Shown here: piece by piece, positions 1 to 64,000 of the stretch
Numbering within the stretch: position 1 is the stretch's first letter
How the letters are laid out: every line of letters begins with the position of its first letter
Origin: Dehalococcoidia bacterium
Lineage (GTDB): Bacteria; Chloroflexota; Dehalococcoidia; UBA6926
Direction of reading: 5' to 3'
Length of the DNA stretch: 64,000 nucleotides
Assembly: GCA_965247995.1 (NCBI GenBank)
Contig: OZ252041.1
Location: 811,912-875,911 of the forward strand
Notes under the pieces: generated by a model
Database searches by the model: none
The model's input: the letters and a program-made list of their open reading frames with translations, nothing else
Told to the model about the DNA's origin: nothing
Program-made: the position numbers and the translations under genes

Positions 1-855
1 GACCTGCTTCATGTCCATGCCGTCCGCCTGGAGTTGACCGAGGCTGGACAGCGCCTCGGCGAGGTCGTTGCGCACCAGCAGCGCTTCGATGAGGCCGCGG
101 GCGCGGGTGGAGCCGCCGAGGCCGAGCATCTCGCGAGCGTCCTCGATGGTGGCGCGGGCGCCTGCGGTGAGCACGACCTGTTCGAGGAGGTTGGATGCGT
201 CTCGGAGGCTGCCGTTCGACGCGCGGACGACGGCGTCCAGGGCGTCGGGGTCGATGCTGAACCCCTCCTCTTGGGCGATGTATCGAAGGTTTTCCGCGGC
301 GTCCTCGTTCGCGATGCGGCGGAAGTCGAAACGCTGGCAGCGCGAAGCAATGGTCAGGGGCACGCGGTGAGGCTCGGTGGTCGCGAGGATGAAGTACGCG
401 TGGGCGGGCGGTTCCTCCAGCGTCTTCAGGAGGGCGTTGAAGGCGGGGGTGGTCATCATGTGGACTTCGTCGATGATGTAGACCTTGGCGCGCCCGCCGG
501 CAGGGACGAAGTCCACCTTTTCGCGGAGGTCGCGGACTTCGTCGATGCCTCGGTTGGTGGCGGCATCGATCTCGAAGAGGTCCATGTACGACCCCGCTGC
601 GATCTCGCGGCAGGCGCTGCATTGGCCGCAGGGTTCGCCCTTTCCGTCGTTCCTCCCGCAGTTGAGGGCTTTGGCGAGGATGCGTGCGGTGCTGGTCTTG
701 CCGGTGCCGCGCGGCCCGCAGAAGAGATAGGCGTGGCCGACGCGTTCGCGTTCGAGCGCGTTGAGGAGCGTTTGAATGATGGGACCCTGGCCGACGACCT
801 CCCCGAGGCGCTGAGGCCGCCATTTGCGGTACAGGACTTGCTGCGGACCGGTCAT
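1..855 (-). CDS. dnaX: DNA polymerase III subunit gamma/tau (5' part; runs off the window)
   Basis: Manual translation from ATG at 855 gives MTGPQQVLYRKWRPQRLGEVVGQ, Walker A CGPRGTGKT, EIDAATNRGIDE and KVYIIDEVHM..FNALLKTLEEPP. The start overlaps the ybeY stop (ATGA). Confidence 0.95.
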   Translation of the reverse strand, partial: MTGPQQVLYRKWRPQRLGEVVGQGPIIQTLLNALERERVGHAYLFCGPRGTGKTSTARILAKALNCGRNDGKGEPCGQCSACREIAAGSYMDLFEIDAATNRGIDEVRDLREKVDFVPAGGRAKVYIIDEVHMMTTPAFNALLKTLEEPPAHAYFILATTEPHRVPLTIASRCQRFDFRRIANEDAAENLRYIAQEEGFSIDPDALDAVVRASNGSLRDASNLLEQVVLTAGARATIEDAREMLGLGGSTRARGLIEALLVRNDLAEALSSLGQLQADGMDMKQV

Positions 856-1394
856 TGGATGGGCCCGGTATGGTGGGCGTCGTCGGATCCTGCGTGCAGG
901 CCGTGTGCGGGAAGGGTTCCTGTCGCGGCGAGCAGCGACTCTTCCAGGCGGCGCATGACCGCGGCGTCGTCCGGCTCTTGGTGGTCGTGGCCGAGCAGAT
1001 GGAGCGTGCCGTGGACGATCAGGTGTGCGGCCTCGTCTTGGAGGGAGTGGCGGAGTTCGCGGGCCTGCCGTGTGGCCTGTGGAATGGAGACGGCGATTTG
1101 CCCGATGTCGCTCCACCCTCGCGTTGTCGCCGGGAAGCCGGTGTCGTCGGCTCCGTCGACGGCGGGGAACGAGAGGACGTCAGTCGTCGAGTCCATGGAC
1201 AGGTACGCTGCGTTCAATTGCTGAACGGTGTCGTCGCCGGCAAGCAGCACCTCCACCCGGCTGCGCTGTGGCACGTTCTGGGTAGCGAGGACGCTTCGAA
1301 CGAGCTCACGGACCCATCGTTGTGAGAGGCGCCGCTGTTGTGAGTCTTCGACGATGACGCTGACTCGATACGCGGCCGCGATCGCGTTCCCCAC
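852..1394 (-). CDS. ybeY: rRNA maturation endoribonuclease YbeY
   Basis: TDVLSFP and HGTLHLLGHDH metal-binding motif. Confidence 0.93.
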   Translation of the reverse strand: MGNAIAAAYRVSVIVEDSQQRRLSQRWVRELVRSVLATQNVPQRSRVEVLLAGDDTVQQLNAAYLSMDSTTDVLSFPAVDGADDTGFPATTRGWSDIGQIAVSIPQATRQARELRHSLQDEAAHLIVHGTLHLLGHDHQEPDDAAVMRRLEESLLAATGTLPAHGLHAGSDDAHHTGPIQ

Positions 1395-1473
1395 CTGAAT
1401 CCCCTTGGCTTACGGGCAATGATACTGCGGTGCTGGCGGCCCACTCAAGGCGAGCGAGGCGCGTGTTGGGTGG

Positions 1474-1968
1474 CTATTCGGGGTCGGTAGATGGTTTCCG
1501 GCGGGACTGGAGGAGGCGGAAGGCCGAGTCGCCGAGGAAGGCCCAGCACCAGGTAGCCAGGTAGATGAGTGGGCCGAGGACCGCGAATTCCTGGAACACC
1601 TCGATGGCACTGCCGATGGTGAAGGGGCCAAGGACTCCGAAGATGTGGAAAGGGATTCCGCGGACTATGTTCGTCCCGGCGATAGAGACGGCGGCTGCGG
1701 CTAGGGCAACGACGATCGCGCCACCCGCTAGGAAGGGCAGGTTTCCGTCGGCCACGATCGGGATAGCCACCCGGAGGACGACGCCGCTGATGCCGAACGC
1801 GAAGAGCGTTAGGGCGACAGCGAAGATGGCGCCCATACCGACCAACACGCGGTTCATCGTGGGTGAGATCTGCCGTTCGGCGGGGCCGGAACGTGACTCT
1901 CCGCCGGTCGTGCGCCGGTGGCCCCTACGCCGCTCACGGCCACCGCCCGGTCCGCGTCTCGTGCTCAC
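1474..1968 (-). CDS. Hypothetical membrane protein
   Basis: 164-aa ORF with about 4 hydrophobic segments, co-oriented between the UbiA-family gene and ybeY. Confidence 0.65.
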   Translation of the reverse strand: MSTRRGPGGGRERRRGHRRTTGGESRSGPAERQISPTMNRVLVGMGAIFAVALTLFAFGISGVVLRVAIPIVADGNLPFLAGGAIVVALAAAAVSIAGTNIVRGIPFHIFGVLGPFTIGSAIEVFQEFAVLGPLIYLATWCWAFLGDSAFRLLQSRRKPSTDPE

Positions 1969-1972
1969 GCGT

Positions 1973-2944
1973 TCACGTCCTAGGGAACGCGATCAGGATG
2001 GCGACCGACGTGATGATCCAGCCACCGACGGTCACGAGGAGCGGCGGGTCCTTGAGGAGGACCTCCTCGGGCGCGCCGCCGAGGCCGCGGGAATGGGAGA
2101 GGTAGAGGTATCGGAAGATGCCGTAGATGACGAATGGGATGGTCATCATCATCTGGTCGGGTAGGTTGGGTGCGGTGAAGGTATAGAGGGCGTAGGCCAT
2201 GAGGGTCGATGGCATGACGACTGCGTTGAACTGGTCCAAGAGTGGAACGGTATAGCGGTCGAGCGTCGGCCGGTGGTCTGGGCCGGCCGTCTCGAGCATC
2301 TGGACCTCTGAACGGCGTTTCGCGATGGCGATGAAGAGCGCGCCGAGGATGGTGCAGAGATAGAGCCACGGTGAGATAGGGACGTCGATGGCCACGGCGC
2401 CGGCGAACACGCGCAGGACGTAGCCGGCCGCGACGGCGAGGATATCGAGGATCAAGAGGTGTTTCAGCAGCGCCGAGTAGCCAATCGTGAGGGCGACGTA
2501 GCCGAGCCCGACGAACCCCGTCGGCGTGTTGATGGCGAACATCCCGGCGATCCCGAGGGTGAAGAGGACGACGGCGACAACGGATGCTGGGAGCGTGGAG
2601 ACGTGGCCGGCGGCGAGCGGCCGGAACCGTTTCTCCGGGTGGGCGCGGTCGCGAGCGATGTCGCGGAGGTCGTTGATAATGTAGCCGGCGCTGGCCAGGC
2701 CGCAGAAGGCGAGGAAGGCGAATGCAGCCGACTGGAGGTGCGCGAGAGCGCTCATGGGGTCGGAGAGGTCCCAGGCCAGCTCGACGGTGAACGCGAGAGG
2801 AAGCAGGAGGAGGGCGTTCTTGACCCACTGCTTGGGGCGGAGCAACCGGAACCACGACCGAACCAGTCCGGGACGGGGTAGCGACGCCGTGAGGATGGCC
2901 TCGGGCGGGACGCTCGTGGATCCGGCGGGCGGTGCCTGTCGCAC
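1973..2944 (-). CDS. UbiA-family prenyltransferase (decaprenyl-phosphate phosphoribosyltransferase-like)
   Basis: RPKQWVKN and YIINDLRDIARDRAHPEKRFRPLAAG motifs; polytopic membrane protein. Confidence 0.9.
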   Translation of the reverse strand: MRQAPPAGSTSVPPEAILTASLPRPGLVRSWFRLLRPKQWVKNALLLLPLAFTVELAWDLSDPMSALAHLQSAAFAFLAFCGLASAGYIINDLRDIARDRAHPEKRFRPLAAGHVSTLPASVVAVVLFTLGIAGMFAINTPTGFVGLGYVALTIGYSALLKHLLILDILAVAAGYVLRVFAGAVAIDVPISPWLYLCTILGALFIAIAKRRSEVQMLETAGPDHRPTLDRYTVPLLDQFNAVVMPSTLMAYALYTFTAPNLPDQMMMTIPFVIYGIFRYLYLSHSRGLGGAPEEVLLKDPPLLVTVGGWIITSVAILIAFPRT

Positions 2945-2992
2945 GCGATCGTCCCTCCTTCAGGGGGTCGCGCCGATCATACGAACGGCTCG

Positions 2993-3757
2993 GTGACCGG
3001 TCAACGACGGGAAGAGGGCCACGCGCGGCGCATCCGGTTCGATGAGCTGCTGGTTTCGCGAGGGTTAGCGGCGACGCGCGAGAAGGCCCAGGCATTGATC
3101 CTGGCGGGGGTGGTGGACGTCGGCGGCCCGGTCCGGGGAACGCCGAGGCCGGGGACCCTGGTGTCGGCGGAGCTCGAGGTTTCGGTCCGAGAGGGGCCGC
3201 AGTTCGTCAGCCGGGGCGGTGAGAAACTCGCAGGCGCCCTCGATTCCTTCGGGATCGACCCCGCGGGGATGACGGCGATCGACGTGGGCGCGTCGACGGG
3301 AGGGTTTACCGACTGCCTTCTGCAGCGGGGAGCGTCCCGTGTCTATGCGATCGACGTTGGGCGCGGACAGTTGGCGTGGTCATTGCGGCAGGACCCGCGG
3401 GTGGTGTCGCTGGAGCGCGTGAATGCTCGGACACGGCTCCCGATCGATGAGGCGGCCGATCTGGCGACGGCAGACGTCTCGTTCATCTCGCTTACGCTCG
3501 TCATCGCTCCGATCGCGGACGCGGTCAGGCCGGGGGGACGGATCGTTGCGCTGGTGAAACCGCAGTTCGAGGCGGAACGCGCGGACATCGAGCCAGGCGG
3601 CGTGGTCCGTGATCCACGGGTCCGTGCAGCTTCGGTCGCGAAGGTCTGTTTCGCGGGGATGGGGCTCGGGCTCCGCGTCCGCGGAGTTGCGCCGGCGGCG
3701 ATCGCTGGTCCGAAGGGGAACCGCGAGGTGTTCGTCTCGTTCCAGAAGGCCGGCTAG
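2993..3757 (+). CDS. tlyA: TlyA-family rRNA 2'-O-methyltransferase
   Basis: S4 N-terminus, FVSRGGEKL, DVGASTGGFTDCLLQ, DVSFISL, LVKPQFE, GPKGNRE. Confidence 0.93.
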   Translation: MTGQRREEGHARRIRFDELLVSRGLAATREKAQALILAGVVDVGGPVRGTPRPGTLVSAELEVSVREGPQFVSRGGEKLAGALDSFGIDPAGMTAIDVGASTGGFTDCLLQRGASRVYAIDVGRGQLAWSLRQDPRVVSLERVNARTRLPIDEAADLATADVSFISLTLVIAPIADAVRPGGRIVALVKPQFEAERADIEPGGVVRDPRVRAASVAKVCFAGMGLGLRVRGVAPAAIAGPKGNREVFVSFQKAG

Positions 3758-3784
3758 CGACCGGTCAATGTATTGGCGAGGGCA

Positions 3785-3811
3785 ACGAGAAGGGCGGCCC
3801 GAAGGCCGCCC
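3785..3811 (-). terminator. Intrinsic terminator downstream of the ferredoxin gene (convergent with tlyA)
   Basis: Minus strand reads GGGCGGCC-TTCG-GGCCGCCC followed by TTCTCGT (8-bp stem, UUCG loop). Confidence 0.7.
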
Positions 3812-3839
3812 GTTGGTTCCGTGATGTCGGTTGTGGCGG

Positions 3840-4088
3840 TTACGCGGACTTCTCGAACCACTCCTTGTTGAGGTCGATGAAGTGGCGCCACTCTTCCGGG
3901 GTCTCGCTCTCCTCGAAGATGGCAGTCACGGGGCAGACGGGTTCGCACGCGGCGCAGTCGATGCACTCGTCCGGGTGGATGAAGTACATGTTGTCTTCGT
4001 CGGTGGTATGTATGCAGTCGACGGGGCATACGTCAACGCACGCGCCATCCTTCAGATCGATGCAAGGCTCAGCGATGATGTAGGTCAT
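3840..4088 (-). CDS. fdxA: Ferredoxin (7Fe/FdxA-type)
   Basis: MTYIIAEPCIDLKDGACVDVCPVDCI and CIDCAACEPVCPV; AGGAG RBS upstream. Confidence 0.93.
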   Translation of the reverse strand: MTYIIAEPCIDLKDGACVDVCPVDCIHTTDEDNMYFIHPDECIDCAACEPVCPVTAIFEESETPEEWRHFIDLNKEWFEKSA

Positions 4089-4226
4089 GGCGTTCTCGTG
4101 CTCCTCCTTTGTTCGTACTTGGGCGTAACCGGACCGATATCTACGCGCCCAATCGGATGTCAGTATATACCGGTCAAGGCGCCCCGGCGTGGTGCGGCTG
4201 GGTGGTCTGGGCCAACCTATGGGTGT

Positions 4227-4997
4227 TTACGTTTCGATTGCAAAGAGGGTGGGGATGACGGTACCGAGGAAGTAGCCAGCAATGGCGGTGACGAGGCCGA
4301 TTGCGAAGACCTCGAAGCCCGAGAGCATGGGGTTGCGTTTCGTGAGCGCGGTCTTGCCGGCCCCCATTGCGAAGAGGGCGACTCCGGTGGCGACGAGGGA
4401 CACGGGAACGACGATGCCCTGCTCGAGGACGGCGTAAGGGACGACGGGGACTGCAGCGCCGACAAGGAACGAGACCCCCATGACGGCGGCGTCCTTCCAG
4501 GGGACGGTGGCCTCATCCGGTGAGAGGCCGAGTTCCTTTTCGATCATGGTGCGCACGAAGACATTGGGAGTCGCCGCAAGCTTGTCCGCAACGAAATGGG
4601 CGTCATCCTCGGAGAGGCCCTCGCGGCGGAGGATTTCGGCCATGTCGCCACGTTCCTGCATTGGATCGACGGAGATGCGTTCCACCTCGCGGCGAATTTC
4701 AGCTTCGGTGAACTCCTTTTCAGCGCGCGACGACAGCAAGGCGCCGGCTGCCATGGAGACCATCCCACCGAGGCTGCCGGCGAGGCCGGCGATGATGGTA
4801 AGGCCGTTGTCCGCGGTGGCACCGTAGACGGAGGAGACGAGGATGGCGGTGCTGATGAGGCCGTCCTGCATGCCGAAGATGACCTCGCGGACGCGTCCAA
4901 GCGACGCGATGCGGGCTTTTTCGTCGCCGACGTGCGCGGCGGGATCACCTTCCGGGCGCGGCGGCGGTCCTTGATTGACGGGTCCCGATGCAGGCAC
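4227..4997 (-). CDS. VIT1/CCC1 family Fe/Mn transporter
   Basis: REVIFGMQDGL, GGMVSMAAG, acidic cytoplasmic loop, ELGL motif, TM helices. Confidence 0.88.
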   Translation of the reverse strand: MPASGPVNQGPPPRPEGDPAAHVGDEKARIASLGRVREVIFGMQDGLISTAILVSSVYGATADNGLTIIAGLAGSLGGMVSMAAGALLSSRAEKEFTEAEIRREVERISVDPMQERGDMAEILRREGLSEDDAHFVADKLAATPNVFVRTMIEKELGLSPDEATVPWKDAAVMGVSFLVGAAVPVVPYAVLEQGIVVPVSLVATGVALFAMGAGKTALTKRNPMLSGFEVFAIGLVTAIAGYFLGTVIPTLFAIET

Positions 4998-5003
4998 GGG
5001 GCG

Positions 5004-5588
5004 CTACGACCCGAGGCGTTCTTCGGCGCCGGGCACGAATTTGCGCCACTCCGCGTGGATGTTGAGGAATCGGTAGAACGGGTAGTACGGGTTTGGCGAA
5101 GGGGGTCCCGGCTCGCGCAGGAGCCGCATGTTCGCTTCCCACGGGGTCCTGCCGGCCTTGCGGTGGTTGCACCGGACGCACGCCGAGACGACGTTCTCCC
5201 AGCTGTTCTCGCCGCCGCGCGAGCGTGGCATGACGTGGTCGAGGGTGAGGTCGCGGCCCGTTTCGCCACAGTACTGGCAGGTCTGGTGGTCGCGGTTGAA
5301 GACCTCGCGGCGCGTGAGCCGCCGTGGCGCGAAGGGTCGCCGGACGTAGGTCGCGAGGCGGATGACGGAGGGGATGTCCAGGACTTCGGTCGTGGACTGG
5401 ATGGTGCCGCGGCCGTTCTCGACCATTTCGGCCTTGCCGACGATCAAGAGAAGGACAGCGCGGCGGACGCGGGTGACGTTCAGGGGTTCGTAGTTGCCGT
5501 TGAGGACAAGGACGGCGGAATTCAGGATTTGGGCCACGTTCCGGCGAGCGACTAGATCTGCGCCGGTCGTCGCTAGATCGCTGACCAT
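5004..5588 (-). CDS. HNH endonuclease (McrA-like family)
   Basis: VLVLNGNYEPL N-terminus; RDHQTCQYCG..LTLDHVMPRSRGG..WENVVSACVRCNHRK. Confidence 0.92.
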   Translation of the reverse strand: MVSDLATTGADLVARRNVAQILNSAVLVLNGNYEPLNVTRVRRAVLLLIVGKAEMVENGRGTIQSTTEVLDIPSVIRLATYVRRPFAPRRLTRREVFNRDHQTCQYCGETGRDLTLDHVMPRSRGGENSWENVVSACVRCNHRKAGRTPWEANMRLLREPGPPSPNPYYPFYRFLNIHAEWRKFVPGAEERLGS

Positions 5589-5603
5589 CCTTTCACTCCG
5601 CTC

Positions 5604-6107
5604 CTATGAGTTCCCGACGCGGCGTGCGAGTTCTTCCAGGTTACCCGGCAGCACGTCGGCCAGAGGGAAGATGGCGTCGAGGAAGAAGCCAGCGAGGGCT
5701 GACCCAGCAACGAGGTCGTTGGCCCCGCCGAAGGGCACGTAGTCCGCGATGAAGACGACCACGCTGGCGAACAAGGCCCCGATGAAGAGGCCAAGCGCGG
5801 TGCCGGCAACGCGGTCGACCCAACCCAGGAAGACGAAAGTCAGGGCCTTCCGGACGAGGCTGCCGATGGTGGTGGCAGCTACCAGCGTCACGGCAACGAT
5901 GAGGACGAAGCTGAGGACTTTTGCGGTCGTCTCGCTATCGATGACCTGACCAAGCAATTCGGCGACGCGGTCGCCGAATTGGCCTGCGAGCATGATGCCG
6001 ACGACCATGCCGCCGAGGTTCGCGACCATTCGGATCAGGCCACTGCGGAAACCCATAAACGACGGGATGACGAGCAGTGCGATCAGCACCAAGTCCAGGC
6101 CGTTCAT
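5604..6107 (-). CDS. cvpA: CvpA family membrane protein
   Basis: Start reassigned to MNGLDLVLI at 6107; GFRSGLIR and GWVDRVAGTALG motifs. Confidence 0.85.
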   Translation of the reverse strand: MNGLDLVLIALLVIPSFMGFRSGLIRMVANLGGMVVGIMLAGQFGDRVAELLGQVIDSETTAKVLSFVLIVAVTLVAATTIGSLVRKALTFVFLGWVDRVAGTALGLFIGALFASVVVFIADYVPFGGANDLVAGSALAGFFLDAIFPLADVLPGNLEELARRVGNS

Positions 6108-6172
6108 GGGTCCGATTATAGCGGGGGCAGGTAGGGAACCAGCTTGGCGGCGACGGCGTGCGAAGATGCGGC

Positions 6173-6871
6173 ATGTCCACTGCGCGCAAGGCGGTCCGGG
6201 GGCCGATCGCGATCGACGGCCCGGTTGCTGCCGGGAAGTCGACGATCGGACGGCTGGTGGCGGAGCGGCTCGGCTGGGCGTCCCTCGACACGGGACTGAT
6301 GTACCGGGCTGTGGGCTACGTTGCGGTCGAGCGCCGGCTGCCGATGGACGACGACGACGCGTTGGAGTCCGCGGCACAGGACACAGACGTGCGGGTGTTG
6401 GGTAGAGAGGTGGCGATCTCCGTGGCTGGGGCCGACCTAGGGGCCGAGCTTACCGATCTGGCTGTGTCAGCGGCTGCGTCTGCGGTGGCGGCCCGGCCGC
6501 GGGTCCGGGCGGTGCTGGTGGCGAAGCAGCAGGCGATCGCGTCCGAGACCGGGGGCGAGATCGTGATGGTGGGTCGGGATATCGGGACGGTGGTGTTGGG
6601 AGACGCGTCGACGAAGATCTTCCTGGACGGGCCCGCGGAGGAGCGGGCCCGTCGGCGGCACGCCGAGATGGCTGCGGGCGGCAGCGGCGTCTCTTACGAG
6701 GAGGTGCTCACGGAGCTCCGGGCTCGCGATGCGCGGGATATGGAGCGGGAGGACTCGCCGTTGCGGCCTGCAGCGGACGCGCACGTCGTTCAGAGCGAGG
6801 GGTTGGGTGTGGAGGAGGTGGTCGAGGCGGTGTTGCGGTTGGCGGCTGGTGGCGGTGGTGGTCCGGAGTAG
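6173..6871 (+). CDS. cmk: Cytidylate kinase
   Basis: IAIDGPVAAGKST, LDTGLMYRA, MVGRDIGTVV, RDARDMEREDSPL. Confidence 0.93.
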   Translation: MSTARKAVRGPIAIDGPVAAGKSTIGRLVAERLGWASLDTGLMYRAVGYVAVERRLPMDDDDALESAAQDTDVRVLGREVAISVAGADLGAELTDLAVSAAASAVAARPRVRAVLVAKQQAIASETGGEIVMVGRDIGTVVLGDASTKIFLDGPAEERARRRHAEMAAGGSGVSYEEVLTELRARDARDMEREDSPLRPAADAHVVQSEGLGVEEVVEAVLRLAAGGGGGPE

Positions 6872-7162
6872 CAGGGCGGGCGTCCTAGGCGAGATGTCGC
6901 GCCCGCCGTTGAGCGCGGGACCACGTGAGCGAAGCTGATTGGTGCACCCGAGGTGGGCGCGCACCAACAGACAGAAATCGTATCTGGTTATCGAGCAGTT
7001 CGCGGCCCGCGGGATGGGTCACGCTCTAGGTCTGGCTCATCCGGCGGGAACGACCGTTTGCGGCACGCCTATTTGCGGGCTTTGGCCATCTGCTCAGTAG
7101 CTCCCGTCCCCCCTCGGTTCGCGAACTTCCCTGGTCACGTGCACCACACGTCCGAGTCAGCA

Positions 7163-7930
7163 TCACGCGAGGTCCTGTTCCGCGGTCCCATCCGGCTGGA
7201 TCAGTGACGCTCGTTCTTCAATTGTTTGAAACAACTCTGCGGCGAGCAGTTGATACTCATCCATCAACCCGCGCATGGCATCGGTGCCCTGAGCGGCTAC
7301 CACCGCCTTCGCGATCCTAAAGAATGCTCCCATCGCGAACACGAGAATCTTCGCACGGTCATCCCGGGTTGGGCCTTGTGGAGGCACCGCGTCGCTGGTG
7401 GCGTAAAACACGCCGTGAGCAGCCATTGACCTCAATCTGTAGAACGTCAGATACCCGCCTCTCCAAACTTCGTTTCCAGCAGCTGCGTCGAGTTGATCAC
7501 ATATGTCATTGAGGTGCTTCCACCTCCTGTTTGGAGGGATTGGTGTTTTACCACCTTCGATCTTGCTTCGCATTTCCGCGGACGTATGGTCTGGGACGAT
7601 ATATCCGCCGTGGGTTAAGTATTCGACCATGCGGCGGTTAAGATCCCCGTTTATGTAGGTCAGGTCGGCGGAGAGTTCAAAGAGCGTGCGGGTGATCACA
7701 AGGGTTCCCGCTATATCAGCATGTTCCCCGTTCACGAGTACGTTCACGGACCGCAGGTGTAGATGTGCCTGGCGGAACGCGGCGGATTGAAAAGAGTTCC
7801 ACAAATGCGGTAACTGTGTGGTTCCCTCATCGGTTTCGTAATCATCTGGCGGCGCCCTTCCAAGCGGAACACCAAATGTGCGGTCAAGAACCGTTTGAGT
7901 CAGGTTTCGGGTCCGTTCCAACAAATCCAT
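7163..7930 (-). CDS. Hypothetical protein (DUF5677-like) in an AT-richer segment
   Basis: 255-aa ORF; RTLFE..DLTYI and YRLRSMAAHG resemble the DUF5677 pattern as I recall it; composition differs from the flanks. Confidence 0.55.
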   Translation of the reverse strand: MDLLERTRNLTQTVLDRTFGVPLGRAPPDDYETDEGTTQLPHLWNSFQSAAFRQAHLHLRSVNVLVNGEHADIAGTLVITRTLFELSADLTYINGDLNRRMVEYLTHGGYIVPDHTSAEMRSKIEGGKTPIPPNRRWKHLNDICDQLDAAAGNEVWRGGYLTFYRLRSMAAHGVFYATSDAVPPQGPTRDDRAKILVFAMGAFFRIAKAVVAAQGTDAMRGLMDEYQLLAAELFQTIEERASLIQPDGTAEQDLA

Positions 7931-8305
7931 AGCGCTCCCACATTCATTACTCGCCTACGTAGGTTCACGGTTGGACTAACCCTGTCCGTGGCACACGAGC
8001 CCAGAGTGATCGCGCTTGTGACCCACGTGCCCGCTCTCGCCGGCGACGCTGGCGTTCAACCACGTCGTGGCGGTTATGGCACTACTCGAGGTCAGCACTC
8101 AGCAAACGCCACGACCGTGGTGAATGAGGCGTTCCCCGGCTGGCACACTTCTGACGAGATCCCTAGCGCGGGTATCTTATCGGGCAACGAAAAACGACCG
8201 TTTTGCGCTATATAAGGATGGCCGCGCCACGGACCCGACGCGATCCGGGCTGCGTATGTCAGGGCCGGTAACGGGCCGTGGTCTGGTGGGTGTGCGGCGG
8301 CGGAA

Positions 8306-8962
8306 TCAGTCGCGGACTGCGAGCACCTTGCTGACCAAGCCCGATTCGGACAGGTCGTCAAACGACCCGCGTGAGTCTACGTAATTCCCAGAAGGAACCG
8401 CGGTATCCCCGGTGAGCACATACCTGGATGGCTCCGCGAATCCGAAGTATATGCGCGGATCCGATTCCGATTGCTTGAGGAACCAGAGGTACCGTTGTCC
8501 CGTCTCCATCGGTTCGATTCCTGACGGAACGGGCCATTCAGCCGGGTCGCCGTCTTCCGGTATCTTGCCTATCGCCTCGTGTTGCGTGATGGTCAACAAG
8601 GGAGGCCCGGCGCCGTGCAGGTACTGTTTCACCTGAATCTCGTACAAGCGGCCGCGGGAATACACGCGCGGGTCCTCCTGAAACGGGTCACTTTCCAGCC
8701 GGGCGGTGTTGTGAATGCCGACCGCGCCGAGTACGGTCCCAATCACAACGACATCCGCCTCTGCAACCAACTCAGTTATCGATTCGGCTCGCCGGTACAG
8801 GACCATGCTCGTAGGGGACTCGACCGGCTCAGATGCAGTGACCTCCACGGATACTTCCGCCCTGGTGGCGTAGACACCAGCCCAAACAACCGCAACGAGC
8901 ACCGCCGTCCCGGCGAACGCGATGCCGAGAAGCCGAACCGGGTTCAAACGTTTCGCATTCAT
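8306..8962 (-). CDS. Hypothetical exported or membrane-anchored protein
   Basis: N-terminal TM segment; ELVAEADVVVIGTV and GQRYLWFL pattern. Confidence 0.65.
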   Translation of the reverse strand: MNAKRLNPVRLLGIAFAGTAVLVAVVWAGVYATRAEVSVEVTASEPVESPTSMVLYRRAESITELVAEADVVVIGTVLGAVGIHNTARLESDPFQEDPRVYSRGRLYEIQVKQYLHGAGPPLLTITQHEAIGKIPEDGDPAEWPVPSGIEPMETGQRYLWFLKQSESDPRIYFGFAEPSRYVLTGDTAVPSGNYVDSRGSFDDLSESGLVSKVLAVRD

Positions 8963-9208
8963 GTCGCACTTACTCCAGAAGGATGCTTAGAGCCGCACAA
9001 GGCGGTATCCCATGTTGGTGCAAGTCCTTATAGAGAGGCGACCGGTGATGGCGACTTTCCGCTGAAGGTGACGCAGGTATGACGTGACAACCGCTAGTTT
9101 GCTCTATCCGCGGCATCGGCCGGCGAGTTTTTTCGCCGATAGCGAGTGCGTTCTAGGCGCGAGATGTGAGGTGATCCGCGGCGATGAATTCCTGGGCCGC
9201 TATGCCGG

Positions 9209-10195
9209 TCAGGGCAGGAAACTATCGTCTATGGCGAAGTCGTAGCTGTCGAGCGCCTGGTCGATCAACCCTTGTTCTACGAAGTATTGCGCCACGTCTT
9301 TGGCGAACTGCTGGACGGCGCCTCCGAGCCACTCCTCGGATTTCTGCTCCTCGGCTGACAGAAACGTGAACGTGTCCAGTAAGGACCGTGCGGATTCCAC
9401 GTCCATGCCAGCGGCCTGGGCGATAGATTCCGTGTAGCGGTCGGGGTCGGACTCGTAGGTGATCCTCGACTGCTCCGTCACCTCCATGAACTTCCGCATC
9501 AGGTCGGGATGCTCATCCACGAACTCTTCGGTCGCCACCACCACATCAAACACGCGAATGCCGATCGCCTCCTGCTCCGACGCGGGCATGAGCTCGTGAC
9601 CGAACTCCCTCATGCGCTGCAGCGGGCCGCCAAATGCGCACGCCATGGCGACCTCACCCCGAGCCAGCGCGGCGGCGGCGGTTGGGGGGTCCATCTCCAC
9701 GATGTCAATCTTGTCGGCATCCACCTCCAGGTAGTCCAACGTGCGCAGAAGCTTGTAGTGCGTCATGTTGCCGATCGTGGTGGCGACCTTCTTGCCCTCT
9801 AGCTCCTTCGCGTTGGACTGGGTGATACCGGTGTCGTTGTGCACGATGCAGTTGTCCGCCTCGGAGTAGCTGATCGCTACTCCGAGCAACTTCACGCGCT
9901 GGCCATTGGAGACTGCGACGACCCATGGGACAACGCCCTGCGCGTAGACGATCTGCACTTCTCCCGCCGCAATCGCCTCGTTTGTTTCGATGCCGGTCCA
10001 GAACGTGCGCCACTCCACCTCTACGCCGAGCTCTTCGTCGTAGGTCTTCTCGATCTGTGCAATCTGGTTGGCGGTGGGCCACTCAGGAAAATAGGCCACA
10101 GTTATCTTGTCGATCTCGTCTCCGCCACACGCCGCTGCCATTAACGCCGCGATGGCGCTAATCACGGTGAACACGACCAGGTACCGTCGTTTCAT
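9209..10195 (-). CDS. tauA: Taurine/sulfonate ABC transporter substrate-binding lipoprotein (TauA-like)
   Basis: Lipobox AAAC; ITVAYFPEWP, QGVVPWVVA, SYSEADNC and GIRVFDV resemble marine alphaproteobacterial TauA. Confidence 0.75.
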   Translation of the reverse strand: MKRRYLVVFTVISAIAALMAAACGGDEIDKITVAYFPEWPTANQIAQIEKTYDEELGVEVEWRTFWTGIETNEAIAAGEVQIVYAQGVVPWVVAVSNGQRVKLLGVAISYSEADNCIVHNDTGITQSNAKELEGKKVATTIGNMTHYKLLRTLDYLEVDADKIDIVEMDPPTAAAALARGEVAMACAFGGPLQRMREFGHELMPASEQEAIGIRVFDVVVATEEFVDEHPDLMRKFMEVTEQSRITYESDPDRYTESIAQAAGMDVESARSLLDTFTFLSAEEQKSEEWLGGAVQQFAKDVAQYFVEQGLIDQALDSYDFAIDDSFLP

Positions 10196-10414
10196 GAAGG
10201 GCTAATCCCTTTCGTCGAATGATTTGACCGGCCAGACACCTCGCGCCAATTCAATCACATTTCTTTGAATATCCGTTGGGCGACCCGTTGCGTTGACAGG
10301 ACCTTGCCGCGATGTGCGTCGACGGCAGACCGTCTCTTCGATGGCGGTCATTCAGCCTGCCAAAGCCCTCGCCGGCGGTGATGAGGGAAACGCGGCGCCG
10401 CGTCTCGCGACGAG

Positions 10415-10729
10415 CTATGGCCGCGGCGGCCAGTTCAGCGCCTTCTCCAAGTTGGCGAGGTAGTCGGCGAAGGCGTGGCGTCCCGTCGCGGTTGCCTGTA
10501 CCCACGTGCGCGGCTTGGAATCCTGGAACTCTTTCGTGGTGACGAGATAGCCGGCGCCCTCGAGCTTTCCCAAATGGGTGGTGAGGTTTCCGCCGGTCAG
10601 GTCGAGCGTTTTCTGAATGAACCCGTAGGCGAGCCGGTCCGCCTCGGGCTGGGAGACCAGAACGGTCATGATCCGCAGTCGGGTGGGCTGGTGGATGGTC
10701 TCGTTGAGAACGATGGGTTCGTCGGTCAA
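10415..10729 (-). CDS. Winged-helix transcriptional regulator (HTH_34/MarR-like)
   Basis: IHQPTRLRIM, LDLTGGNLTTHLGKLEGAGY, KPRTW..T..GR.AF; TTG start overlaps the upstream stop. Confidence 0.85.
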   Translation of the reverse strand: MTDEPIVLNETIHQPTRLRIMTVLVSQPEADRLAYGFIQKTLDLTGGNLTTHLGKLEGAGYLVTTKEFQDSKPRTWVQATATGRHAFADYLANLEKALNWPPRP

Positions 10730-11361
10730 TGGACCCCGCTCTTGCGTATCCACCACGCACCCAGGACCACCACTACCAGCATCAATGCCGCCGCCACCAA
10801 CATCGCCTCGTAGCCGTCCACGAGGTAATTGGGGATGTAGAACGCTGCCGCGAACCCCGCGCCCACCGCCGCCAACACCGGGCGGTGCATGATGCCGAAC
10901 AGGACGTATCCGAGCGACACGATGCCGATGGCGACGCCCGGAATGGCGTCGCCATCTTCCGTATTCCACATCCCCGCGGCCGCCGGAATGAGGAACGTCG
11001 CTACGACCACTACGAGCCAGTAGAGGAACACCCGAATACCGGCGCTACGAGCAGCGTCGCCTGCTGCGATTTTCCTCCCGGCGCGGTGTCCGATGAACCC
11101 GCTTCCCACGATACCCGGCACCATCAGGACGCCCCAGAGCACCCCGAAAATCCACGGGCTGCGCTCCGCGAATTCGGATGCCAGCGTCAGGATGGCGTAC
11201 TGGGAGACGACTCCCAGCGAGGCGATCGCGGCCCAAAGGAGCATTATCGTCGCCGTCCCGGCGACGTACATGGAGCTCCGCGCCCGGTCCATGGTCTGGT
11301 GGATGTCGCGCCAGGCCTCTTCGGGTGTGCCCGCCCCCGTCTCGGCGTCCGACGCTTCCAT
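10726..11361 (-). CDS. Membrane protein co-transcribed with the wHTH regulator
   Basis: About 6 TM segments; AGGAG RBS before the ATG at 11361. Confidence 0.75.
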   Translation of the reverse strand: MEASDAETGAGTPEEAWRDIHQTMDRARSSMYVAGTATIMLLWAAIASLGVVSQYAILTLASEFAERSPWIFGVLWGVLMVPGIVGSGFIGHRAGRKIAAGDAARSAGIRVFLYWLVVVVATFLIPAAAGMWNTEDGDAIPGVAIGIVSLGYVLFGIMHRPVLAAVGAGFAAAFYIPNYLVDGYEAMLVAAALMLVVVVLGAWWIRKSGVH

Positions 11362-11420
11362 TGGGCTTCTCCTTGTCGTCATGTCAGTGGTGGCATGAGC
11401 ACCGGCGCGGAAACCACTCG

Positions 11421-11476
11421 TTGACTGTTCCTGCGCCTGCCGTTACTGTACCGCAAAGTAGTTTGTAACGTAAAGT
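11421..11476 (+). promoter_or_regulatory. Sigma70-type promoter of the ABC exporter with a tandem putative operator
   Basis: TTGACT(11421)-17 nt-TACTGT(11444), overlapped by two imperfect ACTTT..AAAGT-like sites (actgtaccgcaaagt, agtttgtaacgtaaagt). Confidence 0.5.
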
Positions 11477-11504
11477 TCGAGAGTCATCGAGGTGGGGGCA
11501 GGGC

Positions 11505-12452
11505 ATGAGCATGGAACCTCTTGACGCCTTTGCGGTGCAGGTGGCATCGCTGCGGAAGGTGTACGGCGACGTGGTGGCCTTGGACGACGTGAGTTTCGAG
11601 GTGGAGCGGGGCAGCGTGTTCTGCATCATCGGCCCCAACGGGGCTGGCAAGACCACGGCTATCGAGTGCCTCGAAGGGTTGCGCGAGCCGGATGGCGGCT
11701 CCGTCAAGGTGGCCGGGCTGGACCCGATAGCCGACCGCGCGAGGTTCGTCCACAAGATCGGAGTGCAGTTGCAGGAGATCGGGATTCCCCCGCGCATGAG
11801 GACGCGAGAGGCGCTCAACCTGTTCGCTGCGTTCTACCGGACGTCCATCGACCAGTCGGAGTTGAGCGATGAGTTGGGGCTTGATGCGAGTCTGTCGAAA
11901 CCGTATGGCTCGCTTTCGGGCGGTCAGAAGCGGCGGGTGAACATCGCGCTGGCCCTGGTGGGCGACCCCGAGATCGTGTTCCTGGACGAACCGACCACCG
12001 GCCTCGACCCGGAGTCCCGCTTCCGGTTCTGGGACTACGTCAGGCGGCAGAACGCCCGCGGCAAGACGATCGTGGCGACGACGCATTACCTGGAAGAGGC
12101 GCACGAATACTGCGACGCGGTCCTGCTGATGAACGAAGGCCGGGTGGTGACGTCTGGGCCGCCTGATCGCCTGATCGCGGAGTCGGGGTTGGCGGCGCGC
12201 GTGGTCCTGCCGCGAGCGGCGCTCGGGACCGTCGGAGAGGACGATTTGGCGGCGCTACCAGGCGCCACGCGCGTCCGCGGAACGGAGGCCTCCTTCTATG
12301 TCTATGGGGATGGCAACGTGGTGCGCGACGTTTCTGACTTTCTGAGCGAGAGGGGGATTTCACCTGGGGTGATCGAGGCGCGGCCTGCGAACCTGGACGA
12401 CATCTACTTTCTTGCCGTCGGGAATAAAGACCCGCGAGGAGGGCGGGAATGA
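11505..12452 (+). CDS. ABC-2 type exporter ATP-binding protein
   Basis: GPNGAGKTT, LSGGQ, FLDEPTTGLDP, TTHY. Confidence 0.93.
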   Translation: MSMEPLDAFAVQVASLRKVYGDVVALDDVSFEVERGSVFCIIGPNGAGKTTAIECLEGLREPDGGSVKVAGLDPIADRARFVHKIGVQLQEIGIPPRMRTREALNLFAAFYRTSIDQSELSDELGLDASLSKPYGSLSGGQKRRVNIALALVGDPEIVFLDEPTTGLDPESRFRFWDYVRRQNARGKTIVATTHYLEEAHEYCDAVLLMNEGRVVTSGPPDRLIAESGLAARVVLPRAALGTVGEDDLAALPGATRVRGTEASFYVYGDGNVVRDVSDFLSERGISPGVIEARPANLDDIYFLAVGNKDPRGGRE

Positions 12453-13237
12453 ACTCGACAGCCCTTCGCAGGCTGGTCTACACGGAACTGCTCTTGGCGC
12501 TGCGCGAGCCGGTCGCCATGTTCCTGTCGGTGATACTGCCTCTGGCGGTGTTCCTCGCCCTAGGGTTCTCGGTCGGCAGCACCGAGATTCCGGTGGACAG
12601 GGACGAGGGGATTGTGGAGCTGTTTCATGTGAGGGACGTCCTGCTCGCCGGCAACATCGCCTGGGTGACGGCGGTATTCGGCATCATCGCGTTGCCGCAG
12701 ACGCTGGTGGAGTTTCGCCAGCACGGGACGTTCCGGCGTTACCGGGTGACGCCGATGCCGGCTTCCATGCTCATCCTCGCACCGCTGGCGGTGGGCGGGG
12801 CGGTGATCGTCGTGTCTCTGGTCCTAATGCTCGTGGTGGGATGGTTGGTATTCGACATACGCTTCGCGGGCAACGCAGCGATGGTGGCGCTGGCGGTGTT
12901 GGTTTCGTACCTGGCGTTTGCCGCTTTGGGGACCGCGATCACTGCTCGGACCCGCAGTACGCGAACGGCGTTGGGGCTGGGGCTTGCGGTGTTCGCGCCC
13001 ATGTTCGTGCTGAGCGGCGCGTTCGGCCCGAGGGAGACCTTTCCCGACGCGCTCCAACGTGTGGGCGACTGGCTGCCGATGACGCACGCCTACGATCTGC
13101 TCACGTTCCTCTGGCTTGGCGCGACCTGGGGTGTGGAGACGACTATAGCCACGCCCATCTGGGTCTCGTTTGTCTATTTGGGAGCGATCGCGGCGGTGTG
13201 TGTGGCCGCGAGCGTACGACTGTTCCGGTGGGAGTAG
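12449..13237 (+). CDS. ABC-2 type exporter permease
   Basis: 6 TM segments, LSGAFGP..FP..LQ and WLPMTHA motifs, C-terminal FRWE; ATGA overlap with the ATPase gene. Confidence 0.9.
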   Translation: MNSTALRRLVYTELLLALREPVAMFLSVILPLAVFLALGFSVGSTEIPVDRDEGIVELFHVRDVLLAGNIAWVTAVFGIIALPQTLVEFRQHGTFRRYRVTPMPASMLILAPLAVGGAVIVVSLVLMLVVGWLVFDIRFAGNAAMVALAVLVSYLAFAALGTAITARTRSTRTALGLGLAVFAPMFVLSGAFGPRETFPDALQRVGDWLPMTHAYDLLTFLWLGATWGVETTIATPIWVSFVYLGAIAAVCVAASVRLFRWE

Positions 13238-13374
13238 ATCGACCCGGGAGTAGACTTCCGGTCCGTATCGTGCATTGTGAGCGAGAGCGGAACGTGGACC
13301 GCCAGCGAAGGTCCATGATTCTGAGTGGTTTGGTGGACCCGCGATGTTGAACGCGAATAGTTCGGAGCGTAAGG

Positions 13375-15171
13375 GTGAATAGACTGCTGGCCGTGATGGT
13401 CGTGCTCGTGTTCGGTTCATTGTTTTGCGCGTGCGGGACAACGGACAGGCCTGATGCCGGTCCCCCATCCGCGACGGACCTGCTCGCTCATGCTCAAGAG
13501 GCGATGGACCAGCAGCGGTTCCGGGGCGGCGGAGCCCTCGCACCATCGGATCCTGAACCAGCATTCACCTATGTTCCCGGCCTCACGCTCCTCCAAGACA
13601 TAAGTGGCGAATGGCCCCGATACCTGCTCCTCTCAGACGAGGCTATCTTTTCCTCGGGTGGCGGCACTCGTTGGCTCGTGTCGCCTCAGGACTCGACCGC
13701 TACGGTCTTCTTGGGCGTTACGTCAGACCCGCGGTTCGCACTCCGTTTCGCCACTGCTCCAGAGATCGTCGGGGAGGAAGCCATTGACGATCGCACTCAC
13801 CTGATCGTGTCTGTCGGCCTCGATGCCGAGGCGATCCTGGACATGACGCCTCCGCCGGAGCCGTACGTCCGCATTGGCTTGGGGTTCCCATACCCGGAAG
13901 GGGCGGATGCCAGAGAGCTTGAGGAGTTGGGTTATGAGGTGTTCGGCTCCCTGCTGAAGGATTCCGCCCAGTGGGAGGCGTTCAAGGGAACCTACCAGCT
14001 GAGCTTCTCTGAACGGGCCGACCGTCCAGGTCAGCCGCGGAGCGAATGGGACGTACGAGTCACCGTCATCGTCCGCGAGGCCATCGCCCTGGAAGCTTCG
14101 GCTAAGCAGGAGCTCCGGGCTGCCTTGGAAGCTTACGGCGCTGACCCAGACCTCATCGAGAACGCAAGTATCAGACCCGTTGTGCAGGATTCAGGTGAGG
14201 ACATGCGTCAGCAGCTGCGAGACCTGAAGGTCCGATTGTGGATAGACGTGGAAACGGGCCTGGTCGGTCGTTTAGCGATCAGTCCAGTCTCTTCAGACTC
14301 GGATGAACAGTATGTGATCGGGTTCTGGGGCTACGGTGACGACATAGAGTTGCGGGCACCCGCGGACGTCATGGATGCCCGGCGGGCTGACGCCTTCAAT
14401 AGGGTAGCGCAACGCGGCTTTGGGGTGCTCAACGAGGCGCTGCGGCATCACGAGGGGCAACACGGCCGCTACCCGGATGCGCTGACGCCCGAGACGGTTG
14501 GGGATGCTCTGGAGGCCCTGGGGCTCGCCTGGCCTACGAACCCGTTCACCAACGCCCCCATGCGCCACGCACCAGGTAGCCCGGGCGATTTCCGCTACAC
14601 GGGGTATGGGAACGACTACTCGCTCCAGATCCACGGCTGGGACCTTCCGACGGTGTCCAAAACGGCGGAGTCCGTTGGAGTAGAGGAAGCTCCGAAACCG
14701 AGCACCCTGGAGGGGGACCTGGATTACGTCAGGTCTTTGGATTTTCCCGTGTTCTGGCTGGGGCTGAGGTCTGGTGCACCGGCCCAGAACGAGGCGGCAC
14801 TCCCTTCGCTGATGCTGACGGAGGTTGCCGCATGCGCACCGGAGCCGGTTTGCATCTGGCCCGTCCGCTTCACCTACGGGACGGCGGAACATGGCTCGAG
14901 GCTCTTGTCGTTTTTGGAGCGGCCACGCGGCGAAAGCGACGTTTCCGAAGGTAGGCTAACCGAAGTAGCTGGGCTCGAGGGGACCTTGCTGGTCGTCACT
15001 CGGCCACTGCCTTACCGGGCCGATCTCTCCGTATGGCAGGCCACTGTATGGCTGCCGGAAAGCGTCATACGAGTCGCGGCAACTACCATCTCGGGGGACC
15101 CTCAGGGGAATCCGTTTAATAGCGAGATCGGTCTCACTGCCACTATCCGCTTGCTCATGGCGCTGCGATAG
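13375..15171 (+). CDS. Multidomain lipoprotein of unknown function
   Basis: Lipobox FCAC; LppX/LolA-like segments; pseudopilin-like YPDAL..WPTNPFT..GDFRY; C-terminal FPVFWLG domain. Confidence 0.7.
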   Translation: MNRLLAVMVVLVFGSLFCACGTTDRPDAGPPSATDLLAHAQEAMDQQRFRGGGALAPSDPEPAFTYVPGLTLLQDISGEWPRYLLLSDEAIFSSGGGTRWLVSPQDSTATVFLGVTSDPRFALRFATAPEIVGEEAIDDRTHLIVSVGLDAEAILDMTPPPEPYVRIGLGFPYPEGADARELEELGYEVFGSLLKDSAQWEAFKGTYQLSFSERADRPGQPRSEWDVRVTVIVREAIALEASAKQELRAALEAYGADPDLIENASIRPVVQDSGEDMRQQLRDLKVRLWIDVETGLVGRLAISPVSSDSDEQYVIGFWGYGDDIELRAPADVMDARRADAFNRVAQRGFGVLNEALRHHEGQHGRYPDALTPETVGDALEALGLAWPTNPFTNAPMRHAPGSPGDFRYTGYGNDYSLQIHGWDLPTVSKTAESVGVEEAPKPSTLEGDLDYVRSLDFPVFWLGLRSGAPAQNEAALPSLMLTEVAACAPEPVCIWPVRFTYGTAEHGSRLLSFLERPRGESDVSEGRLTEVAGLEGTLLVVTRPLPYRADLSVWQATVWLPESVIRVAATTISGDPQGNPFNSEIGLTATIRLLMALR

Positions 15172-15268
15172 ATCGCCTCTCGGACGCATATTTCGATCGG
15201 AGGATGCGGCGGCGCGGCCCGAGTGATGTCCGTCCTGCCGCGTTACGAACACGGCGGTGTCGACGAAA

Positions 15269-15547
15269 TCACGCGTTGTGCGCACCGGAGGCCCGTGGCG
15301 CTTCGATGACCTGTAGGTGGGGGCCTAGTCTGGTTCGCGTTCGAGGACCGCGTAGGGCATCGTAGGGGCGGAAGAACGCCTCGATATTGGCCAGCGATGC
15401 GAGGGGTCCGGCGCGCTGTCGTTGTTCAAGGCGGTCTTGGGCGGCCTTCCGGAGCCAGGCGCTGAGGTTCATGCCCTCTCGTTGTGCTTGGTGAACGATC
15501 CGATCCGATCGCGGTCCTCATCGGGGGTCGCGATGGAATCTGGCCAT
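15269..15547 (-). pseudogene. Degenerate antitoxin-like (RHH-type) gene
   Basis: ATG at 15547 followed by frameshifted PDEDRDR..HQAQREGMNLSAWLRKAAQDRL..EAFF; no intact toxin follows. Confidence 0.5.
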
Positions 15548-15659
15548 TCTTGGTCCTGCCCGGTCTTTGGGATGCGCATGTATGTTACGCATGATCGCCC
15601 AGGGGGCCACTTGGCACGCACATGCTTGCGTGTTCCAACAGCAGGGGAAGGCAGCGAAC

Positions 15660-16925
15660 ATGCAGCTCACGCACTTGATTCACCGGGTCACGCGGATCGA
15701 GGAGGGGAGCCGGACGGAGCTGGGCGGCGACGGGGTGCTGCGGGTCGACGTGGCGGGGCTGCGCGAGCAGGTGCTCCAGGACCGGCGGTTGGCGGACGTG
15801 CAGGTGGAGGTGTTGTCGCCGGACGTTCCGGCGCGGGCCGGGGCGGTGTTCGATGTGGTGGAGCCGCGGGCGAAGGAGCCGGGGTCCGGCAGCGATTTCC
15901 CGGGGTTGCTGGGGCTGATGGCGATCGCGGGTAGCGGGTCGACGCACGTGCTGGCGGGGACGGCGGTGACGGTGGTGGACCCGCTTGCGGACCCGAGCGC
16001 CGGCGCACAGGTGTTGGAGCTTGGCGCGGAGGCGTCGGCGGCGACGCCGTACGGAGCCCTCTGGCACGTCGTGGTAACGCCGGTACCGGTGGTCGGGGTG
16101 GACGAGAGCGCGATCCGGAACGCGGCGAGGCTGGCGTCGGTGCGAGCAGCGACGTACTTGGGGAGCGTGGGTATTGGGGTCGCGCCGGACGATGTGGAGA
16201 CGTTCGAGACGGGCGGGTTGGGGTCGGTCCCATCGGGACGGCCTCGCGTCGCGTTCATCGGGCAGGTGCTGGCGCACCACCGATATATCGAGCCGGACGA
16301 GCCGATCCTCTATGGCAGTTCGACGCACGGGTTTCTGCCGACCGTCTTGCATCCCAACGAATGGATCGACGGCGCGGTGGTGTGCTCGTACCGGAACCTG
16401 GGGGTCGAGACGTATTTTCACCAGAACCACCCGATCATCCTCGAGTTGCTGCGGCGCCACCGGCTGGGTGAGTTGACGTTCGTGGGCGTGGTCGCGACGG
16501 CGTCCGCGTCGCTCGACGACGAACGACACCGGAACTGCGCGATCGCGGCGCACCTGGCGAGCGACGTGTTGGAGGCCGACGCGGCGGTCCTGACGAGCTA
16601 CGGGGGCGGCGCGCCGCATGCCGACATGGGTCAGACGGCACGGTTGTGCGAGGGGGCCGGGGTGCGGACGACGGTGCTGGTTGCCGAGATGGCCCGAGAC
16701 CGGCGGGTCGAGTCGGCGAACATCTTTGCGTACCCGGAGGTCGACGCGGCGGTGGTGATCGGCGGGAGCGACACCTCGTGGGACCTGAAGCCGGTGGAGC
16801 GTGTGGTCGCAGCGACGGCGGAGTACGCGGACGCATTGGCGACGATGCAGGTGCTTGGGGCCGGCTCGCTGTCCGGCGCGACGAACCAGCAGGGGGCGTC
16901 ACGGATCCGGGCTGCGACGTACTAG
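15660..16925 (+). CDS. Glycine/sarcosine/betaine reductase component B subunit (GrdE/GrdI family)
   Basis: DVVEPRAK, FPG, GSTHVLAG.AV, PTVLHPNEWIDGAVV, TYFHQNHPII, GGGAPHAD. Confidence 0.82.
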   Translation: MQLTHLIHRVTRIEEGSRTELGGDGVLRVDVAGLREQVLQDRRLADVQVEVLSPDVPARAGAVFDVVEPRAKEPGSGSDFPGLLGLMAIAGSGSTHVLAGTAVTVVDPLADPSAGAQVLELGAEASAATPYGALWHVVVTPVPVVGVDESAIRNAARLASVRAATYLGSVGIGVAPDDVETFETGGLGSVPSGRPRVAFIGQVLAHHRYIEPDEPILYGSSTHGFLPTVLHPNEWIDGAVVCSYRNLGVETYFHQNHPIILELLRRHRLGELTFVGVVATASASLDDERHRNCAIAAHLASDVLEADAAVLTSYGGGAPHADMGQTARLCEGAGVRTTVLVAEMARDRRVESANIFAYPEVDAAVVIGGSDTSWDLKPVERVVAATAEYADALATMQVLGAGSLSGATNQQGASRIRAATY

Positions 16926-17052
16926 GGGCGGGGCCGATGAGGGTCGTTGGAGTATCATGGCCCGCAATGTGCGGCCGAGGAGTGGTCGGCCGATGAGCGG
17001 CGTGCCGGGGAATGTGAGAGGCACGCACCGGACCAGGTAAAGGGGTCGCTCC

Positions 17053-19350
17053 ATGGTCAGCTTCCGTTACGGCCGTTGGGATAACACCCAGGACCCGTTC
17101 CCGGCAACGACCGAGGACCTCATGGAGGCCATCAGCGACGACCTGATGAGCCAGGGGGACCTCCAGCGAGCGTTGCGACGGCTGGCGATGCGCGGCCTGG
17201 AGACTCCGGACGGCCGGAACATCGAGGGTCTGCGGCAGATGTTGGACCGGCTCCGGCAGCAGCGTCAGCAACACCTAGACCAGTACAACTTGAACTCCGT
17301 GATGGAAGGGATCAAGGAGACCCTCGACGAGATCAAGGGCCTCGAGACGGGCACGCTCGAAGAGCGGCTCCGGGAGGCGCAGAACGCGTTGGACAACGCG
17401 CCTCCGCAGCCCGCCGGCGAAGCTGGCTCGGACGCCGCCGACCAGTCCTCGGAAGGCCAAGAGCAGTCCGCCGCCGCTGGTACTGAGTCGTCGCGTGCGT
17501 CCGCGCAGGAGGACTTGGAGCAGTTCCTCAAGGACCTGGAAGAGGAGCTCCAACGTGCGAAGGAAGCACGGGAGGCACAGGAGCGCGACCGCAACGACTC
17601 CGGAGACGGGGACGCTGATGGGGCACAGGACTCGTCGTCGTCCGGGCAGCAACCTGGGCAGCGCGGCCAACAGGGTCAGCCGATGGACTCCTCGACCGCC
17701 CAGGCGCTCCGCGGGCTGACGGAACGGAAGATGCAGTTCATGGAAGGCCTGCCGGACGACCCGGGCGGGACGATCCGGGAGTTGGGCGAGTACGACTTCA
17801 TGGACGCGGAGGCGCGTGAGAAGTTCAAGGAGTTGTTGGACTCGCTTCGGCAAGAAGCGATGAACTCCTACATGCAGAACATGATGCAGCAGATGCAGGG
17901 GATCACGCCGGAGCAGATGAACGCGACGAAGGAGATGCTCCGGGATTTGAACCAGATGCTGCAGGACCGGATGCAGGGGCAGGAACCGAAGTTCGACGAG
18001 TTCATGCAGAAGTGGGGGCCGCTGTTCGGCGACGACCCACCGCGGAACCTGGACGAGCTGCTCGAACAGATGGCGAGCCAGATGTCCCAGATGCAGTCGA
18101 TGGTGGACAGCCTGCCCGAGGACCTGCGTCAGCAGCTCCAAGACACGATGCAGGCAGCGCTGGGCGACCCTGAGCTTCAGCAGGAGCTAGCCCAGTTGTC
18201 GTCGATGATGAACGCGCTGATGCCGATGGAGGACATGCGGCAGAACTACCCGTTCGCGGGCGAGGAGAACCTGTCGTTCGGCGAGGCGATGCGGTTGATG
18301 GAGGAGTTGCAACGCATCGACGAGCTGGAGGCGCAGATGCGGTCCGCGGAGCGTCGCGGGGATATGGACCAGATCGACGAGGAGCGGCTGCGGGAGTTAC
18401 TCGGAGACGAGTCGGCGCGGGACCTGGACTGGTTGAAGCGTCTCCAAGAGGAGCTAGAGAAGGCCGGGTACATCCGGACAAACGACAAGGACCGGGTCGA
18501 GTTGACGCCGAAGGGGATCCGGAAGATCGGGGAGAAGGCGCTGAAGGACCTGTTCTCCAAGCTGCGCGAGGACCGGTTGGGGGCGCACGAGTTGCCGAAG
18601 CACGGGATCTTGGGCGAGAAGACCGAGGAAGACACGAAGCCGTACGAGTTCGGCGACCCGTTCAACATCCATCTGACACGGACGGTGAAGAACGCGGTGT
18701 TCCGCGGCGGGACGGGGACTCCGGTGCGGTTGCAGCCCGAGGACTTCGAGATCTATCGGGACGAGCAGTTGACGCAGGCCAGCACGGTGATTCTGTTGGA
18801 CCAGAGCCGGTCGATGGCGATCAGCGGGAGCTTCGAGGCGGCGAAGAAGGTGGCGTTGGCGCTGCACACGCTGATCAAGATGCAGTACCCGCGGGACCAC
18901 CTGTACGTGGTGGGGTTCGCGGACTACGCGTGGGAGTTGAAGGGCGAGGACCTGGTGAAAGCGACGTGGGGCGGGTACTCGCCGGGGACGAACATGCAGC
19001 ACGCGTTGATGCTGTCTCGGCAGTTGCTGAACAAGCACCGGCTCGGGACGCGGCAGGTGATCATGGTGACGGACGGGGAGCCGACGGCGCATTTGGAAGG
19101 TGGGGCGCCGTACTTCACGTATCCACCGAGCCCGCGGACGCTGGACCAGACGCTGCGAGAGGTCCGGCGGTGCACGCAGGAGGGCATCGTCATCAACGTG
19201 TTCATGCTGGAGATGGCGTACTACCTGGTGAACTTTGTGCGTCAGATGACGAAGTTGAACCGTGGTCGGGCGTTCTTCACGTCGCCGGACAAGTTGGGCG
19301 AGTACGTGTTGGTTGACTACATGAACAACAAGAGTTCGGCGGTGGCCTGA
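17053..19350 (+). CDS. VWA domain-containing protein (Rv0959-like MoxR/ChlI partner family)
   Basis: FRYGRWD N-terminus, long Q/M-rich coiled coil, LTPKGIRKIG, MIDAS DQSRS, TNMQHAL, TDGEPTAH. Confidence 0.88.
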   Translation: MVSFRYGRWDNTQDPFPATTEDLMEAISDDLMSQGDLQRALRRLAMRGLETPDGRNIEGLRQMLDRLRQQRQQHLDQYNLNSVMEGIKETLDEIKGLETGTLEERLREAQNALDNAPPQPAGEAGSDAADQSSEGQEQSAAAGTESSRASAQEDLEQFLKDLEEELQRAKEAREAQERDRNDSGDGDADGAQDSSSSGQQPGQRGQQGQPMDSSTAQALRGLTERKMQFMEGLPDDPGGTIRELGEYDFMDAEAREKFKELLDSLRQEAMNSYMQNMMQQMQGITPEQMNATKEMLRDLNQMLQDRMQGQEPKFDEFMQKWGPLFGDDPPRNLDELLEQMASQMSQMQSMVDSLPEDLRQQLQDTMQAALGDPELQQELAQLSSMMNALMPMEDMRQNYPFAGEENLSFGEAMRLMEELQRIDELEAQMRSAERRGDMDQIDEERLRELLGDESARDLDWLKRLQEELEKAGYIRTNDKDRVELTPKGIRKIGEKALKDLFSKLREDRLGAHELPKHGILGEKTEEDTKPYEFGDPFNIHLTRTVKNAVFRGGTGTPVRLQPEDFEIYRDEQLTQASTVILLDQSRSMAISGSFEAAKKVALALHTLIKMQYPRDHLYVVGFADYAWELKGEDLVKATWGGYSPGTNMQHALMLSRQLLNKHRLGTRQVIMVTDGEPTAHLEGGAPYFTYPPSPRTLDQTLREVRRCTQEGIVINVFMLEMAYYLVNFVRQMTKLNRGRAFFTSPDKLGEYVLVDYMNNKSSAVA

Positions 19351-19370
19351 GGGCCGCTTGCGCGGCGCGT
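19296..19370 (+). repeat. Direct repeat copy 1 (attL-like; 3' end of the VWA gene plus 20 nt)
   Basis: 71/75 identical to 22330-22404. Confidence 0.9.
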
Positions 19371-19560
19371 TCCGGCTTAGGCCGTGGGCGCGCTAATCGG
19401 GTGGTGTCCTGTCGGGGGCGCCGCCGGACATTGCTCTAGCAATGGTGGGGGCTGCGCCCGTCACTATCGTCGTCTGACGATGTCTGTTGGTCTCCGGTTT
19501 CTGGAGGAGCTCAACCGAGAGTTTGTATCTCAGCTCTTCAAGGACATCCAATACCATGTT

Positions 19561-19602
19561 CGTCAAGATGGTTCTTGACGTTTCGATGTCATTCCCCATA
19601 AT
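19561..19602 (+). promoter_or_regulatory. Promoter/operator of the antitoxin-doc operon
   Basis: Perfect inverted repeat CGTCAAGA-tggt-TCTTGACG containing TTGACG (-35), then 16 nt, then CATAAT (-10). Confidence 0.6.
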
Positions 19603-19629
19603 GGACTCACATTAGAGGGGAGATACATC

Positions 19630-19857
19630 ATGGTCGTGCCGAGAGAGAAGTTCTCCAGCCAGGCCTCGCCGGAGCTGCTGTCGGCTATGCGGGAGATCGC
19701 CCGCGAAGAGGGCCGTCATTTCCAGGCCGTGCTGGAAGACGCCATAAGCAGCTACCTCGAGGCTAGGGTGCAGCAGAAGGTCCGGCCCGAGGTTATGGCC
19801 CACTACACGGCGAGTCTTGAAAGAAACCGGAAACTGTATGAACTGTTGGCCCAGTGA
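19630..19857 (+). CDS. Putative antitoxin (RHH-like) for Doc
   Basis: 75 aa, KFSSQASPELL..REEGRHFQAVLEDA..YELLAQ; GTGA overlap with doc. Confidence 0.78.
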   Translation: MVVPREKFSSQASPELLSAMREIAREEGRHFQAVLEDAISSYLEARVQQKVRPEVMAHYTASLERNRKLYELLAQ

Positions 19858-20240
19858 GCAGCAACTTCCTGACTGTCGAAGATGTCATCACCATTCATCA
19901 CGACCTGATAGGACAGTTCGGAGGCTCTGCGGGCCTGCGGGACATGGGAGCGTTGGAATCCGCCCTATTGCGCCCCCAGATGGCCTATTACGACGGGGTG
20001 TTGGAGGAGGCTGCGGCCTTGATGGAGAGCCTGGCCAACAACCACCCTTTCGTCGACGGCAACAAACGGGTCGCCCTCGCCGTCACCGACACCCTCCTCC
20101 GACTGAACAGCAGCTTCATCGACTGCGACAATCGCGAGGCCTACGATCACTTCATGGAGCTCTTCGAGACCAACTCCTTCCGCTTCGCACAGCTTCTTTC
20201 GTGGCTCGAGGAGAAGGTTCAGCCCCTGCCGGGGACTTGA
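19854..20240 (+). CDS. doc: Death-on-curing (Doc/Fic) family toxin
   Basis: GLRDMGALESALLRP and the Fic motif HPFVDGNKRVA. Confidence 0.92.
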   Translation: MSSNFLTVEDVITIHHDLIGQFGGSAGLRDMGALESALLRPQMAYYDGVLEEAAALMESLANNHPFVDGNKRVALAVTDTLLRLNSSFIDCDNREAYDHFMELFETNSFRFAQLLSWLEEKVQPLPGT

Positions 20241-20692
20241 TCACCTACAAAGAGAGAATACAAACTAGGTGAATCACTTCAACGACATCTGTGCAAGGAA
20301 AGGCCGAATGATCACAGGCGTCTCAGAGACTCCGATCCGTGCAGCATCGGAACGGGCTTGGGGCCCCAATAATCCCGCTGACTCATTCCAGGCCCAAGTC
20401 TGAACTACCAGTCTCCCTTAGGCTACCAGACTTGACCAAATCAAGAACTTTCATCTTGCGGTTCCGGTTGGCGCTGTAGAATCAGTGCTACTGCTGACTC
20501 CTCAAGCAGCGGCCCACCCGTGTGGACAACCGCTCCGCCGCGCTTACAGCGTTACCGGTTATGTGATAACCACCCCCGGCGCGATAGGAGCTATTTACGC
20601 TTTGGTTACCAATGCCGAGAAATTCGTGACCCTGAGCGCCAAAGTCGCGCCCCCAAATCGGACAATAAGAGATGTTCATGAATTGCTGCATG

Positions 20693-21337
20693 CTAATCCT
20701 TAGGGTTGTGCCATACCAGTTGACTTACGTCTATCGAAACCGTGTCCTCGACCCAATTCACTCCCACCTCCCCCGACACCAGCCTCGGCAGCAACGCATC
20801 ACGCATGGCTGCGAGACTAAGGTTCTCACTCTCTGTCTGGTCTGCTAGGATGTAAATAGTTCTCGCCAATTGCCCGAAGTTTTCCAGCACTTTAGAACTC
20901 GGCCATATTAGGCGCTCTGCGGTAAGATCGCCTTGAGTTAACAGAGACTATGTCCATCCTCGATTCAAAGAGTCGCAGTTGATCCTCTGCATAAGAAGGA
21001 AAAGGAATTCTAGATGTTGACTAAAGCGCGGTGTCACTACCAGGGTATTGCTTGATGGCCAACAAGGTGAGTTAAGTCGGAATACGGATCCCAGCGTTCC
21101 GACTCGTCCAGTGACGACAGCTGGTTGACCCACAAGTGACTCCGATGTAAAGGCCATAGGACCGTTGCTACCCCAGACTGGTACGTTCGCTGAATCCGCG
21201 CCAACAGATAGCCGCTTCACTGGCCTCTTGCCGTCGCTAACGTCTGCAGTATTCCCCGGCGTCTTCACCTCCCAACCCTCCGGGATGTTGCCGAGCTCCG
21301 AGGGGGAGAGGCGGTCGGGGAAGAGGTCGCAGTGCAT
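20693..21337 (-). pseudogene. hsdS: Type I restriction-modification specificity subunit remnant (C-terminal half)
   Basis: DLFPDRL..SELGNIPEGWEV, TRD GRVGTLG, LAAMRDALLPRLVSGE; in-frame TAG at 20948-20950; 5' half missing. Confidence 0.85.
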
Positions 21338-21445
21338 CGACTACTGACGTTCAACTCCACAGACTTTCGCCGTTACGGTGACCGCATAGAGTTGGTGGAC
21401 GGGTAGCAGGTTGGATCGACTATTTGAACATGTAGGAGGAATTCT

Positions 21446-21937
21446 GTGAAACAGAGTGGCAATCTAATACCCTTGTTGGTTGGCTTGGCCATCGTCGCCG
21501 TTTTCATGGCCGCCGCCTGTGGGGGAAGCGAATCAATAGCTCCTTCAAAGTCCGACCCACCAGCGTTTACAAAGGCTTTTGTGCAGCAGGCCATTGACCG
21601 CTACGACGAAGAGGGTAGAGACGCTACCATTGCTTACTACAACACCATGGAGAGTGTGGACGATGAGTGGTACGTCTTTATTATCGATGAGAGCGATGTC
21701 AACATCGCCCACGCCACCGCCTCCGACAACATAGGACAGAGCATTCGTGGCCCTCTCGGGGTGGATTCTACTGGCTACGCCTTCGGTGCAGTCATGGCGG
21801 ACGCCACCGAAGAAGGGATGTGGGTGAGCTATGTCTACTTGAATCCGGTCACGGGTGAAGAAGGGACAAAGCACTCTTGGGTAGTGGAGCATGACGGGCT
21901 TGTCTTCGGATCGGGTTGGTATGAGCCTACCAACTGA
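21446..21937 (+). CDS. Stand-alone single Cache-domain lipoprotein
   Basis: Lipobox AAAC; WYVFIID, GMWVSYVYLNPVTGEEGTKHSWVVEHDGLVFGSGWY. Confidence 0.8.
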   Translation: MKQSGNLIPLLVGLAIVAVFMAAACGGSESIAPSKSDPPAFTKAFVQQAIDRYDEEGRDATIAYYNTMESVDDEWYVFIIDESDVNIAHATASDNIGQSIRGPLGVDSTGYAFGAVMADATEEGMWVSYVYLNPVTGEEGTKHSWVVEHDGLVFGSGWYEPTN

Positions 21938-22161
21938 TACAGTTGCGCTGAGTCAGTTGGGGGAGATAGGTGCAGGATAGGCCAGTGGTGACCGATACGT
22001 TGATGGGGTTCTGCAGGAATGTCGCCGCGGGAGGATGACAGATCCACGACACCAACGAGGGTAGAAGGTAGCTAATGTTCGGCGTGAAACGGCCTGGACC
22101 AGGCGGAACAAAGCAAAGAAAGAAGGAGGACGACAGCACGAAGAAGCAGTACCAACCGCCC

Positions 22162-22227
22162 ACACCGGCGGCCCTCTACGCCAGGGTGTCCAGTGACCGC
22201 CAGGACGTTGACCTGTCCGTGTCCGCC
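22162..22227 (+). pseudogene. N-terminal fragment of a large serine recombinase
   Basis: TPAALYARVSSDRQDVDLSVSA (catalytic YxRVS motif), then homology stops. Confidence 0.75.
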
Positions 22228-22329
22228 CGCCGGCCTTGTTTCGAACTGGCGGTACAAATTCAATGCAGGCCAATTGACGCATTGGTGATGCAATACTGGA
22301 CAATCGACACGTCCAGGGTCGGGACGACG

Positions 22330-22404
22330 GGGCGAGTACGTGTTGGTGGACTACATGAATAACAAGAGTTCCGCGGTGGCGTGAGGGCCGCTTGCGCGGC
22401 GCGT
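22330..22404 (+). repeat. Direct repeat copy 2 (attR-like; displaced VWA 3' end)
   Basis: Encodes GEYVLVDYMNNKSSAVA* with 4 synonymous differences from copy 1. Confidence 0.9.
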
Positions 22405-22448
22405 GGTGTTGGGCTTGGGGTCCTCATAGGGGGCTTTGAGCCACCGAG

Positions 22449-23219
22449 ATGCTGCGTGTTGGTCGGGGACGGCGGTGGTTGCTACTGATCGTGGTAGCGG
22501 GGATCGTCGTGATCGCGACTACCGCGTGGCGATGTCTGTTTGTCTCCGGTTATAGCTCCCTGGTGTTGAACGGTCCGCGAATACCAACGGATGTGCCATA
22601 GTGGTTATTCGCTTACGACGTCTCGCTCCAGAACCAGCATGGCGTACCGCTCCGGTGGTCTGAACAACGATTCTGTGCACGCATTGACGGACCGAGCGCG
22701 ACCGCTGAGGGCGTGAATAGGTTGGTGAACGAGATTGGCACTCGGATCATCCGCTCCGACCAGGAAACAGGCGAAATCCCGATTCCGGTTGAGGGTTCCG
22801 ACAACTTGGCATGCGTGTTCGTCGGGCAAACAGACGAGGAGTTCCATCCGAAATTCAGTTCCACTCGCCTGGCGGTGGTGGATGGGATCAATGACGGCAT
22901 CAGCGAGCTGGGCGAGGATGTGCTCAGCGAAGTGGTAGGAGATGCAAGGACCAGCGGGGAGCTGAGCAATTTCCTGGGTTTGGATCCGGATGATGACCCG
23001 TGGAGCCGCACCAGACTCTACAGGGACATCGCGGACCTTCGGAGTCCGGAGAGGCAGTTGCTCGAAGGACCTGCCATTGCCGTTTGGTGGAACAAGGACG
23101 GCATCCACTACGTGATCGTGGGGCAGTCGAGACCACCGATCACGGAAGCGATTTTGCTGCGCATGGCGAACAGTTTGGAGTTCGTTCGCACGTTAGGGCC
23201 GCCGTACTATCCAGATTGA
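22449..23219 (+). pseudogene. Membrane-anchored DUF4367-like protein interrupted by an in-frame TAG
   Basis: ATG 22449 (MLRVGRGRRWLLLIVVAGIVV, TM anchor) is in frame with ORF 22713-23219; single TAG at 22599-22601; C-terminus WWNKDGIHYVI..EAILLRMANSL. Confidence 0.55.
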
Positions 23220-23361
23220 GGGTGGTCGCCGCTGCGCGGAATCTACAAAGGTGTGTGGCGTCTCTCAACCGACCTGGCCGCGCGTCATACTGTGTCCAGG
23301 GTCGGTGGGGTCCACCATCGTTCAACGCCCTGCGTTGCCTGTTGCCTGGTGAGGTTGATTC

Positions 23362-24063
23362 GTGGTTCAAGTTGTCGGCGACCCAGTTCCGGATTGGAGA
23401 CCTACGCGTCGTCCCGTGCGTGAACCGAAGGCGGGGCGGTTCTGCCGCGTCGTAGCCCTCGATCCGGAGATGCATGCGACCGAATTGTTCGCTGCGAACG
23501 CGCTCGACACCGACGGCCGGAATTGGACGTATCTTCCGTATGGGCCGTTCGACACGTTCGAACGGTATCGGGACTGGGTCGAACGGAGCAGTCAGCGTGC
23601 CGATCCGCTGTTCTATGCGATCACCGACACCTCAAGTGGGCGTGCGGGAGTCGCCAGTTATCTGGATATTGACGAGAGCAACGGCACTATCGAAGTCGGC
23701 CACATCCATTACTCACCTTTGCTCCAACGCACGGCCGCTGGCACCGAAGCGATGTATTTGATGATGGACCACGCCTTCGATTTGGGGTTCCACCGATATG
23801 AATGGAAATGCGACGCGCTGAATACAGCGTCCCGTGCTGCTGCTCAGCGGTTTGGTCTGTCTTACGAGGGCATCTTTCGTCAGGCCAGAGTCGTGAAAGG
23901 ACGGAACCGCGATACGGCGTGGTATGCCGCCATCGATAGAGAATGGCCGCCGTTGCGGCAGGCGTTTCTGGAGTGGCTGGACCCGTCGAACTTCACAGAC
24001 ACGGGGCAACAGGTGGTGAAGCTCTCGGACCTCACGAAACCGATCATCGCCCGCATCGGGTGA
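23362..24063 (+). CDS. GNAT family N-acetyltransferase (RimJ/RimL-like)
   Basis: WTYLPYGPF, IEVGHI.YSPLLQRT, RYEWKCDALN..SRAAAQRFG..YEGIFRQ, KGRNRDTAWY. Confidence 0.92.
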   Translation: MVQVVGDPVPDWRPTRRPVREPKAGRFCRVVALDPEMHATELFAANALDTDGRNWTYLPYGPFDTFERYRDWVERSSQRADPLFYAITDTSSGRAGVASYLDIDESNGTIEVGHIHYSPLLQRTAAGTEAMYLMMDHAFDLGFHRYEWKCDALNTASRAAAQRFGLSYEGIFRQARVVKGRNRDTAWYAAIDREWPPLRQAFLEWLDPSNFTDTGQQVVKLSDLTKPIIARIG

Positions 24064-24107
24064 GGTCCGTACCGCTTCGAAGATGCTGGCACGAGCGGGT
24101 CGTGGGG

Positions 24108-24269
24108 TCAGGCGTCGAGCATTCGGCGGGCCATGAACGCGAAGACGGTTAGGGTGGCTGCCGTGACCGCGATGACGGCGAGGGTCCAGAAGATGATCTT
24201 GCGGGCGCGGCCCCAGTTCTTGTCGATGCTGCCAAACAGCGTGCCACCCAGGTGGGCGAAGCCCGTCAT
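24108..24269 (-). CDS. Small membrane protein (hypothetical)
   Basis: 53 aa with one TM helix and host-like codon usage. Confidence 0.45.
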   Translation of the reverse strand: MTGFAHLGGTLFGSIDKNWGRARKIIFWTLAVIAVTAATLTVFAFMARRMLDA

Positions 24270-24682
24270 GTGAGGAGGTCCGCTCTTGGGCGGTCGTTCT
24301 CGCATTTTGTGTGTGTGATTAGCCTCGGGCCGATTCATTGACATGGCAAATGAACGGTCGTTAGGCTTCGCGCGGGCGGTAGGGATCCCTGGGCACGCGA
24401 GTGGCGATGCCGGTCCGTTCCCTCTTTTGGCGCCCTTGGGGTGGGTGGCGACTGATCAGTGAGCGCGTGCGATGGCTCGTGCGTGGCCACGGCGTGCGTG
24501 GGCCTCGGTCTTCGCGGCACGTTCCGCCCCCAATCCCGACGAACCCGGCGCTGTCCGTGTTCCGGGGGCGTCGATCACTAGTCGTGCGGAGCGCGACGGG
24601 CCACCGTTGACGAGGCCACGTCCGTCCACATGTTTGTTGGCATCCAGGCGAACGAAATTGAAGCGATGGAGGTAACCCAGGA

Positions 24683-26476
24683 ATGAAATCGACCACGTTG
24701 ATTCCGCGTTCTCTTCGGGCGCTGCCATGGACGGCGGCGCTTGTCGTGACTGCACTGCTCATCATCCTTGCCTCGGCGCCGGGGGCCGCGGCACGGACGG
24801 TCCCGGTAGGGTCCGATTCCGGTGTCGTTGGGCCGGTGGACGGTCCGCTCTCGGGGCCGGTCTGGTCCGATTCCGGCCTGATCGTGCCCTCAGGGGCCTG
24901 GTACGGGTCTGGGCCGGTCATGGCGTCGAATGGAGAGACCGAGTCCGGCGGTAGCGCGATCGCGTCGGCGGGTCTGGCGTCGGCATTGCCGAGCGTCGGG
25001 GCGCAGAACGCCGAGTCGTTCAGCGTCATTGAGACGACGATCGGTGAGATCCACGATGCGTTGGAGGCGGGAACCGTCACGTGCCGTGAGCTGGTGAAGA
25101 CGTATGTGCTTCGCATCAGCACGTATGACAAGTCCGGGCCGGCGTTCAACTCGATCATCACGATCAATCCGGACGCGCTGAAGCTGGCGCAGGCGGTGGA
25201 CAACGCGAACCTGCCACGAAGCGAGTGGGGGGCGCTGCACTGCATCCCGGTGATCATCAAGGACCTGATGCACACGGCGGACCGGATGCCCACGACGGGC
25301 GGGAACCTGGCTTTGAACGGGATGATGACTCCGGATGACGCGACGATCGTCGCGAAGATGAAGGGCGCCGGCGCGATCATCCTGGCGAAGTCGAACCTGG
25401 ACGAGATGGCGCGCGGGATCTGGGGCGCGAGCGGTCTGGGTGGACAGACGCGCAATGCGTACGACACGAGCGTCAACCCGTCCGGGTCGAGCGCTGGCAC
25501 GGGCGTGAGCATCGCGGCGAACTTCGGGACGATTGGGATCGGGACGGACACGTGCGGTTCCATACGGAACCCGTCGGCGTTCGGCTCGCTGGTCGGTCTG
25601 CGACCGACGTACGGGTTGAACAGCAACGCGGGGATCATCCCCGACGCTCCGTCGTCCGACACGGTCGGTCCGATGTCGCGGACGGTGAGGGACGCGGCGA
25701 TCCTGTTGGACGTGATCGCGGGCGTCGACCCGGCGGACCCGGCCACCGCGGCGGCAGCCGGTCAGATACCGGAGACCTACACGGCCTCATTGGATGAGAA
25801 CGGGCTCGAAGGCGCACGCATTGGAGTGATCCGCAAGTTCTTTGCGACCGGGGACGAGGCGGACAAGGTAACGGCAGTGATGAACGCTGCGATCGCCGAG
25901 TTGGAGTCGATGGGTGCGACGATCGTCGACCCGGTAAACCTGCTGTTCGCGGACACGATCGTGTCGCAGGGCGGCGGTACTTGGGGCCGTTGGAACTACG
26001 AGAACGGGGACGCGCTGGACGCCTACATCAAGGGGCTCGGGGACCTTGCGCCGGTGACGTACGAGGAACTCCGGGAGATCGATTCGGGCGCGCCGCTGAT
26101 CTTCCCGTTCCCACCGACAGGCGGGACGAACACGCCGGCCCACCTCCATGCGTTGTGGCAGAGCACGGCGTACACCCAATCGGCGGTACTTTCCGCGATG
26201 GGAGAATTCGACCTGGACGCGCTGGTCTACCCGACGTTGAGCTCGCCTCCAGCGCCGATCGGGCAGTTCCAGTCGGGGAGCAACTGCCAGCTTTCGGCGT
26301 GGTCTGGCTTCCCGGCGATCACGGTGCCGGCGGGCTACACCGTGGACGGCCATGCGGTTGGTCTGGAGTTGATTTCGGTCCCGTGGAGTGAGCCAACGCT
26401 GCTCAAGTTCGCGTACGCGTACGAGCAGGGAGCGAACCACCGGATGCCGACGCCGTTGGCGCCTGCGTTGCCTTGA
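24683..26476 (+). CDS. Secreted amidase-signature family protein
   Basis: Signal peptide; PVIIKD, GSSAGTG, IGTDTCGSIRNPS; GGAGG RBS. Confidence 0.9.
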   Translation: MKSTTLIPRSLRALPWTAALVVTALLIILASAPGAAARTVPVGSDSGVVGPVDGPLSGPVWSDSGLIVPSGAWYGSGPVMASNGETESGGSAIASAGLASALPSVGAQNAESFSVIETTIGEIHDALEAGTVTCRELVKTYVLRISTYDKSGPAFNSIITINPDALKLAQAVDNANLPRSEWGALHCIPVIIKDLMHTADRMPTTGGNLALNGMMTPDDATIVAKMKGAGAIILAKSNLDEMARGIWGASGLGGQTRNAYDTSVNPSGSSAGTGVSIAANFGTIGIGTDTCGSIRNPSAFGSLVGLRPTYGLNSNAGIIPDAPSSDTVGPMSRTVRDAAILLDVIAGVDPADPATAAAAGQIPETYTASLDENGLEGARIGVIRKFFATGDEADKVTAVMNAAIAELESMGATIVDPVNLLFADTIVSQGGGTWGRWNYENGDALDAYIKGLGDLAPVTYEELREIDSGAPLIFPFPPTGGTNTPAHLHALWQSTAYTQSAVLSAMGEFDLDALVYPTLSSPPAPIGQFQSGSNCQLSAWSGFPAITVPAGYTVDGHAVGLELISVPWSEPTLLKFAYAYEQGANHRMPTPLAPALP

Positions 26477-26538
26477 ACTGAATAAGGCCCGGGCTTGACG
26501 GCATCGCGTGGACCTGGCGCGAATGCGCGAATGTTTGA

Positions 26539-26575
26539 GGGGGGTGGTCTCGAAAGCGGGGCCACCCCCCTTGTC
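26539..26575 (+). terminator. Putative terminator hairpin after the amidase gene
   Basis: GGGGGGTGGTCTCG-aaag-CGGGGCCACCCCCC followed by ttgt. Confidence 0.5.
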
Positions 26576-26640
26576 AACGAACGACGAGCGGGTAACGGCC
26601 GGGCCGCTCGTTCGTGGCGCCGCGGCGAAGGGAGCGAGAG

Positions 26641-27396
26641 ATGGCGCAGTCGTTTCCTCGAAGACCGAACCGTCCAAATGGAGCGCGTCGCCCGGGGCGG
26701 TCGTTTCCGGCGGGGCCCGACGGTGCTCTGGACCTTAAAGCGGTCCTAGCGGAGGCTGAGTTCCGGGTATTCGGGCTTGACGGGCCGGCAGTCGGCCTCC
26801 AACTCCGCGGACTGGGTTGGGGCGGCGCGCCGTCGCAACCGATAAAACACATGTCGTTCACGTACCGAGGGATGGGCCGGGACCGTCTCATGGTGCAGGT
26901 ATCTGTTGAGTCTTCGCGCTCACGCCTGGGTGAGCCTCCATCCGTGCGTGATGCGCGAGAGTTACAAGCGATTCACAGCATCGTCTCCGAAACCAGCGCG
27001 GTTCCGCGTCTGATCGATCAGCTTCCAGCTGGGAAACGATGTCCCATGTTCATAGATCTGACACCAGCTTTGAAGGAGGCGGTACAGGCCAGGTTCTCCA
27101 AGTGGACTAATGCGATAGAGTCCGCCGATCGTCCGCCACTCGATTTCGTTCTGGATGGAGAGTCGGTGGTCGTCCGAACGGCCGAGTGGCCTGACGACGA
27201 CATCAGGTCCGCCACGATCTCGCTCGAGCAGGAAATCGTGGCGCTCGCGGGCTCTGGCCTCGCCGAGGACGGTTGGAGAGCGATCGTCGCCGGTCTGACT
27301 CCGTTGCGAGGCGATGCGGATGTTCTTGCGTGGCACCAGAGCGAACTGAACCGACTGAACGAGGAAGCTCAGACGCATCGACGGGACGAGCACTAA
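26641..27396 (+). CDS. Hypothetical protein
   Basis: 251-aa ORF starting MAQSF; FRVFGLDG segment and C-terminal WRAIVAGLTPL. Confidence 0.55.
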   Translation: MAQSFPRRPNRPNGARRPGRSFPAGPDGALDLKAVLAEAEFRVFGLDGPAVGLQLRGLGWGGAPSQPIKHMSFTYRGMGRDRLMVQVSVESSRSRLGEPPSVRDARELQAIHSIVSETSAVPRLIDQLPAGKRCPMFIDLTPALKEAVQARFSKWTNAIESADRPPLDFVLDGESVVVRTAEWPDDDIRSATISLEQEIVALAGSGLAEDGWRAIVAGLTPLRGDADVLAWHQSELNRLNEEAQTHRRDEH

Positions 27397-27505
27397 GGAC
27401 GGAAAACCACGCCTGCGGGCCGCGTTGAGGAGAAACTCCTCTGCAGGTACGTTGGTTACGTCGGTCGGTAGTGGCTACGCCAAGGGCGACCGTTGACCTG
27501 AAGGT

Positions 27506-27802
27506 TCATACGGGACCGAGTGTGGCGAACTCCTGGACCTTGAGGGATCTGGCCCGGCCGCGGGCCTGCCAGAGGTCGTACGCCATCTGCATGCGGAGCC
27601 ACGTTTCTGGTGTAGAGCCGAACGCTTTCGAGAGGCGGAAGGCCATGTCCACCGATACGCCCGCTCTGGCATTCACGAGGTCGGACAGGGCTTGACGTGT
27701 GATCCCCAGACCCGCCGCCGCCCGCGTGACGGTCAAGCCCAGGGGTCCTAGGCACTCCGACCTCACGATCTGCCCAGGGTGTGGAGGGTCCTGCATCGGC
27801 AT
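27506..27802 (-). CDS. higA: HigA family antitoxin
   Basis: PPHPGQIVR..GLTVT.AA..LGITRQALS..SVDMAFRLSKAFGSTPETWLRMQ; GAGG RBS. Confidence 0.92.
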   Translation of the reverse strand: MPMQDPPHPGQIVRSECLGPLGLTVTRAAAGLGITRQALSDLVNARAGVSVDMAFRLSKAFGSTPETWLRMQMAYDLWQARGRARSLKVQEFATLGPV

Positions 27803-27822
27803 CATCAAACCTCGCTTCATTC

Positions 27823-27930
27823 TCAATGGTAGTCGGCGTAGTCGACATCGGCGGCGTGTCCTTCCTCGAAACGAAAGTCACTCGTCAGTTCGCCGAGACC
27901 CACACGGCGAAGTGGCCCCCTCGAGTTTGG
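27823..27930 (-). pseudogene. higB: HigB toxin 3' remnant
   Basis: Reads GHFAVWVSAN*RVT / RFEEGHAADVDYADYH* with TGA at the conserved Trp and a 1-nt frameshift; 5' part absent. Confidence 0.8.
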
Positions 27931-27989
27931 ACGACTCAGGATTTTCCGAAAAGGCGTTTGCGGACTGGACGGCCCGCGCGGAGGTGGGC

Positions 27990-28025
27990 AAAAGAAGCCC
28001 CGCTCGGTTGAGCGGGGCCCTCTTT
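27990..28025 (-). terminator. Intrinsic terminator of the acyl-CoA synthetase gene
   Basis: GCCCCGCTC-ggtt-GAGCGGGGC stem (27997-28018) with an A-tract on the left and tcttt on the right. Confidence 0.75.
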
Positions 28026-28053
28026 GCGCCGGTGTTACGCCGGTCGTTGGCGG

Positions 28054-29622
28054 TTAGTCCTCGATGGGTTCGTCATATTCCTGACGGAGGTCTCGCTTGA
28101 GGACCTTGCCGAGGGGGTTCCGCGGCAGAGGCTCGCTGCGGAAGATAACCGACTCCGGCTTCTTGAAGCTGGCGAGGCTCTTGCGGCTGTACTCGATCAA
28201 CTCGTCCTCGGCGACGGGCTCTGCGCTGTTCTTGAGGACGACAATGGCGCGGACCCGCTCGCCCCATTCCTCGTCGGGGATGCCGATGATGGCGGCTTCG
28301 TCGACGGAGGGGTGGGACATGAGGACCTGCTCGACCTCTTCAGGGGAGATCATCTCGCCGGCGCGCTTGATGAAATCCTTGGCGCGGCCGGCGAGGAAGA
28401 TGTAGCCCTCCTCGTCGCGGTAGCCGAGGTCGCCAGTGAACAGCCAGCCGTTGCGGATGGTCTGGGCGGTCTCGGCCTCCTGCTGCCAGTAGCCCTTCAT
28501 GAGCTGCGAGCCACGGGCGACGATCTCACCGGTGTCGTTGGTCGAGACTTCGTCGCCATCCTCATCGACGATGCGGATCTCGACGCCCGCGAGCGGCTTG
28601 CCGATGGAACTGAGGCGGTCGAGCTTCTTGTCGATCTCCGCGGGCGTGCCCTCGAGAACGTGGTCTTCAGGCATGAGCGCGGTGATAGTCGCGGACGCTT
28701 CGGTCTGTCCGAAGGCATTGATAAAGCGGGTCCCGGGGAGGTCGTTGATGGCGCGCTTGATGACCTCTTTTGGCATGGGCGCGGCACCGTAGGTGAGGGT
28801 CTCGAGGCTGGAGATGTCGTAGTTGGGCCGCTCCGGGTGCTCGAGCAGGAGCTTGAGCATGGTCGGCACCATCATGGCGCGGGAGACCTTTTCGTCTTGG
28901 ACGAGCTTCATCCAGCCCTCGGCGTCGAACTGGCGCTGGACGACGACGGTGCGCCCGCCGAAGACGGCCGAGATGACGGCCTGCATGCCGGCGACGTGGT
29001 AGAGCGGGACGGTGAGGATGTTCTTTTCGATGTCGTCGGGGTCGAGGGGCGTGACGTTATTAAGGGAGTAGCTTCCGACGCTGTCGTAGGTGAGCATGAC
29101 GCCCTTTGGGAGGCCCGTGGTGCCGGCGGTGAACATCAGGATCGTGGTGTCTTGGTCGTCGACATCGGTGAAGATCTCGTCATCGGAGGCACCGGCGATG
29201 ACCGATTCGAACTCCTCCCAGCCGTCGGCCGACCCTTCGAGGGAGATATAGCGTTCGACCGTTCCGAGGGTGGGACGGAGCTCGTCGATGAGACCGAGGT
29301 ACCGGGCGCCGACGATGACGGCCTTGCACTCGGACGCGTTCACCATGTGCCTGATCTCTTCGGCGCGGCCACGGAAGCTGAGCGGGACGAAGATCGCACC
29401 CAGTTTGGCGCAGGCGAAGTAGGTCTCGATGACCTCGTTGGTGTTGACCTGCATGATGCCGACGCGGTCACCCTTGCCGACTCCCGATGCGGCGAGGGCG
29501 TTCCCGAGGCGGTTGGCCCGGGAGTTGAGGTCGGAGTAGGTAAGGCGTTTGTCCTCGAAAATGATCGCCTCTTTTTCGGGCGCGATCGTATTGGAGATCA
29601 TCAAGAATTCGGCTGTATTCAT
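28054..29622 (-). CDS. Long-chain fatty-acid--CoA ligase (AMP-binding)
   Basis: MFTAGTTGLPKG, PLYHVAG, FGQTE, WLFTGDLG, LPRNPLGKV; start MNTAEF after an AAGGGGG RBS. Confidence 0.93.
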   Translation of the reverse strand: MNTAEFLMISNTIAPEKEAIIFEDKRLTYSDLNSRANRLGNALAASGVGKGDRVGIMQVNTNEVIETYFACAKLGAIFVPLSFRGRAEEIRHMVNASECKAVIVGARYLGLIDELRPTLGTVERYISLEGSADGWEEFESVIAGASDDEIFTDVDDQDTTILMFTAGTTGLPKGVMLTYDSVGSYSLNNVTPLDPDDIEKNILTVPLYHVAGMQAVISAVFGGRTVVVQRQFDAEGWMKLVQDEKVSRAMMVPTMLKLLLEHPERPNYDISSLETLTYGAAPMPKEVIKRAINDLPGTRFINAFGQTEASATITALMPEDHVLEGTPAEIDKKLDRLSSIGKPLAGVEIRIVDEDGDEVSTNDTGEIVARGSQLMKGYWQQEAETAQTIRNGWLFTGDLGYRDEEGYIFLAGRAKDFIKRAGEMISPEEVEQVLMSHPSVDEAAIIGIPDEEWGERVRAIVVLKNSAEPVAEDELIEYSRKSLASFKKPESVIFRSEPLPRNPLGKVLKRDLRQEYDEPIED

Positions 29623-29753
29623 CCGGTGTGTACCCCCCTTAAACCAGTAGCAATTGAACCAGCGCCCCCGACGGGGGCGCACAACCGTGGATGGTAGCAA
29701 ACCCTGAACCCGGCGTCACAGGTAAGGGGGGTTGCAGGGGTCCGCGGGGGGCT

Positions 29754-30719
29754 TCAGGCCGAGAGGAGGGATGAGAGCGCGTGCATGAGCTCGTCGGCAG
29801 AGGCGTATCCCTCGAAGCGGGCGGCGATGCGGCCGCCGGGCTCGAGGACGAAGACCCACGATTCGTTGAGGTAGTCGTGGAGGTTGGTGAGGCCCCAGTC
29901 GACGGCTGGCGGGGAGTAGCGGCCCCGGGAGAGGTCGCCCTGGATCTCGTGGGGGTTGTCGTAGACCTCGATGTGGATGAAGTTCGCCGCCCCGGCGTGC
30001 TCCACCGCCAAGGAGGAGACGGTCTCCACCTGCGGGCCGCAGGTCGGGCTGGAGCAGAGGGACGGGGACGCGAACACGAGCACGGTGGGCAGGCCGTTCG
30101 TGACGGCTTGGTCGACGGTGAGTTGGTAGAGCGCGGGGTCGGGATTCGAGCCGGTGGTGAGCATGGATAGGGAATCGACCGTGGCGCTGGTCTTGTTGGC
30201 GGTTGGGGGTGCGGTGTCGCCAACGAACGGCGTGGTGGTCTTGGGCGCGATCGCGACGGGGATCCCGACGGCGAGTTGGCCGAGGTCAGGGTCGTCGACG
30301 GCTGCACGCACGACCCATTGGCCGGTTTCCGGGAAGTCGAGCTCGGCGACGTAGTTCCCGCGGGTGCCGTAGGGCCAGAGGTGGAAACCAGCGGCGGCGG
30401 AATCCGCGGGCGTGGTGGCCATCGACCCATCGGGCGCGACGGGATAGGCGTTGATCGAGACTTCCGGGACGGTGATCAGCGACTCGGGTGTGAGGAGGAG
30501 GAACGAGAAGCGGTTGGGGCCAGGGCCGAGATCGGTGGTGGCGAGGATGGCCTCCAACCCGCCGATTGACTCGATGGTTGGCGCTGGAGCTTTGGGAACG
30601 GGCGGCTCGGGGTCGGACGTGGTCGTGGTCACCGAGACGGAGCAAGCCGCGACGATGATGACGGCGGCCGCGAACGCGAGCCCGCGTACGAGGGCCCGTG
30701 TGAGGCGTAGGTAGGTCAT
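29754..30719 (-). CDS. Lipoprotein with C-terminal thioredoxin-like domain
   Basis: Lipobox VAAC; VFASPSLCSSPTCGP, FIHIEVY, ESWVFV. Confidence 0.75.
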   Translation of the reverse strand: MTYLRLTRALVRGLAFAAAVIIVAACSVSVTTTTSDPEPPVPKAPAPTIESIGGLEAILATTDLGPGPNRFSFLLLTPESLITVPEVSINAYPVAPDGSMATTPADSAAAGFHLWPYGTRGNYVAELDFPETGQWVVRAAVDDPDLGQLAVGIPVAIAPKTTTPFVGDTAPPTANKTSATVDSLSMLTTGSNPDPALYQLTVDQAVTNGLPTVLVFASPSLCSSPTCGPQVETVSSLAVEHAGAANFIHIEVYDNPHEIQGDLSRGRYSPPAVDWGLTNLHDYLNESWVFVLEPGGRIAARFEGYASADELMHALSSLLSA

Positions 30720-32047
30720 GGGCCGGTGTCGTAGGAGCCGAAGGTGAAGGCGAACACGCTAAAGCGGTCTGAGTTGGCGCTGAGCTTCAGTTCGTGACCA
30801 CCGTACTCGGGGGCTTCAACGAGGCGGTACATCCGGGGGGAGTCGATGGTGACGATGGTGCGTCCCTCCGGGTCGAGCTCGACGTCCGCACCCCATAGTG
30901 CCTGTGGGATTGGGGCATCGTCCAGCGTGACGAGCATGGGGAAGGGTCCGGTGGCCTGGTCGAAGTCGATGACGACGTTCGCGCTGCGGCCGTTGAATCT
31001 GAGGGCGACGTAGTCCTCGAAGTTCTTGGTGGTGCGGCCATGTGTGACGCTCTCCACGCCATTTATCCAACTGCCTTGGAGATAGAGGTGGTGGTTGCGG
31101 TGGTCCCCCGGGTCCCGGAAGGTGGTGATGGTGTCCGGAGTGGGGATCACGTAGTAGGTGCTGTTGCCGATGTACGGGTCCGCAGTGGAGAAGTTCCGCC
31201 TGTACCCGGCGTAGAGCTCGCGAGTCTGGCCGGTGTCGTTGGAGCGGAAAGCGAGGGGGTCAAGCTCGGGCACTTGGTTCCTGCTCGAGGCGATCAGGTC
31301 GACGGATGAACCTGATTCGGCGAGGAGGTCCCGGATCACCTGCTCCGTCTCGTCGTATGCGCCCTCACCGAAGTGGGTGTATCGGATGATTCCGGTGTGG
31401 TCGATGAGGTACTTGGCGGGCCAGAACCGGTTCCGGTAGGCGTTCCAGGTGGCCATCTGATTGTCTTGGATGATCGGGTATTGGAGGTCGTGGCGCTCGA
31501 CGGCGTCCCTGACGTTATCGAGGTTCTTTTCGAACACGAACTCCGGCGCGTGGATGCCGAGGATGACCAGGCCCTGGTCCGCGTACTTGTCGTGCCACTC
31601 CTTGATGTAGGGAAGGGTCCTGAGGCAGTTGACGCAGGTGTAGGTCCAGAAGTCGATGAGCACGATGTTGCCCTGGAGGCTGGAGAGGGTGATGGGCTCG
31701 GTGTTGATCCAGCCGGTGGGGCTGACGATGGGAGGCGCGGCGGAGCCGATGAGCACACTGTCGTCACGGGACGCTGGCGCCGGGAGTGTTGGCGTGGGGT
31801 CGCCGCTTACTTGAGGGAGGGTCGTATCGGCGGCGGTGTCCGACTGGAGGGCCGAAGAGGGACGGGTATCTGAGGCATCCCCGGACGATGAGTCGGCGGC
31901 TGGAGCGCACGCCGCTGCAGCGAGGATGATGGCCGCGGTGATGGCAATGGCGGCGTTCCGGAGAAGGTTGGCGGGGAGGTTCATAGAAGTAGTCATCATG
32001 CCGGTGATACGCGGGAGGTCTTGGTGTGGTTTCACCCCAGCGGTCAT
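30716..32047 (-). CDS. Redoxin lipoprotein (DipZ C-terminal-like thioredoxin plus beta domain)
   Basis: IDFWTYTCVNC, GIHAPEF, NRFWPAKYLID, HFGEG.Y, FAFTFG. Confidence 0.88.
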   Translation of the reverse strand: MTAGVKPHQDLPRITGMMTTSMNLPANLLRNAAIAITAAIILAAAACAPAADSSSGDASDTRPSSALQSDTAADTTLPQVSGDPTPTLPAPASRDDSVLIGSAAPPIVSPTGWINTEPITLSSLQGNIVLIDFWTYTCVNCLRTLPYIKEWHDKYADQGLVILGIHAPEFVFEKNLDNVRDAVERHDLQYPIIQDNQMATWNAYRNRFWPAKYLIDHTGIIRYTHFGEGAYDETEQVIRDLLAESGSSVDLIASSRNQVPELDPLAFRSNDTGQTRELYAGYRRNFSTADPYIGNSTYYVIPTPDTITTFRDPGDHRNHHLYLQGSWINGVESVTHGRTTKNFEDYVALRFNGRSANVVIDFDQATGPFPMLVTLDDAPIPQALWGADVELDPEGRTIVTIDSPRMYRLVEAPEYGGHELKLSANSDRFSVFAFTFGSYDTGP

Positions 32048-33051
32048 GGGACCGTGGTGGTGGTTAGGGCGGTGATGCCGGCGGCGCGCCAGGTGTCGTA
32101 GGCAGCCTGGAGTTCCTTCCAGGTGGGGCTGTCACGGGTGGCGCTCCGTGAGACTTTGAGGCCCGCGGCGGCCGATGCCCAGATGGCCGCGTCGGGAAGA
32201 TCGAGGCCACGCGTCCGCATGGCGACAAGCGCACCGAGGAAGGAATCTCCACCGCCGACGGTGTTGTCGACGGTCAGGCCGAGTAGGCCAAGGGGTAGCA
32301 CAGGGACGCGGGTCATGCGTCGGCCGCCCTGGTCGAGGACAACGGCCCCCTGGGAGCCCAGCTTCAAGACGACGGCGCAGCGCCACGCATGGTGGGCGAT
32401 CAGGGCAGTCAAGTCGGCGGGGTTGGGGGTGGCACCGAACAGGGTCTGCGCCTCGATCTCGTTTAGCACGAGGACGTCGACGTCGGCGGCGATGTCCATG
32501 ACGGCCTCGGAGTCCTGGGCGATGGCGACTCCTGGGTCCCAGAACACCTCCGAGTTGGCGGTCCGTGCGCGGGCCAGCAGCGCTCGTGCGACGGGGAGGG
32601 GCGGATCGGTGACGGCGTAGAAGCGTGCTCCCTCGAGCCAACGAGGAGCCTCGGGACCCTCGACGTGGTGAGGCCCAAGCGCGGTGTTCGCACCCAGGAC
32701 GCTGGCGATCACGTTCTGGCCGGTACGGGAGTCGACAGTGATGAACGCGTGGCCGGAGTCGATACCGGGCACGACGACGAGGCCGCCCGTGACGATGCCT
32801 TCCTGATCGAGGAGTCCGCGCTGGGTCGACCCGACATCGTCGTCTCCGATTGCACCGACGAACCCGACTTGACCGGGGCCGAGCAGGCGCGCGGCGGCGA
32901 CGGCGACGTTGGCCCCGGTGCCGCCGGGGACTCGCGCGACCTGCGTGACGGTGACCTCTTCACCGGGCACGGGGAGGTGATCGGCGAAGAGCGTGATGTC
33001 CCAGTTAATGGCGCCGCAGACGACGACTGGGGCGCCGGTATTGGTGGCCAT
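32044..33051 (-). CDS. PfkB family carbohydrate kinase (ribokinase-like)
   Basis: PGGTGANVAVA, NEIEA, DNTVGGGDSF. Confidence 0.88.
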   Translation of the reverse strand: MATNTGAPVVVCGAINWDITLFADHLPVPGEEVTVTQVARVPGGTGANVAVAAARLLGPGQVGFVGAIGDDDVGSTQRGLLDQEGIVTGGLVVVPGIDSGHAFITVDSRTGQNVIASVLGANTALGPHHVEGPEAPRWLEGARFYAVTDPPLPVARALLARARTANSEVFWDPGVAIAQDSEAVMDIAADVDVLVLNEIEAQTLFGATPNPADLTALIAHHAWRCAVVLKLGSQGAVVLDQGGRRMTRVPVLPLGLLGLTVDNTVGGGDSFLGALVAMRTRGLDLPDAAIWASAAAGLKVSRSATRDSPTWKELQAAYDTWRAAGITALTTTTVP

Positions 33052-33060
33052 TGTTGGGTG

Positions 33061-34011
33061 CTAGGAGGCCGAGTTCGTCAGCCTTGTGATGAACAGGTCC
33101 TTGAAGTCGGGGTCGGCGACAGCGGTGGCGATTGAGATCGTGGCCGCAGGGTCGCCGCCTTCTGCGGCTGGCCGCCGGTCGGCGATGGTCTGGCCGCGGG
33201 TCGAGCCTTCGGAAAGGACGACTTCGACCGGCAGGTCGATCGTCTCGATCAATCCCGGTTGGGCGATCGTTGCGATGGTGAGGGGGTCGTGTAGCTGCAC
33301 GCGGTCGCGGCGGGCGAGTCCGAACCGGGTCACCTCGGCGGCGAGGCGGCCTGCGGGGTCGGACGTCTGGGTGAGCGGGGCGTGGAGTTCCGGGGTGAGT
33401 ATCGAGCCGGGGGACGTGGTGACATCGAGGCCAACGGCGGTTACTCGCGCGCCGGAGCGGAAGACGATGTCCGCGGCCTCCGGATCGGCCCAGACATTGA
33501 ACTCGGAGACGGATGTCACATTGCCGTGTCCGTAGGGAGTGAGGGCGAATGCGCCGCCCATGATGACGACGTTTTCGAGACGTCCGGCGAGATCGGGGGC
33601 AGCCAGGAACGCGGCGGCGACGTTGGTTAACGGGCCGACCGCGGCGAGGACGATGTCGCCGGGTGGGTGGGCGCGGACGGTGCTGGTGATGAACTCGACG
33701 GCGGTGGCGTCGATGGTTGAGAGCCGGGAGGGTTGGGGCAGGCTGGTTTCACCCATTCCGTCCGCGCCGTGGATGTGAAGCGCAGGGGTGAGCGTTCGGA
33801 CCAGGGGCCGGTCTGCGCCGCGGGCGACGGGCATGTCATTGACATCCAGCGCTTCGAGGAGGCGCAGGGCGTTCGCGGTGGTGAGTTCGATCGGGGCGTT
33901 ACCGGCGACTGTGGTGATGCCGATGAGTTCGATCTCGGGAGACCGGAGGGCGAGTAAGAGGGCGAGGGCGTCGTCGACACCGGGGTCGGTATCGAAGATG
34001 ACTTTGGTCAT
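33061..34011 (-). CDS. Inosine/uridine-preferring nucleoside hydrolase
   Basis: DTDPGVDDA, HGADGMG, GPLTN, EFNVWADPEAA, LHDP. Confidence 0.93.
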   Translation of the reverse strand: MTKVIFDTDPGVDDALALLLALRSPEIELIGITTVAGNAPIELTTANALRLLEALDVNDMPVARGADRPLVRTLTPALHIHGADGMGETSLPQPSRLSTIDATAVEFITSTVRAHPPGDIVLAAVGPLTNVAAAFLAAPDLAGRLENVVIMGGAFALTPYGHGNVTSVSEFNVWADPEAADIVFRSGARVTAVGLDVTTSPGSILTPELHAPLTQTSDPAGRLAAEVTRFGLARRDRVQLHDPLTIATIAQPGLIETIDLPVEVVLSEGSTRGQTIADRRPAAEGGDPAATISIATAVADPDFKDLFITRLTNSAS

Positions 34012-34446
34012 TGGTTGTGACTCCCTGGCTGATTGCGGTGGCGAGGGCGGTCATAGCATGCCACGGTGGGCCCGAGGGCCAGGATACGGGAGTGGGCAAG
34101 GTGGAGCGCGGTCAGGAAGGGGGCGTTCGAGCGTGGTAGGTGGGTGGTCTTTCCCGATCCGCAGCGGGTGGGCCGGAGTGATGGGTCGTTTGTGGCACAT
34201 CGTGAGATCATGGCGGGCGATGCCCGTGGGAGAGCGTGCGCTGGAGTTCCGAGAACCGGGGAGCGCGTGCGCAGGCCCGCGTGACGGTCGAATTGGGAGC
34301 GGTTCGTGCGAGACCGGTGGCACTTGCGTGGCTAGGCGTCAGGCACCAGAACCGCCGACGGACCGATTCGGCGTTCGCATTGGATCGGGGAGATCGCAGA
34401 TGCGGTCCAGGCCCTCAGCGGTCTGCCGGCGCTTGCGTTTGTCGCG

Positions 34447-36027
34447 TTGATCCGATCCTTCCGGAACCTGTTCTGGTGGTTGTTCGTCCGGTTGCTTGTC
34501 GTGGCCGTGTTGTTGACCGGCATCCTCACGGTATACCACCGGGGGACTGGCACACCCTTCGGGTCCGCGTTTCGGATGACGACCGACGATTACCGTCTGG
34601 TGATGACCTGCCCAAGGGATACAGAAACCATCTTGGACTTCGTGCTCCGGTCGCCCCCTGCAGAGGATTCCCCGCCTATGCCAGTCCAGTACGGCGATGA
34701 CTGGGCGAGACGATTGTGCGACGGGGAGATCGCCTTGACCGAGGAGTTTGGGAGCGTCTGGTCACCGCAATCCGAGGCCGACCGTTTCAAGGGCTCTGCA
34801 TCAACGGCCATGGCAACATCCACACCGCCGCGCCCAGGCGTTGCTGCGGGTCCGCCGACAGGCTCGGAACGGACCGCGTCGCCCACGCCTGTGGCTCCAT
34901 CCGCCGTCACCGGTACGGACACCCCTGCTAGCACACCTCTTGTGCCGGTTCCACCACCAGACCTACCAAACGTCACCCCTACTGGCACACCGACTTCGCC
35001 GATTCCACCCCCAAACCTGCGATTCGTTGAACAGAAGCGCTTCATGCTCGAACTCATTAACGCCGAGCGTTCGGCGGTTGGGTTGTCTCCGGTTGTGCTG
35101 GGCGACAACGTTGCCGCGCAGCTACACGTTGAGGCGTCTCTGGAGAACTGCTCTGTCTCCCACTGGGGTATGGACGGGCTCAAACCGTATATGCGCTACA
35201 GCCTCGCCGGTGGTTACCAGACCAACGGGGAGAACGTGAGTGGGATCGACTACTGCATCAAGAGGTCCGACCGATACCAGCCCTTGGGCAGCATCGAGCG
35301 GGAGATACGCGAGACGATGGAAGGCTGGATGGACAGCCCGGGTCACCGTCGGACGATCCTGGACCCGTCGTACCGGAACGTCAACATTGGCCTCGCATGG
35401 GATTCCTACAACCTCATGGCGAACCAGCATTTCGAGGGCGACTACGTCGAATATGACCGGCTGCCCGCCATCAAAAACGGGGTTCTGACGATAACCGGAG
35501 TATCAAAGAACGGGGTGGTGTTTGCCGACGGCGAGGACCTGGGTGTGCAGATCTACTACGATCCGCCGCCGCACGCCCTCACCAGGGGACAAGTCTCGAG
35601 GACCTATTGCTATGACAGCGGTCGTTTAGTAGCCGCATTGCGCCCGTCTCTGCCGCCGGATTGGTTCTATCCAGAAGACGAGTTCACCGAGCGATACAGG
35701 GCCTGTCCCGATCCTTACGATGTTCCGGCGGACGCCCTTGCGCCACGCTCTCCGGATGAGGCGCACGAGTTCTGGCGGGCGGCATACCGCGCGAGCCAGA
35801 CGCTGGTCAGCCGGCCCATCTCGGTGCCTTGGATCACGGCGCGAGAATGGATCGCCGGAGGCGAGTTCTTCTCCGTGACCGTCGACTTGCGCCACGTGCT
35901 GGCGGAGCACGGCCCGGGGGTCTACTCGCTCATCGTCTGGGGCCGGACCGGCGGCGAAGACACGCCGATCTCAGAGTATTCCCTGTTCCACGACGCGGTC
36001 CCGCCAAACACGTACACGGCTGAATAG
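34447..36027 (+). CDS. Membrane-anchored CAP/SCP-domain protein with a Pro/Thr linker
   Basis: TM N-terminus; MLELINAER, GENV, WMDSPGHRRTIL. Confidence 0.8.
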   Translation: MIRSFRNLFWWLFVRLLVVAVLLTGILTVYHRGTGTPFGSAFRMTTDDYRLVMTCPRDTETILDFVLRSPPAEDSPPMPVQYGDDWARRLCDGEIALTEEFGSVWSPQSEADRFKGSASTAMATSTPPRPGVAAGPPTGSERTASPTPVAPSAVTGTDTPASTPLVPVPPPDLPNVTPTGTPTSPIPPPNLRFVEQKRFMLELINAERSAVGLSPVVLGDNVAAQLHVEASLENCSVSHWGMDGLKPYMRYSLAGGYQTNGENVSGIDYCIKRSDRYQPLGSIEREIRETMEGWMDSPGHRRTILDPSYRNVNIGLAWDSYNLMANQHFEGDYVEYDRLPAIKNGVLTITGVSKNGVVFADGEDLGVQIYYDPPPHALTRGQVSRTYCYDSGRLVAALRPSLPPDWFYPEDEFTERYRACPDPYDVPADALAPRSPDEAHEFWRAAYRASQTLVSRPISVPWITAREWIAGGEFFSVTVDLRHVLAEHGPGVYSLIVWGRTGGEDTPISEYSLFHDAVPPNTYTAE

Positions 36028-36075
36028 ACGTGGCCTCGGCTCCTGTTGAGGAGGGGGTGTGGCGGGAAGGAGTGG

Positions 36076-37026
36076 TCAGAAGGGACGGTCTGGTTGGCGG
36101 GCGGTGATCTCTTCGCGGCAGAGCTCGTAGAAGGAGCAGTTGGGGCAGGCGGCGATGTCGTCCCGGAGCGGGAAGGAGTCGCGGTCGCGGGGTTCGTTCT
36201 TCTCGACGTCGCGGAGGTAGGTGCGCATAGCGGCCACGCTGCCGGCGATGGTACGTCCCGTCTGATCGATGTCCTCGGCGGAGAAGATGTGGACGGCGGC
36301 ATTGCCGCTGTTCAGCCACTCGACGCGCGCCCGCACGGTCTCGGCCCCGTAGCGTTCTTTAATAAAGAGCGCGTAGACGGCGACTTGGTCCCAATCCGGC
36401 TCTTCGTAGAGGCCGGTCTTCCAATCGGTCACGGTCCACGAGCCGTCGCCGAGCCGGTAGTGGAGGTCGGGTACCGCGAAGACCTTGGCTGTGGCGATCT
36501 CGAGGGGTTCCTGCAGTTGCTCAGGGCGGATTTCGACGGCGGGAGCGGCGAGCGCTTGGCGGTAGCTTTCGCTGACGCGGAGGTTGGTGAGGCAGCGGAC
36601 AACGTGGTCGCGGGCCTCGGTTATCTGCAGGGGTGAGAGGCCTTCGCCGTAGTAGGAGTCGTGGAACATCTTCCAGCGGTTGGGTTGGCGCTCCCAATTA
36701 CGTCGCTCCTTGGACTGCAGCCAGGCGTGGTTGAGGTCGCTGCGGACGCGGTCATGAAGCTCGTCGAAGGAGGGTTCGGGGAAGCCGTCCCTGACGCGCT
36801 GGATGGCGTGTCGTGCGGCGTCGTGGACCGCGCCGCCGATCTCGATCGGGAGTGTGGTGAGCTGTTTGAGGCGGTAGACGGTCCGGGTCGCGTCGTCGGC
36901 AGAGGCGAGCCAACCGTTGTGTGAGCTGTAGTACTGGTAGTAGTACTTGCGGGGGCACTCCTGGAAGGTGGAGCGCCGGGTGTGCGACCAGGAGAAGTCT
37001 GGAAAGGGGCGGATTTCGAAGGCCAT
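36076..37026 (-). CDS. PD-(D/E)XK nuclease, Cas4/AddB-like with an Fe-S staple
   Basis: SWS..FQECPRKY, IGGAVH, PD..TDWKTG, QVAVYA, CPNCSFYELC; start MAFEIRP. Confidence 0.85.
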   Translation of the reverse strand: MAFEIRPFPDFSWSHTRRSTFQECPRKYYYQYYSSHNGWLASADDATRTVYRLKQLTTLPIEIGGAVHDAARHAIQRVRDGFPEPSFDELHDRVRSDLNHAWLQSKERRNWERQPNRWKMFHDSYYGEGLSPLQITEARDHVVRCLTNLRVSESYRQALAAPAVEIRPEQLQEPLEIATAKVFAVPDLHYRLGDGSWTVTDWKTGLYEEPDWDQVAVYALFIKERYGAETVRARVEWLNSGNAAVHIFSAEDIDQTGRTIAGSVAAMRTYLRDVEKNEPRDRDSFPLRDDIAACPNCSFYELCREEITARQPDRPF

Positions 37027-37205
37027 TGGGGGTCGCGCGTTTCTCCAGAGGTTCGGGACGGGTCGAGGATACTCCAGAGAAGCCGGTTTGGAATGGCCGG
37101 GTGGCGTGTTTCGCATGGGGCGTCCTTGTCCGTGGAAGGAACGATTCATAGACTCACCGTGATGACTCCTACACCTGCCCCAACGCAACGTCGCACGGAA
37201 ACCGT

Positions 37206-39101
37206 TTGATCTTTCTACGCCGTCTGGTGGCGCTGCTCCTGATCCCGGCAGCGATGGGGCTGATTGCTGGGGCGACCGGTGTCGCGGTGGTGGACCGGAC
37301 GTTTCTCGAAGCGACGTTTTGGACGGGCCGCCTCGAAGCAATCGACGCATACGAGCGGACGTTGACGGAGATCCTGCCGGCGGCGGTGACGGAGATTTCT
37401 GAACCCGCTCCGGGCGGGGCGGAATTCGACTTCACGCGCGTTGAAGACGACATCGTTCGTGTCGCGCGGGAGGTGGTCCCGCCGAAGTGGGTTGAAGATG
37501 GAGTGGCGGGTGCGCTCGAGGGCTTGTTGCCGTACGCCTCCGGCGAGACGGACACCCTGGAGGTGGCGATTCCGATCCGTGACCGGATCGAGGCCGCCGC
37601 TGCGGCGCTGAAGCGCGAGGCGCAGAACCCGTCCGTTTACCTGCCGCTGTACGACGAGGGCGTCAGTTGGGGCGCCACGCGGATCGTGCAGAGCACCGCG
37701 GGCAGCGAGGTGGCGATCGACCTGACGGAGGACGAGGCGGCGTCGTTCTTGAGACGGATCGTCCCCGCAGAGTGGCTGCAGGCGAGCATCGGCGAAACGG
37801 TGGACGCCGCCCTACCATACCTGGTCAACGAAGTGGATGGATTCGCGGTAACGATTGACTTGGAGGAACGGATCGATTCGTTGGCTGAGGTCATGAAGGA
37901 GGTGTTCGCGAAGGCGGACACGGACCGCCTGATCGTCGATGAGATCGTGATGCCGGCGGTGGCGGAGAACCTGGATAACCGAGTCGCGGTGGTCGACGGC
38001 GTCGGGTTTACGTCGGTGGAGATCCTCGAAGCGGTCCGGGACACGTTGACTCCGGATTGGTTGGCCGAGATCCGCGGGTCGTCGATCGACCGTGTCGCCG
38101 ATTACACGACGGGCCGCGCGGACAGCCTGCAGGTAACCATCGAACTCGGGGACCGGACAGCCTGGGTCGTCGACGCATTGGCCCCACGGGTCGAAGAGGC
38201 TCTGGCGGCCGAATACGCCGCGCTGCCTGTGTGCGTCCTGGAGGAAGAGACGGGGATGGGTCAAGGTCTCCCGATGTGCCGCCAGCCGGGTGTCCGCTAC
38301 GAGGAGTTCATCTCGGGCCGCGAGCTCGATCCGGTCGCGGCGGTGGCTTCTGCATTGGGGCCGTTGGTCCCGGACGAATTGGTCATCGACGACGCCCGTT
38401 TTCGCGGAGTGATCGGACCGATAGCGAGTGAGTTGTTGGACGACGTCCGGGCTTGGTCGCAGGAGGGGTTCACGGTCTCGCACGAAACGTTGCTAGAGAA
38501 TTTCGACCTGGAGGACCGTGAGTGGTTCAACGATATTCGGGTCGCTGGCGCGTTGACGCTCGTTGATGAAAAGGACATCGAACGGTACGTGGTCGGTGAG
38601 GAGGCACCGACCGCGGACGGTGAACGCTCCCCGATTCGCATCGGTCCATGGGTCACTCGCTTGGACTGGATCGCGGCGGCGCTGGTGCTCGTGATCGGCG
38701 GACTTGCGGGCCGGAACTGGGGGAGCCGGCTGGTGTGGACGTGCGTCCCGCTGGTGATGGGCGCAGGGGTGGTGTGGGTCTTGGCGTCGCCGGTGTACGA
38801 CGCGATTGGCCCGAGTTTGTGGGAGAGTGCGCTGGACGAGGCACTGATTGGGAGCGAGTCGGCGGTTGCGCAACTGGGGACCGAGCTGTGGGTGGAGTTC
38901 CTGCGTGCCGTGACGAACGAATTCGCCGCCGGGCTGGCTGGCACGAGCATCACGCTGTTGACACTGGGTTGCGGGGGTCTGGTGGTCGGGACCATCTTGC
39001 ATGTGATCCTCAGAGGCCGGCGACGACCCGAAGCGGGACGACCGGGAAGGGGTCCGGTTGTGGCGTCGCGGCAACGCTCCGGGGGAACGCCGTTCGGCTA
39101 A
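37206..39101 (+). CDS. Large membrane protein with internally repeated extracytoplasmic domains
   Basis: N-terminal TM, three P..W..Y..G..D..(V/I) repeats, three C-terminal TMs. Confidence 0.72.
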   Translation: MIFLRRLVALLLIPAAMGLIAGATGVAVVDRTFLEATFWTGRLEAIDAYERTLTEILPAAVTEISEPAPGGAEFDFTRVEDDIVRVAREVVPPKWVEDGVAGALEGLLPYASGETDTLEVAIPIRDRIEAAAAALKREAQNPSVYLPLYDEGVSWGATRIVQSTAGSEVAIDLTEDEAASFLRRIVPAEWLQASIGETVDAALPYLVNEVDGFAVTIDLEERIDSLAEVMKEVFAKADTDRLIVDEIVMPAVAENLDNRVAVVDGVGFTSVEILEAVRDTLTPDWLAEIRGSSIDRVADYTTGRADSLQVTIELGDRTAWVVDALAPRVEEALAAEYAALPVCVLEEETGMGQGLPMCRQPGVRYEEFISGRELDPVAAVASALGPLVPDELVIDDARFRGVIGPIASELLDDVRAWSQEGFTVSHETLLENFDLEDREWFNDIRVAGALTLVDEKDIERYVVGEEAPTADGERSPIRIGPWVTRLDWIAAALVLVIGGLAGRNWGSRLVWTCVPLVMGAGVVWVLASPVYDAIGPSLWESALDEALIGSESAVAQLGTELWVEFLRAVTNEFAAGLAGTSITLLTLGCGGLVVGTILHVILRGRRRPEAGRPGRGPVVASRQRSGGTPFG

Positions 39102-39139
39102 CTTGCACGACGCGCCGCGTGGTGCATGCCATGGTTGGA

Positions 39140-39188
39140 TTGACGCAAGTCGCTCATTTGTGCTACTGATGGTGCGAACATCGGTTCG
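39140..39188 (+). promoter_or_regulatory. lexA promoter with SOS box
   Basis: TTGACG at 39140 and TACTGA at 39164; perfect CGAAC-ATCG-GTTCG at 39175-39188 (Gram-positive/Chloroflexota LexA consensus). Confidence 0.85.
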
Positions 39189-39245
39189 CTATTCAACGGC
39201 GGGCCTGAAGAACGGGCACGCGAGCGAAAGCTGAGGTGGCACACG

Positions 39246-39875
39246 ATGACCAGTCTGAGACCACGACAACGGGAAATCCTGAAGTTCATCGAGCAGTTCA
39301 TGGATGAGCGGGGGTACCCGCCGACGGTGCGGGATATCCAGCACGGGTGCGGGGTCTCGTCGACGAGTGTCGTGGACTACAACCTGCGGGCGCTGACGAG
39401 AGCGGGGTTGTTGAGGCGGTCTCGCGAGGTGTCGCGGGGGATCGAGCTTGTGGGCCGTCGGCAGCGGACGGCACGAGTCCCGCTGTTGGGGACGATCGCG
39501 GCGGGTCAGCCCTTGCCGGTCTTTCCGGCGGATCCGGCGGTGCTGGAGGAAGAGGACACAGTGGAAGTCGATGCCGATCTCGCACGCGACAGCGAGCGCC
39601 TCTTCGCGCTCCAGGTCAAGGGAGATTCGATGATCGACGCGCTGATCCGCGACGGCGACGTGGTGATTCTGCAGGCGCAGGAGTACGCCGAGAGCGGGGA
39701 GATGGTCGCCGCTTGGCTCGTCGATTCCGAGGAGACGACGTTGAAGCGTTTCTATCCGGACGGTCCGCGGGTGCGGCTCCAACCGGAGAATACGACGATG
39801 GGCCCGATCTACGCGGACGCGCGCAACGTCCAGATCAAGGGCCGGGTGGTCGGGGTGTTACGCCGGTACGCGTAG
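39246..39875 (+). CDS. lexA: SOS repressor LexA
   Basis: GYPPTVRDI, SRGI, cleavage site IAAG.P, GDSM (Ser), TLKR (Lys). Confidence 0.96.
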   Translation: MTSLRPRQREILKFIEQFMDERGYPPTVRDIQHGCGVSSTSVVDYNLRALTRAGLLRRSREVSRGIELVGRRQRTARVPLLGTIAAGQPLPVFPADPAVLEEEDTVEVDADLARDSERLFALQVKGDSMIDALIRDGDVVILQAQEYAESGEMVAAWLVDSEETTLKRFYPDGPRVRLQPENTTMGPIYADARNVQIKGRVVGVLRRYA

Positions 39876-40082
39876 CGTGTTTGCCGCTGCCGTGAGCTAG
39901 GCCAGCGCCGGGGACGCTTGGAGAAGGTCATATAGGGTCGCTCCCCTGGGGGTAGGAGGGATATCGACAGGGGTTGAGGGCGTCCGCGAATCCAGTGTCC
40001 GTCGGATGGGTTGGGATGTTCGGTTATTGTCGCGCGGCGCATGGGCCCGTACGATAGGGAGTAACGACTCCGGCCGGTACGA

Positions 40083-41396
40083 ATGGAGACCCGTCACATG
40101 AGCCCCGACTCCCTGTCGATTACGGACAATCGTACGGGCAAGCAGTATGAGATCCCGATCACCGATGGATCGGTGCCGGCGGCGAGTCTCCGACAGATAC
40201 GGACGTCCGACGACGATTTTGGGCTGCTGAGCTACGACCCATCGTTGACGAACACGGCGACGGTGCGGAGCGCGATCACGTTCATCGACGGCGACCGGGG
40301 AATCCTCGAGTATCGAGGGTATCCGATCGAGCAGTTGGCGGAACGTTCAAGCTACATGGAAGTTGCATACCTGTTGATCAACGGGGAGCTTCCGACCCCG
40401 GCGCAGTTCGAGTCGTGGGTGGAAGACGTCAAGTACCGGACGATGGTGCTGGAAGACCTGAAGAAATTCATGGACGGGTTCCGGCACGACGCCCACCCGA
40501 TGGGGATGCTGGTGAGCGCGGTGGGGGCGCTGTCGACCTACTACCCGGAGTCGAAGAAGATCTTCGACCCGGAGTCGCGGAATGCGCAGACGGTGAGGGC
40601 TATCGGGAAGGTCGGCACGCTGGCGTCGTTCTGCTACCGGCACATCCTGGGATTCCCGTACAACCTGCCGGACAACGAGCTTTCCTACACGGGAAACATC
40701 CTGAACATGCTGTTCAAGATGGCGGAACCGCGGTACCGGCCGGACCCGGTGATCGAGCGGGCTTTGGACGTGCTGTTCATCCTTCACGCGGACCACGAGC
40801 AGAACGCGAGCGCGAACGCGATGCGTGCGATCGCAAGCTCTCAGTCCGATCCGTACTCGTCGCTGGCGGGGGCGATCGGTTCGCTGTATGGCCCGCTACA
40901 CGGGGGCGCGAACGAGGCTGTGATCAAGATGCTGCAGGAGATCGGCACGGTGGGCGCGGTGCCGGCGTTCATCAACAAGGTGAAGTCAGGCGACGCGGGC
41001 CGGCTGATGGGGTTCGGGCACCGGGTGTACAAGAACTACGACCCGCGGGCACGGATCGTGAAGGATATGGCGGAACAGGTGTTCGAGGTGACGGGGCGGA
41101 ACCCGCTGCTGGACATCGCGCTGGAGCTGGAGCGGATCGCGCTCGAGGACCCGTACTTCATGGACCGCAAGCTGTACCCGAATGTGGACTTCTACAGCGG
41201 GCTCATTTATCAGGCGATGGGATTCCCGATCGAGATGTTCCCAGTGTTGTTCGCGATTCCGCGGACGAGCGGGTGGATGGCGCAGTGGAACGAGGCGGTC
41301 CAGGACACCGAGCAGCGGATCGTCCGGCCGCGGCAGCTCTACGGCGGGCACCCGCGGCGTGACTACACGGGCAACACGGGCGGCGGCGGGCGCTGA
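40083..41396 (+). CDS. gltA: Citrate synthase
   Basis: ILHADHEQNAS, GPLHGGANE, LMGFGHRVYKNYDPRA, YPNVDFYSG. Confidence 0.96.
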   Translation: METRHMSPDSLSITDNRTGKQYEIPITDGSVPAASLRQIRTSDDDFGLLSYDPSLTNTATVRSAITFIDGDRGILEYRGYPIEQLAERSSYMEVAYLLINGELPTPAQFESWVEDVKYRTMVLEDLKKFMDGFRHDAHPMGMLVSAVGALSTYYPESKKIFDPESRNAQTVRAIGKVGTLASFCYRHILGFPYNLPDNELSYTGNILNMLFKMAEPRYRPDPVIERALDVLFILHADHEQNASANAMRAIASSQSDPYSSLAGAIGSLYGPLHGGANEAVIKMLQEIGTVGAVPAFINKVKSGDAGRLMGFGHRVYKNYDPRARIVKDMAEQVFEVTGRNPLLDIALELERIALEDPYFMDRKLYPNVDFYSGLIYQAMGFPIEMFPVLFAIPRTSGWMAQWNEAVQDTEQRIVRPRQLYGGHPRRDYTGNTGGGGR

Positions 41397-41421
41397 CAGG
41401 GACGGCCCGCCAGTGGGCCGA

Positions 41422-42123
41422 TCAGGCGTCCGGTATTTGGTCGTCGCCCCGTTGGAGGACGTAGTGGGCTAGGCCAGCTGCGGCGCTGCCACCGAGGATG
41501 GGTCCGATCCAGTAGACGATGTGATCGCTGTTGAAGTAGCCACCGACGAGAGCCGGGCCGAAGGCGCGCGCCGGGTTCATAGCAGCGCCGGTCAGCGGGC
41601 CTCCGATCAAGATGTCGATGGTGATGGTCATCCCGATAGCGAGGGGAGCGATGGCCGGGCCTTTCGCGTGGACTGCCGCCTGGAAGATGACGAACACGAG
41701 CAGGAACGTGAGAACGGCCTCGATTGCGATGCCCGTGACGGGGTCGACGCCGTCGCCCAGGAGGGGTGTACCGAGCGAAGCCGCATCACGGGCGGCCTCG
41801 TTGGTGAGGAGGAACAAGGCTAGCGCGCCGATGGTTGCGCCAAGTAGCTGGGAGACGATGTAGACGGCTGCTCGGTCGATGGTAATTCGGCGGGCGACGA
41901 GGAAGCCGATGGTGACGGCGGGGTTGATGTGGCCGCCGGTGATGTGGCCGGTGGCGGCGACGCCGACGAAGATGGCGAGGCCGTGGGCGAGGGCGATGCC
42001 GATCAGGGGCATGTCGACGCCGGGCATGCTGGCGGCGATGATCGAGCCCGCGCCGACGAACACCAGGGTGAAGGTGGCGACGGCTTCCAGGATTCCGTGC
42101 TTGGCGAGCACTGGGATTGTCAT
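41422..42123 (-). CDS. MIP family aquaporin
   Basis: Two NPA motifs (GGHINPAVT, AMNPARAFGP); start MTIPV. Confidence 0.92.
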   Translation of the reverse strand: MTIPVLAKHGILEAVATFTLVFVGAGSIIAASMPGVDMPLIGIALAHGLAIFVGVAATGHITGGHINPAVTIGFLVARRITIDRAAVYIVSQLLGATIGALALFLLTNEAARDAASLGTPLLGDGVDPVTGIAIEAVLTFLLVFVIFQAAVHAKGPAIAPLAIGMTITIDILIGGPLTGAAMNPARAFGPALVGGYFNSDHIVYWIGPILGGSAAAGLAHYVLQRGDDQIPDA

Positions 42124-42278
42124 TGGATCGCGTCCTCCCCGTTGCGGTGGACTTGTTTGGTCCTGCTCATGCTCCGCGCTAAGAGCCGGGTGCATGGTAC
42201 TACTCGGGGCTGCGTGGGCTAGCGGCGCATACTGTGTTGGGGGCATACATTGTGCCGACCTCCGCAACGAGGTACGCG

Positions 42279-42806
42279 ATGAACGCGGACCATTTCCGGC
42301 TTCTGTTCGATTACAACCGTGGGGCGAATCACGCAATCCTGGACGGCGCTGCTCAAGTGCCCGAGCGGGAGTATTTGGCCACTGTTGACGGCATCAGTTT
42401 CGGCAGCCTCCACGCAACCCTGGTCCATGTTCTTGTGGCGGAGCTTGTTTGGCTGGCGCGCTGGGAAGGCAGGACCCCACCAGAAGCGTTGAGCGACGCC
42501 AGAAAGTCGGGGTTGATCGCAGAAGTCGAGATCCCAACATTCGAGTCGCTTGCGGAGTTGTGGCGTGAGGAGGAGGCGAAGCAGCTCCGCTTCTTCTCGG
42601 GCATAACGGACGAGACGATTGTGATGTCCGTCGTCTACAAGAATCTGGCCAATCAGCCTGACGAGCAGCCGTTGAGCGAATTGATCGCTCATTTCGTGAA
42701 CCACGGGACACAGTTTCGCGCCGAGGCGGCCGTACGCTTGACTCAACTAGGGCTGTCGGTCGGCGACCTCGACCTGATCATCTTCCTCAGACAACGTGGC
42801 GGATGA
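42279..42806 (+). CDS. DinB/YfiT family protein
   Basis: LFDYNRGAN, GSLHATLVH, HFVNHGTQFRAE. Confidence 0.85.
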   Translation: MNADHFRLLFDYNRGANHAILDGAAQVPEREYLATVDGISFGSLHATLVHVLVAELVWLARWEGRTPPEALSDARKSGLIAEVEIPTFESLAELWREEEAKQLRFFSGITDETIVMSVVYKNLANQPDEQPLSELIAHFVNHGTQFRAEAAVRLTQLGLSVGDLDLIIFLRQRGG

Positions 42807-42869
42807 CGGGACGGCAGTGACCATCACAGCGCCCCGCCCAAGAGACGTCGTGTGTAGTTGAGAAGCGGC

Positions 42870-43583
42870 CTAAGTGCGGCCCTCCGGCGCGTCTCGCGTA
42901 GTTTCGGGACCGGCGTCCCGGTCGACCCTTCCGGTGAAGAGCACGATTCCGAGAGCGAGGAGCCAGAGGAAGAAGGCGGGCCCGGTGACGCGGTGGATGA
43001 GGGTGGCAGCGTCGATCCAGATGAGCTGCATGGCGATGCCGGTGGCGATTGATGGGATGGCGATCCTGCGCAGGATGGGAGCGTGCAGCGTGCGCTGGCG
43101 GAGCCCGACGGCGACGACGCCCAGTCCGGCCATGGCGAACCCGATCTTGCCGGTGAGCGTTCGGACGGAAGCGAGTGTCTCCTGCATCGAGTCCGGGGTG
43201 ATGGGCGCGGTGAGGTCGATGACGGAGACCGCCAGCGCGACCGCGCACACGCCCGAGATGGCGGTGGCAGCACCGGAGCCAGCGAACAGGACCGGCGCAA
43301 GGAGCGCTCGCTGGCGTTGCCGGAGGGGCACGACCTTCGAGAGGTACCACGCGGCTGCGGCGAGGGCGAGGCCGGAGGCGAACCTGGCGGCGCCGGCGGC
43401 CTCGTAGAGGGGCGGGTTCTGGGCGATCGCTGCGAGCGATTCGGCGAGTGTCGGCTGGTCGGTGTCTGCTGCGACACGGGTGGCGACGGCGGCCGCGGTC
43501 GTGACCGCGGTGGCGATGAGGAATAGGCCGGCCATGCGGGCCGGGTCACGGGCAGGACCGAGTTGGGGTGTGGGTTGTGTCAT
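42870..43583 (-). CDS. Hypothetical membrane protein (DUF4386-like)
   Basis: ARMAGLFLI start pattern; about 6 TM segments. Confidence 0.65.
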   Translation of the reverse strand: MTQPTPQLGPARDPARMAGLFLIATAVTTAAAVATRVAADTDQPTLAESLAAIAQNPPLYEAAGAARFASGLALAAAAWYLSKVVPLRQRQRALLAPVLFAGSGAATAISGVCAVALAVSVIDLTAPITPDSMQETLASVRTLTGKIGFAMAGLGVVAVGLRQRTLHAPILRRIAIPSIATGIAMQLIWIDAATLIHRVTGPAFFLWLLALGIVLFTGRVDRDAGPETTRDAPEGRT

Positions 43584-43788
43584 GCGACGAGAATGTCGCA
43601 CGTTGCGAGCGGCGTCTAGTCGGTGGTTCGCGGGACCTTTGCTTTGAGCGGCGTGGGATCGGGGAGGCGGTCAGTCCGTGAGACTCGGGCTTCTTGCCCG
43701 GGGACCGCTGTTGGATTTGGACAGAGGGTTAACCGCAGCGGCTATTGGAGAGGTGGAGTCTTGGGGGAAGAGGACAACCCTCCAGGCG

Positions 43789-44211
43789 TTAGTCGTGGAT
43801 TAGGCGCTGCACGATCCAACTCGTTGATGAACTAACCGTGCCAGCGAGCGCGATCAATCCCGCTACGCCAAGCACGACGAACACACCGGCCCAGCCGACG
43901 AAGACCATGAGGACAATCGCTCCGATTGTGCTGGCGATGCCGGGCAGGGATGTTGCAACTGCACGACCATGCCGGTTCCTCGAAGCAGCATTCGCTGACC
44001 AGGAGAAAGAGGCTGCAACGGTAGCCCCGACGAGACCGATTACGACCAGTAGCGGGATGCGCTGCACATACGACTCTTCAATAGGAGATGTGAGCAGCGC
44101 AAACCACGAAAACCCGACCCAGGCAACAATGATCACCGTCAGCACACGCAACAATTTCGCGTTCATGGCAGCGGATGGGCTCAACGGTCTTGCGAGAACG
44201 GGGGGCTTCAT
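43789..44211 (-). CDS. Hypothetical membrane protein
   Basis: 4 TM segments; ATGA overlap with the lysS stop; AT-richer codons. Confidence 0.5.
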   Translation of the reverse strand: MKPPVLARPLSPSAAMNAKLLRVLTVIIVAWVGFSWFALLTSPIEESYVQRIPLLVVIGLVGATVAASFSWSANAASRNRHGRAVATSLPGIASTIGAIVLMVFVGWAGVFVVLGVAGLIALAGTVSSSTSWIVQRLIHD

Positions 44212-45710
44212 TCGAGGGAGCGGAGTTGGGGGAAGAGGACGACTTCGCGGATGTTGGTCTGGCCGGTGAGGAGCATGACGAGGCGGTCGATGCCGATGCC
44301 GAGGCCCCCAGTGGGCGGCATGCCGTGTTCGATGGCTATGAGGAAGTCTTCGTCGAGGCGGTCGAAATCGTCAGCGCCGAATTCGCGGCGGGACTGCTCT
44401 TGGGTCTCGAGGCGGGCGCGCTGTTCGATGGGGTCGTTGAGCTCGGTGAAGGAGTTGGCGATCTCTGTGCCGCGGACGAAGGCCTCGAAGCGTTCGACGA
44501 GGCGCGGTTCGCCGGGGACGGCCTTAGCGAGCGGGGTCATCTCGACGGGGTAGTCGGTGAGGAAGGTCGGCTGGTGGAGTTGGGGTTCGACGATGTCGGA
44601 GACGAGCTTGTCGGCGAGTTGAGGCCAGGACGTTCCTTCGGCTGGGGTGAGGCTGCGGTCGCGCATGGCCTGTCGGAGTCCGTCGGCGGTGCGGAAGCGG
44701 TCGTCGAGGAGGTCGATGCCGTCGGACCAACGGCGGACGGCGTCGATGAGCGATAGGCGGATCCACGGGGGGGTGAGGTCGATGTCCGGGCCGTCCGCGC
44801 CGCTCGGCACGATCATGGAGCCGGTCACCTGTTCGGCGACGCTGGAGACCATCTGCTCGACCATCTCCATGACGTCGTGGTAGTCGGCGTAGGCCTGGTA
44901 GCTCTCGAGGGTGGTGAACTCGGGGTTGTGTGAGGCGTCGATGCCCTCGTTGCGGAAGATGCGGCCGATCTCGTAGACGCGCTCGAAGCCGCCGACGACC
45001 AGACGTTTGAGGTGGAGCTCGGTGGCGATGCGGAGGAAGAGGCGGCGGCTGAGAGCGCGGTGTTCGGTCTCGAAGGGGCGTGCCATAGCGCCGGCGGCGA
45101 GTGGGAGGAGTATGGGCGTCTCGACCTCCAGGAACCCGCGTTGATCCATGAAAGAGCGGACGGCGGCGGTGATCTGGCTACGGTTGCGGAAGATGTCGCG
45201 GACCTCGGCGTTGGCGATGAGGTCGAGGTAGCGCTGCCGGTAGCGCTGTTCGACGTCGCGGAGGCCGTGCCATTTCTCCGGTGGGGGACGGACGGCCTTG
45301 GCGAGGACAGTGAACGTGGCGACCTGGACAGTGTCCTCTTCGGTGCGGGTGCGGTACAGCGGGCCTTCGACGCCGAGGAAGTCACCGAGGTCGAGTTCTT
45401 TGAGGAGGGCATAGCGTTGGTCGCCGAGCTCGTCGCGGCGGAGGCTGACCTGGACTTCGCCAGTGCCGTCGCGGAGGACGATGAAGGTGAGGCGGCCCAT
45501 TCCACGGACGGCGACGATCCTACCAGCGACGGCGACGTGTGTGCCTTCCGCCGCGGCAGGCCCAGCCGCCATGGTCTGGTGGATGTCGGCGGCGGTGTGG
45601 GTGCGGTCGAAGCGGGGCGGGTACGGGTCGATGCCCTGGGCGCGGAGGCGTTCGAGCTTGGCGGTCCGCTGCTGGACGAGCTCGCTCTCCGAGGACTCGG
45701 CGGAAGTCAT
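44208..45710 (-). CDS. lysS: Lysine--tRNA ligase (class II)
   Basis: RYRQRYLDLI, LRIATELHLKRL, FRNEG..HNPEFT, GMPPTGGLGIGIDRL; start MTSAE. Confidence 0.96.
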   Translation of the reverse strand: MTSAESSESELVQQRTAKLERLRAQGIDPYPPRFDRTHTAADIHQTMAAGPAAAEGTHVAVAGRIVAVRGMGRLTFIVLRDGTGEVQVSLRRDELGDQRYALLKELDLGDFLGVEGPLYRTRTEEDTVQVATFTVLAKAVRPPPEKWHGLRDVEQRYRQRYLDLIANAEVRDIFRNRSQITAAVRSFMDQRGFLEVETPILLPLAAGAMARPFETEHRALSRRLFLRIATELHLKRLVVGGFERVYEIGRIFRNEGIDASHNPEFTTLESYQAYADYHDVMEMVEQMVSSVAEQVTGSMIVPSGADGPDIDLTPPWIRLSLIDAVRRWSDGIDLLDDRFRTADGLRQAMRDRSLTPAEGTSWPQLADKLVSDIVEPQLHQPTFLTDYPVEMTPLAKAVPGEPRLVERFEAFVRGTEIANSFTELNDPIEQRARLETQEQSRREFGADDFDRLDEDFLIAIEHGMPPTGGLGIGIDRLVMLLTGQTNIREVVLFPQLRSLE

Positions 45711-45901
45711 GGGGTCAATGCTATACCGCGAGCGGGGTTGGTTGGGGATGGGCGCTTGGCTGAGTGGTCCGGTGCGGTCGACGATGTGTCGCTGACAAAG
45801 GACACGCGTGCAACAGGTGATCCACAACGAGGTCTTGAAGCGCTGGCTCGATATAGACTGCGAGACCTCCGGGCAAGTCCAAGAAGTGCGGGGGAATAGC
45901 G

Positions 45902-46636
45902 TTGGAAGAGATCCTCCCTATCGTAATCGTCGGGGGCGCTGCCCTTGCGGCCTCCACGCTGGCGGCGGTGGCTGGATTCGGGGGGGCTGCGATCATGCTC
46001 CCCGTCCTGGTGTGGGCCTTCGGGATACGTGACGCGGTGCCGATTCTCACCATCGCCCAGTTGATGGGCAACCTCTCCAGGGTGTGGTTCAACCGGACGG
46101 ATTTGTCCTTTCCGGTGGTCAAGTGGTTCGGGTTTGGCGCGGTCCCTGCCGCGGTGGTAGGCGGCGTCGTGTTTGCCACTGCTCCCGTCGGCGCTCTGGT
46201 CCGTCTGCTGGGAATATTTCTGCTGCTCATGGTCGCCTACCGGCATAGTCCGTGGGGCAGGGAATCCCGGATAGGCCTGCGAGGTTTCCTTCCGCTCGGC
46301 GCAACTTCCGGGGCTATCTCAGCCTTGGTTGGGGTGGTCGGGCCGTTCATGGCGCCCTTTTTCCTCGCCTACGGCCTGGTCCGAGGCGCGTATATAGGAA
46401 CCGAAGCGCTGGCTACGGTGCTGATGCACGTCACGAAGTTGGGCGTGTACGGCAGCTACACACTCATAGACCTGAACAGCGGACTGGTCGGGGTCGCGAT
46501 AGGCTCCGTGATGTTCGCGGGGTCATACCTGGGGAAACAGATCCTGAACCGTCTGCCGGAGGCACGATTCCCATTGATCATCGACGCGGTCCTGTTGGTT
46601 GCCGGATTGCTCTTCATCATTCGGGGCGAACGGTAG
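45902..46636 (+). CDS. Sulfite exporter TauE/SafE family protein
   Basis: AGFGGA..LP, GVVGP, YIGTEA; 8 TM pattern. Confidence 0.85.
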   Translation: MEEILPIVIVGGAALAASTLAAVAGFGGAAIMLPVLVWAFGIRDAVPILTIAQLMGNLSRVWFNRTDLSFPVVKWFGFGAVPAAVVGGVVFATAPVGALVRLLGIFLLLMVAYRHSPWGRESRIGLRGFLPLGATSGAISALVGVVGPFMAPFFLAYGLVRGAYIGTEALATVLMHVTKLGVYGSYTLIDLNSGLVGVAIGSVMFAGSYLGKQILNRLPEARFPLIIDAVLLVAGLLFIIRGER

Positions 46637-46668
46637 GGGGATGATCGCGGCATCGAGGTGACTCATGG

Positions 46669-47703
46669 TCAGTCGGTGATGCGCGCGGGGACGGCGAGGG
46701 TGGCGTTGTCCGGGTGGGTGCTAGTGGGGAACGGGGCGCCGGGGTCTGGGGATGCTGACCGGACCTGGAGGTCGAGCGCGGCGCCCAAGATGTCCGCGCC
46801 GACGTTGGATACGACCACTGCGAAGGCGATGAGCGTTACGGTTAGCTCTACGACTGGGTAGTCGCGTTGGTTGATCGCACCCACGAGCATGCGTCCGATG
46901 CCAGGGAGGCCGAACGCCTGCTCGGTGACGACGAGGGCCGTGACGGTCAGAGGGAGCATGACCGCGATCAAGGATACGGCTGGGATCAGGATGTTGGGCA
47001 ACGCATGGCGGAGGAGGACTGCGCGGTCGCGAAGCCCCCTCGCACGGGCGGTACGGATGTAGTCCTCGCGTAGGACCTCGAGTGTGGCAGTCCGGACGAA
47101 CCGCAATGGCACGCCCATGAGGAGGCCCGTGCCGATCACCAAGGCCGGCCAGATGAGCTGGGTGAGGTTCCTGACGGGGTCCTCCGTGAGGCGGGTGTAT
47201 TCACCGGTAGGATCCCAGCCGAACTCGCGGACGAGAACAAGAATGACAAGCATCCCGGCCCAGAAAGTGGGGACAGAGACGCCAGCTAGGGCCACAGTGC
47301 GCATGACAGAGTCGACCCAGGCGCCCCGTTTGAGGGCGGCGATAAGGCCGGCGGCGACGCCGAACGTCGAGCCGATGACGATGCCCAAGACACCGATCTG
47401 CGCACTGAGGGGGAGTTTCCGTTGCAGATACTGGCTCATGGGATCGTTGTGGAAGACCGAGTTTCCGAAGTCGAAGGTGAGAAGCCCGCGCACCCAGTCG
47501 AAGTACTGGACGTAGAGGGGCTCGTCCAGGCCTAGGTGCTCTCGGAACCTCGCTATGTGGTCGGGGTTCGGTACACCGCCGCCGGCGAGGATCGGCGGCG
47601 ACAAATCGCCTGGGACGATGCGCATGACGATAAAGACGAGGATTGTGACGCCGAAGAGGGTCAGCGCTGCGAGCAGGAGGCGGCGGAGGATGTAGGTCCT
47701 CAT
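46669..47703 (-). CDS. Peptide/nickel ABC transporter permease (DppB/OppB)
   Basis: YILRRL, PGD, GLDEPLYVQY, EAA loop EDYIRTARARGL, RDYPVV. Confidence 0.92.
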   Translation of the reverse strand: MRTYILRRLLLAALTLFGVTILVFIVMRIVPGDLSPPILAGGGVPNPDHIARFREHLGLDEPLYVQYFDWVRGLLTFDFGNSVFHNDPMSQYLQRKLPLSAQIGVLGIVIGSTFGVAAGLIAALKRGAWVDSVMRTVALAGVSVPTFWAGMLVILVLVREFGWDPTGEYTRLTEDPVRNLTQLIWPALVIGTGLLMGVPLRFVRTATLEVLREDYIRTARARGLRDRAVLLRHALPNILIPAVSLIAVMLPLTVTALVVTEQAFGLPGIGRMLVGAINQRDYPVVELTVTLIAFAVVVSNVGADILGAALDLQVRSASPDPGAPFPTSTHPDNATLAVPARITD

Positions 47704-47853
47704 CGCGCTGTCCTTTCGTTTCCCCTTGGGTTGTGGCTGGCAGGCGGAGGCCCGGGGGCTGTTGATGGCTTCATCGCCGACGGCGTTGTTGCCGCCGCCA
47801 GCGATCGAGGCTGTTCCGTTATTCCCCGTTGATGTGCTGGGCTTTTGTGGTTG

Positions 47854-48812
47854 CTACGTGCGGATCCGGGGGTCGAGTATCCCGTAGAGGACGTCGACGC
47901 CGAGGTTGGACAGGACGACGATGAACCCGACGAGGGTGACGACGAGCTGGACAACCGGGTAGTCACGCTGGTTGATGGCGTCGACCATCATGCGGCCGAT
48001 TCCGGGGAGGCCGAACACCTGCTCGGTGACCACGAGCCCGGTCACGGTGAGGGGGAGGAAGATCCCGATCAGCGTGACGACCGGTATGAGAGCGTTCCGC
48101 ATGGAGTGCCGGATGAGGACGACGCGTTCGCGGAGCCCCTTTGCCCGGGCGGTGCGGATGTAGTCCTCGCGCAAGACCTCGAGCATGGTGGCGCGCATCA
48201 TCCTGAGCGGGGTGCCCATGAGGAATCCGACGGCGATGACCATGGTGGGCCAGATGAGTTGCGCGAGGTTCCTGATGGGGTCCTCCCACACGGGCGTGTA
48301 TCCCTGCTCCGGGATCCAGTCGAACATGTGGATGAGGAACAGGATGACGAGCATTCCGCTCCAGAAGGTGGGGATGGAGATGCCGGCAATGGCGACCGTC
48401 CGGATGAGGTAGTCGATCCAGGTGTCCTGCTTGAGGGCGGCGATGACTCCGCCGGCGATGCCGAGCGTCGAGCCGATGACGATGCCCATCACGCCGATCT
48501 GAGCGCTAAGAGGGAGTTTGCGTTGCAGAAGCTGGCTCATGGGGGCGTTGTAGAAGAGCGAGCTCCGAAGTCGAAGGTGACGATCCCGCGCATCCAGTCG
48601 AAGTACTGGACGTAGAGGGGCTCGTTCAGGCCCAACTTCTCTCGGAGCCTCGCCAAGTCTTCCTGGTTTGGTACGCCGCCGCCTTCACCACCGCTGAGAA
48701 TCATCATCGCGACATCGCCGGGGACGATGCGCATGACGATAAAGACGAGGATTGTGACGCCGATCAGCGTCGGCACGCCGAACATAAGGCGCCGGAAAAT
48801 GTATGCCCACAT
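47854..48812 (-). pseudogene. DppB-type permease paralog with a 1-nt frameshift near 48563
   Basis: ORFs 48537-48812 and 47854-48540 join into a full DppB if one base is restored (FDFG-x-SLFYNAPMSQ versus paralog FDFGNSVFHNDPMSQ); this could be a sequencing error. Confidence 0.8.
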
Positions 48813-48900
48813 GGTGCTGACCCTCCTGTTTCGGTCGTTTCTGCCCGTTCGCGGTCCGATACAGCACTCTCGGGGCGCGACGCCAACGAGAGTTCCGGAG

Positions 48901-48928
48901 AGTTTACGGATCGGTTATGGGTTGTCAA
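48901..48928 (-). promoter_or_regulatory. Putative sigma70 promoter of the dppB pair
   Basis: TTGACA-16 nt-TAAACT on the minus strand. Confidence 0.45.
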
Positions 48929-49031
48929 GCGTGCGGTTTTTCACACACGCGGAACCGTTGGGAAGACGCTGGGCTTTGCGTAGGAGCGGTGTGACGAAAC
49001 CCCGCCTGCCTGGGGAGAGGCCGGGGTCTGC

Positions 49032-49505
49032 TTAGTCGACTTTGACGATGGAGTAGGTGATGACGCCGGCAGGGGCGAGGACCTGGACCTTGTCGCCCTT
49101 GCGGTGGCCGAGGACGGCGCGTCCGACGGGGGATTCATTGGAGATCTTGCCGTGGGCGGCGTCGGCCTCAGCGGTACCGACGACGGTGTAGGAGTCCTCG
49201 TCGCCGTCATCGGTCCGGAGCGTGAAGCGGGACCCGATTTGGATCCGGCCTCCGGGGGCGTGGCCCTCTTCGATGAGGACGGTGTTCTTGAGGAGGTTTT
49301 CGATCTCGAGGATGCGGCCCTCAACGAAGGCCTGTTCGTTGCGGGCATCTTCGAAGTCGGAGTTCTCCTCGGTACCGGCGAGCTCCTTGGCCTTATGGAG
49401 GCGGTCCATGACCTCGAGGCGACGGACGGACTTGAGCTGCGTGAGCTCGCCCTCGAGGCGTTCGCGGCCTTCGGCGGTCAAGTATGTCTGTCTCTGCGTC
49501 GTCAT
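49032..49505 (-). CDS. greA: Transcription elongation factor GreA
   Basis: YLTAEG..L..EL, ENSDFEDAR, ISNESPVGRA.LG. Confidence 0.95.
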   Translation of the reverse strand: MTTQRQTYLTAEGRERLEGELTQLKSVRRLEVMDRLHKAKELAGTEENSDFEDARNEQAFVEGRILEIENLLKNTVLIEEGHAPGGRIQIGSRFTLRTDDGDEDSYTVVGTAEADAAHGKISNESPVGRAVLGHRKGDKVQVLAPAGVITYSIVKVD

Positions 49506-49617
49506 GCGTCAAAACCCTTCGGGTGGAAGCGCCACCTGGAACGGGGACCGGGGGAGTCTGTCGGACGGGCACCGGCGTTTCACGCGCGGGTACCGTCTAT
49601 CTCTACCCCCTGCACTG

Positions 49618-49646
49618 TCTATAGCGCGGGGGGTGTTGCGTGTCAA
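49618..49646 (-). promoter_or_regulatory. Putative greA promoter
   Basis: TTGACA-17 nt-TATAGA on the minus strand, about 110 nt upstream of the start. Confidence 0.55.
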
Positions 49647-49723
49647 GAATTACGGGACGCGGGTATGACCGATCCCTGCCTCCTGGTTGGCAGGGGGAGC
49701 GTAAGGCGCGTGCGCCGGTGCGG

Positions 49724-50272
49724 CTACTCCAGGGCAGGTGTAGGGGCCGCCGCGGTCGGTTCGGGCGTTGGGATGACTGGGCCAGGGGTGGGGGCGGCTG
49801 GGTCGGGTGTCGGGGCGGTCGGATCCGGCGTGGGGGTTGGCGTGGACGTCGGTCTGGGGGTGTTGGTGGGTTTGGCGGTCTCGTAGGGGACCCAGACGCG
49901 GACGGGCTCGGTGGGGGTGCCCTCTTCGTTGCCCCGGACGAGCAGCGCGCGGAAGTAGTAGGCGCGGCCGGGACGGTAGATGGCGGATTCGCGGTGGGTG
50001 CCGGTTACGGGCCGGAGGGTGGCAATCTCCTCCCACGGGCCTTGATCGGAGGTCCGGGACTCTTCGATGACGATGAGGTCGACGGAGTCGTCGGGAGGAA
50101 TCCATGAGACCTGGACATCGCGAGAGCCGGCGACGGGCTCGCCGGGCAGGAGCCGTGCCTGGAAGGAGAGGGTGTTGGACGCGGGCAGCGGTCTGAAGTT
50201 CTGGGAGATGCCCGAGCACGCGACAACGAGGCCAAAGAGGACCACGACGACTGCAACGACGGTTCCGCGCAC
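49724..50272 (-). CDS. Lipoprotein with FN3-like domain and Pro/Thr-rich tail
   Basis: Lipobox VVAC; VQVSW..YYFRA beta pattern; PTPTP repeats. Confidence 0.7.
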   Translation of the reverse strand: MRGTVVAVVVVLFGLVVACSGISQNFRPLPASNTLSFQARLLPGEPVAGSRDVQVSWIPPDDSVDLIVIEESRTSDQGPWEEIATLRPVTGTHRESAIYRPGRAYYFRALLVRGNEEGTPTEPVRVWVPYETAKPTNTPRPTSTPTPTPDPTAPTPDPAAPTPGPVIPTPEPTAAAPTPALE

Positions 50273-50434
50273 ACTCCACCTCGAGTAGTCCGGCCGCGTC
50301 GACCGCGGCGTTTGAATCGACTGTACACGGATTGAGGAGGTAAGAGCAGCATGGTGCGTTGTGGCGGCCCCACTGGCCGGGTTGACGTGAACCGTTTAGA
50401 GAGGCGAGTGGGGAGGCACGTCGTCATGATGGCG

Positions 50435-50463
50435 TTGACGGATTAGCACATTCGTTCTAGTGT
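50435..50463 (+). promoter_or_regulatory. Sigma70 promoter with a LexA-like operator in the spacer
   Basis: TTGACG(50435)-17 nt-TAGTGT(50458); AGCAC-ATTC-GTTCT at 50445-50458 is one mismatch from AGAAC-N4-GTTCT. Confidence 0.65.
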
Positions 50464-50497
50464 TCTGTGTCGAATTCGCTAACTGAACGCAGGGGGA

Positions 50498-50899
50498 GTG
50501 AGCGTGGCGACCAAGACACAGGGACCGAGCGTGGCGACCAAGACACAGGGACCGAGCGTGGTCCGCCGGGGGACGGGGAGCCGACGGCGTTTGGACACGC
50601 TGCCGGAGCGGTCCGAGTACCGCGACGACGGGTGCGGTGGGGGATGCGAGCGTTCGCTGGAGTGCCCGTTCCCGCGTTGCCGGCTTGATGACCCGATGGG
50701 TTGGCGGCGGGAGGCGCGCGTGATCCGGGACCGGGAGCTTGTGCGGGTCTATGCGGCGGAGGGGTTGACGGTCGACGGGTTGGCGTCGCGGTTCCAGGTC
50801 AGTCGCCGGACGGTGCACCGGGTGCTTTCGGACGCCCGGAAGGCGCGAATCCGTGGGGAGGCCCGAATCCGTAAGGGCGCGGGGGCTGGTGCGACGTGA
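50498..50899 (+). CDS. Cys4-motif plus C-terminal HTH protein (putative regulator)
   Basis: GGGGGA RBS; C-x3-C-x5-CP-x3-C; RDRELV..GLTVDGLASRFQVSRRTVHRVL HTH. Confidence 0.78.
   Translation: MSVATKTQGPSVATKTQGPSVVRRGTGSRRRLDTLPERSEYRDDGCGGGCERSLECPFPRCRLDDPMGWRREARVIRDRELVRVYAAEGLTVDGLASRFQVSRRTVHRVLSDARKARIRGEARIRKGAGAGAT
50500..50561 (+). repeat. 27-bp in-frame tandem repeat (2.3 copies)
   Basis: GAGCGTGGCGACCAAGACACAGGGACC twice plus GAGCGTGG; encodes SVATKTQGP twice. Confidence 0.9.
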
Positions 50900-51438
50900 C
50901 GTCCGACGAATCTCCCGCTCCTGCTGCAGGCGGGCGCAGGAGGCGTCGTGGTGTCGGGAAGCGCGACGAACAGCGGTACGAGGACTTCGTGTGGGCGGTC
51001 GCCCGCGGCGCGACGCACGCGGAAGCAGCCGCGGCCGCCGGGATCGCGCGGACGACGGCGATGCGTTGGGCAAAGTCTGCCGGGTTCGACACGTATGTGG
51101 CCGCGGCGGCCAACGACAGCGTGGCGATGTTGCGGAAGCGGGCGTTCGAGCTAGCAATGGGTGGGAACATCCGGCTGCTCATTTGGTTACTCGAGCACCG
51201 CGGGGTGATCGGAGAGCGAGAGGACGGTGGTCCGGACGGGCCGCCGGCTGAGCATGGTCCGGCGGGAGTGGTAGAGGTCGAGATCGTGGGGTTGGAGCGG
51301 AGGGATGCCGACGATGGCGAAAGCAGCAACAGCGGCGGGGGCGGCGGCCGGCACGCGCCGGCCGAGCCGGGAGACGCCGGAGGGGCGTTCATCGAGTTCG
51401 TCGAGGACGACGGTGGGGGCGTCATCGACGGCACGTAA
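50896..51438 (+). CDS. Putative terminase small subunit (HTH)
   Basis: GATHAEAAAAAGIARTTAMRW HTH, helical middle ending GNIRLLIWLLEHR, flexible tail; GTGA overlap upstream and overlap with terL downstream. Confidence 0.65.
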   Translation: MTSDESPAPAAGGRRRRRGVGKRDEQRYEDFVWAVARGATHAEAAAAAGIARTTAMRWAKSAGFDTYVAAAANDSVAMLRKRAFELAMGGNIRLLIWLLEHRGVIGEREDGGPDGPPAEHGPAGVVEVEIVGLERRDADDGESSNSGGGGGRHAPAEPGDAGGAFIEFVEDDGGGVIDGT

Positions 51439-52642
51439 GGTCCGGATCCGGGTCCACGAGGGGCAACGGCGGCTGCTGGCGAGCGATGCGTTCTGCACGG
51501 CGGCGATTGCCGGGACGGGCGGCGGTAAGACGGTCGCCGGGATGGTGTGGTTGTTGGTGCAGATGACGCGGAACCCAGGCCGGACGTGGGTCGTGGCGGA
51601 GCCGACGGACGACATGGTCGAGCGGGTCCTTTTGACTGGCACCGCGGACCGGCTGGGGCTTGTCGACTTTCTGGGGTTGTTCGACCCGCACCAGGTATGG
51701 CTTCGATCGAAGGGGGTGCTGCGGCACCGGTTGGGGACGGTGTTTGTGGTGTCGGCACGGAACCCGGAGACGTTGCAGGGCGCCCACGTGGCGGGGGTCT
51801 GGCTGGACGAGGCCGGTCTGATGCGGATGGGGGCCTGGCTGGTGGCATTGCAGCGGGTTGGGCTGGCGGAGGGACGGATCCTGATTACGACGACGCCATA
51901 CAACAAGGGTTGGCTGAAGACGGAGGTGTACGACCCAGCGATGGAGGGGAACCGGGACTACGCGCTGATCCAGTTCCCATCGACGGCGAACCCGCGGTTC
52001 CCGGCGGTGGCGATGGAGCGGGCGCGGCGGTCAATGTCGGCATCGCGGTTCGCAATGTTGTACCGGGGGGAGTTTGGGCGGCCAGAGGGGATGGTGTACG
52101 ACTGCTTCGATTCGTCGGAGCACATCGTGGAACCGTTCGAAATCCCACGCGATTGGCGGCGGTTGGGCGGGATCGATTTCGGGTACAACAACCCGACCGC
52201 GGGGGTGTTTCTGGCGCGTGACCCGGACGGCGTCTACTACTGGTATGGGGAGCACTACGAGCGGGAACGGACGCTGGACGAGCACGCGGCGCAGTTGGCG
52301 AAGCTGGGCGGGCGCGAGTTGACGTGGTATGGGGACCGGAGCGCGGCCCAGCAGATGGCGGAGCTGCGGCGGAACCGGCTGTCGGTGCTGCCGGCGGATA
52401 ACGACGTGCGCGCAGGGATCGACACCGTGTATTCGTTGTTGGCGTTGGGGCGCTTGAAGGTGTTCCGTTCGTGCCGGTTCGGGATCAACGAGCTCGAGGG
52501 GTACGTGTGGGAACAGCGTCCCGGCGGGGACGGGGCGGGGTTCGTCGACCGGCCGGTGAAGGAAGACGACCATTTGATGGACGCGTTGCGGTACGCGTTG
52601 CATACGACGGAGAAAGGACCGGCGTTGCGGTTGCGGACGTGA
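51413..52642 (+). CDS. Phage terminase large subunit (PBSX/Terminase_6-like)
   Basis: HEGQ adenine motif, Walker A AGTGGGKT, Walker B VWLDEAG, coupling motif TTTP, nuclease GIDFGYNNP, D.SA, DHLMDALRY; GTG start with GAGG RBS. Confidence 0.92.
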   Translation: MGASSTARKVRIRVHEGQRRLLASDAFCTAAIAGTGGGKTVAGMVWLLVQMTRNPGRTWVVAEPTDDMVERVLLTGTADRLGLVDFLGLFDPHQVWLRSKGVLRHRLGTVFVVSARNPETLQGAHVAGVWLDEAGLMRMGAWLVALQRVGLAEGRILITTTPYNKGWLKTEVYDPAMEGNRDYALIQFPSTANPRFPAVAMERARRSMSASRFAMLYRGEFGRPEGMVYDCFDSSEHIVEPFEIPRDWRRLGGIDFGYNNPTAGVFLARDPDGVYYWYGEHYERERTLDEHAAQLAKLGGRELTWYGDRSAAQQMAELRRNRLSVLPADNDVRAGIDTVYSLLALGRLKVFRSCRFGINELEGYVWEQRPGGDGAGFVDRPVKEDDHLMDALRYALHTTEKGPALRLRT

Positions 52643-52729
52643 GGTCGGGCGGGGGTGCCGCTGGTACGCGGGACCTATAGCGCGTTGGTATACGATCGCG
52701 AAGGAGTCCGCCATCGAGGCCAGGTGACA

Positions 52730-53371
52730 ATGATGAAGTCGACAGCATCAGCGGGGTTGGCCGCTTTGGCTGTCCTCTTGGCGATTTTGGGTTGTTCTGC
52801 TCGCTCAGGGGGTTTGGCGGCCGTCGACGAGCCGGAAGCAGCGGGCGATGACGTGGTTTCGGTCCCGGCGAGGGTCACGCAACTCGGGTTTCCGGTCCTG
52901 TATCCGGCATTCATGCCGCCCGGCTACGAGCTGATCAGCGTGGACCTCAGCCCTCATTGGGACTCCAAGGTTGTTTTCGTGTCCGGTCCTCCCGGAGCTA
53001 CTTGGAACCTGGACGGTGGGAACTGGAAGCAGGGAGGGCTCTACATCATCACCATGGGCGTCCACGCGGGCGCTCCGCTTCCTCCGTTCGGACAGATCGT
53101 GAACCCGCATGAGCGCATCGAGGTCGCCGGCCGCTCTGTATACCTCATTCAAGGACAAAGTGACCCGGTGTTTTCTCTCGCCGAGGGGTCGCCGGAGCGG
53201 CGTCCAACTGGACCGAACGGCGAGGAGCTCCTGTTTGAACCAATCGACGTTCTTGGTCTTGACCTGGAACTGGATGGGTTCTTGGTCTCGATGTCGGCGA
53301 TCCCGCCGCATTCATCAACGCCCGAGGTACTCATCAAGATCGCGGAATCCCTCGTATTGGTAGGAGCGTAG
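52730..53371 (+). CDS. Lipoprotein, DUF4367-like
   Basis: Lipobox ILGC; FPVLYPAFMPPGY; C-terminal PEVLIKIAESL. Confidence 0.7.
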   Translation: MMKSTASAGLAALAVLLAILGCSARSGGLAAVDEPEAAGDDVVSVPARVTQLGFPVLYPAFMPPGYELISVDLSPHWDSKVVFVSGPPGATWNLDGGNWKQGGLYIITMGVHAGAPLPPFGQIVNPHERIEVAGRSVYLIQGQSDPVFSLAEGSPERRPTGPNGEELLFEPIDVLGLDLELDGFLVSMSAIPPHSSTPEVLIKIAESLVLVGA

Positions 53372-53495
53372 TCGCGTCTTGTTGCGATAGGAGGAGTTTG
53401 GACCGCGGCAATCGCGCTCCCTAAAGAGCACTGGCCGTTCGCTTCGAGTCGGACCGTGGGTGGCAGTGGATTTGCCGCCGGGAACCGCCGAAAGT

Positions 53496-56400
53496 CTAGA
53501 CGGTGAGGCGGCGGTAGAGGTGGGGCAGGCGCTCTGGGAGGCTGTTGATGTCGGCGAGGACCTCGTACGGGAGGTCGCCGCACATCTCTTTCATGTAGTC
53601 GTGGCCGGAGCGATCTACGGTGAGGCAGAAGGGGATGATGCCGTGCGAGCGGGCCTCGAGCAGCGCCATGTGCGTGTCCTGGACGGCGTATTCCTTCTCT
53701 GCGCCTTCGCGGCTGTACCCGCGGTCCTGGGGCCGGCCGTCTGAGATGAGGAAGAGGACCTTGGTGCGGGCGTTGATCTCGTCGAGCTTGGCGGTGCCGT
53801 GGCGGATGGCGGGGCCCATGCGGGTGGCGTGGAGCGGCGTAATGCCATCGATCCGGCGCTGGATGGTGTCCGACATCGGTTCTTCGAGCGCCTTGATGGT
53901 GTAGTACTCGACGTTTTCGCGTCCGTAGCCGGAGAAGCCGTAGATGCCGTAGGTGTCGCCGATCGTCTCGAGAGCCCGAATGAGGAGGACGGTGGACTCT
54001 TTCTCGAGGTCGATGATGCGGCGGTAGCTGCGTTTGGCCTGCTCGCGGCGGGCGCGGAGCCAGAAGAGGTACTGTCGCGGGTCGTCCGGGATCTCGCCCT
54101 CGTCGTCGTCATCGGCGGGTTTGTCCTCGATGGCTTCGGCGGTGGATGCGCTCATATCGAGGAGGAAGATGACGGCGACATCGCGCTCGGTCTTGTTCCT
54201 GCGCCAGTAGACCTTCTCGTTGGGGGTTGTGCCGGAGCGGCGCTCGACGATGGCCTCGATGACGGAGTCGAGGTCGTATTCCTCGCCGTCGGGGAGGTGT
54301 TTTTCCTTGCGGTAGGTCTCCGGCATGATCATTTCGAACTGCCGGCGGACGTCGTTGATGAGGCTGGCGTACTGCTCAATGGTCTGGCGGTAGAAGTCGG
54401 AACTGCCCTCGGCGATGACGGTCTCGCGGATCCGGCACCAGCGGGGTTTGTAGTCGAGGGCTTGGAAGTCCCACTCGTCGTAGAGGGCGGTGCGGGGTTC
54501 GTCGTCGAGTGGGTTCTCGGACTCCTGGGGTTTTCTGCCGGAGCCCGTCTCGCCCATCTCGTCGTGGAACTCGGCGTCCGGCCCCTCGATGGCCTCGCTC
54601 ATGAGGCTGGAGACGAAGAGCCCGGACGGGTCGTCGATGTCGCCTTCGACGACGTTGGAGAGGTCGATCTCGGCGCTCTTTTCGAGGAGTTGGCGGATCA
54701 TCTCCTCGGTGAGGGGAGGCGCCTGAGTGGTCTCGTCGGTCTTCTGGCCGCCCTTGCGAAGGTTGGCGAGGGTCTGGACGAGCTCGGGTTTGAAGTCACC
54801 GCGGTAGTCGACCTCTTCGGGGGGCTCGTACGGGACGTCCTGCTCGGTGCCCTGTCCGGGGACGAACTGGTTGCCACCGACGGTGGATGAGTCGGCGTCC
54901 GAGATCTCGGCTGTCGGGTCCGGTGCGCCCGCGCCGAGTTCACCAACGTCCTCTTCCTGCCAGTCGAAGTCGTCCTGGGGCGGCAGGTTGGGCACATCGA
55001 CGAGGAGTTTGTAGATAAGCGCCGTGGCCTCGGTTGAGTCCTCGACGGTGGAGTCGATGTGGCGCAAGCGAAGGAGGACTCCTGCGACGCGTTGGACGGT
55101 GTCGTGGAGCTCCATGGGCACGGGGATCGTGGAGGGCGAGTCCAGGAGGGTCATGCGCACGAGGAGCTCAACGAGGGCCTGCCGGAGCGGGAGGTCTTGC
55201 GGGGCGGGCCGTCCGTGAACCGCCGCCATCTGTACTTTGTCGTACGCGTTGCGGAGGCCGGCGTAGAAGCTGCGGATAAGGAAATCGACGCGCGAACCCT
55301 CGACGGCGGAGAAGATATCGGAGGCGAGTTGACGTTCCTCGAAGGTGTCGAAGAAGCGCTCGAAGTCCGAGAGGGCGGCGTCGAGGCCGGGGATCTCGCT
55401 CTTGTCTTCGGCGTCGTCCCCGTTCGGGGAGGGGCGCGTCAGCACCGGTGCGAGGCGAGCAAGGATCCGATTGGTAGCAGGGAAGACGCTTGAGGGGCGG
55501 CTGGTGGAGAACTGGAAGCTCCCGAACTCGATGTGGCCCGCCTGGTGGGTGGTGAGCACTTTGTACCACCCGAAGTTGTCGGGTTTGGAGTCGAAGAGTG
55601 CGATCTCATCGGGAAGAAAGATCGAGAGCCCGTCCGTGGTTGGCCGTGCTTCGCCGGCCCATCCGAGGGTGCGGCGGGCGAGGTCCGGTGTCGGTCTGAG
55701 TTGGATCTCGCTACCCGCGAGGCCGCGGGCGTACATCTGGAGAACGGTCGCGCTCTCCTCGAGGTTCACGGTGGCCGAGAGTTCTTGGATGATCGCTTCG
55801 CCGCGGGCGGACTCGAGTTTGAAGAAGCCGATGCCGGCTGCGTCGTTCTGTTCGAGGATGCGGACGCCTTCCTGGTACCAGCGGTTGAGTGCACCGGCGT
55901 CGACGCGCTGGAGGACTGGCGGCGTGGCACGAAGGAATTCAACCGCGGCTTCCTGAGAGAGGCCGAGGAGCACTTCGAACATGTCGAGGGTGGAGTGGTG
56001 GAGGTGGACGTCCAAGTCGTCGAGCGCGCGTGAGCCCTCGGCGAGCAGCGAGAGATAGCGTTTGCCGCGTTGCTGGGCCATGGCGCCGGCGAAGTCGAGG
56101 AAACGACCGCGCTCAGCACGGGCGATCCGCGGGAGTGCGACGGCTGCGGCGCGCTGGGTCTCCTTGGCGTACTTCCAGCCCTGTTCGGCGGTGAGATTGA
56201 GGAGGCCGAGGTAGCTGTCGATGGTCTCGCCGTCCACGTAGGAGAAACACTCGGGAGCGATGTTGAGGCACTCCTCGGCAAGCTCGCTGGAGTGCTGAGC
56301 GATCTGGTCGAGGAAGGCGGCGAATGCGGTGACGTCCGTGAGGCGGACGTGGTCCAGGAGGGTGGGACTGAGCTCAAAGAAGCGGGCAGCGAGGGCACCG

Positions 56401-56819
56401 GATTTCCATGTGCCGTGGTAGAGGCGTCGGCCAGATTCGACCCAACCCGGGAGATGAACGGAGGTCTGGGCGGCTAGGAACCGCGGGCTGGAACGAAAGT
56501 ACGCGCTGGAGACCGTAGCGGACGAACCGGAAAGGTCTTTACCGCCGGTGGTCCAGACCGGGAGGTCGTCCGCCTCGACAGTATCGAGGACGGCCACGGT
56601 GGCACGGAAGTACTCGACGGTGGCCTCCCACGCGCGGAACGATGCCCGTGCGATGGTGAGTCCGTCCGCGAGCCAGGCGTCGTAGGCGGAGTCGGAGAGT
56701 CGCCGTTGAGCGACGACGGAGGCGTCACGATAGGCCTGTCCAACGGCCGCCGGCAGGGCCCCGATCTGGTCGAGGAGCTCCTGGCGGGTGGGTTCGATCA
56801 GCGGGCGTTCTTCAACCAC
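53496..56819 (-). CDS. CbbO/NorD-family VWA protein
   Basis: TDGLSIFLP, HQAGH, YDEWDF..Y.P.WC, DGEEYDLD, MIDAS DMSAS, TRMGPAIRH, SDGRPQD. Confidence 0.88.
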   Translation of the reverse strand: MVEERPLIEPTRQELLDQIGALPAAVGQAYRDASVVAQRRLSDSAYDAWLADGLTIARASFRAWEATVEYFRATVAVLDTVEADDLPVWTTGGKDLSGSSATVSSAYFRSSPRFLAAQTSVHLPGWVESGRRLYHGTWKSGALAARFFELSPTLLDHVRLTDVTAFAAFLDQIAQHSSELAEECLNIAPECFSYVDGETIDSYLGLLNLTAEQGWKYAKETQRAAAVALPRIARAERGRFLDFAGAMAQQRGKRYLSLLAEGSRALDDLDVHLHHSTLDMFEVLLGLSQEAAVEFLRATPPVLQRVDAGALNRWYQEGVRILEQNDAAGIGFFKLESARGEAIIQELSATVNLEESATVLQMYARGLAGSEIQLRPTPDLARRTLGWAGEARPTTDGLSIFLPDEIALFDSKPDNFGWYKVLTTHQAGHIEFGSFQFSTSRPSSVFPATNRILARLAPVLTRPSPNGDDAEDKSEIPGLDAALSDFERFFDTFEERQLASDIFSAVEGSRVDFLIRSFYAGLRNAYDKVQMAAVHGRPAPQDLPLRQALVELLVRMTLLDSPSTIPVPMELHDTVQRVAGVLLRLRHIDSTVEDSTEATALIYKLLVDVPNLPPQDDFDWQEEDVGELGAGAPDPTAEISDADSSTVGGNQFVPGQGTEQDVPYEPPEEVDYRGDFKPELVQTLANLRKGGQKTDETTQAPPLTEEMIRQLLEKSAEIDLSNVVEGDIDDPSGLFVSSLMSEAIEGPDAEFHDEMGETGSGRKPQESENPLDDEPRTALYDEWDFQALDYKPRWCRIRETVIAEGSSDFYRQTIEQYASLINDVRRQFEMIMPETYRKEKHLPDGEEYDLDSVIEAIVERRSGTTPNEKVYWRRNKTERDVAVIFLLDMSASTAEAIEDKPADDDDEGEIPDDPRQYLFWLRARREQAKRSYRRIIDLEKESTVLLIRALETIGDTYGIYGFSGYGRENVEYYTIKALEEPMSDTIQRRIDGITPLHATRMGPAIRHGTAKLDEINARTKVLFLISDGRPQDRGYSREGAEKEYAVQDTHMALLEARSHGIIPFCLTVDRSGHDYMKEMCGDLPYEVLADINSLPERLPHLYRRLTV

Positions 56820-56839
56820 GGGACGAGGGAACCCGAGCG

Positions 56840-57733
56840 CTATTCGAAGATGCTGGTGATGATCTCATTGATGCTGCGCTGGACAGCGAGGTCATCAGTC
56901 AGGGCTTCGGCGATGGCGACGGAGCACGCGCGCCGCGGTTCGATGCCGCCGTTCATGAGGCGGGCAGCGTAGATGAGCAGCCGGGTGCTGACACCCTCCT
57001 GGAGACCGTGCTCCTTGAGATTGCGGACCTTCTCCGCCAGACGGGCAAGGGAGTCAGCACGATCGGTGTCGACGCCGCTCTCCCGGTGGACGATCGCTGC
57101 CTCCATGTCCTTATTGGGGTAGTTGAACTCCATGGCGATAAAGCGTTGGCGCGTGGATTGCTTGAGGTCTTTAAGCGCGCTCTGATAGCCGGGGTTGTAG
57201 GAGATGACGAGCAGGAAGCCGTCAGCAGCGGAGATGATTTGGCCACGCTTCTCAATGGGGAGCAAGCGCCGGTGGTCGGTGAGCGGGTGGATGAGGACGG
57301 TGGTGTCCTTGCGGGCCTCCACGACCTCGTCCAAGTAGCAGATCGCGCCGGTCTTGACGGCACGGGTGAGGGGTCCGTCGATCCACTTGGTCTCTTCACC
57401 TTCGAGGAGGTAGCGGCCGACGAGGTCGCTGGCAGTGAGGTCCTCATGGGCGGCGATGGTGACGAGGGGCTTGCCGGTTGGGGCATCGCCGTCGCTGCCG
57501 TTATTGGTCCCGTGGACCGAGGGGATGGGGCGACCGAGACGCCACGCCATGTACTCGATGAAGCGGGTCTTGCCGCAACCGGTGGGGCCTTTCAGGAGGA
57601 CCGGGATCTTCTGCTGGTAGGCAGCGGTGAAGACCTCGATCTCGTCGCGGACAGGGAGGTAGTACGGTTCCACATCGATGGTGTACTCCTCGATCTCGTA
57701 GCCGCGATAGGTTTCAACCTGTTCGGTAGTCAT
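56840..57733 (-). CDS. CbbQ/NirQ/NorQ-family AAA+ ATPase
   Basis: [56 protein letters not shown]. Confidence 0.95.
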
Positions 57734-57790
57734 GTGATGGACGCCTGCCTTTATATCTGGAAGGGACCGGTGCGCGAGCGAGATTCGGTT

Positions 57791-58408
57791 CTAGGAACCT
57801 GGTGGAGTCAGTGAATGGACCCGTGCGTGCCAAAGTTCTCGGACACGCTCGTGGACCTCCGGGATGGAGCGATTAGTGTCGATGACGACATCGGCGTGTT
57901 GCATCCGCTCCTGGTTGGTGATCTGTGCCCGGATGCGAGCGAGGGCTTGTTCTTCGGTCAAGTCGTTGCGGGCCTGGAGCCTACGGGAGGCTTCCTCCTC
58001 AGCGGTTGCGGTGACCCAGACCTCGTCGACGAGTGGCATCCAGTTGGCCTCGACGAGGACGGCTGCCTCGAGGACGGCGACATCCACAGCGTCCGTGCGG
58101 TAGGCGTCGAAGCGTTCGGCCACCATATCATAGATACGGGGCCAGACTATGTTGTTGAGCGTATGGAGGGCGGTGGGATCCCCGAAGACGATGCCGCCGA
58201 GCTTGCGCCGGTCGATGAACTTGGTATCCGGGTCAACGAGGTCGTCACCCCAGGTCTTAATGATCTCGTCGTAGGCAGGTTTACCGGGTTCGTAGGCCTC
58301 GTGCCCAACCAAGTCCGCATTGAGGACGGTCGCGCCGAGTTCCTGCATGGCTTCAGAGACGGTGCTCTTGCCGCTCGCGATCCCCCCCGTGAGTCCAATG
58401 GTGTGCAT
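57791..58408 (-). CDS. coaE: Dephospho-CoA kinase
   Basis: IGLTGGIASGKST, DRRKLG.IVF, ARIRAQ. Confidence 0.93.
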   Translation of the reverse strand: MHTIGLTGGIASGKSTVSEAMQELGATVLNADLVGHEAYEPGKPAYDEIIKTWGDDLVDPDTKFIDRRKLGGIVFGDPTALHTLNNIVWPRIYDMVAERFDAYRTDAVDVAVLEAAVLVEANWMPLVDEVWVTATAEEEASRRLQARNDLTEEQALARIRAQITNQERMQHADVVIDTNRSIPEVHERVRELWHARVHSLTPPGS

Positions 58409-58489
58409 GCTGTCTCCTCAATCGTTCGTGGCAGACGCCTATTATAGGTCGGACGTCGGGGCAGTCCCGGCCCCGTTCGAGGAAGGCTG

Positions 58490-59902
58490 ATGGCAGCAAC
58501 GGACACGACATCCGCATACCGGCAGCTGCCGAGCGTTGACCGGCTGCTGGCTGCGGCGCCGTTGACGACGCTTGCGGGTTCAGCGGGACCGGCGCTCGTG
58601 ACAGAGATGGCGCGGGACGCACTCGACGACGCGCGGCGCGCGATTGCGGGCGGCGCGGGTGCGCCGAGTCAGGATGCGTTGATCGAGGACGTTTCGCACC
58701 GGGTGGAGCAGGTCGTTGCGCCGCGTCCGCGACGGGTGATCAACGCGGCGGGGGTGGTGATCCACACGAACCTGGGCCGTGCGCCGCTGAGCCACGCCGC
58801 TCGCGAGGCGGCGGTGGCGGTGAGCGCGGGGTATTCGGACCTCGAGTACGACCTGGAGCGCGGCGAACGCGGTTCACGTCACACGCACCCAGAGTCATTG
58901 CTGCAACTGCTGACCGGCGCGGAGGCGGCGGTCGCCGTGAACAACAACGCGTCGGCGGTGCTGCTGGCCCTGGCGGCACTGGCGGGGGATGGCCGAGAGG
59001 TCATCGTTTCGCGTGGCGAGTCGATCGAGATCGGGGGACGGTTCCGGATCCCGGACGTGCTGGTGCAGAGCGGCGCGCGGCTGGTCGAGGTAGGGACGAC
59101 GAACCGGACGTATGTGGACGACTATGCAGAGGCGTTAACAGCGGAGACGGCGGCGATACTCCGGGTGCACCGGAGCAACTTCGCGCAGGTGGGGTTCACC
59201 GAGACGCCGGCGGCGCAGGACTTGGCGTCCCTCGCCCACGAGCGAGGAGTATTGCTGCTAAACGATTTGGGGTCAGGCGCCTTCCTGGAGACGGCACGGT
59301 ACGGGCTGGCGCCGGAGCCAACGGTATCGGACGCGCTTTCGGACGGATCGGACTTAGCGTTGTTCTCGGGGGACAAGCTACTCGGCGGGCCGCAGGCGGG
59401 TATCGCGGTGGGCCGGAAGGACCTGGTCGACCGACTGAAGCAACACCCGTTGGCGCGGGCGGTGCGGATCGACAAGATGGACCTGGCGGCACTGACGGCG
59501 ACGCTCAATTCTTATGTGCGGGGCAAGGCCGAGGAAGAGATCCCGGTGTGGCGGATGATCTCGGCAACCGCCGAGGAGCTCGGGACGCGAGCGCAGGGTT
59601 GGATTGCGGCGATCGGGGTCGAGGGGTTGGAAGTCATGGATACGACATCGGCGATTGGCGGAGGGAGCCTGCCCGGCGAGACGCTGCCGACGCGTGCGTT
59701 GTCCATTCGGGCTTCGGCGTGCGGCGAGGGCGGGCCGGAGGGTTTCGCGGGCCGGCTGCGGCGAGCGTCGATGCCGGTGGTGGCGCGGATCGCGGACGAC
59801 CGGGTCGTCTTGGACCCGCGGACGGTGATGCCGGACGAGGACGGGGACTTGGTGGCATCGTTACGGGAGGCGTTGGGATTATCTTCCGGCCCGCGAGGTT
59901 AG
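58490..59902 (+). CDS. selA: L-seryl-tRNA(Sec) selenium transferase
   Basis: VINAAGVVIHTNLGRAPL, VNNNA, EVGTTNRT, DLGSG, FSGDKLLGGPQAG. Confidence 0.95.
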   Translation: MAATDTTSAYRQLPSVDRLLAAAPLTTLAGSAGPALVTEMARDALDDARRAIAGGAGAPSQDALIEDVSHRVEQVVAPRPRRVINAAGVVIHTNLGRAPLSHAAREAAVAVSAGYSDLEYDLERGERGSRHTHPESLLQLLTGAEAAVAVNNNASAVLLALAALAGDGREVIVSRGESIEIGGRFRIPDVLVQSGARLVEVGTTNRTYVDDYAEALTAETAAILRVHRSNFAQVGFTETPAAQDLASLAHERGVLLLNDLGSGAFLETARYGLAPEPTVSDALSDGSDLALFSGDKLLGGPQAGIAVGRKDLVDRLKQHPLARAVRIDKMDLAALTATLNSYVRGKAEEEIPVWRMISATAEELGTRAQGWIAAIGVEGLEVMDTTSAIGGGSLPGETLPTRALSIRASACGEGGPEGFAGRLRRASMPVVARIADDRVVLDPRTVMPDEDGDLVASLREALGLSSGPRG

Positions 59903-59966
59903 GCGATTCCGGGCGTTTGGATGCACACGTCGTGATGTGTGACAGCCGGCGAGCCGAACTCGGGCG

Positions 59967-60437
59967 GTGAACGCAGGGGCGATAGCCGGTTCGGTGGCGG
60001 CAGTGGTGGCGGCGTTGTTGTCGTTGCCGTTGCGTTCTCCGGACGACATTCTGCTGAACAGCGGGTCAGTGACTGTGGGCGCTCTATTGGCGGGAGCGAC
60101 GGCGGGTATGTTGTGGCGCGTCGTGCGCGGCAGCCAGCGGCGGGTCTTGGTGTTCAGCGTCGTTTGGGCGGCCGGCTTCCTTCTGGTTGTCGCGGGGTCG
60201 TGGGCAGGCGAGCGGTGGTTGGACCACCTGTTGCGTTTTGCTCTGCCGTTGGCGACCGTCGTGTTCGTGATCAGCGGCGTGTTGACGGTCTGGCTCGATG
60301 GGACATCTCTCTCGCGGTCGTGGCGGTTGCTTGCCGTGTCGGTCGTCGTAGCACTCGCGGTGGGGATCGGATTGGCCGGACAAGGTGACGAAAAGAGCGG
60401 CCGGTTGGAGCTGCCGCCGCGCACGGGACAGGCCTGA
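59967..60437 (+). CDS. Hypothetical membrane protein
   Basis: 5 TM segments, SPDDILLNS motif; directly upstream of the YceI gene. Confidence 0.65.
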   Translation: MNAGAIAGSVAAVVAALLSLPLRSPDDILLNSGSVTVGALLAGATAGMLWRVVRGSQRRVLVFSVVWAAGFLLVVAGSWAGERWLDHLLRFALPLATVVFVISGVLTVWLDGTSLSRSWRLLAVSVVVALAVGIGLAGQGDEKSGRLELPPRTGQA

Positions 60438-60487
60438 GCCGCGACGCGTAGACCTTCAAAATGTGAACAGGGATAGGGGGAACGGCA

Positions 60488-61198
60488 ATGGAGACAACGA
60501 ACCGAACAGGTTGGGGTGCGATTCGGGCTTTGGCCCTTGCGCTCGCGGTGATGGCGGCAGCGGTGTTGGTATCCGGCGCGTGCAGCGGAGGAACCGGCGA
60601 CACGGAGGAGTCAACGGCTGATGCGTCACCGACGTCGGAAGGGGCTGTGGCGACCGAAGCACCGACGGCGGCGCGGGGCGTGAAGGGCGTGACGTTCGTC
60701 GTGGGGGAGGGGTCGGAGGCGACGTTCACTGTCGAAGAGAAGTTGGCCAGCTTGTCGCTACCGAACGACGCGGTCATGCGGACGACAGGACTCTCGGGCG
60801 AGGTGCACCTGGACGGCCGACCGTCGGTGATCACGATCGACCTGCAGTCGATGGTGAGCGATCAACCGAGGCGGGACCAATTCGTGCGCGGCCAGATGTT
60901 CCCGAACGATCCGGCTGCAACGTTTACGTTGGACGACACGGGTCCCCTACCCGACGGTTTCCTGGAGGGCGACGATGTGACGACGCAGATCACGGGACGG
61001 TTGGCGATCCTGGGCGCTGAGGCGCCGGTGGCGTTCGAGATCGAGGCGCGTCACGACGGGGACGTGGTGTTCATTGTGGGGCGCACGATGTTCGAGTGGG
61101 CGGAGTTCGGGATGACGGCGCCGAACCTGCGTTTCGTGCAGGTGACGGACGAGGTGCACACCGAGGTGCTGCTGGCGGTTAGGCCGGCGAGTTCGTAG
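60488..61198 (+). CDS. YceI-family lipoprotein
   Basis: Lipobox SGAC; SEATF.V.E, IDLQSM.SD..RRD, P.ATF, FGMTAP. Confidence 0.82.
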   Translation: METTNRTGWGAIRALALALAVMAAAVLVSGACSGGTGDTEESTADASPTSEGAVATEAPTAARGVKGVTFVVGEGSEATFTVEEKLASLSLPNDAVMRTTGLSGEVHLDGRPSVITIDLQSMVSDQPRRDQFVRGQMFPNDPAATFTLDDTGPLPDGFLEGDDVTTQITGRLAILGAEAPVAFEIEARHDGDVVFIVGRTMFEWAEFGMTAPNLRFVQVTDEVHTEVLLAVRPASS

Positions 61199-61257
61199 CG
61201 AGGCGGGTCCCACTCCGCATCTGATGTGATGCGATGTCGGGGTTGACGCGGGGGTCG

Positions 61258-63042
61258 TTACTCGCCGGCCGGCTCGTCGCGGAGCGTTAGGACCATCGTG
61301 GAGCGGACCGCGTCGTCCGTGGTTGAACTGGCCATGAGGAAAGCGCTGAAGGGCTCGATGAACGGCCGGGCGTCGCGGTTGTAGTCCTCCAGGGTCCCGT
61401 CGTCGAGGGCGTCTTCGACCATCGCGGCGATACCGGCAATGTCTACGAAGACGACCGAGTGGAGCGGCCCGGAGAGCAAGTTGGTCATCCGGGCGAATTC
61501 CGAAGCCGAACTGAGGGGAGTCGCCGTTCCGGATACGGTTTCGTGGAACGCTTCCAGGCTCTCGAGGGTGGTCCCGACGGTCACCCAATCCTCGGCGATG
61601 ATGTAGCCAGGTTCCAGTCCGATGAAATCTCGGGGCTGAGCCGGCCTCGCGGACACTATTTCGTAATCTCCGAGCGAGCTCCGGTCGATGTCGAACCCAA
61701 GCACCCCGAGGAGAACCATGAGGCCGCCGAGGGCACGTTCGATGGCCTCGGTTTCGGCAGCGCCGACCAGCAGCAGGGCGTTGATGCTCGGAGTAGGCGG
61801 TCCGTCTTCGGAATCTCCACCAAAGAAGACTCCTTCGAGGTCGCTGGGAAGCACCGCGACGGCGATCTCACCGGTCAGGGATTCGATGATGTCGTCGATC
61901 TCAATGCCGATCTGTTCGTCGAAGCCTTCCAGCAACTGGTCGATCTCACCGAGGCCGGCGAACGACTGGTCAAACTCGTCCCAGATCTCGCCGATTCCCC
62001 TCGTAGCAAACAGGAGCAGCGTGTCCTCCGGCAGGACGCCGAGTGACTTCAGTCCACCGTCGTCATCGAGGACGAAGGTCTCCGAAGGGTCCGGCGCGAC
62101 GAGATCGACGCGTACGCCATGGCTGATGAACGATGCGGATGCAGCAACGTAATCCCCCACGCCGGCGTCGACGTCGCCGAGCACGCCGAGTTGATCGCCG
62201 AGGGGGTCTGTGAGAACGGCGAGAGCGTCCACGATGGGGCCAGTCCGGGCGAACGCGAACATGACCCGTTCTCTCGGAACGGACTGACGGGCGGCGATGA
62301 AGACTTCGTCGCCGGCGAGCGGTCTCGCGGGGGGCGACTCCAGGTTGCGGACCATGTCCCGGACCGTATCCTCGTCACCCGAGACGATGAGGTAATGATC
62401 GGTGAGGCCGAGCGCGCTGGACCCATCCTCGGCGATCCAAATGTCTGCCCCGCGGGCGGCGCCGGTCTCGAATACCGTATCGTCCTCGTTCTCGTAGAAC
62501 GCGAGAAGGTCTTCGACGAAGTCGAGCGCGGCGGCGTGGTCTCGGACGTGGGCCAGCAACACCCAATCGGGCTGATCTGAATCGATATCGAGGAGCGTCC
62601 AGGAGATTTCGTCACCGAGCCACGGCAGGACGTCGTCGCGAAAGTGGACTCCGATCCCGTCGTCGATCTCGTCGAAAGCCTGGTCCCGTGCTTCTTCGAA
62701 GGCATCGGTGGCGAAGACTCCGTTCCTGAGCCTCATCTGTTCGATGCCGGGGCGGAGATTAATCGAAACGTAGACGGCGGCATCCGAAGGGATGAAGCGT
62801 GCGGTCGTCTCGCCAGGCTGGCTGGCGTTGTGGACGAAGAGAAAGGCGGCGACGACGACGGCAGCCATGGCGATCGCGGGGATCGCCGCGGCGGCGACGA
62901 GGAGTCTTTTCTTGGTGACGTTGGCTCGTACTTGTTGCACGTTGTCCACTGTACTGGTCGGGGGGGGTATGAGGCGGCGGTGGGAACCGTCTTCACGGGA
63001 TACGGCAGTGAGGCTCGTGCCGTCCCCCTGGCCGCTATTCAT
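61258..63042 (-). CDS. DUF3352-like membrane-anchored protein
   Basis: TM anchor, ARFIPSDA, DVLPWLGDEI, repeated halves; start uncertain (GTG 62940 possible). Confidence 0.7.
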   Translation of the reverse strand: MNSGQGDGTSLTAVSREDGSHRRLIPPPTSTVDNVQQVRANVTKKRLLVAAAAIPAIAMAAVVVAAFLFVHNASQPGETTARFIPSDAAVYVSINLRPGIEQMRLRNGVFATDAFEEARDQAFDEIDDGIGVHFRDDVLPWLGDEISWTLLDIDSDQPDWVLLAHVRDHAAALDFVEDLLAFYENEDDTVFETGAARGADIWIAEDGSSALGLTDHYLIVSGDEDTVRDMVRNLESPPARPLAGDEVFIAARQSVPRERVMFAFARTGPIVDALAVLTDPLGDQLGVLGDVDAGVGDYVAASASFISHGVRVDLVAPDPSETFVLDDDGGLKSLGVLPEDTLLLFATRGIGEIWDEFDQSFAGLGEIDQLLEGFDEQIGIEIDDIIESLTGEIAVAVLPSDLEGVFFGGDSEDGPPTPSINALLLVGAAETEAIERALGGLMVLLGVLGFDIDRSSLGDYEIVSARPAQPRDFIGLEPGYIIAEDWVTVGTTLESLEAFHETVSGTATPLSSASEFARMTNLLSGPLHSVVFVDIAGIAAMVEDALDDGTLEDYNRDARPFIEPFSAFLMASSTTDDAVRSTMVLTLRDEPAGE

Positions 63043-63152
63043 ACTTCCGGCCCAAACCTTTGCTAAGGACGGTGGTTATTCCGACTTGCTTGATACTGGT
63101 GTCGAGTCTGAGTCGTGGCGCAATCACGCGATTTCCGGGGGCGGCGGATGTT

Positions 63153-63707
63153 TCAGGCAGGGTCCTGCGGCTTTAGGGAAGCGAGCCACTGGCAGGTGGC
63201 GCGGGGTGAGCGGATGTGGACGAGGTGGAGGTGGGCGTTTTGGGGTTGTTGGAGCGCTGTACGGATGGTGCGGCGGCGTTGCCAATAGGTCTGGAGGAGC
63301 CACAGGAACAGGGAGTCCTTGGTGAAGAAGTGGCGGGCGAGCGGCTCGCGGTTGCCGTTCCAGAGCCGTTCGCGGGTGACGAGCCGGCGCACGGTGCGCC
63401 GGAAGAGGCGCCAGGCAACGACTTTGAACGAAAGGTCGAGCCAAACTAGTGTGGTTGCCCTGGGCCACACGATGTCTTGGACAGCGGAGTAGTTACCGTC
63501 GACGACCCACGCGTCTCCGGACACCGCGTCCTCGACCCGGCGGCGAAGGGTTTCGGGCTCGGCCCGGGTCCAGTCCGGTCCCCAGTGCAAGGCATCCAAT
63601 TCGACTTGAGGGATGCCGAGTGCGCGGGCGAGGTGTTGCGCGGTGGTGGTCTTGCCGGACCCGGTCGATCCGACGACGACGAACCGCCGCGGTTGGTCGT
63701 TAGGCAC
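63153..63707 (-). CDS. Adenylate kinase-like / FlaR family P-loop protein
   Basis: VVGSTGSGKTT, ELDALHW.P.W, WVVDGNY, LVWLD, ERLWNGNRE. Confidence 0.85.
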   Translation of the reverse strand: MPNDQPRRFVVVGSTGSGKTTTAQHLARALGIPQVELDALHWGPDWTRAEPETLRRRVEDAVSGDAWVVDGNYSAVQDIVWPRATTLVWLDLSFKVVAWRLFRRTVRRLVTRERLWNGNREPLARHFFTKDSLFLWLLQTYWQRRRTIRTALQQPQNAHLHLVHIRSPRATCQWLASLKPQDPA

Positions 63708-63721
63708 CGGACGGCGTGCGG

Positions 63722-64000
63722 TTACCGGGGGAGGTCGAGTCCTCGCTGGGCAATGATGTTGCGCTGGACCTCGTCGGTGCCTCCACCGATGGCGAGTCCG
63801 CGGATGAGCCATGCGTTGACGCCGAGGAAGCCACCGAGGGGTGCGCGGCTGGTCGAACGCGGGACGTAGAGGGCGTCGTCCGTCATGAGCCCGGCGAGTT
63901 TGTTGTAGACGGTGAACCCGACCTCGTCGCCCATGAGCTTGACCATGGAGGCCTCTTTGTCCGGGACCATGCCTTGGGTCTGCATCCAGGCGACGCGGTA
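63722..64000 (-). CDS. Acyl-CoA dehydrogenase (C-terminal part; starts outside the window)
   Basis: EASMVKL and IGGGTDEVQRNIIAQRGLDLPR. Confidence 0.88.
   Translation of the reverse strand, partial: YRVAWMQTQGMVPDKEASMVKLMGDEVGFTVYNKLAGLMTDDALYVPRSTSRAPLGGFLGVNAWLIRGLAIGGGTDEVQRNIIAQRGLDLPR

Follow-up and report, generated by a model that had tools for sequence, protein, structure and literature searches.

The window analyzed here is a 64,000-nt stretch of the genome of a Dehalococcoidia bacterium (UBA6926; assembly GCA_965247995.1, contig OZ252041.1, positions 811,912-875,911 of the forward strand), which we refer to as G000. It contains a cassette of three genes, predicted to encode a DNA-binding protein with four cysteines and a helix-turn-helix (HTH) domain (ORF1), a TerS-like protein, and a large terminase subunit (TerL), preceded by a promoter-like region with a LexA-type box (Table 1). 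The original prediction described overlapping genes with host-like, GC-rich codons, and both descriptions hold. The TerS start overlaps the ORF1 stop (GTGA), TerL (start GTG 51413) overlaps TerS by 26 nt, and the GC3 of the cassette genes is 0.80-0.87, similar to that of neighboring genes. The cassette DNA is present in four sequencing runs (one sample, one study), none of them RNA runs, and reads mapped over the module revealed no indels and no joints.

Table 1. Features of the cassette and its surroundings (positions within the window)
Feature	Position	Strand	Remarks
Reference LexA box CGAACATCGGTTCG	39175..39188	+	perfect; 58 nt upstream of lexA
hyp182, lipoprotein-like gene, divergently transcribed	49724..50272	-	no family match
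Promoter-like region	50435..50463	+	TTGACG 50435-50440, 17-nt spacer, TAGTGT 50458-50463
LexA-type box GCACATTCGTTC	50446-50457	+	within spacer; 7/8 core bases of GAAC-N4-GTTC
Shine-Dalgarno-like GGGGGAG	50492..50498	+	about 5-7 nt before GTG 50504; read from sequence
27-bp tandem duplication across ORF1 start region	50494..50547	+	duplicates peptide VATKTQGPS
ORF1, Cys4 + HTH protein, predicted DNA-binding	50498..50899	+	likelier start GTG 50504
TerS-like, N-terminal HTH, Gly/acidic-rich C-terminus	50896..51438	+	start overlaps ORF1 stop (GTGA)
TerL, ATPase + RNaseH-like nuclease domain	51413..52642	+	likely start GTG 51413; frame open from ATG 51305

The cysteines of ORF1 (C46, C50, C56, and C61) lie in a motif Y-x-D-x-GC...C-L-x-CP-x-P-x-C, and the HTH is C-terminal. 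Every Pfam HTH match is below the cut-off (E about 2e-4), and phrog_836, annotated as a late transcriptional activator, is matched at 8e-5. The predicted structure (mean pLDDT 70) is confident only in the C-terminal three-helix HTH; when this model was searched against the PDB with Foldseek, nothing passed E<=0.001 and only generic HTH domains came up. ORF1 is a member of an undescribed Cys4+HTH family without a known repressor partner. The Shine-Dalgarno-like region in front of it (CAGGGGGAG) is shared with G001 and G002, genomes of two sister species in the same genus that are 69% and 62% complete, so that a gene not found in either is weak evidence of absence. The 27-bp duplication at the ORF1 start is single-copy in both, and Logan contigs break there.

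The TerS-like protein matches phrog_4102 (5e-6) and phrog_4044 (4.5e-3), with Pfam HTH matches below threshold, and shares 38-42% identity with the TerS of L043 and L045, two of the loci that carry relatives of the window TerL. The N-terminal ATPase domain of TerL is matched by PF03237 (27.4 bits, cut-off 22) and the C-terminal RNaseH-like nuclease domain by PF17289 (51.8 bits, cut-off 22.6); the protein also matches phrog_2 at 1e-42. Both sets of motifs are intact, as had been proposed: TerL keeps 49/49 columns invariant across 25 family members, including AGTGGGKT and WLDEAG, which we take to be the Walker A and Walker B motifs, and D291, D422, and D426 lie in columns invariant across 25 homologs. 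Because it scores 52.3 bits against the NCBIfam equivalog TIGR01547, under the cut-off of 105.05, we assign TerL at the superfamily level only, to the Terminase_6/PBSX-type proteins. Its start is placed at the internal GTG since homologs are about 405 aa long.

Members of the ORF1 family occur in 36 of 41 Dehalococcoidia genomes, and in 24/24 genomes of the bacterial family. Elsewhere in the class they belong to a set whose other members include a terminase and a portal; we label these genes ORF1', TerL', and portal'. The order TerL'-ORF1'-portal', with ORF1' between the other two, is found in 11 loci. We detected portal' in 233/401 Dehalococcoidia genomes and a class-wide capsid, 57-76% identical across most families, in 83/151. 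In the g2 lineage the capsid gene is 46-115 kb from TerL'-ORF1'-portal' (5/5 genomes). This set is widely distributed in a vertical-looking pattern, has low dN/dS, and is split in some lineages; judged by these genes, the class-wide locus is a putative phage-derived, GTA-like, partly dispersed head-gene set that includes ORF1 and its promoter. A GTA-like set split over several loci, as the original prediction envisaged, does exist in the class. Among the titles returned by a literature search, none pointed to a GTA-like system in Dehalococcoidia.

The TTGACG-17-TAGTGT sequence with a box in its spacer is present as first described, and so is the perfect box upstream of the genome's own lexA (39246-39875; TIGR00498, 183 bits). 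The LexA of Dehalococcoides reportedly uses a GAAC-N4-GTTC-type operator. The recA gene of G000 has two one-mismatch boxes, and one of them, GCAC-N4-GTTC (GCACAAACGTTC), has the same form as the cassette box. The window contains 35 one-mismatch boxes against 27.4 +/- 5.3 expected, which is no enrichment, so the cassette box is at chance level alone and gains significance only from the conservation of its position. That position is shared by G001 and G002, and a composite TTGAC-N5-7-[GAAC-N4-GTTC, <=1 mismatch]-TA is found upstream of the homologous locus in 22/30 Dehalococcoidia loci (controls, 1/30). Perfect boxes precede ORF1' in G026, which has two, and in G040. The GAAC core is mismatched at the same position in all three species of the genus (bases C, T, T), and LexA may therefore bind weakly or not at all. 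A generic promoter scan called nothing in 50250-52800, and terminator-like sites there are weak only; the scan misses the cassette promoter because the -10 element matches only 3/6 positions. We read the cassette promoter as having the layout of a conserved LexA-type operator that overlaps a promoter, and predict that the cassette is probably SOS-driven. The earlier claim of SOS-box control would draw on the conserved layout and not on the single box.

The cassette lies among ordinary genes, as predicted. Family scans identify greA, CbbQ, a VWA CbbO-like gene, and lysS, and two more flanking proteins without a family match have lipobox-like N-termini (read from sequence). Homologs of hyp182 (40-48%) are divergent from the cluster or from ORF1' in G009, G011, and G006, and hyp182 is a conserved neighbor of the ORF1 locus in other genera. 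The flanking host genes are common to G001 and G002, in which the contig ends on the greA-hyp182 side and upstream of ORF1 do not overlap, leaving the left-flank adjacency unsupported there. The module is indeed an orphan: no portal, capsid, or integrase gene adjoins it in G000 or G002, no att repeat or pseudogene debris was found beside it, no flanking repeats are convincing, and PF00589 (integrase) has no match within the 64-kb window, a part of whose ORFs were annotated. No defence genes were identified beside the cassette. PADLOC gave no match for TerS, TerL, or either flanking protein, and a weak WYL match for ORF1 (E 5.5e-4).

Structural genes elsewhere in the genome had been proposed; no portal or capsid partner was found. 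Whole-genome scans covering portal and capsid families (PF04860, PF05065, and PF05133; HK97/SPP1 portal and HK97 capsid) gave zero matches in G000, and portal' and the class-wide capsid are absent as well. Both were also not found in G001, G002, and three g3 genomes. In G000 the host flanks of the class-wide capsid island are directly adjacent to each other. A tblastn search of G000 with the 13 proteins of L043 returned only TerS, TerL, a weak match to TerL2, a weak adaptor-like match in a prophage, and a marginal match (E 0.005) for the 99-aa ORF. This prophage-like block extends from an integrase match at 1,175,840 to about 1,213,508 and contains RecT, a DnaC-like loader, a terminase of its own (TerL2), a portal-like 612-aa protein (Atlas score 0.98), and a tail-like protein. 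Neither G001 nor G002 yielded a TerL2. This unrelated prophage, with its own TerL, holds the only other phage structural genes of G000.

In a quick tree with SH-aLRT support, the window TerL groups with L043 in a clade of 5 rows (support 95), nested in a 26-row clade (99) that also contains L045, L046, and L047; TerL' and TerL2 are remote from it. L043 is a circular element of 13,032 bp, and L044, which comes from a replicate assembly, crosses its junction. L046 is 12,943 bp long with a 123-bp terminal overlap (circular). Both encode an adaptor, portal, TerS, TerL, HNH, protease, and capsid. L047 contains a distant ORF1-like gene and no SOS box; in a tblastn search of the TerL loci L004-L125 (E<=1e-3), ORF1 was not found except on the G002 contig. 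Related elements circulate in similar metagenomes, and truncated homologs of TerL occur on large contigs (P0038, 247 aa; P0114, 308 aa). From its position in the tree, we predict that TerS-TerL is derived from a lineage of ~13-kb capsid-forming mini-elements. This nesting among small mobile elements does not support the domesticated GTA-like system first suggested.

At E<=1e-20, TerS-TerL is found in 1/24 other genomes of the family and 3/400 other genomes of the class; we found it in this genus only, and not in the other 22 family genomes searched. The module of G000 is 74% identical at the nucleotide level to that of G002, and host genes are 74-84% identical. Homology between these genomes stops about 10 bp past the TerL stop, giving them a shared, portal-less right boundary. 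The dS of TerL is 0.69-0.80 and its dN/dS is 0.13-0.17, compared with 0.72-1.14 (one 1.69) and 0.07-0.24 for host genes; dN/dS is 0.34-0.37 for hyp182 and 0.28 for TerS (vs G002). When neutral evolution was simulated, 1.35% of runs retained an open TerL ORF at 0.1 substitutions/site, and 0/2000 did so at 0.2. The strain SNPs in TerL number 10, of which 8 are synonymous. TerL is intact, and purifying selection has maintained it while the genus diverged; the cassette appears to be inherited with the host inside the genus. The TerL of G002 has a 1-bp deletion after Walker B that shifts the frame, and TerS and TerL are deleted in G001, so any selection is not universal. Within the genus the module has diverged in step with host genes, yet close relatives carry it only in part, with one sister species frameshifted, another deleted, and no copy found in the other family genomes searched.

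The explanation that we prefer, and to which we would give even chances, is an orphan terminase cassette, specific to this lineage and probably under SOS control, that was grafted onto a degenerate copy of an old phage-derived locus. The promoter with its LexA-type operator, ORF1, and the divergent hyp182 would be this genus's copy of an ancient head/packaging locus, which elsewhere in the class runs from the promoter through small ORFs, TerL', and ORF1' to portal', in some cases followed by scaffold and capsid. In this genus, the terminase, portal, and capsid that originally belonged to that locus were not found. A different TerS-TerL pair, from the ~13-kb mini-element lineage, would now follow ORF1 immediately, its start codon overlapping the ORF1 stop, placed there either by replacement or by recombination with an element bearing an ORF1-like gene. 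DNA damage would lead to LexA cleavage and derepress the promoter, and ORF1, TerS, and TerL would be made from one transcript, as the gene overlaps suggest. Since no cognate portal or capsid is encoded, the cassette presumably cannot make particles alone; it may be used in trans with capsids from other elements or phages, or such use may have been lost only recently. Of the damage-inducible packaging motor originally proposed, the orphan state, the purifying selection, and the LexA-type operator layout remain, and the portal and capsid partners elsewhere in G000 do not; TerS-TerL occurs in a single genus, where it is disappearing. More tentatively, and with rather less confidence than in this grafted cassette, we suggest that the class has inherited vertically an ancient GTA-like head and packaging system under LexA control, contiguous in some lineages and divided between distant loci in others, and that this genus lost its capsid and portal and re-used the SOS promoter and regulator for a captured, selected TerS-TerL acting in trans (capsid piracy or interference with related elements).

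The cassette could instead be a decaying relic of a prophage or of a ~13-kb capsid-forming element that had integrated; it would be functionless, heading for deletion, and intact in G000 only through recent loss of its partners. The rarity of the pair in the family and class, the frameshift and the deletion in the sister species, the nesting of TerL among mobile elements with truncated homologs on large contigs, and the lack of partner genes in G000 are all consistent with this. A neutral ORF would not have stayed open in the simulation, however, and the low dN/dS at host-like dS, the mostly synonymous strain SNPs, the portal-less boundary common to G000 and G002, and the clean surroundings argue against it; we regard a relic as possible but unlikely. 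Purifying selection on a TerL that lacks an encoded partner, together with the retained nuclease and ATPase motifs, the stress-type promoter, and the related elements in similar metagenomes, would also fit an SOS-induced TerS-TerL repurposed to cut DNA or block the packaging of phages or 13-kb elements, or to serve as a damage-response nuclease, with no capsid needed. The PADLOC results and the lack of identified defence neighbors speak against such an enzyme, as does its loss in the sister species, and the titles found in a literature search offered no precedent. We consider it improbable.

A working multi-locus GTA in G000, in which the cassette packages host DNA and the structural genes lie elsewhere on the chromosome, is in our view very improbable. 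The dispersed capsid of the g2 lineage offers a model for it, and the portal-like and tail-like proteins of the distant block could be candidates for its parts, but that block, with its integrase, RecT, loader, and TerL2, looks like an ordinary prophage, and its terminase was not found in the sister species. The family scans detected no portal or capsid partners, so G000 cannot be a working GTA by itself, and the closed-up site of the capsid island also weighs against this reading.

If the grafted cassette is functional, a terminase has been kept by selection without a genomic capsid or portal, which would point to a role outside self-contained virions. The locus also points to a phage-derived head-gene set across Dehalococcoidia that has an SOS-type operator. 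If particles are made from that set, Chloroflexota would gain a GTA-like system, and there would be a concrete route by which genes are exchanged in an ecologically important class that is largely uncultured.

Several known systems resemble parts of this locus. LexA is linked to the control of the Rhodobacter capsulatus gene transfer agent (RcGTA), and the coliphage 186 antirepressor Tum is LexA-repressed. The cassette is similar to LexA-controlled phage switches of the latter kind in having a small regulator gene behind a LexA-type operator that overlaps a promoter, but ORF1 is from an undescribed family with no known repressor partner, and the operator is of the GAAC-N4-GTTC type. RcGTA-type GTAs (Rhodobacter capsulatus, Caulobacter) are phage-derived head and packaging genes that are host-regulated and sometimes multi-locus (PMC5026251, PMC9632790). 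The class-wide Dehalococcoidia set is like them in its vertical-looking distribution, low dN/dS, and split loci; it differs in being a candidate system predicted from its genes. The cassette is further removed, given that G000 has no capsid or portal for it and that TerS-TerL is confined to one genus and comes from a mobile-element lineage.

Capsid-forming phage-inducible islands (cfPICIs), phage satellites described from Proteobacteria and Firmicutes, lack tail and holin genes; their core consists of integrase, regulator, primase, HNH, TerS, TerL, portal, adaptor, connector, capsid, and protease (PMC10085698). L043 and L046 have 7/11 of these genes (HNH, TerS, TerL, portal, head-tail adaptor, protease, and capsid) and no tail match among the ORFs scanned. 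The 10 ORFs scanned in each element included no identifiable integrase, primase, or regulator, and the window holds only TerS and TerL. Like a cryptic prophage remnant, the cassette is a phage-origin pair left behind in a chromosome; its occurrence among relatives is patchy, and sister species are deleting it. Unlike a remnant, it has no integrase, att site, or debris, its TerL ORF is intact with host-level dS and low dN/dS, and TerS-TerL sits behind a promoter that is conserved across the class.

The 1.96-Mb genome (G000; GC content 62.7%) is a single contig, on which the window lies at G000:C1:811912-875911. Three overlapping same-strand ORFs fill the module: ORF1, a TerS-like gene and TerL. 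The ORF1 protein has four cysteines (C46, C50, C56, C61) followed by a helix-turn-helix (HTH), with sub-threshold HTH matches in Pfam (E about 2e-4) and a match to phrog_836, "late transcriptional activator" (8e-5). An alignment of 18 family members retains the pattern Y-x-D-x-GC...C-L-x-CP-x-P-x-C and an RT-x-x-R helix. Confidence in its AlphaFold model is limited to a C-terminal three-helix domain, for which Foldseek returned nothing except generic HTH domains. The TerS-like protein matches small-terminase PHROGs (5e-6). TerL passes both Pfam terminase domains, matches phrog_2 (1e-42) and conserves 49 of the 49 columns invariant among 25 relatives; its start is probably GTG 51413, since the relatives are ~405 aa long. 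The 27-bp tandem duplication at the ORF1 5′ end repeats the GTG start context, is present as one copy only in G001 and G002 (other species of the genus), and is where Logan contigs break in 4/4 runs. In G001 lysS adjoins greA, which marks the TauE-permease block of G000 (about 45.9-48.8 kb) as inserted or rearranged. Of the window's 64 1-kb bins, 58 have positive GC skew (mostly +0.1 to +0.25), with a near-unbroken cumulative rise; the entire window seems to belong to a single replichore whose skew is unusually strong.

Features of the window and of related loci (window positions unless a contig is named)
Feature	Position	Strand	Remark
tRNA-Gln(CTG)	27217-27313		ARAGORN call; 97 nt, unusual length for a tRNA; may be intron-bearing or miscalled
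lysS	44208-45827	-	
TauE	45902-46636	+	
ABC permease gene, first of two	46669-47703	-	
ABC permease gene, second of two	47854-48812	-	apparently split: 91-aa N-terminal ORF 48537-48812 and 228-aa ORF 47854-48540, 4-nt overlap
greA	49032-49505	-	
hyp182	49724-50272	-	lipoprotein-like, 182 aa
27-bp tandem duplication	50494-50547		
Module	50498-52642	+	
Lipoprotein-like gene	52730-53371	+	213 aa
CbbO-like	53496-56819	-	
CbbQ	56840-57733	-	
Phage-like block	G000:C1:1175840-1213508		outside window
Integrase match	G000:C1, 1,175,840		in phage-like block
ORF1 paralog	G000:C1:1181901-1182176		55% identity; in phage-like block
TerL2	G000:C1, 1,194,979-1,196,226		in phage-like block
Further SOS-like promoters	G000:C1:288904-288935, 982929-982951, 1221357-1221700		last is that of recA
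Class-wide set, L157/L158	G009:C1:730836-735789		
Class-wide set, L164	G009:C1:675007-679651		
Class-wide set, L159	G011		
Class-wide set, L163	G039:C1		opposite-strand 812-aa ORF at 9300-11738
Class-wide set, L165-L194			
L043 degenerate tandem repeats	about 5698-6096		

With TerL as query, one of the 24 other family genomes matched (G002) and none in the family's other genera; across the class, 3 of 400 other genomes had a match with E<=1e-20, all three with identities of 33-42%. G002 has ORF1, TerS and TerL in the same order, at 74% nucleotide identity, on par with regional host genes (74-84%). Pairwise Nei-Gojobori comparison of G000 and G002, in which synonymous sites are near saturation, gave dN/dS of 0.13-0.17 for TerL (dS 0.69-0.80), 0.28 for TerS (dS 1.26), 0.27 for ORF1 (dS 1.01), 0.07-0.24 for CbbO, CbbQ, lysS, greA and two neighbours (dS 0.72-1.14, one 1.69) and 0.34-0.37 for hyp182 (dS 0.82-1.03). 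Within the genus the module is thus host-inherited, by its host-like identity and dS, and its TerL is constrained, both as the original prediction held. In a neutral simulation (substitutions only, 2000 runs) the frame of TerL was still open in 1.35% of runs at 0.1 changes/site and in 0 at 0.2, and 8 of the 10 TerL differences in a variant contig from the source sample are synonymous. On dN/dS, this simulation and the mostly synonymous strain differences, selection held TerL across essentially the whole genus divergence.

The G002 TerL carries one 1-bp deletion immediately after Walker B, explicable as an error in the MAG or as loss that set in very recently (G002 is 62% complete). In G001 (69% complete) ORF1 is intact and near CbbO as in G000; TerS and TerL were unmatched by tblastn, and an unrelated gene occupies the TerS-TerL gap, with a short N-terminal TerS trace visible by eye. 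The three-gene synteny sought in relatives is present in G002, but TerS-TerL was found only within the genus, and not in G001. Downstream of TerL, G002 has ccdA, the ortholog of which lies 210 kb off in G000. Homology ends about 10 bp past the TerL stop in both genomes, and because this boundary is common to them the portal-less state probably predates their split.

The module is an orphan, as predicted: its flanks are ordinary genes, and whole-genome family scans of G000 found no PF04860, PF05133 or PF05065 match (control genomes were positive). The portal, capsid and protease of L043, an element with a TerL relative, had no tblastn match in G000. The structural partners expected elsewhere in the genome were thus not found by these scans, and the second terminase, TerL2, belongs to a probable separate prophage. 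After the integrase, its block encodes RecT, the ORF1 paralog, a DnaC-like loader and MazG-like genes. A 612-aa protein following TerL2 is placed by ESM Atlas among viral portal clusters (0.98), and the block also has large ORFs of unknown function, 752 aa and 1330 aa long, and one of 745 aa that is tail-like; from this gene content it is probably a divergent, otherwise ordinary prophage. It adjoins an ATP-synthase-side host block, the same one that flanks the island of the sister genus g2, described below. TerL2 was absent from searches of the incomplete G001 and G002 genomes, so this prophage cannot account for long-term selection on the cassette.

We predict an SOS-like operator ahead of the module, in agreement with the original prediction. 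The GAAC-N4-GTTC box is attributed to Dehalococcoides LexA. The window contains 35 such boxes with <=1 mismatch against 27.4 +/- 5.3 expected, and a single box is unremarkable. A perfect box lies 58 nt upstream of lexA, and recA is preceded by GAACATCCATTC and GCACAAACGTTC, each with one mismatch, the second sharing the GCAC...GTTC form with the module box. G002 (GTACATATGTTC) and G001 (GTACATTTGTTC) share a conserved promoter region with G000. Before ORF1 homologs of more distant Dehalococcoidia there are perfect boxes at the same position in G026 (TTGACA...GAACATGTGTTCTAATAC then GAACATATGTTC) and G040 (GAACAAACGTTC), and one-mismatch boxes in G039, G009, G006 and G011. We scanned 30 loci from diverse families, each retrieved with the conserved gene that comes first in the homologous cluster, for the composite TTGAC-N5-7-[box, <=2 mismatches]-TA. 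It occurs upstream on the coding strand in 22/30 loci, with <=1 mismatch in 22/22, and in only 1/30 in control scans (same strand downstream; both opposite strands). The composite is thus a conserved LexA-type operator, and TTGACggattaGCACATTCGTTCta in the window matches its layout exactly. The core mismatch falls at one same position in all three species of the genus, so any LexA binding at the module box may be weak. Among the further SOS-like promoters, one is TTGACgagaGAACGTTTGTTCtatatt, with a perfect box, and another, TTGACccgagcGCACGAATGTTC, has the GCAC form and 6-nt spacing, both as in the module.

Of 41 relatives, 36 have an ORF1 homolog, among them 24/24 family genomes. In g2 and other families these homologs belong to a cluster (11 loci) of a 120-aa gene, a 107-aa gene, TerL' (PF17289, 2e-5), ORF1' and portal' (PF05133, 5.5e-17). 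A hyp182 homolog lies divergent beside the cluster in G009 and G011; in G006 its neighbour is an ORF1' that stands alone. Of 401 sampled class genomes, 233 have portal' (a count including G257, flagged unpublished), mostly as a single copy; among high-quality genomes the figure is 183 of 299, and by genus it is 136 of 223. The 120-aa gene was found in 74/151 genomes and a capsid gene (phrog_212 major head protein, 4.6e-73) in 83/151, most full-length capsid matches having 57-76% identity across families. Between G009 and G011, dN/dS is 0.18 for TerL' and 0.105 for portal' (dS about 1.0-1.1). G039 has a contiguous set of TerL', ORF1', portal', a 191-aa gene and capsid; there the 812-aa ORF sits between TerL' and ORF1', interrupting the otherwise contiguous cluster. 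In 5/5 g2 genomes the sole capsid gene is 46-115 kb from the TerL'-ORF1'-portal' island, and in G009 host genes bound both islands. We regard the set (SOS-type promoter, 120-aa and 107-aa genes, TerL'-ORF1'-portal' and capsid) as a candidate gene transfer agent (GTA)-like system. It is widespread and mostly single-copy, strongly constrained, split between loci in some lineages and headed by a host-type operator, as would be expected of such a system once domesticated; no description of one in Dehalococcoidia was found in the literature, judged by titles.

G000 lacks TerL', portal' and the class-wide capsid, and the host genes flanking the G009 capsid island are adjacent in it. Neither portal' nor capsid matched in G001, G002 or three genomes of another genus, g3, some of them incomplete. 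The original prediction's idea of a dispersed GTA-like system is relevant to the class, where a split set exists, but G000 itself is without a portal or capsid family match. A working dispersed GTA within G000 is highly improbable, since its encoded genes cannot build particles.

The module's TerS-TerL has other relatives. Among 8000 candidates scored, 587 TerL relatives were found at E<=0.001, many on contigs of 12-17 kb. The closest are P0004 (93% identity; 1.15-Mb contig that also has an ORF1 homolog, P0125), the G002 copy (about 81%; 3.2-kb contig) and P0005 (79%; 7.5-kb contig), followed by relatives at 64-70% on small elements such as L043. In a quick maximum-likelihood tree, window TerL groups with P0004 and P0005 (SH-aLRT 100) in a clade that falls within a 5-row clade including L043 (95), itself within a 26-row clade including L045, L046 and L047 (99); TerL2 and TerL' are remote. 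In this tree the window's TerL thus nests with those of ~13-kb elements.

We read the locus as a chimera, whatever its present function, and give this about even credence. On this reading it keeps part of the old system (SOS-type promoter, ORF1 and the divergent hyp182), the terminase, portal and capsid of which were not found in G000, and a TerS-TerL pair of the 13-kb element lineage sits directly behind ORF1. The cassette is specific to the genus and under loss in relatives. That the module is instead a functionless relic is unlikely, though the foremost of the alternatives; TerL shows the constraint described. A repurposed nuclease or interference device, for which the intact terminase domains would serve, is more doubtful still.

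The putative donor lineage of the chimera comprises elements of ~13-14 kb, of which two assemble as circles. L043 (13,032 bp) is circular or concatemeric, since a replicate-assembly contig (L044) spans its end-to-start junction; among its genes are those for TerS and TerL, for a portal in convergent orientation (PF04860, 2e-59), and for a head-tail adaptor, protease, major head protein and HNH endonuclease. L046 (12,943 bp, terminal overlap 123 bp) has the order adaptor-portal-TerS-TerL-HNH ... protease-capsid, and L047 (14,128 bp) has the same head genes and a distant ORF1-like gene. Only head and packaging genes, and no integrase or primase, were seen among the ORFs scanned, which cover part of each element. 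The three elements are similar to capsid-forming PICIs in the sense of PMC10085698.

Follow-up and report, generated by a model that had tools for sequence, protein, structure and literature searches.

A four-cysteine helix-turn-helix protein encoded at the head of a terminase gene pair in Dehalococcoidia: a putative SOS-gated regulator of phage-derived genes

The window, by which we mean the whole stretch of 64,000 nucleotides under analysis, carries an open reading frame for a protein of 133 amino acids (REG), verified at the coordinates of Table 1, whose stop codon TGA (50897–50899) overlaps the GTG start (50896) of a gene for a small-terminase-like protein (terS), the 3' end of which is overlapped in turn by the gene for the large terminase subunit (terL). 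REG is translationally coupled to terS–terL in the window, and the overlap leaves no separate terS promoter there for REG to activate. The 4-nt overlap is likewise kept in G002, a genome of the same genus, whose TerS ortholog is 54% identical. The start of terL is uncertain, the candidates being ATG at 51305 or 51314 and GTG at 51413, and its translation contains the Walker A motif GTGGGKT. As to REG itself, the Shine–Dalgarno spacing and the G002 ortholog suggest that translation may in fact begin at the second GTG (50504). The perfect 27-bp tandem repeat near the 5' end of the gene was ruled out as an operator: G001 and G002, both congeneric with the window genome, have a single copy, so that the repeat is a lineage-specific, in-frame duplication of nine codons and not a conserved operator.

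Table 1. Features at the REG locus and at lexA, with positions counted from the first nucleotide of the window
Feature	Position	Strand	Basis or remark
Divergent secreted or lipoprotein-like gene, 182 aa, synteny anchor	49724..50272	-	
REG gene, Cys4 plus HTH protein	50498..50899	+	Alternative start GTG 50504
In-frame perfect 27-bp tandem repeat of 2.3 copies, duplicating SVATKTQGP	50500..50561	+	
Cys-cluster codons C46-x3-C50-x5-C56-P-x3-C61	50633..50680	+	Family alignment
Three-helix HTH (helices 66-88, 92-99, 103-128)	50693..50881	+	AF2 model, fold comparison
TerS-like gene, 180 aa	50896..51438	+	phrog_4102 terminase small subunit 5.3e-6; HTH_23 sub-threshold
TerL gene	51305..52642	+	Terminase_6C 1.2e-13, Terminase_6N 3.2e-6, phrog_2 1.2e-42
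-35-like hexamer TTGACG, proposed REG promoter	50435..50440	+	Conservation
LexA-type (Cheo-like) box GCAC-ATTC-GTTC, promoter spacer	50446..50457	+	Homologous position in relatives
-10-like hexamer TAGTGT	50458..50463	+	17 nt past the -35
lexA, presumed repressor of the REG promoter	39246..39875	+	TIGR00498 5.3e-54, over cutoff; LexA_DNA_bind and Peptidase_S24 domains
Perfect palindromic SOS box GCGAACATCGGTTCGC, upstream of lexA	39174..39189	+	

The three genes are under purifying selection, with dN/dS values of 0.22–0.29 for REG (against the G001 and G002 orthologs), 0.28 for TerS, and 0.11–0.17 for TerL (against G002), at dS values ranging from 0.6 to 1.3. Their flanks are housekeeping genes; genes for portal, capsid, tail, lysis, or integrase are absent from the vicinity, and the separate prophage that the window genome (G000; 93% complete, one contig) harbors at 1.18–1.21 Mb carries a terminase of its own. 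Neither a portal (PF05133) nor phrog_212 was matched anywhere in G000, which genome has lost the portal and the capsid of the REG-linked system.

Residues 35–61 of REG read LPERSEYRDDGC-GGG-C-ERSLE-CP-FPR-C, which is exactly the pattern C-x3-C-x5-CP-x3-C; the cysteines are C46, C50, C56, and C61, and are followed by RDRELVRVYAAEGLTVDGLASRFQVSRRTVHRVL. The first-pass annotation, which had described a Cys4 and HTH reading frame heading a terminase operon, was accurate in the motif, in the HTH, and in the place of the gene before the terminase pair. That description had included a metal- or Fe–S-binding role, and in agreement with such a role the four clustered cysteines are kept in 147 of the 147 aligned members of the family, which retention places the motif far above chance. 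Positions C46, C56, and C61 are invariant, and the second cysteine stands at either of two positions: by a script count the spacing is C-x5-C-x2-C-x4-C in 128 members and C-x3-C-x5-C-x4-C in 16, while of the remaining members two were judged by eye to have four cysteines and a third has five. In a quick tree the 3-5-4 subtype is separated from the other members by one branch (SH-aLRT 91). The full retention, together with the compensatory shift of the second cysteine, argues for a putative metal or Fe–S site.

The AF2 model of REG is confident across residues 71–120 (pLDDT 94–98), and the recognition helix of the HTH carries the near-invariant SRRT-x2-R. VIA-align related this domain at Z 6–7.3 to LuxR/GerE-type proteins, sigma region 4, Mu C, Mor, DeoR, and the N-terminal domain of a TerS; Mu C (9l0x_G, Z 6.9) and Mor (1rr7, Z 6.0) stood level with some 50 further HTH entries, and sigma region 4 folds scored Z 5.6–6.8. 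Mor and sigma-70 region 4, to which a likeness had been noticed in the sequence, are thus among the matches of the predicted fold, but these structural resemblances, as modelled, are generic, and the corresponding Pfam models stayed below their cutoffs, both for Mor (PF08765; 13.5 bits, cutoff 24.9) and for sigma-70 region 4 (PF04545/PF08281; Sigma70_r4 18.1 bits, cutoff 24.1, and 17.4 bits, cutoff 25.7). The same was true of HTH_11 (21.7 bits, cutoff 25) and HTH_23 (21.5 bits, cutoff 24.6), and no NCBIfam model passed. A Foldseek search of REG against PDB and BFVD returned nothing at E ≤ 1e-3; a sequence profile search of the PDB matched the HTH part alone (best E 2.6e-4), the ESM Atlas gave only hypothetical or HTH_23 clusters from Chloroflexota, and the best PHROG was number 836, "late transcriptional activator" (E 8e-5). 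Thus, as had been stated at the outset, REG fits no named family in Pfam, NCBIfam, the ESM Atlas, or the PDB profile search.

Upstream of REG we propose, from conservation, a promoter whose spacer contains a LexA-type box. The -35 hexamer is conserved as TTGAC(C/G/A) in G001, in G002, in ten cassette promoters of a sister genus (g2), in three genomes of a further genus (g3), and in G026; the -10 aligns with TAGTCT/TAATCT in the window organism's own genus, with TATTCT in g2, and with TATCTT in g3. A consensus scan called no sigma-70 site at 50100–53600, which outcome we attribute to the weak -10, and a scan of the whole of G000 found no second site of this promoter design. The window box departs from GAAC-N4-GTTC at a single core position (GCAC for GAAC), and at the homologous position stand GTAC-N4-GTTC in G001 and G002, GAAC-N4-ATTC in the g2 cassettes (10 of 11), GAAC-N4-GATC in g3 (3 of 3), and two perfect boxes in G026. 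A box between the -35 and the -10 of the REG or cassette promoter is accordingly found in 3 of 3 genomes of the own genus, 10 of 11 g2 loci, 3 of 3 g3 genomes, and G026, that is, in every lineage examined of the window organism's order, which distribution bears out the expected link between the homologs and LexA boxes. Of the 120 loci, 109 have 200 nt or more of upstream sequence (78 genome and 31 viral), and in these a promoter-linked box lies on the coding strand in 37 of the 78 and 15 of the 31, against 4 and 0, respectively, for the opposite-strand control. The REG box agrees in type with the organism's own boxes, namely the one upstream of lexA (Table 1) and that of recA (GCGAACATCCATTCGC), and in G026 the promoter of lexA is built like that of REG. 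At its proposed promoter REG therefore has a putative LexA box of the type used by the organism itself, as would be expected of a member of the SOS regulon.

REG is a member of a large protein family, as yet without a name, from Chloroflexota viruses, which comprises 1074 representative clusters within Chloroflexota at E ≤ 1e-3, whose neighborhoods we surveyed at 120 related loci in viral contigs and chromosomal cassettes. An SPP1-type portal gene (assigned by PF05133, 9e-22) lies directly downstream of REG in 101 of these 120 loci, which adjacency confirms the association with phage genes that had been anticipated for the homologs. The gene order in viral contigs is REG–portal–scaffold–MCP–adaptor, and TerL lies just upstream of REG in 66 of the 80 genome loci. 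Within the window organism's family REG occurs in 24 of 24 genomes, at a single syntenic site across three genera, and homologs of the 182-aa anchor gene stand divergently beside the cassette or REG promoter in 11 of 11 g2 and 3 of 3 g3 loci. The placement of REG immediately before terS is confined to the window genus (the window and G002) and is found at none of the 120 other loci, in which tblastn likewise detected neither the window-type TerS and TerL nor the downstream lipoprotein (0/120). Relatives of the window TerL occur at 26 loci of viral contigs (best identity 39%); a full REG is absent from all 26, with HTH-only matches in three.

In the sister genus g2 the cassette reads terS–terL–REG–portal, and an operon of capsid, adaptor, and hub genes, with the same promoter design, lies 45–110 kb away. 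REG, portal, and MCP are each present in 19 of 19 g2 genomes, at fixed sites and in one copy per genome, and median dN/dS values of 0.095 for TerL (21 pairs), 0.075 for the portal (21 pairs), and 0.078 for the MCP (10 pairs) indicate that the cassette and the capsid operon are under strong purifying selection. By its apparent vertical inheritance and by this selection, g2 would qualify as the bearer of a candidate domesticated system resembling a gene transfer agent (GTA); the window genome, having no portal or capsid, does not. The g2 capsid promoter has a LexA-like box in 18 of 19 genomes, a poor -35 (TTGCRG), and, abutting the latter, the conserved palindrome-like TGTG(C/A)CACATGG, which design would suit an activator working together with LexA release. 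In G000 that motif has two loose matches, neither followed by a box. The first-pass annotation had envisaged REG as relaying SOS induction to dispersed packaging or structural genes. Dispersed genes of this kind do exist in the sister genus, but in the window genome, where neither portal nor capsid nor a second promoter of this design was found, such a relay would have no dispersed target; moreover, the LexA-like box that the distant g2 capsid operon itself carries (18/19) means that its coupling to the SOS response needs no relay through REG.

The explanation that we consider best, and to which we give about an even chance, is that REG binds a metal, is gated by the SOS response, and activates packaging and head genes of phage origin; we infer each of these functions, namely metal binding, DNA binding, activation as opposed to repression, occupancy of the box by LexA, and the targets. 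REG would be a phage-derived DNA-binding protein in which a Cys4 metal site (Zn or Fe–S) precedes an HTH like that of sigma region 4 or Mor, and its gene occupies a fixed chromosomal place in the bacterial family, with a putative LexA operator in the promoter spacer, so that REG would be made once DNA damage removes LexA. In the window genome that operator would be weakened through its one core mismatch. REG would then most likely serve as a positive transcription factor for the packaging and head genes that travel with it, being placed first in the portal–scaffold–capsid operon of free viruses, inside the terS–terL–REG–portal cassette of the sister genus, and in coupling to terS–terL in the window. 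The adjacent terS–terL pair is the sole identifiable REG target in the window genome, which observation counts against this explanation. So do the core mismatch of the window box, the lack of a terS promoter of its own, the generic nature of the HTH matches, the LexA-like box that the g2 capsid operon already has, the position of the prophage paralog of REG in an early region with no LexA box, and the persistence of REG in relatives that lack particle genes, which suggests that it does more than switch on such genes.

A different possibility, which we regard as rather unlikely, is that REG was recruited by the host as an SOS regulator with non-phage targets, or else is a LexA-controlled antirepressor-like switch, the linkage to packaging being merely historical. 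REG in fact stands alone behind LexA boxes in several relatives: in the three g3 genomes, streamlined to 1.2–1.3 Mb, where it lies between a lipoprotein gene and gyrB behind strong boxes; in G026, with its two perfect boxes; and in G001, which, though of the window genus, has no terS–terL. G040 likewise keeps REG without particle genes, and terminase, portal, capsid, and hub found no match in any of these six genomes, which retention of REG points to a role beyond the particle genes. The presence of REG in 36 of 41 related genomes, almost always in a single copy, and its dN/dS of 0.22–0.29 would also fit such a recruitment. In G000, however, neither a host target nor a shared motif was found, and the recruitment must be set against the portal that adjoins REG in 101 of 120 loci, the carriage of REG by the viruses themselves, and the translational coupling to terS in the window. 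We know, in addition, of no classical antirepressor that is an HTH protein with a metal site, which counts against the antirepressor variant.

We find it distinctly improbable that REG is a packaging accessory, marking the packaging site for terminase and portal in the manner of a small terminase or together with one. Its constant position beside TerL, the portal, or both would agree with such a function, as would the absence of a detectable HTH from the presumed TerS of the common cassette (c4, about 110 aa). In the viruses, however, variable minus-strand genes separate REG from TerL, but never from the start of the operon; REG is kept in genomes with no terminase or portal match; and the window TerS bears an HTH of its own, albeit at a sub-threshold HTH_23 score. 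The resemblance of the REG HTH to the N-terminal domain of the G20C small terminase (4xvn, Z 6.5), which might otherwise favor the accessory role, is tied with dozens of HTH proteins. The REG paralog of the window genome's prophage, moreover, resides in the early region, among recombination and replication genes, and has no LexA box.

That REG–terS–terL is an inert remnant of a decayed prophage appears very improbable, since the housekeeping flanks devoid of other phage genes, the frame break in the G002 TerL (near L156:1304), and the loss of terS–terL from G001, all of which would fit decay, are opposed by dN/dS values of 0.11–0.29 at dS 0.6–1.3 for all three genes, by a syntenic site in three genera with conserved promoter and operator, and by the occurrence of REG throughout the family (24/24).

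As a putative SOS-gated activator of packaging and head genes, REG may be compared with the Ltr superfamily (RinA, ArpU, LtrA, LtrB, LtrC), the late activators of Gram-positive phages (PMC3753634, PMC3152322). According to the account in PMC3753634, the ltr genes lie just before terS, are expressed after SOS induction, and activate the packaging, morphogenesis, and lysis operon; LtrA has a sigma70_r4-like region, and the Ltr proteins are under the control of the phage cI and bind repeats within the promoter that separates ltr from terS. REG resembles them as a small phage-encoded protein, and the REG–terS–terL order of the window fits the ltr layout. It differs, however, in having no match to RinA, ArpU, or DUF1492 (NCBIfam at E ≤ 0.1, Pfam at E ≤ 1); in its Cys4 cluster, which the Ltr proteins lack as there described; in a direct LexA-type operator in place of cI control; and in the overlap with terS, which leaves no intergenic repeat promoter, most REG genes moreover preceding a portal. 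With Mor and C of Mu (PF08765; 1rr7, 9l0x) REG shares its small size and a presumed action at activator-dependent phage promoters with a poor -35, and its predicted C-terminal HTH compares with theirs in fold at scores that many unrelated HTH proteins equal, but those proteins have no cysteine cluster, and the Mor model gives REG the sub-threshold score cited above (13.5 bits for a cutoff of 24.9).

Small zinc-binding (Cys4) phage proteins that turn on late genes include Ogr/Delta of P2/P4 and the lambda Q antiterminator; Ogr/Delta, however, have no HTH and a different cysteine spacing, and REG has no such Pfam match at E ≤ 1. The WhiB-like [4Fe-4S] proteins of Actinobacteria and their phages are likewise small, have four cysteines spaced C-x(n)-C-x2-C-x5-C, and act at sigma region 4. 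REG shares with these the four cysteines, including a C-x2-C-x4/5-C stretch, the small size, and the frequent encoding by phages; a phage WhiB model ranked 20th for REG in BFVD, far from significance (E 0.35, TMq 0.40). In contrast to WhiB, the first cysteine of REG is only 3–5 residues off, the protein has an HTH of its own, and no WhiB-family Pfam match was obtained at E ≤ 1. Finally, GafA is described as the direct activator of RcGTA in Alphaproteobacteria (PMC6363796, PMC9638019), and the likeness, so far as those accounts go, is conceptual: a dedicated regulator encoded along with dispersed domesticated phage-particle genes, which for REG are those of the sister genus. REG differs from GafA in its LexA-type operator, and the window genome has no dispersed particle genes.

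A more speculative joint reading, which we hold to be improbable, would make REG the master switch of an undescribed LexA-gated domesticated phage-head (GTA-like) system of marine Dehalococcoidia, in which an Fe–S cluster on the four cysteines would sense a second signal (redox, iron, or oxygen) and REG would act at the palindrome abutting the weak -35, so that the particle genes would fire only if damage and the second signal coincided. The window genome would then have been whittled down to REG and a selected terminase pair, perhaps now serving the capsids of the resident prophage, and the most streamlined relatives would keep REG only, which would form a novel arm of their SOS response.

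Small late-operon activators are, to our knowledge, known for few phage groups, and we know of none described for Chloroflexota. A search of the literature on gene transfer agents together with Chloroflexi gave no such system among the matches listed; none was found joining Dehalococcoidia with terminase and portal, and the one on Dehalococcoides prophages and LexA returned only reviews or genome papers on other subjects. Throughout an entire group of Dehalococcoidia viruses, and in their vertically inherited chromosomal descendants, the head and packaging genes are marked by this single unnamed family. For annotation, the signature [LP]PE-x3-Y-x-D-x-GC...C-x-CP-x-P-x-C together with SRRT-x2-R could define a new family model. 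The conserved Cys4 cluster, HTH, and LexA operator make up a testable circuit, from DNA damage to REG and from REG to particle genes, which circuit concerns the candidate domesticated particle system of a lineage that is uncultured and ecologically important; and the survival of REG in genomes without particle genes makes it a candidate for a phage regulator recruited into the stress response of its host.

The reading frame of REG was confirmed at 50498..50899 (+), and its translation contains the three elements that the first-pass annotation had described, namely the ORF itself, the Cys motif and the helix-turn-helix (HTH): the product reads LPERSEYRDDGC-GGG-C-ERSLE-CP-FPR-C, followed by an HTH with SRRTVHRVL at its end. 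A Shine–Dalgarno sequence, GGGGGAG, lies at 50492-50498, whose spacing, together with the comparison with the ortholog of the congener G002, indicates that the second GTG, at 50504, may be the start, while the TGA stop overlaps the GTG of a TerS-like ORF. A perfect 27-bp tandem repeat at 50500-50561 duplicates nine codons, and since this repeat is missing in both congeners (G001 and G002) we took it to be a recent in-frame duplication.

The claim that REG belongs to no named family also held, because in Pfam the models HTH_11, HTH_23, Sigma70_ECF, Sigma70_r4, HTH_7 and Mor all remained below threshold, and no NCBIfam model exceeded its cutoff; the top PHROG was 836, annotated as 'late transcriptional activator' (E 8e-5). 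Membership in RinA, ArpU, Mor, sigma-r4, WhiB or Ogr was rejected by the curated models. A word-indexed protein search returned 14 proteins and an exhaustive one 1074 representative clusters at E<=1e-3 (141 at E<=1e-10), the ESM Atlas neighbours being, without exception, Chloroflexota hypothetical or HTH_23 clusters. Surveying the taxonomic range, we found REG in 107 species genomes, nearly all titled Chloroflexota or Dehalococcoidia, 80 of which were kept for analysis, and in 40 viral contigs.

Four clustered cysteines were present in all 147 aligned members, with D43, C46, L54, C56, C61 and R108 invariant and P36, E37, Y41, G45, P57 and R104 almost so. The spacing was C-x5-C-x2-C-x4-C in 128 members versus C-x3-C-x5-C-x4-C in 16, the window's REG among the latter; two fell outside the pattern search, their four cysteines being found by eye, and one carried five. 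From these two spacings at a constant four cysteines we deduce that the second ligand was relocated, a shift classically indicative of a metal site. In a quick tree, one side of a branch (SH-aLRT 91) consisted of the 3-5-4 subtype (37 rows). REG thus encodes a conserved, predicted four-ligand site, for either Zn or Fe-S, plus an HTH. In the AlphaFold2 model (pLDDT 83.8) the N-terminus is disordered, the Cys region is rich in loops (pLDDT about 80), and three helices are confident (66-88, 92-99 and 103-128). Foldseek gave no match to PDB or BFVD at E<=1e-3; VIA-align, whose matches span residues 68-126 only, gave tied Z values of 6-7.3 for LuxR/GerE-type proteins, sigma region 4, Mu C, Mor, DeoR and the small-terminase N-domain; and PDB sequence-profile matches were confined to the HTH, so that none of these searches found a solved relative of the Cys module.

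We clustered all the ORFs around REG in 120 loci, naming the clusters by Pfam and PHROGs. An SPP1-Gp6-type portal gene lay directly downstream of REG in 101 of them (median gap 39 nt, counted from the end of the matched part), which association with phage-like genes had been anticipated. The viral contigs, in which a divergent Ig-domain gene often precedes the operon, run REG-portal-scaffold-MCP-adaptor and onwards to a protein of roughly 660 aa, the major capsid protein (MCP) being SU10-like (phrog_212, 1e-68). Among the genome loci, 66/80 have the cassette c4-TerL-REG-portal, c4 being a small ORF, flanked by housekeeping genes (HD and HIT proteins, M48 peptidase, ABC exporters, RuvB, ValRS), with a scaffold or MCP nearby in only 9-13 of the 80; TerS or TerL of the window type occurred in none of the 120. 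Eight of the 40 viral contigs (L085, L087, L089, L090, L094, L097, L103, L111) start no more than about 45 nt from the REG match, which suggests a putative genome end or provirus-cutting boundary just upstream. In Dehalococcoidia loci L003, L004, L010, L027, L028 and L146, ruvB lies within a few kb downstream of REG or the portal cassette, which proximity may be a coincidence of synteny.

REG was carried by 36/41 related genomes, including 24/24 of the same family, almost always as a single copy. In the sister genus g2 the c4-TerL-REG-portal cassette (11 loci examined) is preceded by a divergent gene homologous to the 182-aa ORF of the window (49724..50272), which makes the two sites syntenic. 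Portal and MCP were each found in 19/19 g2 genomes; the cassette and the MCP are 45-110 kb apart, the latter in an operon of MCP, adaptor and 660-aa protein surrounded by host genes. The 660-aa protein, recognized by neither Pfam nor PHROGs, has an N-terminal beta-propeller and a C-terminal half that Foldseek matched (E 3e-17 to 1e-11) to the fold of baseplate hubs, Mu gp44, gp27 or VgrG. Median dN/dS in g2 was 0.095 for TerL, 0.075 for the portal and 0.078 for the MCP, at dS about 0.8. In our genome, G000, and its congeners neither this portal nor this MCP was found: G002 has REG-terS-terL, and G001 REG alone. The G002 terL (L156:909-2104, in a 62%-complete MAG) consists of two frames meeting near 1304, which a frameshift or an error of assembly would explain. 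REG also stands alone in the g3 genomes (1.2-1.3 Mb), at the syntenic site and followed by gyrB and era, and in G026, between unrelated genes; no match to TerL (phrog_2), hub, portal or MCP appeared in g3, G026 or the further relative G040 (completeness 84-97%). Within our own genus, dN/dS was 0.22-0.29 for REG, 0.28 for TerS, 0.11-0.17 for TerL and 0.085 for a nearby housekeeping gene.

Apart from this locus, G000 carries what looks like a complete prophage at 1.18-1.21 Mb, with a CI/LexA-like S24 repressor, RecT, a replication initiator, a DnaC-like loader, a cytosine methylase, its own TerS and TerL, and large structural ORFs that match no PHROG. Its early region encodes a REG paralog (102 aa, 58% identical, 3-5-4 Cys type), ahead of which no LexA-type box was found.

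Positions and supporting matches of the features discussed (window positions unless a locus or genome is named)
Feature	Position	Strand	Remarks
PD-(D/E)XK nuclease gene	36076-37350	-	upstream of lexA
631-aa ORF overlapping it	37206-39101	+	upstream of lexA
Perfect box of lexA	39174-39189		GCGAACATCGGTTCGC; upstream of lexA
lexA	39246..39875		within window
REG promoter	50435-50463		-35, 17-nt spacer holding LexA-type box (one core mismatch), -10
TerS-like ORF	50896..51438	+	phrog_4102, 5e-6
TerL	ends 52642	+	overlapped by TerS-like ORF; Terminase_6C 1e-13, phrog_2 1e-42
g2 cassette promoter	homologous place		GAAC-N4-ATTC, 10/11
g3 REG promoter	homologous place		GAAC-ATAT-GATC, 3/3
G026 REG promoter			two perfect boxes, 1/1
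G026 lexA promoter			GAAC-GTTT-GATC, 1/1; same design as REG promoter
G000 prophage	1,177,000-1,210,000 (L121, L122)
Roughly 660-aa hub-like protein	L150:11951-13939 and relatives (alignment A3)		end of capsid operon

The PD-(D/E)XK gene and the 631-aa ORF, which has no Pfam match, are overlapping candidate frames, either of which may be the real one. Elsewhere in the window two ORFs, one with the N-terminal domain (48537..48812) and one with the BPD_transp_1 domain (47854..48540, both -), together make up a broken ABC permease paralog (47854-48812), probably a duplicate that was frameshifted, next to an intact 344-aa paralog (46669-47703, -).

The promoter region before REG reads TTGAC(G/C)-N5-G(C/T)AC-N4-GTTC-TA(G/A)T(G/C)T in G000, G001 and G002 alike, and this arrangement of -35, box and -10 is found again at the corresponding place in g2, g3 and G026 (table). 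The recA box of G000 is GCGAACATCCATTCGC, and perfect boxes precede lexA in G006, G007 and G011. Accepting promoter-linked boxes with at most one mismatch in the 109 loci scanned (11 of the 120, with <200 nt upstream, were dropped), we found a box upstream of REG on the coding strand in 37 of 78 genome loci and in 15 of 31 viral ones, there of the type GAAC-N4-GTGC immediately before REG, and an opposite-strand box in 4/78 and 0/31, which counts uphold the proposed link to LexA boxes. A predicted LexA-type operator thus accompanies the REG promoter throughout the lineages of the order examined. In 18/19 g2 genomes (5/5 in a first set, 13/14 in a second) the promoter of the capsid operon shows the order TGTG(C/A)CACATGG, TTGCRG, N5, G(T/C)AC-N4-GTTC, TTATCT; this promoter therefore combines a weak -35, a LexA-like box of its own and, 2 nt before that -35 (L150-L154, L198-L211), a conserved palindrome-like element. 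The palindrome is a candidate activator site, which the g2 cassette promoter shares in looser form, a related TGTG..CATGG lying before its -35. Genome searches of G000 found the palindrome essentially absent and the REG promoter to be the sole match to its own design.

The most economical mechanism, to which we give about an even chance, is that REG acts as an SOS-gated positive regulator: the LexA-type operator would gate its expression on SOS induction, its product would activate the phage-derived packaging and head genes, and in g2 REG and LexA could together make up a feed-forward loop at the weak promoter of the capsid operon. We go no higher because REG persists alone in several lineages, G000 lacks a recognizable distant target, and the distant g2 capsid operon has a LexA-like box of its own, which three points argue against a pure particle-gene activator. 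The dispersed targets foreseen by the first-pass annotation have a counterpart in the g2 capsid operon, but no recognizable one in G000. In layout the proposed regulator is analogous to the Ltr/RinA activators, whose genes, according to PMC3753634, are placed before terS, as REG is in the window, and also to Mu C and Mor; as far as layout tells, it would function as late activators do in other groups of phages. A host-exapted SOS regulator or switch, with which the solitary copies agree, seems to us unlikely beside the portal adjacency in most loci. A packaging-specificity factor is more doubtful still, the small-terminase match being tied with dozens of other HTH proteins. That REG is an inert remnant we consider very improbable, given its dN/dS.

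REG is, then, a phage-derived, selected and vertically inherited gene, whose historical partners are the genes for packaging and heads in a group of Dehalococcoidia viruses. What this analysis adds is the definition of the REG family together with its cysteine signature, the putative LexA-type operator common to the REG, cassette and capsid promoters, and the finding that REG outlives all the particle genes.
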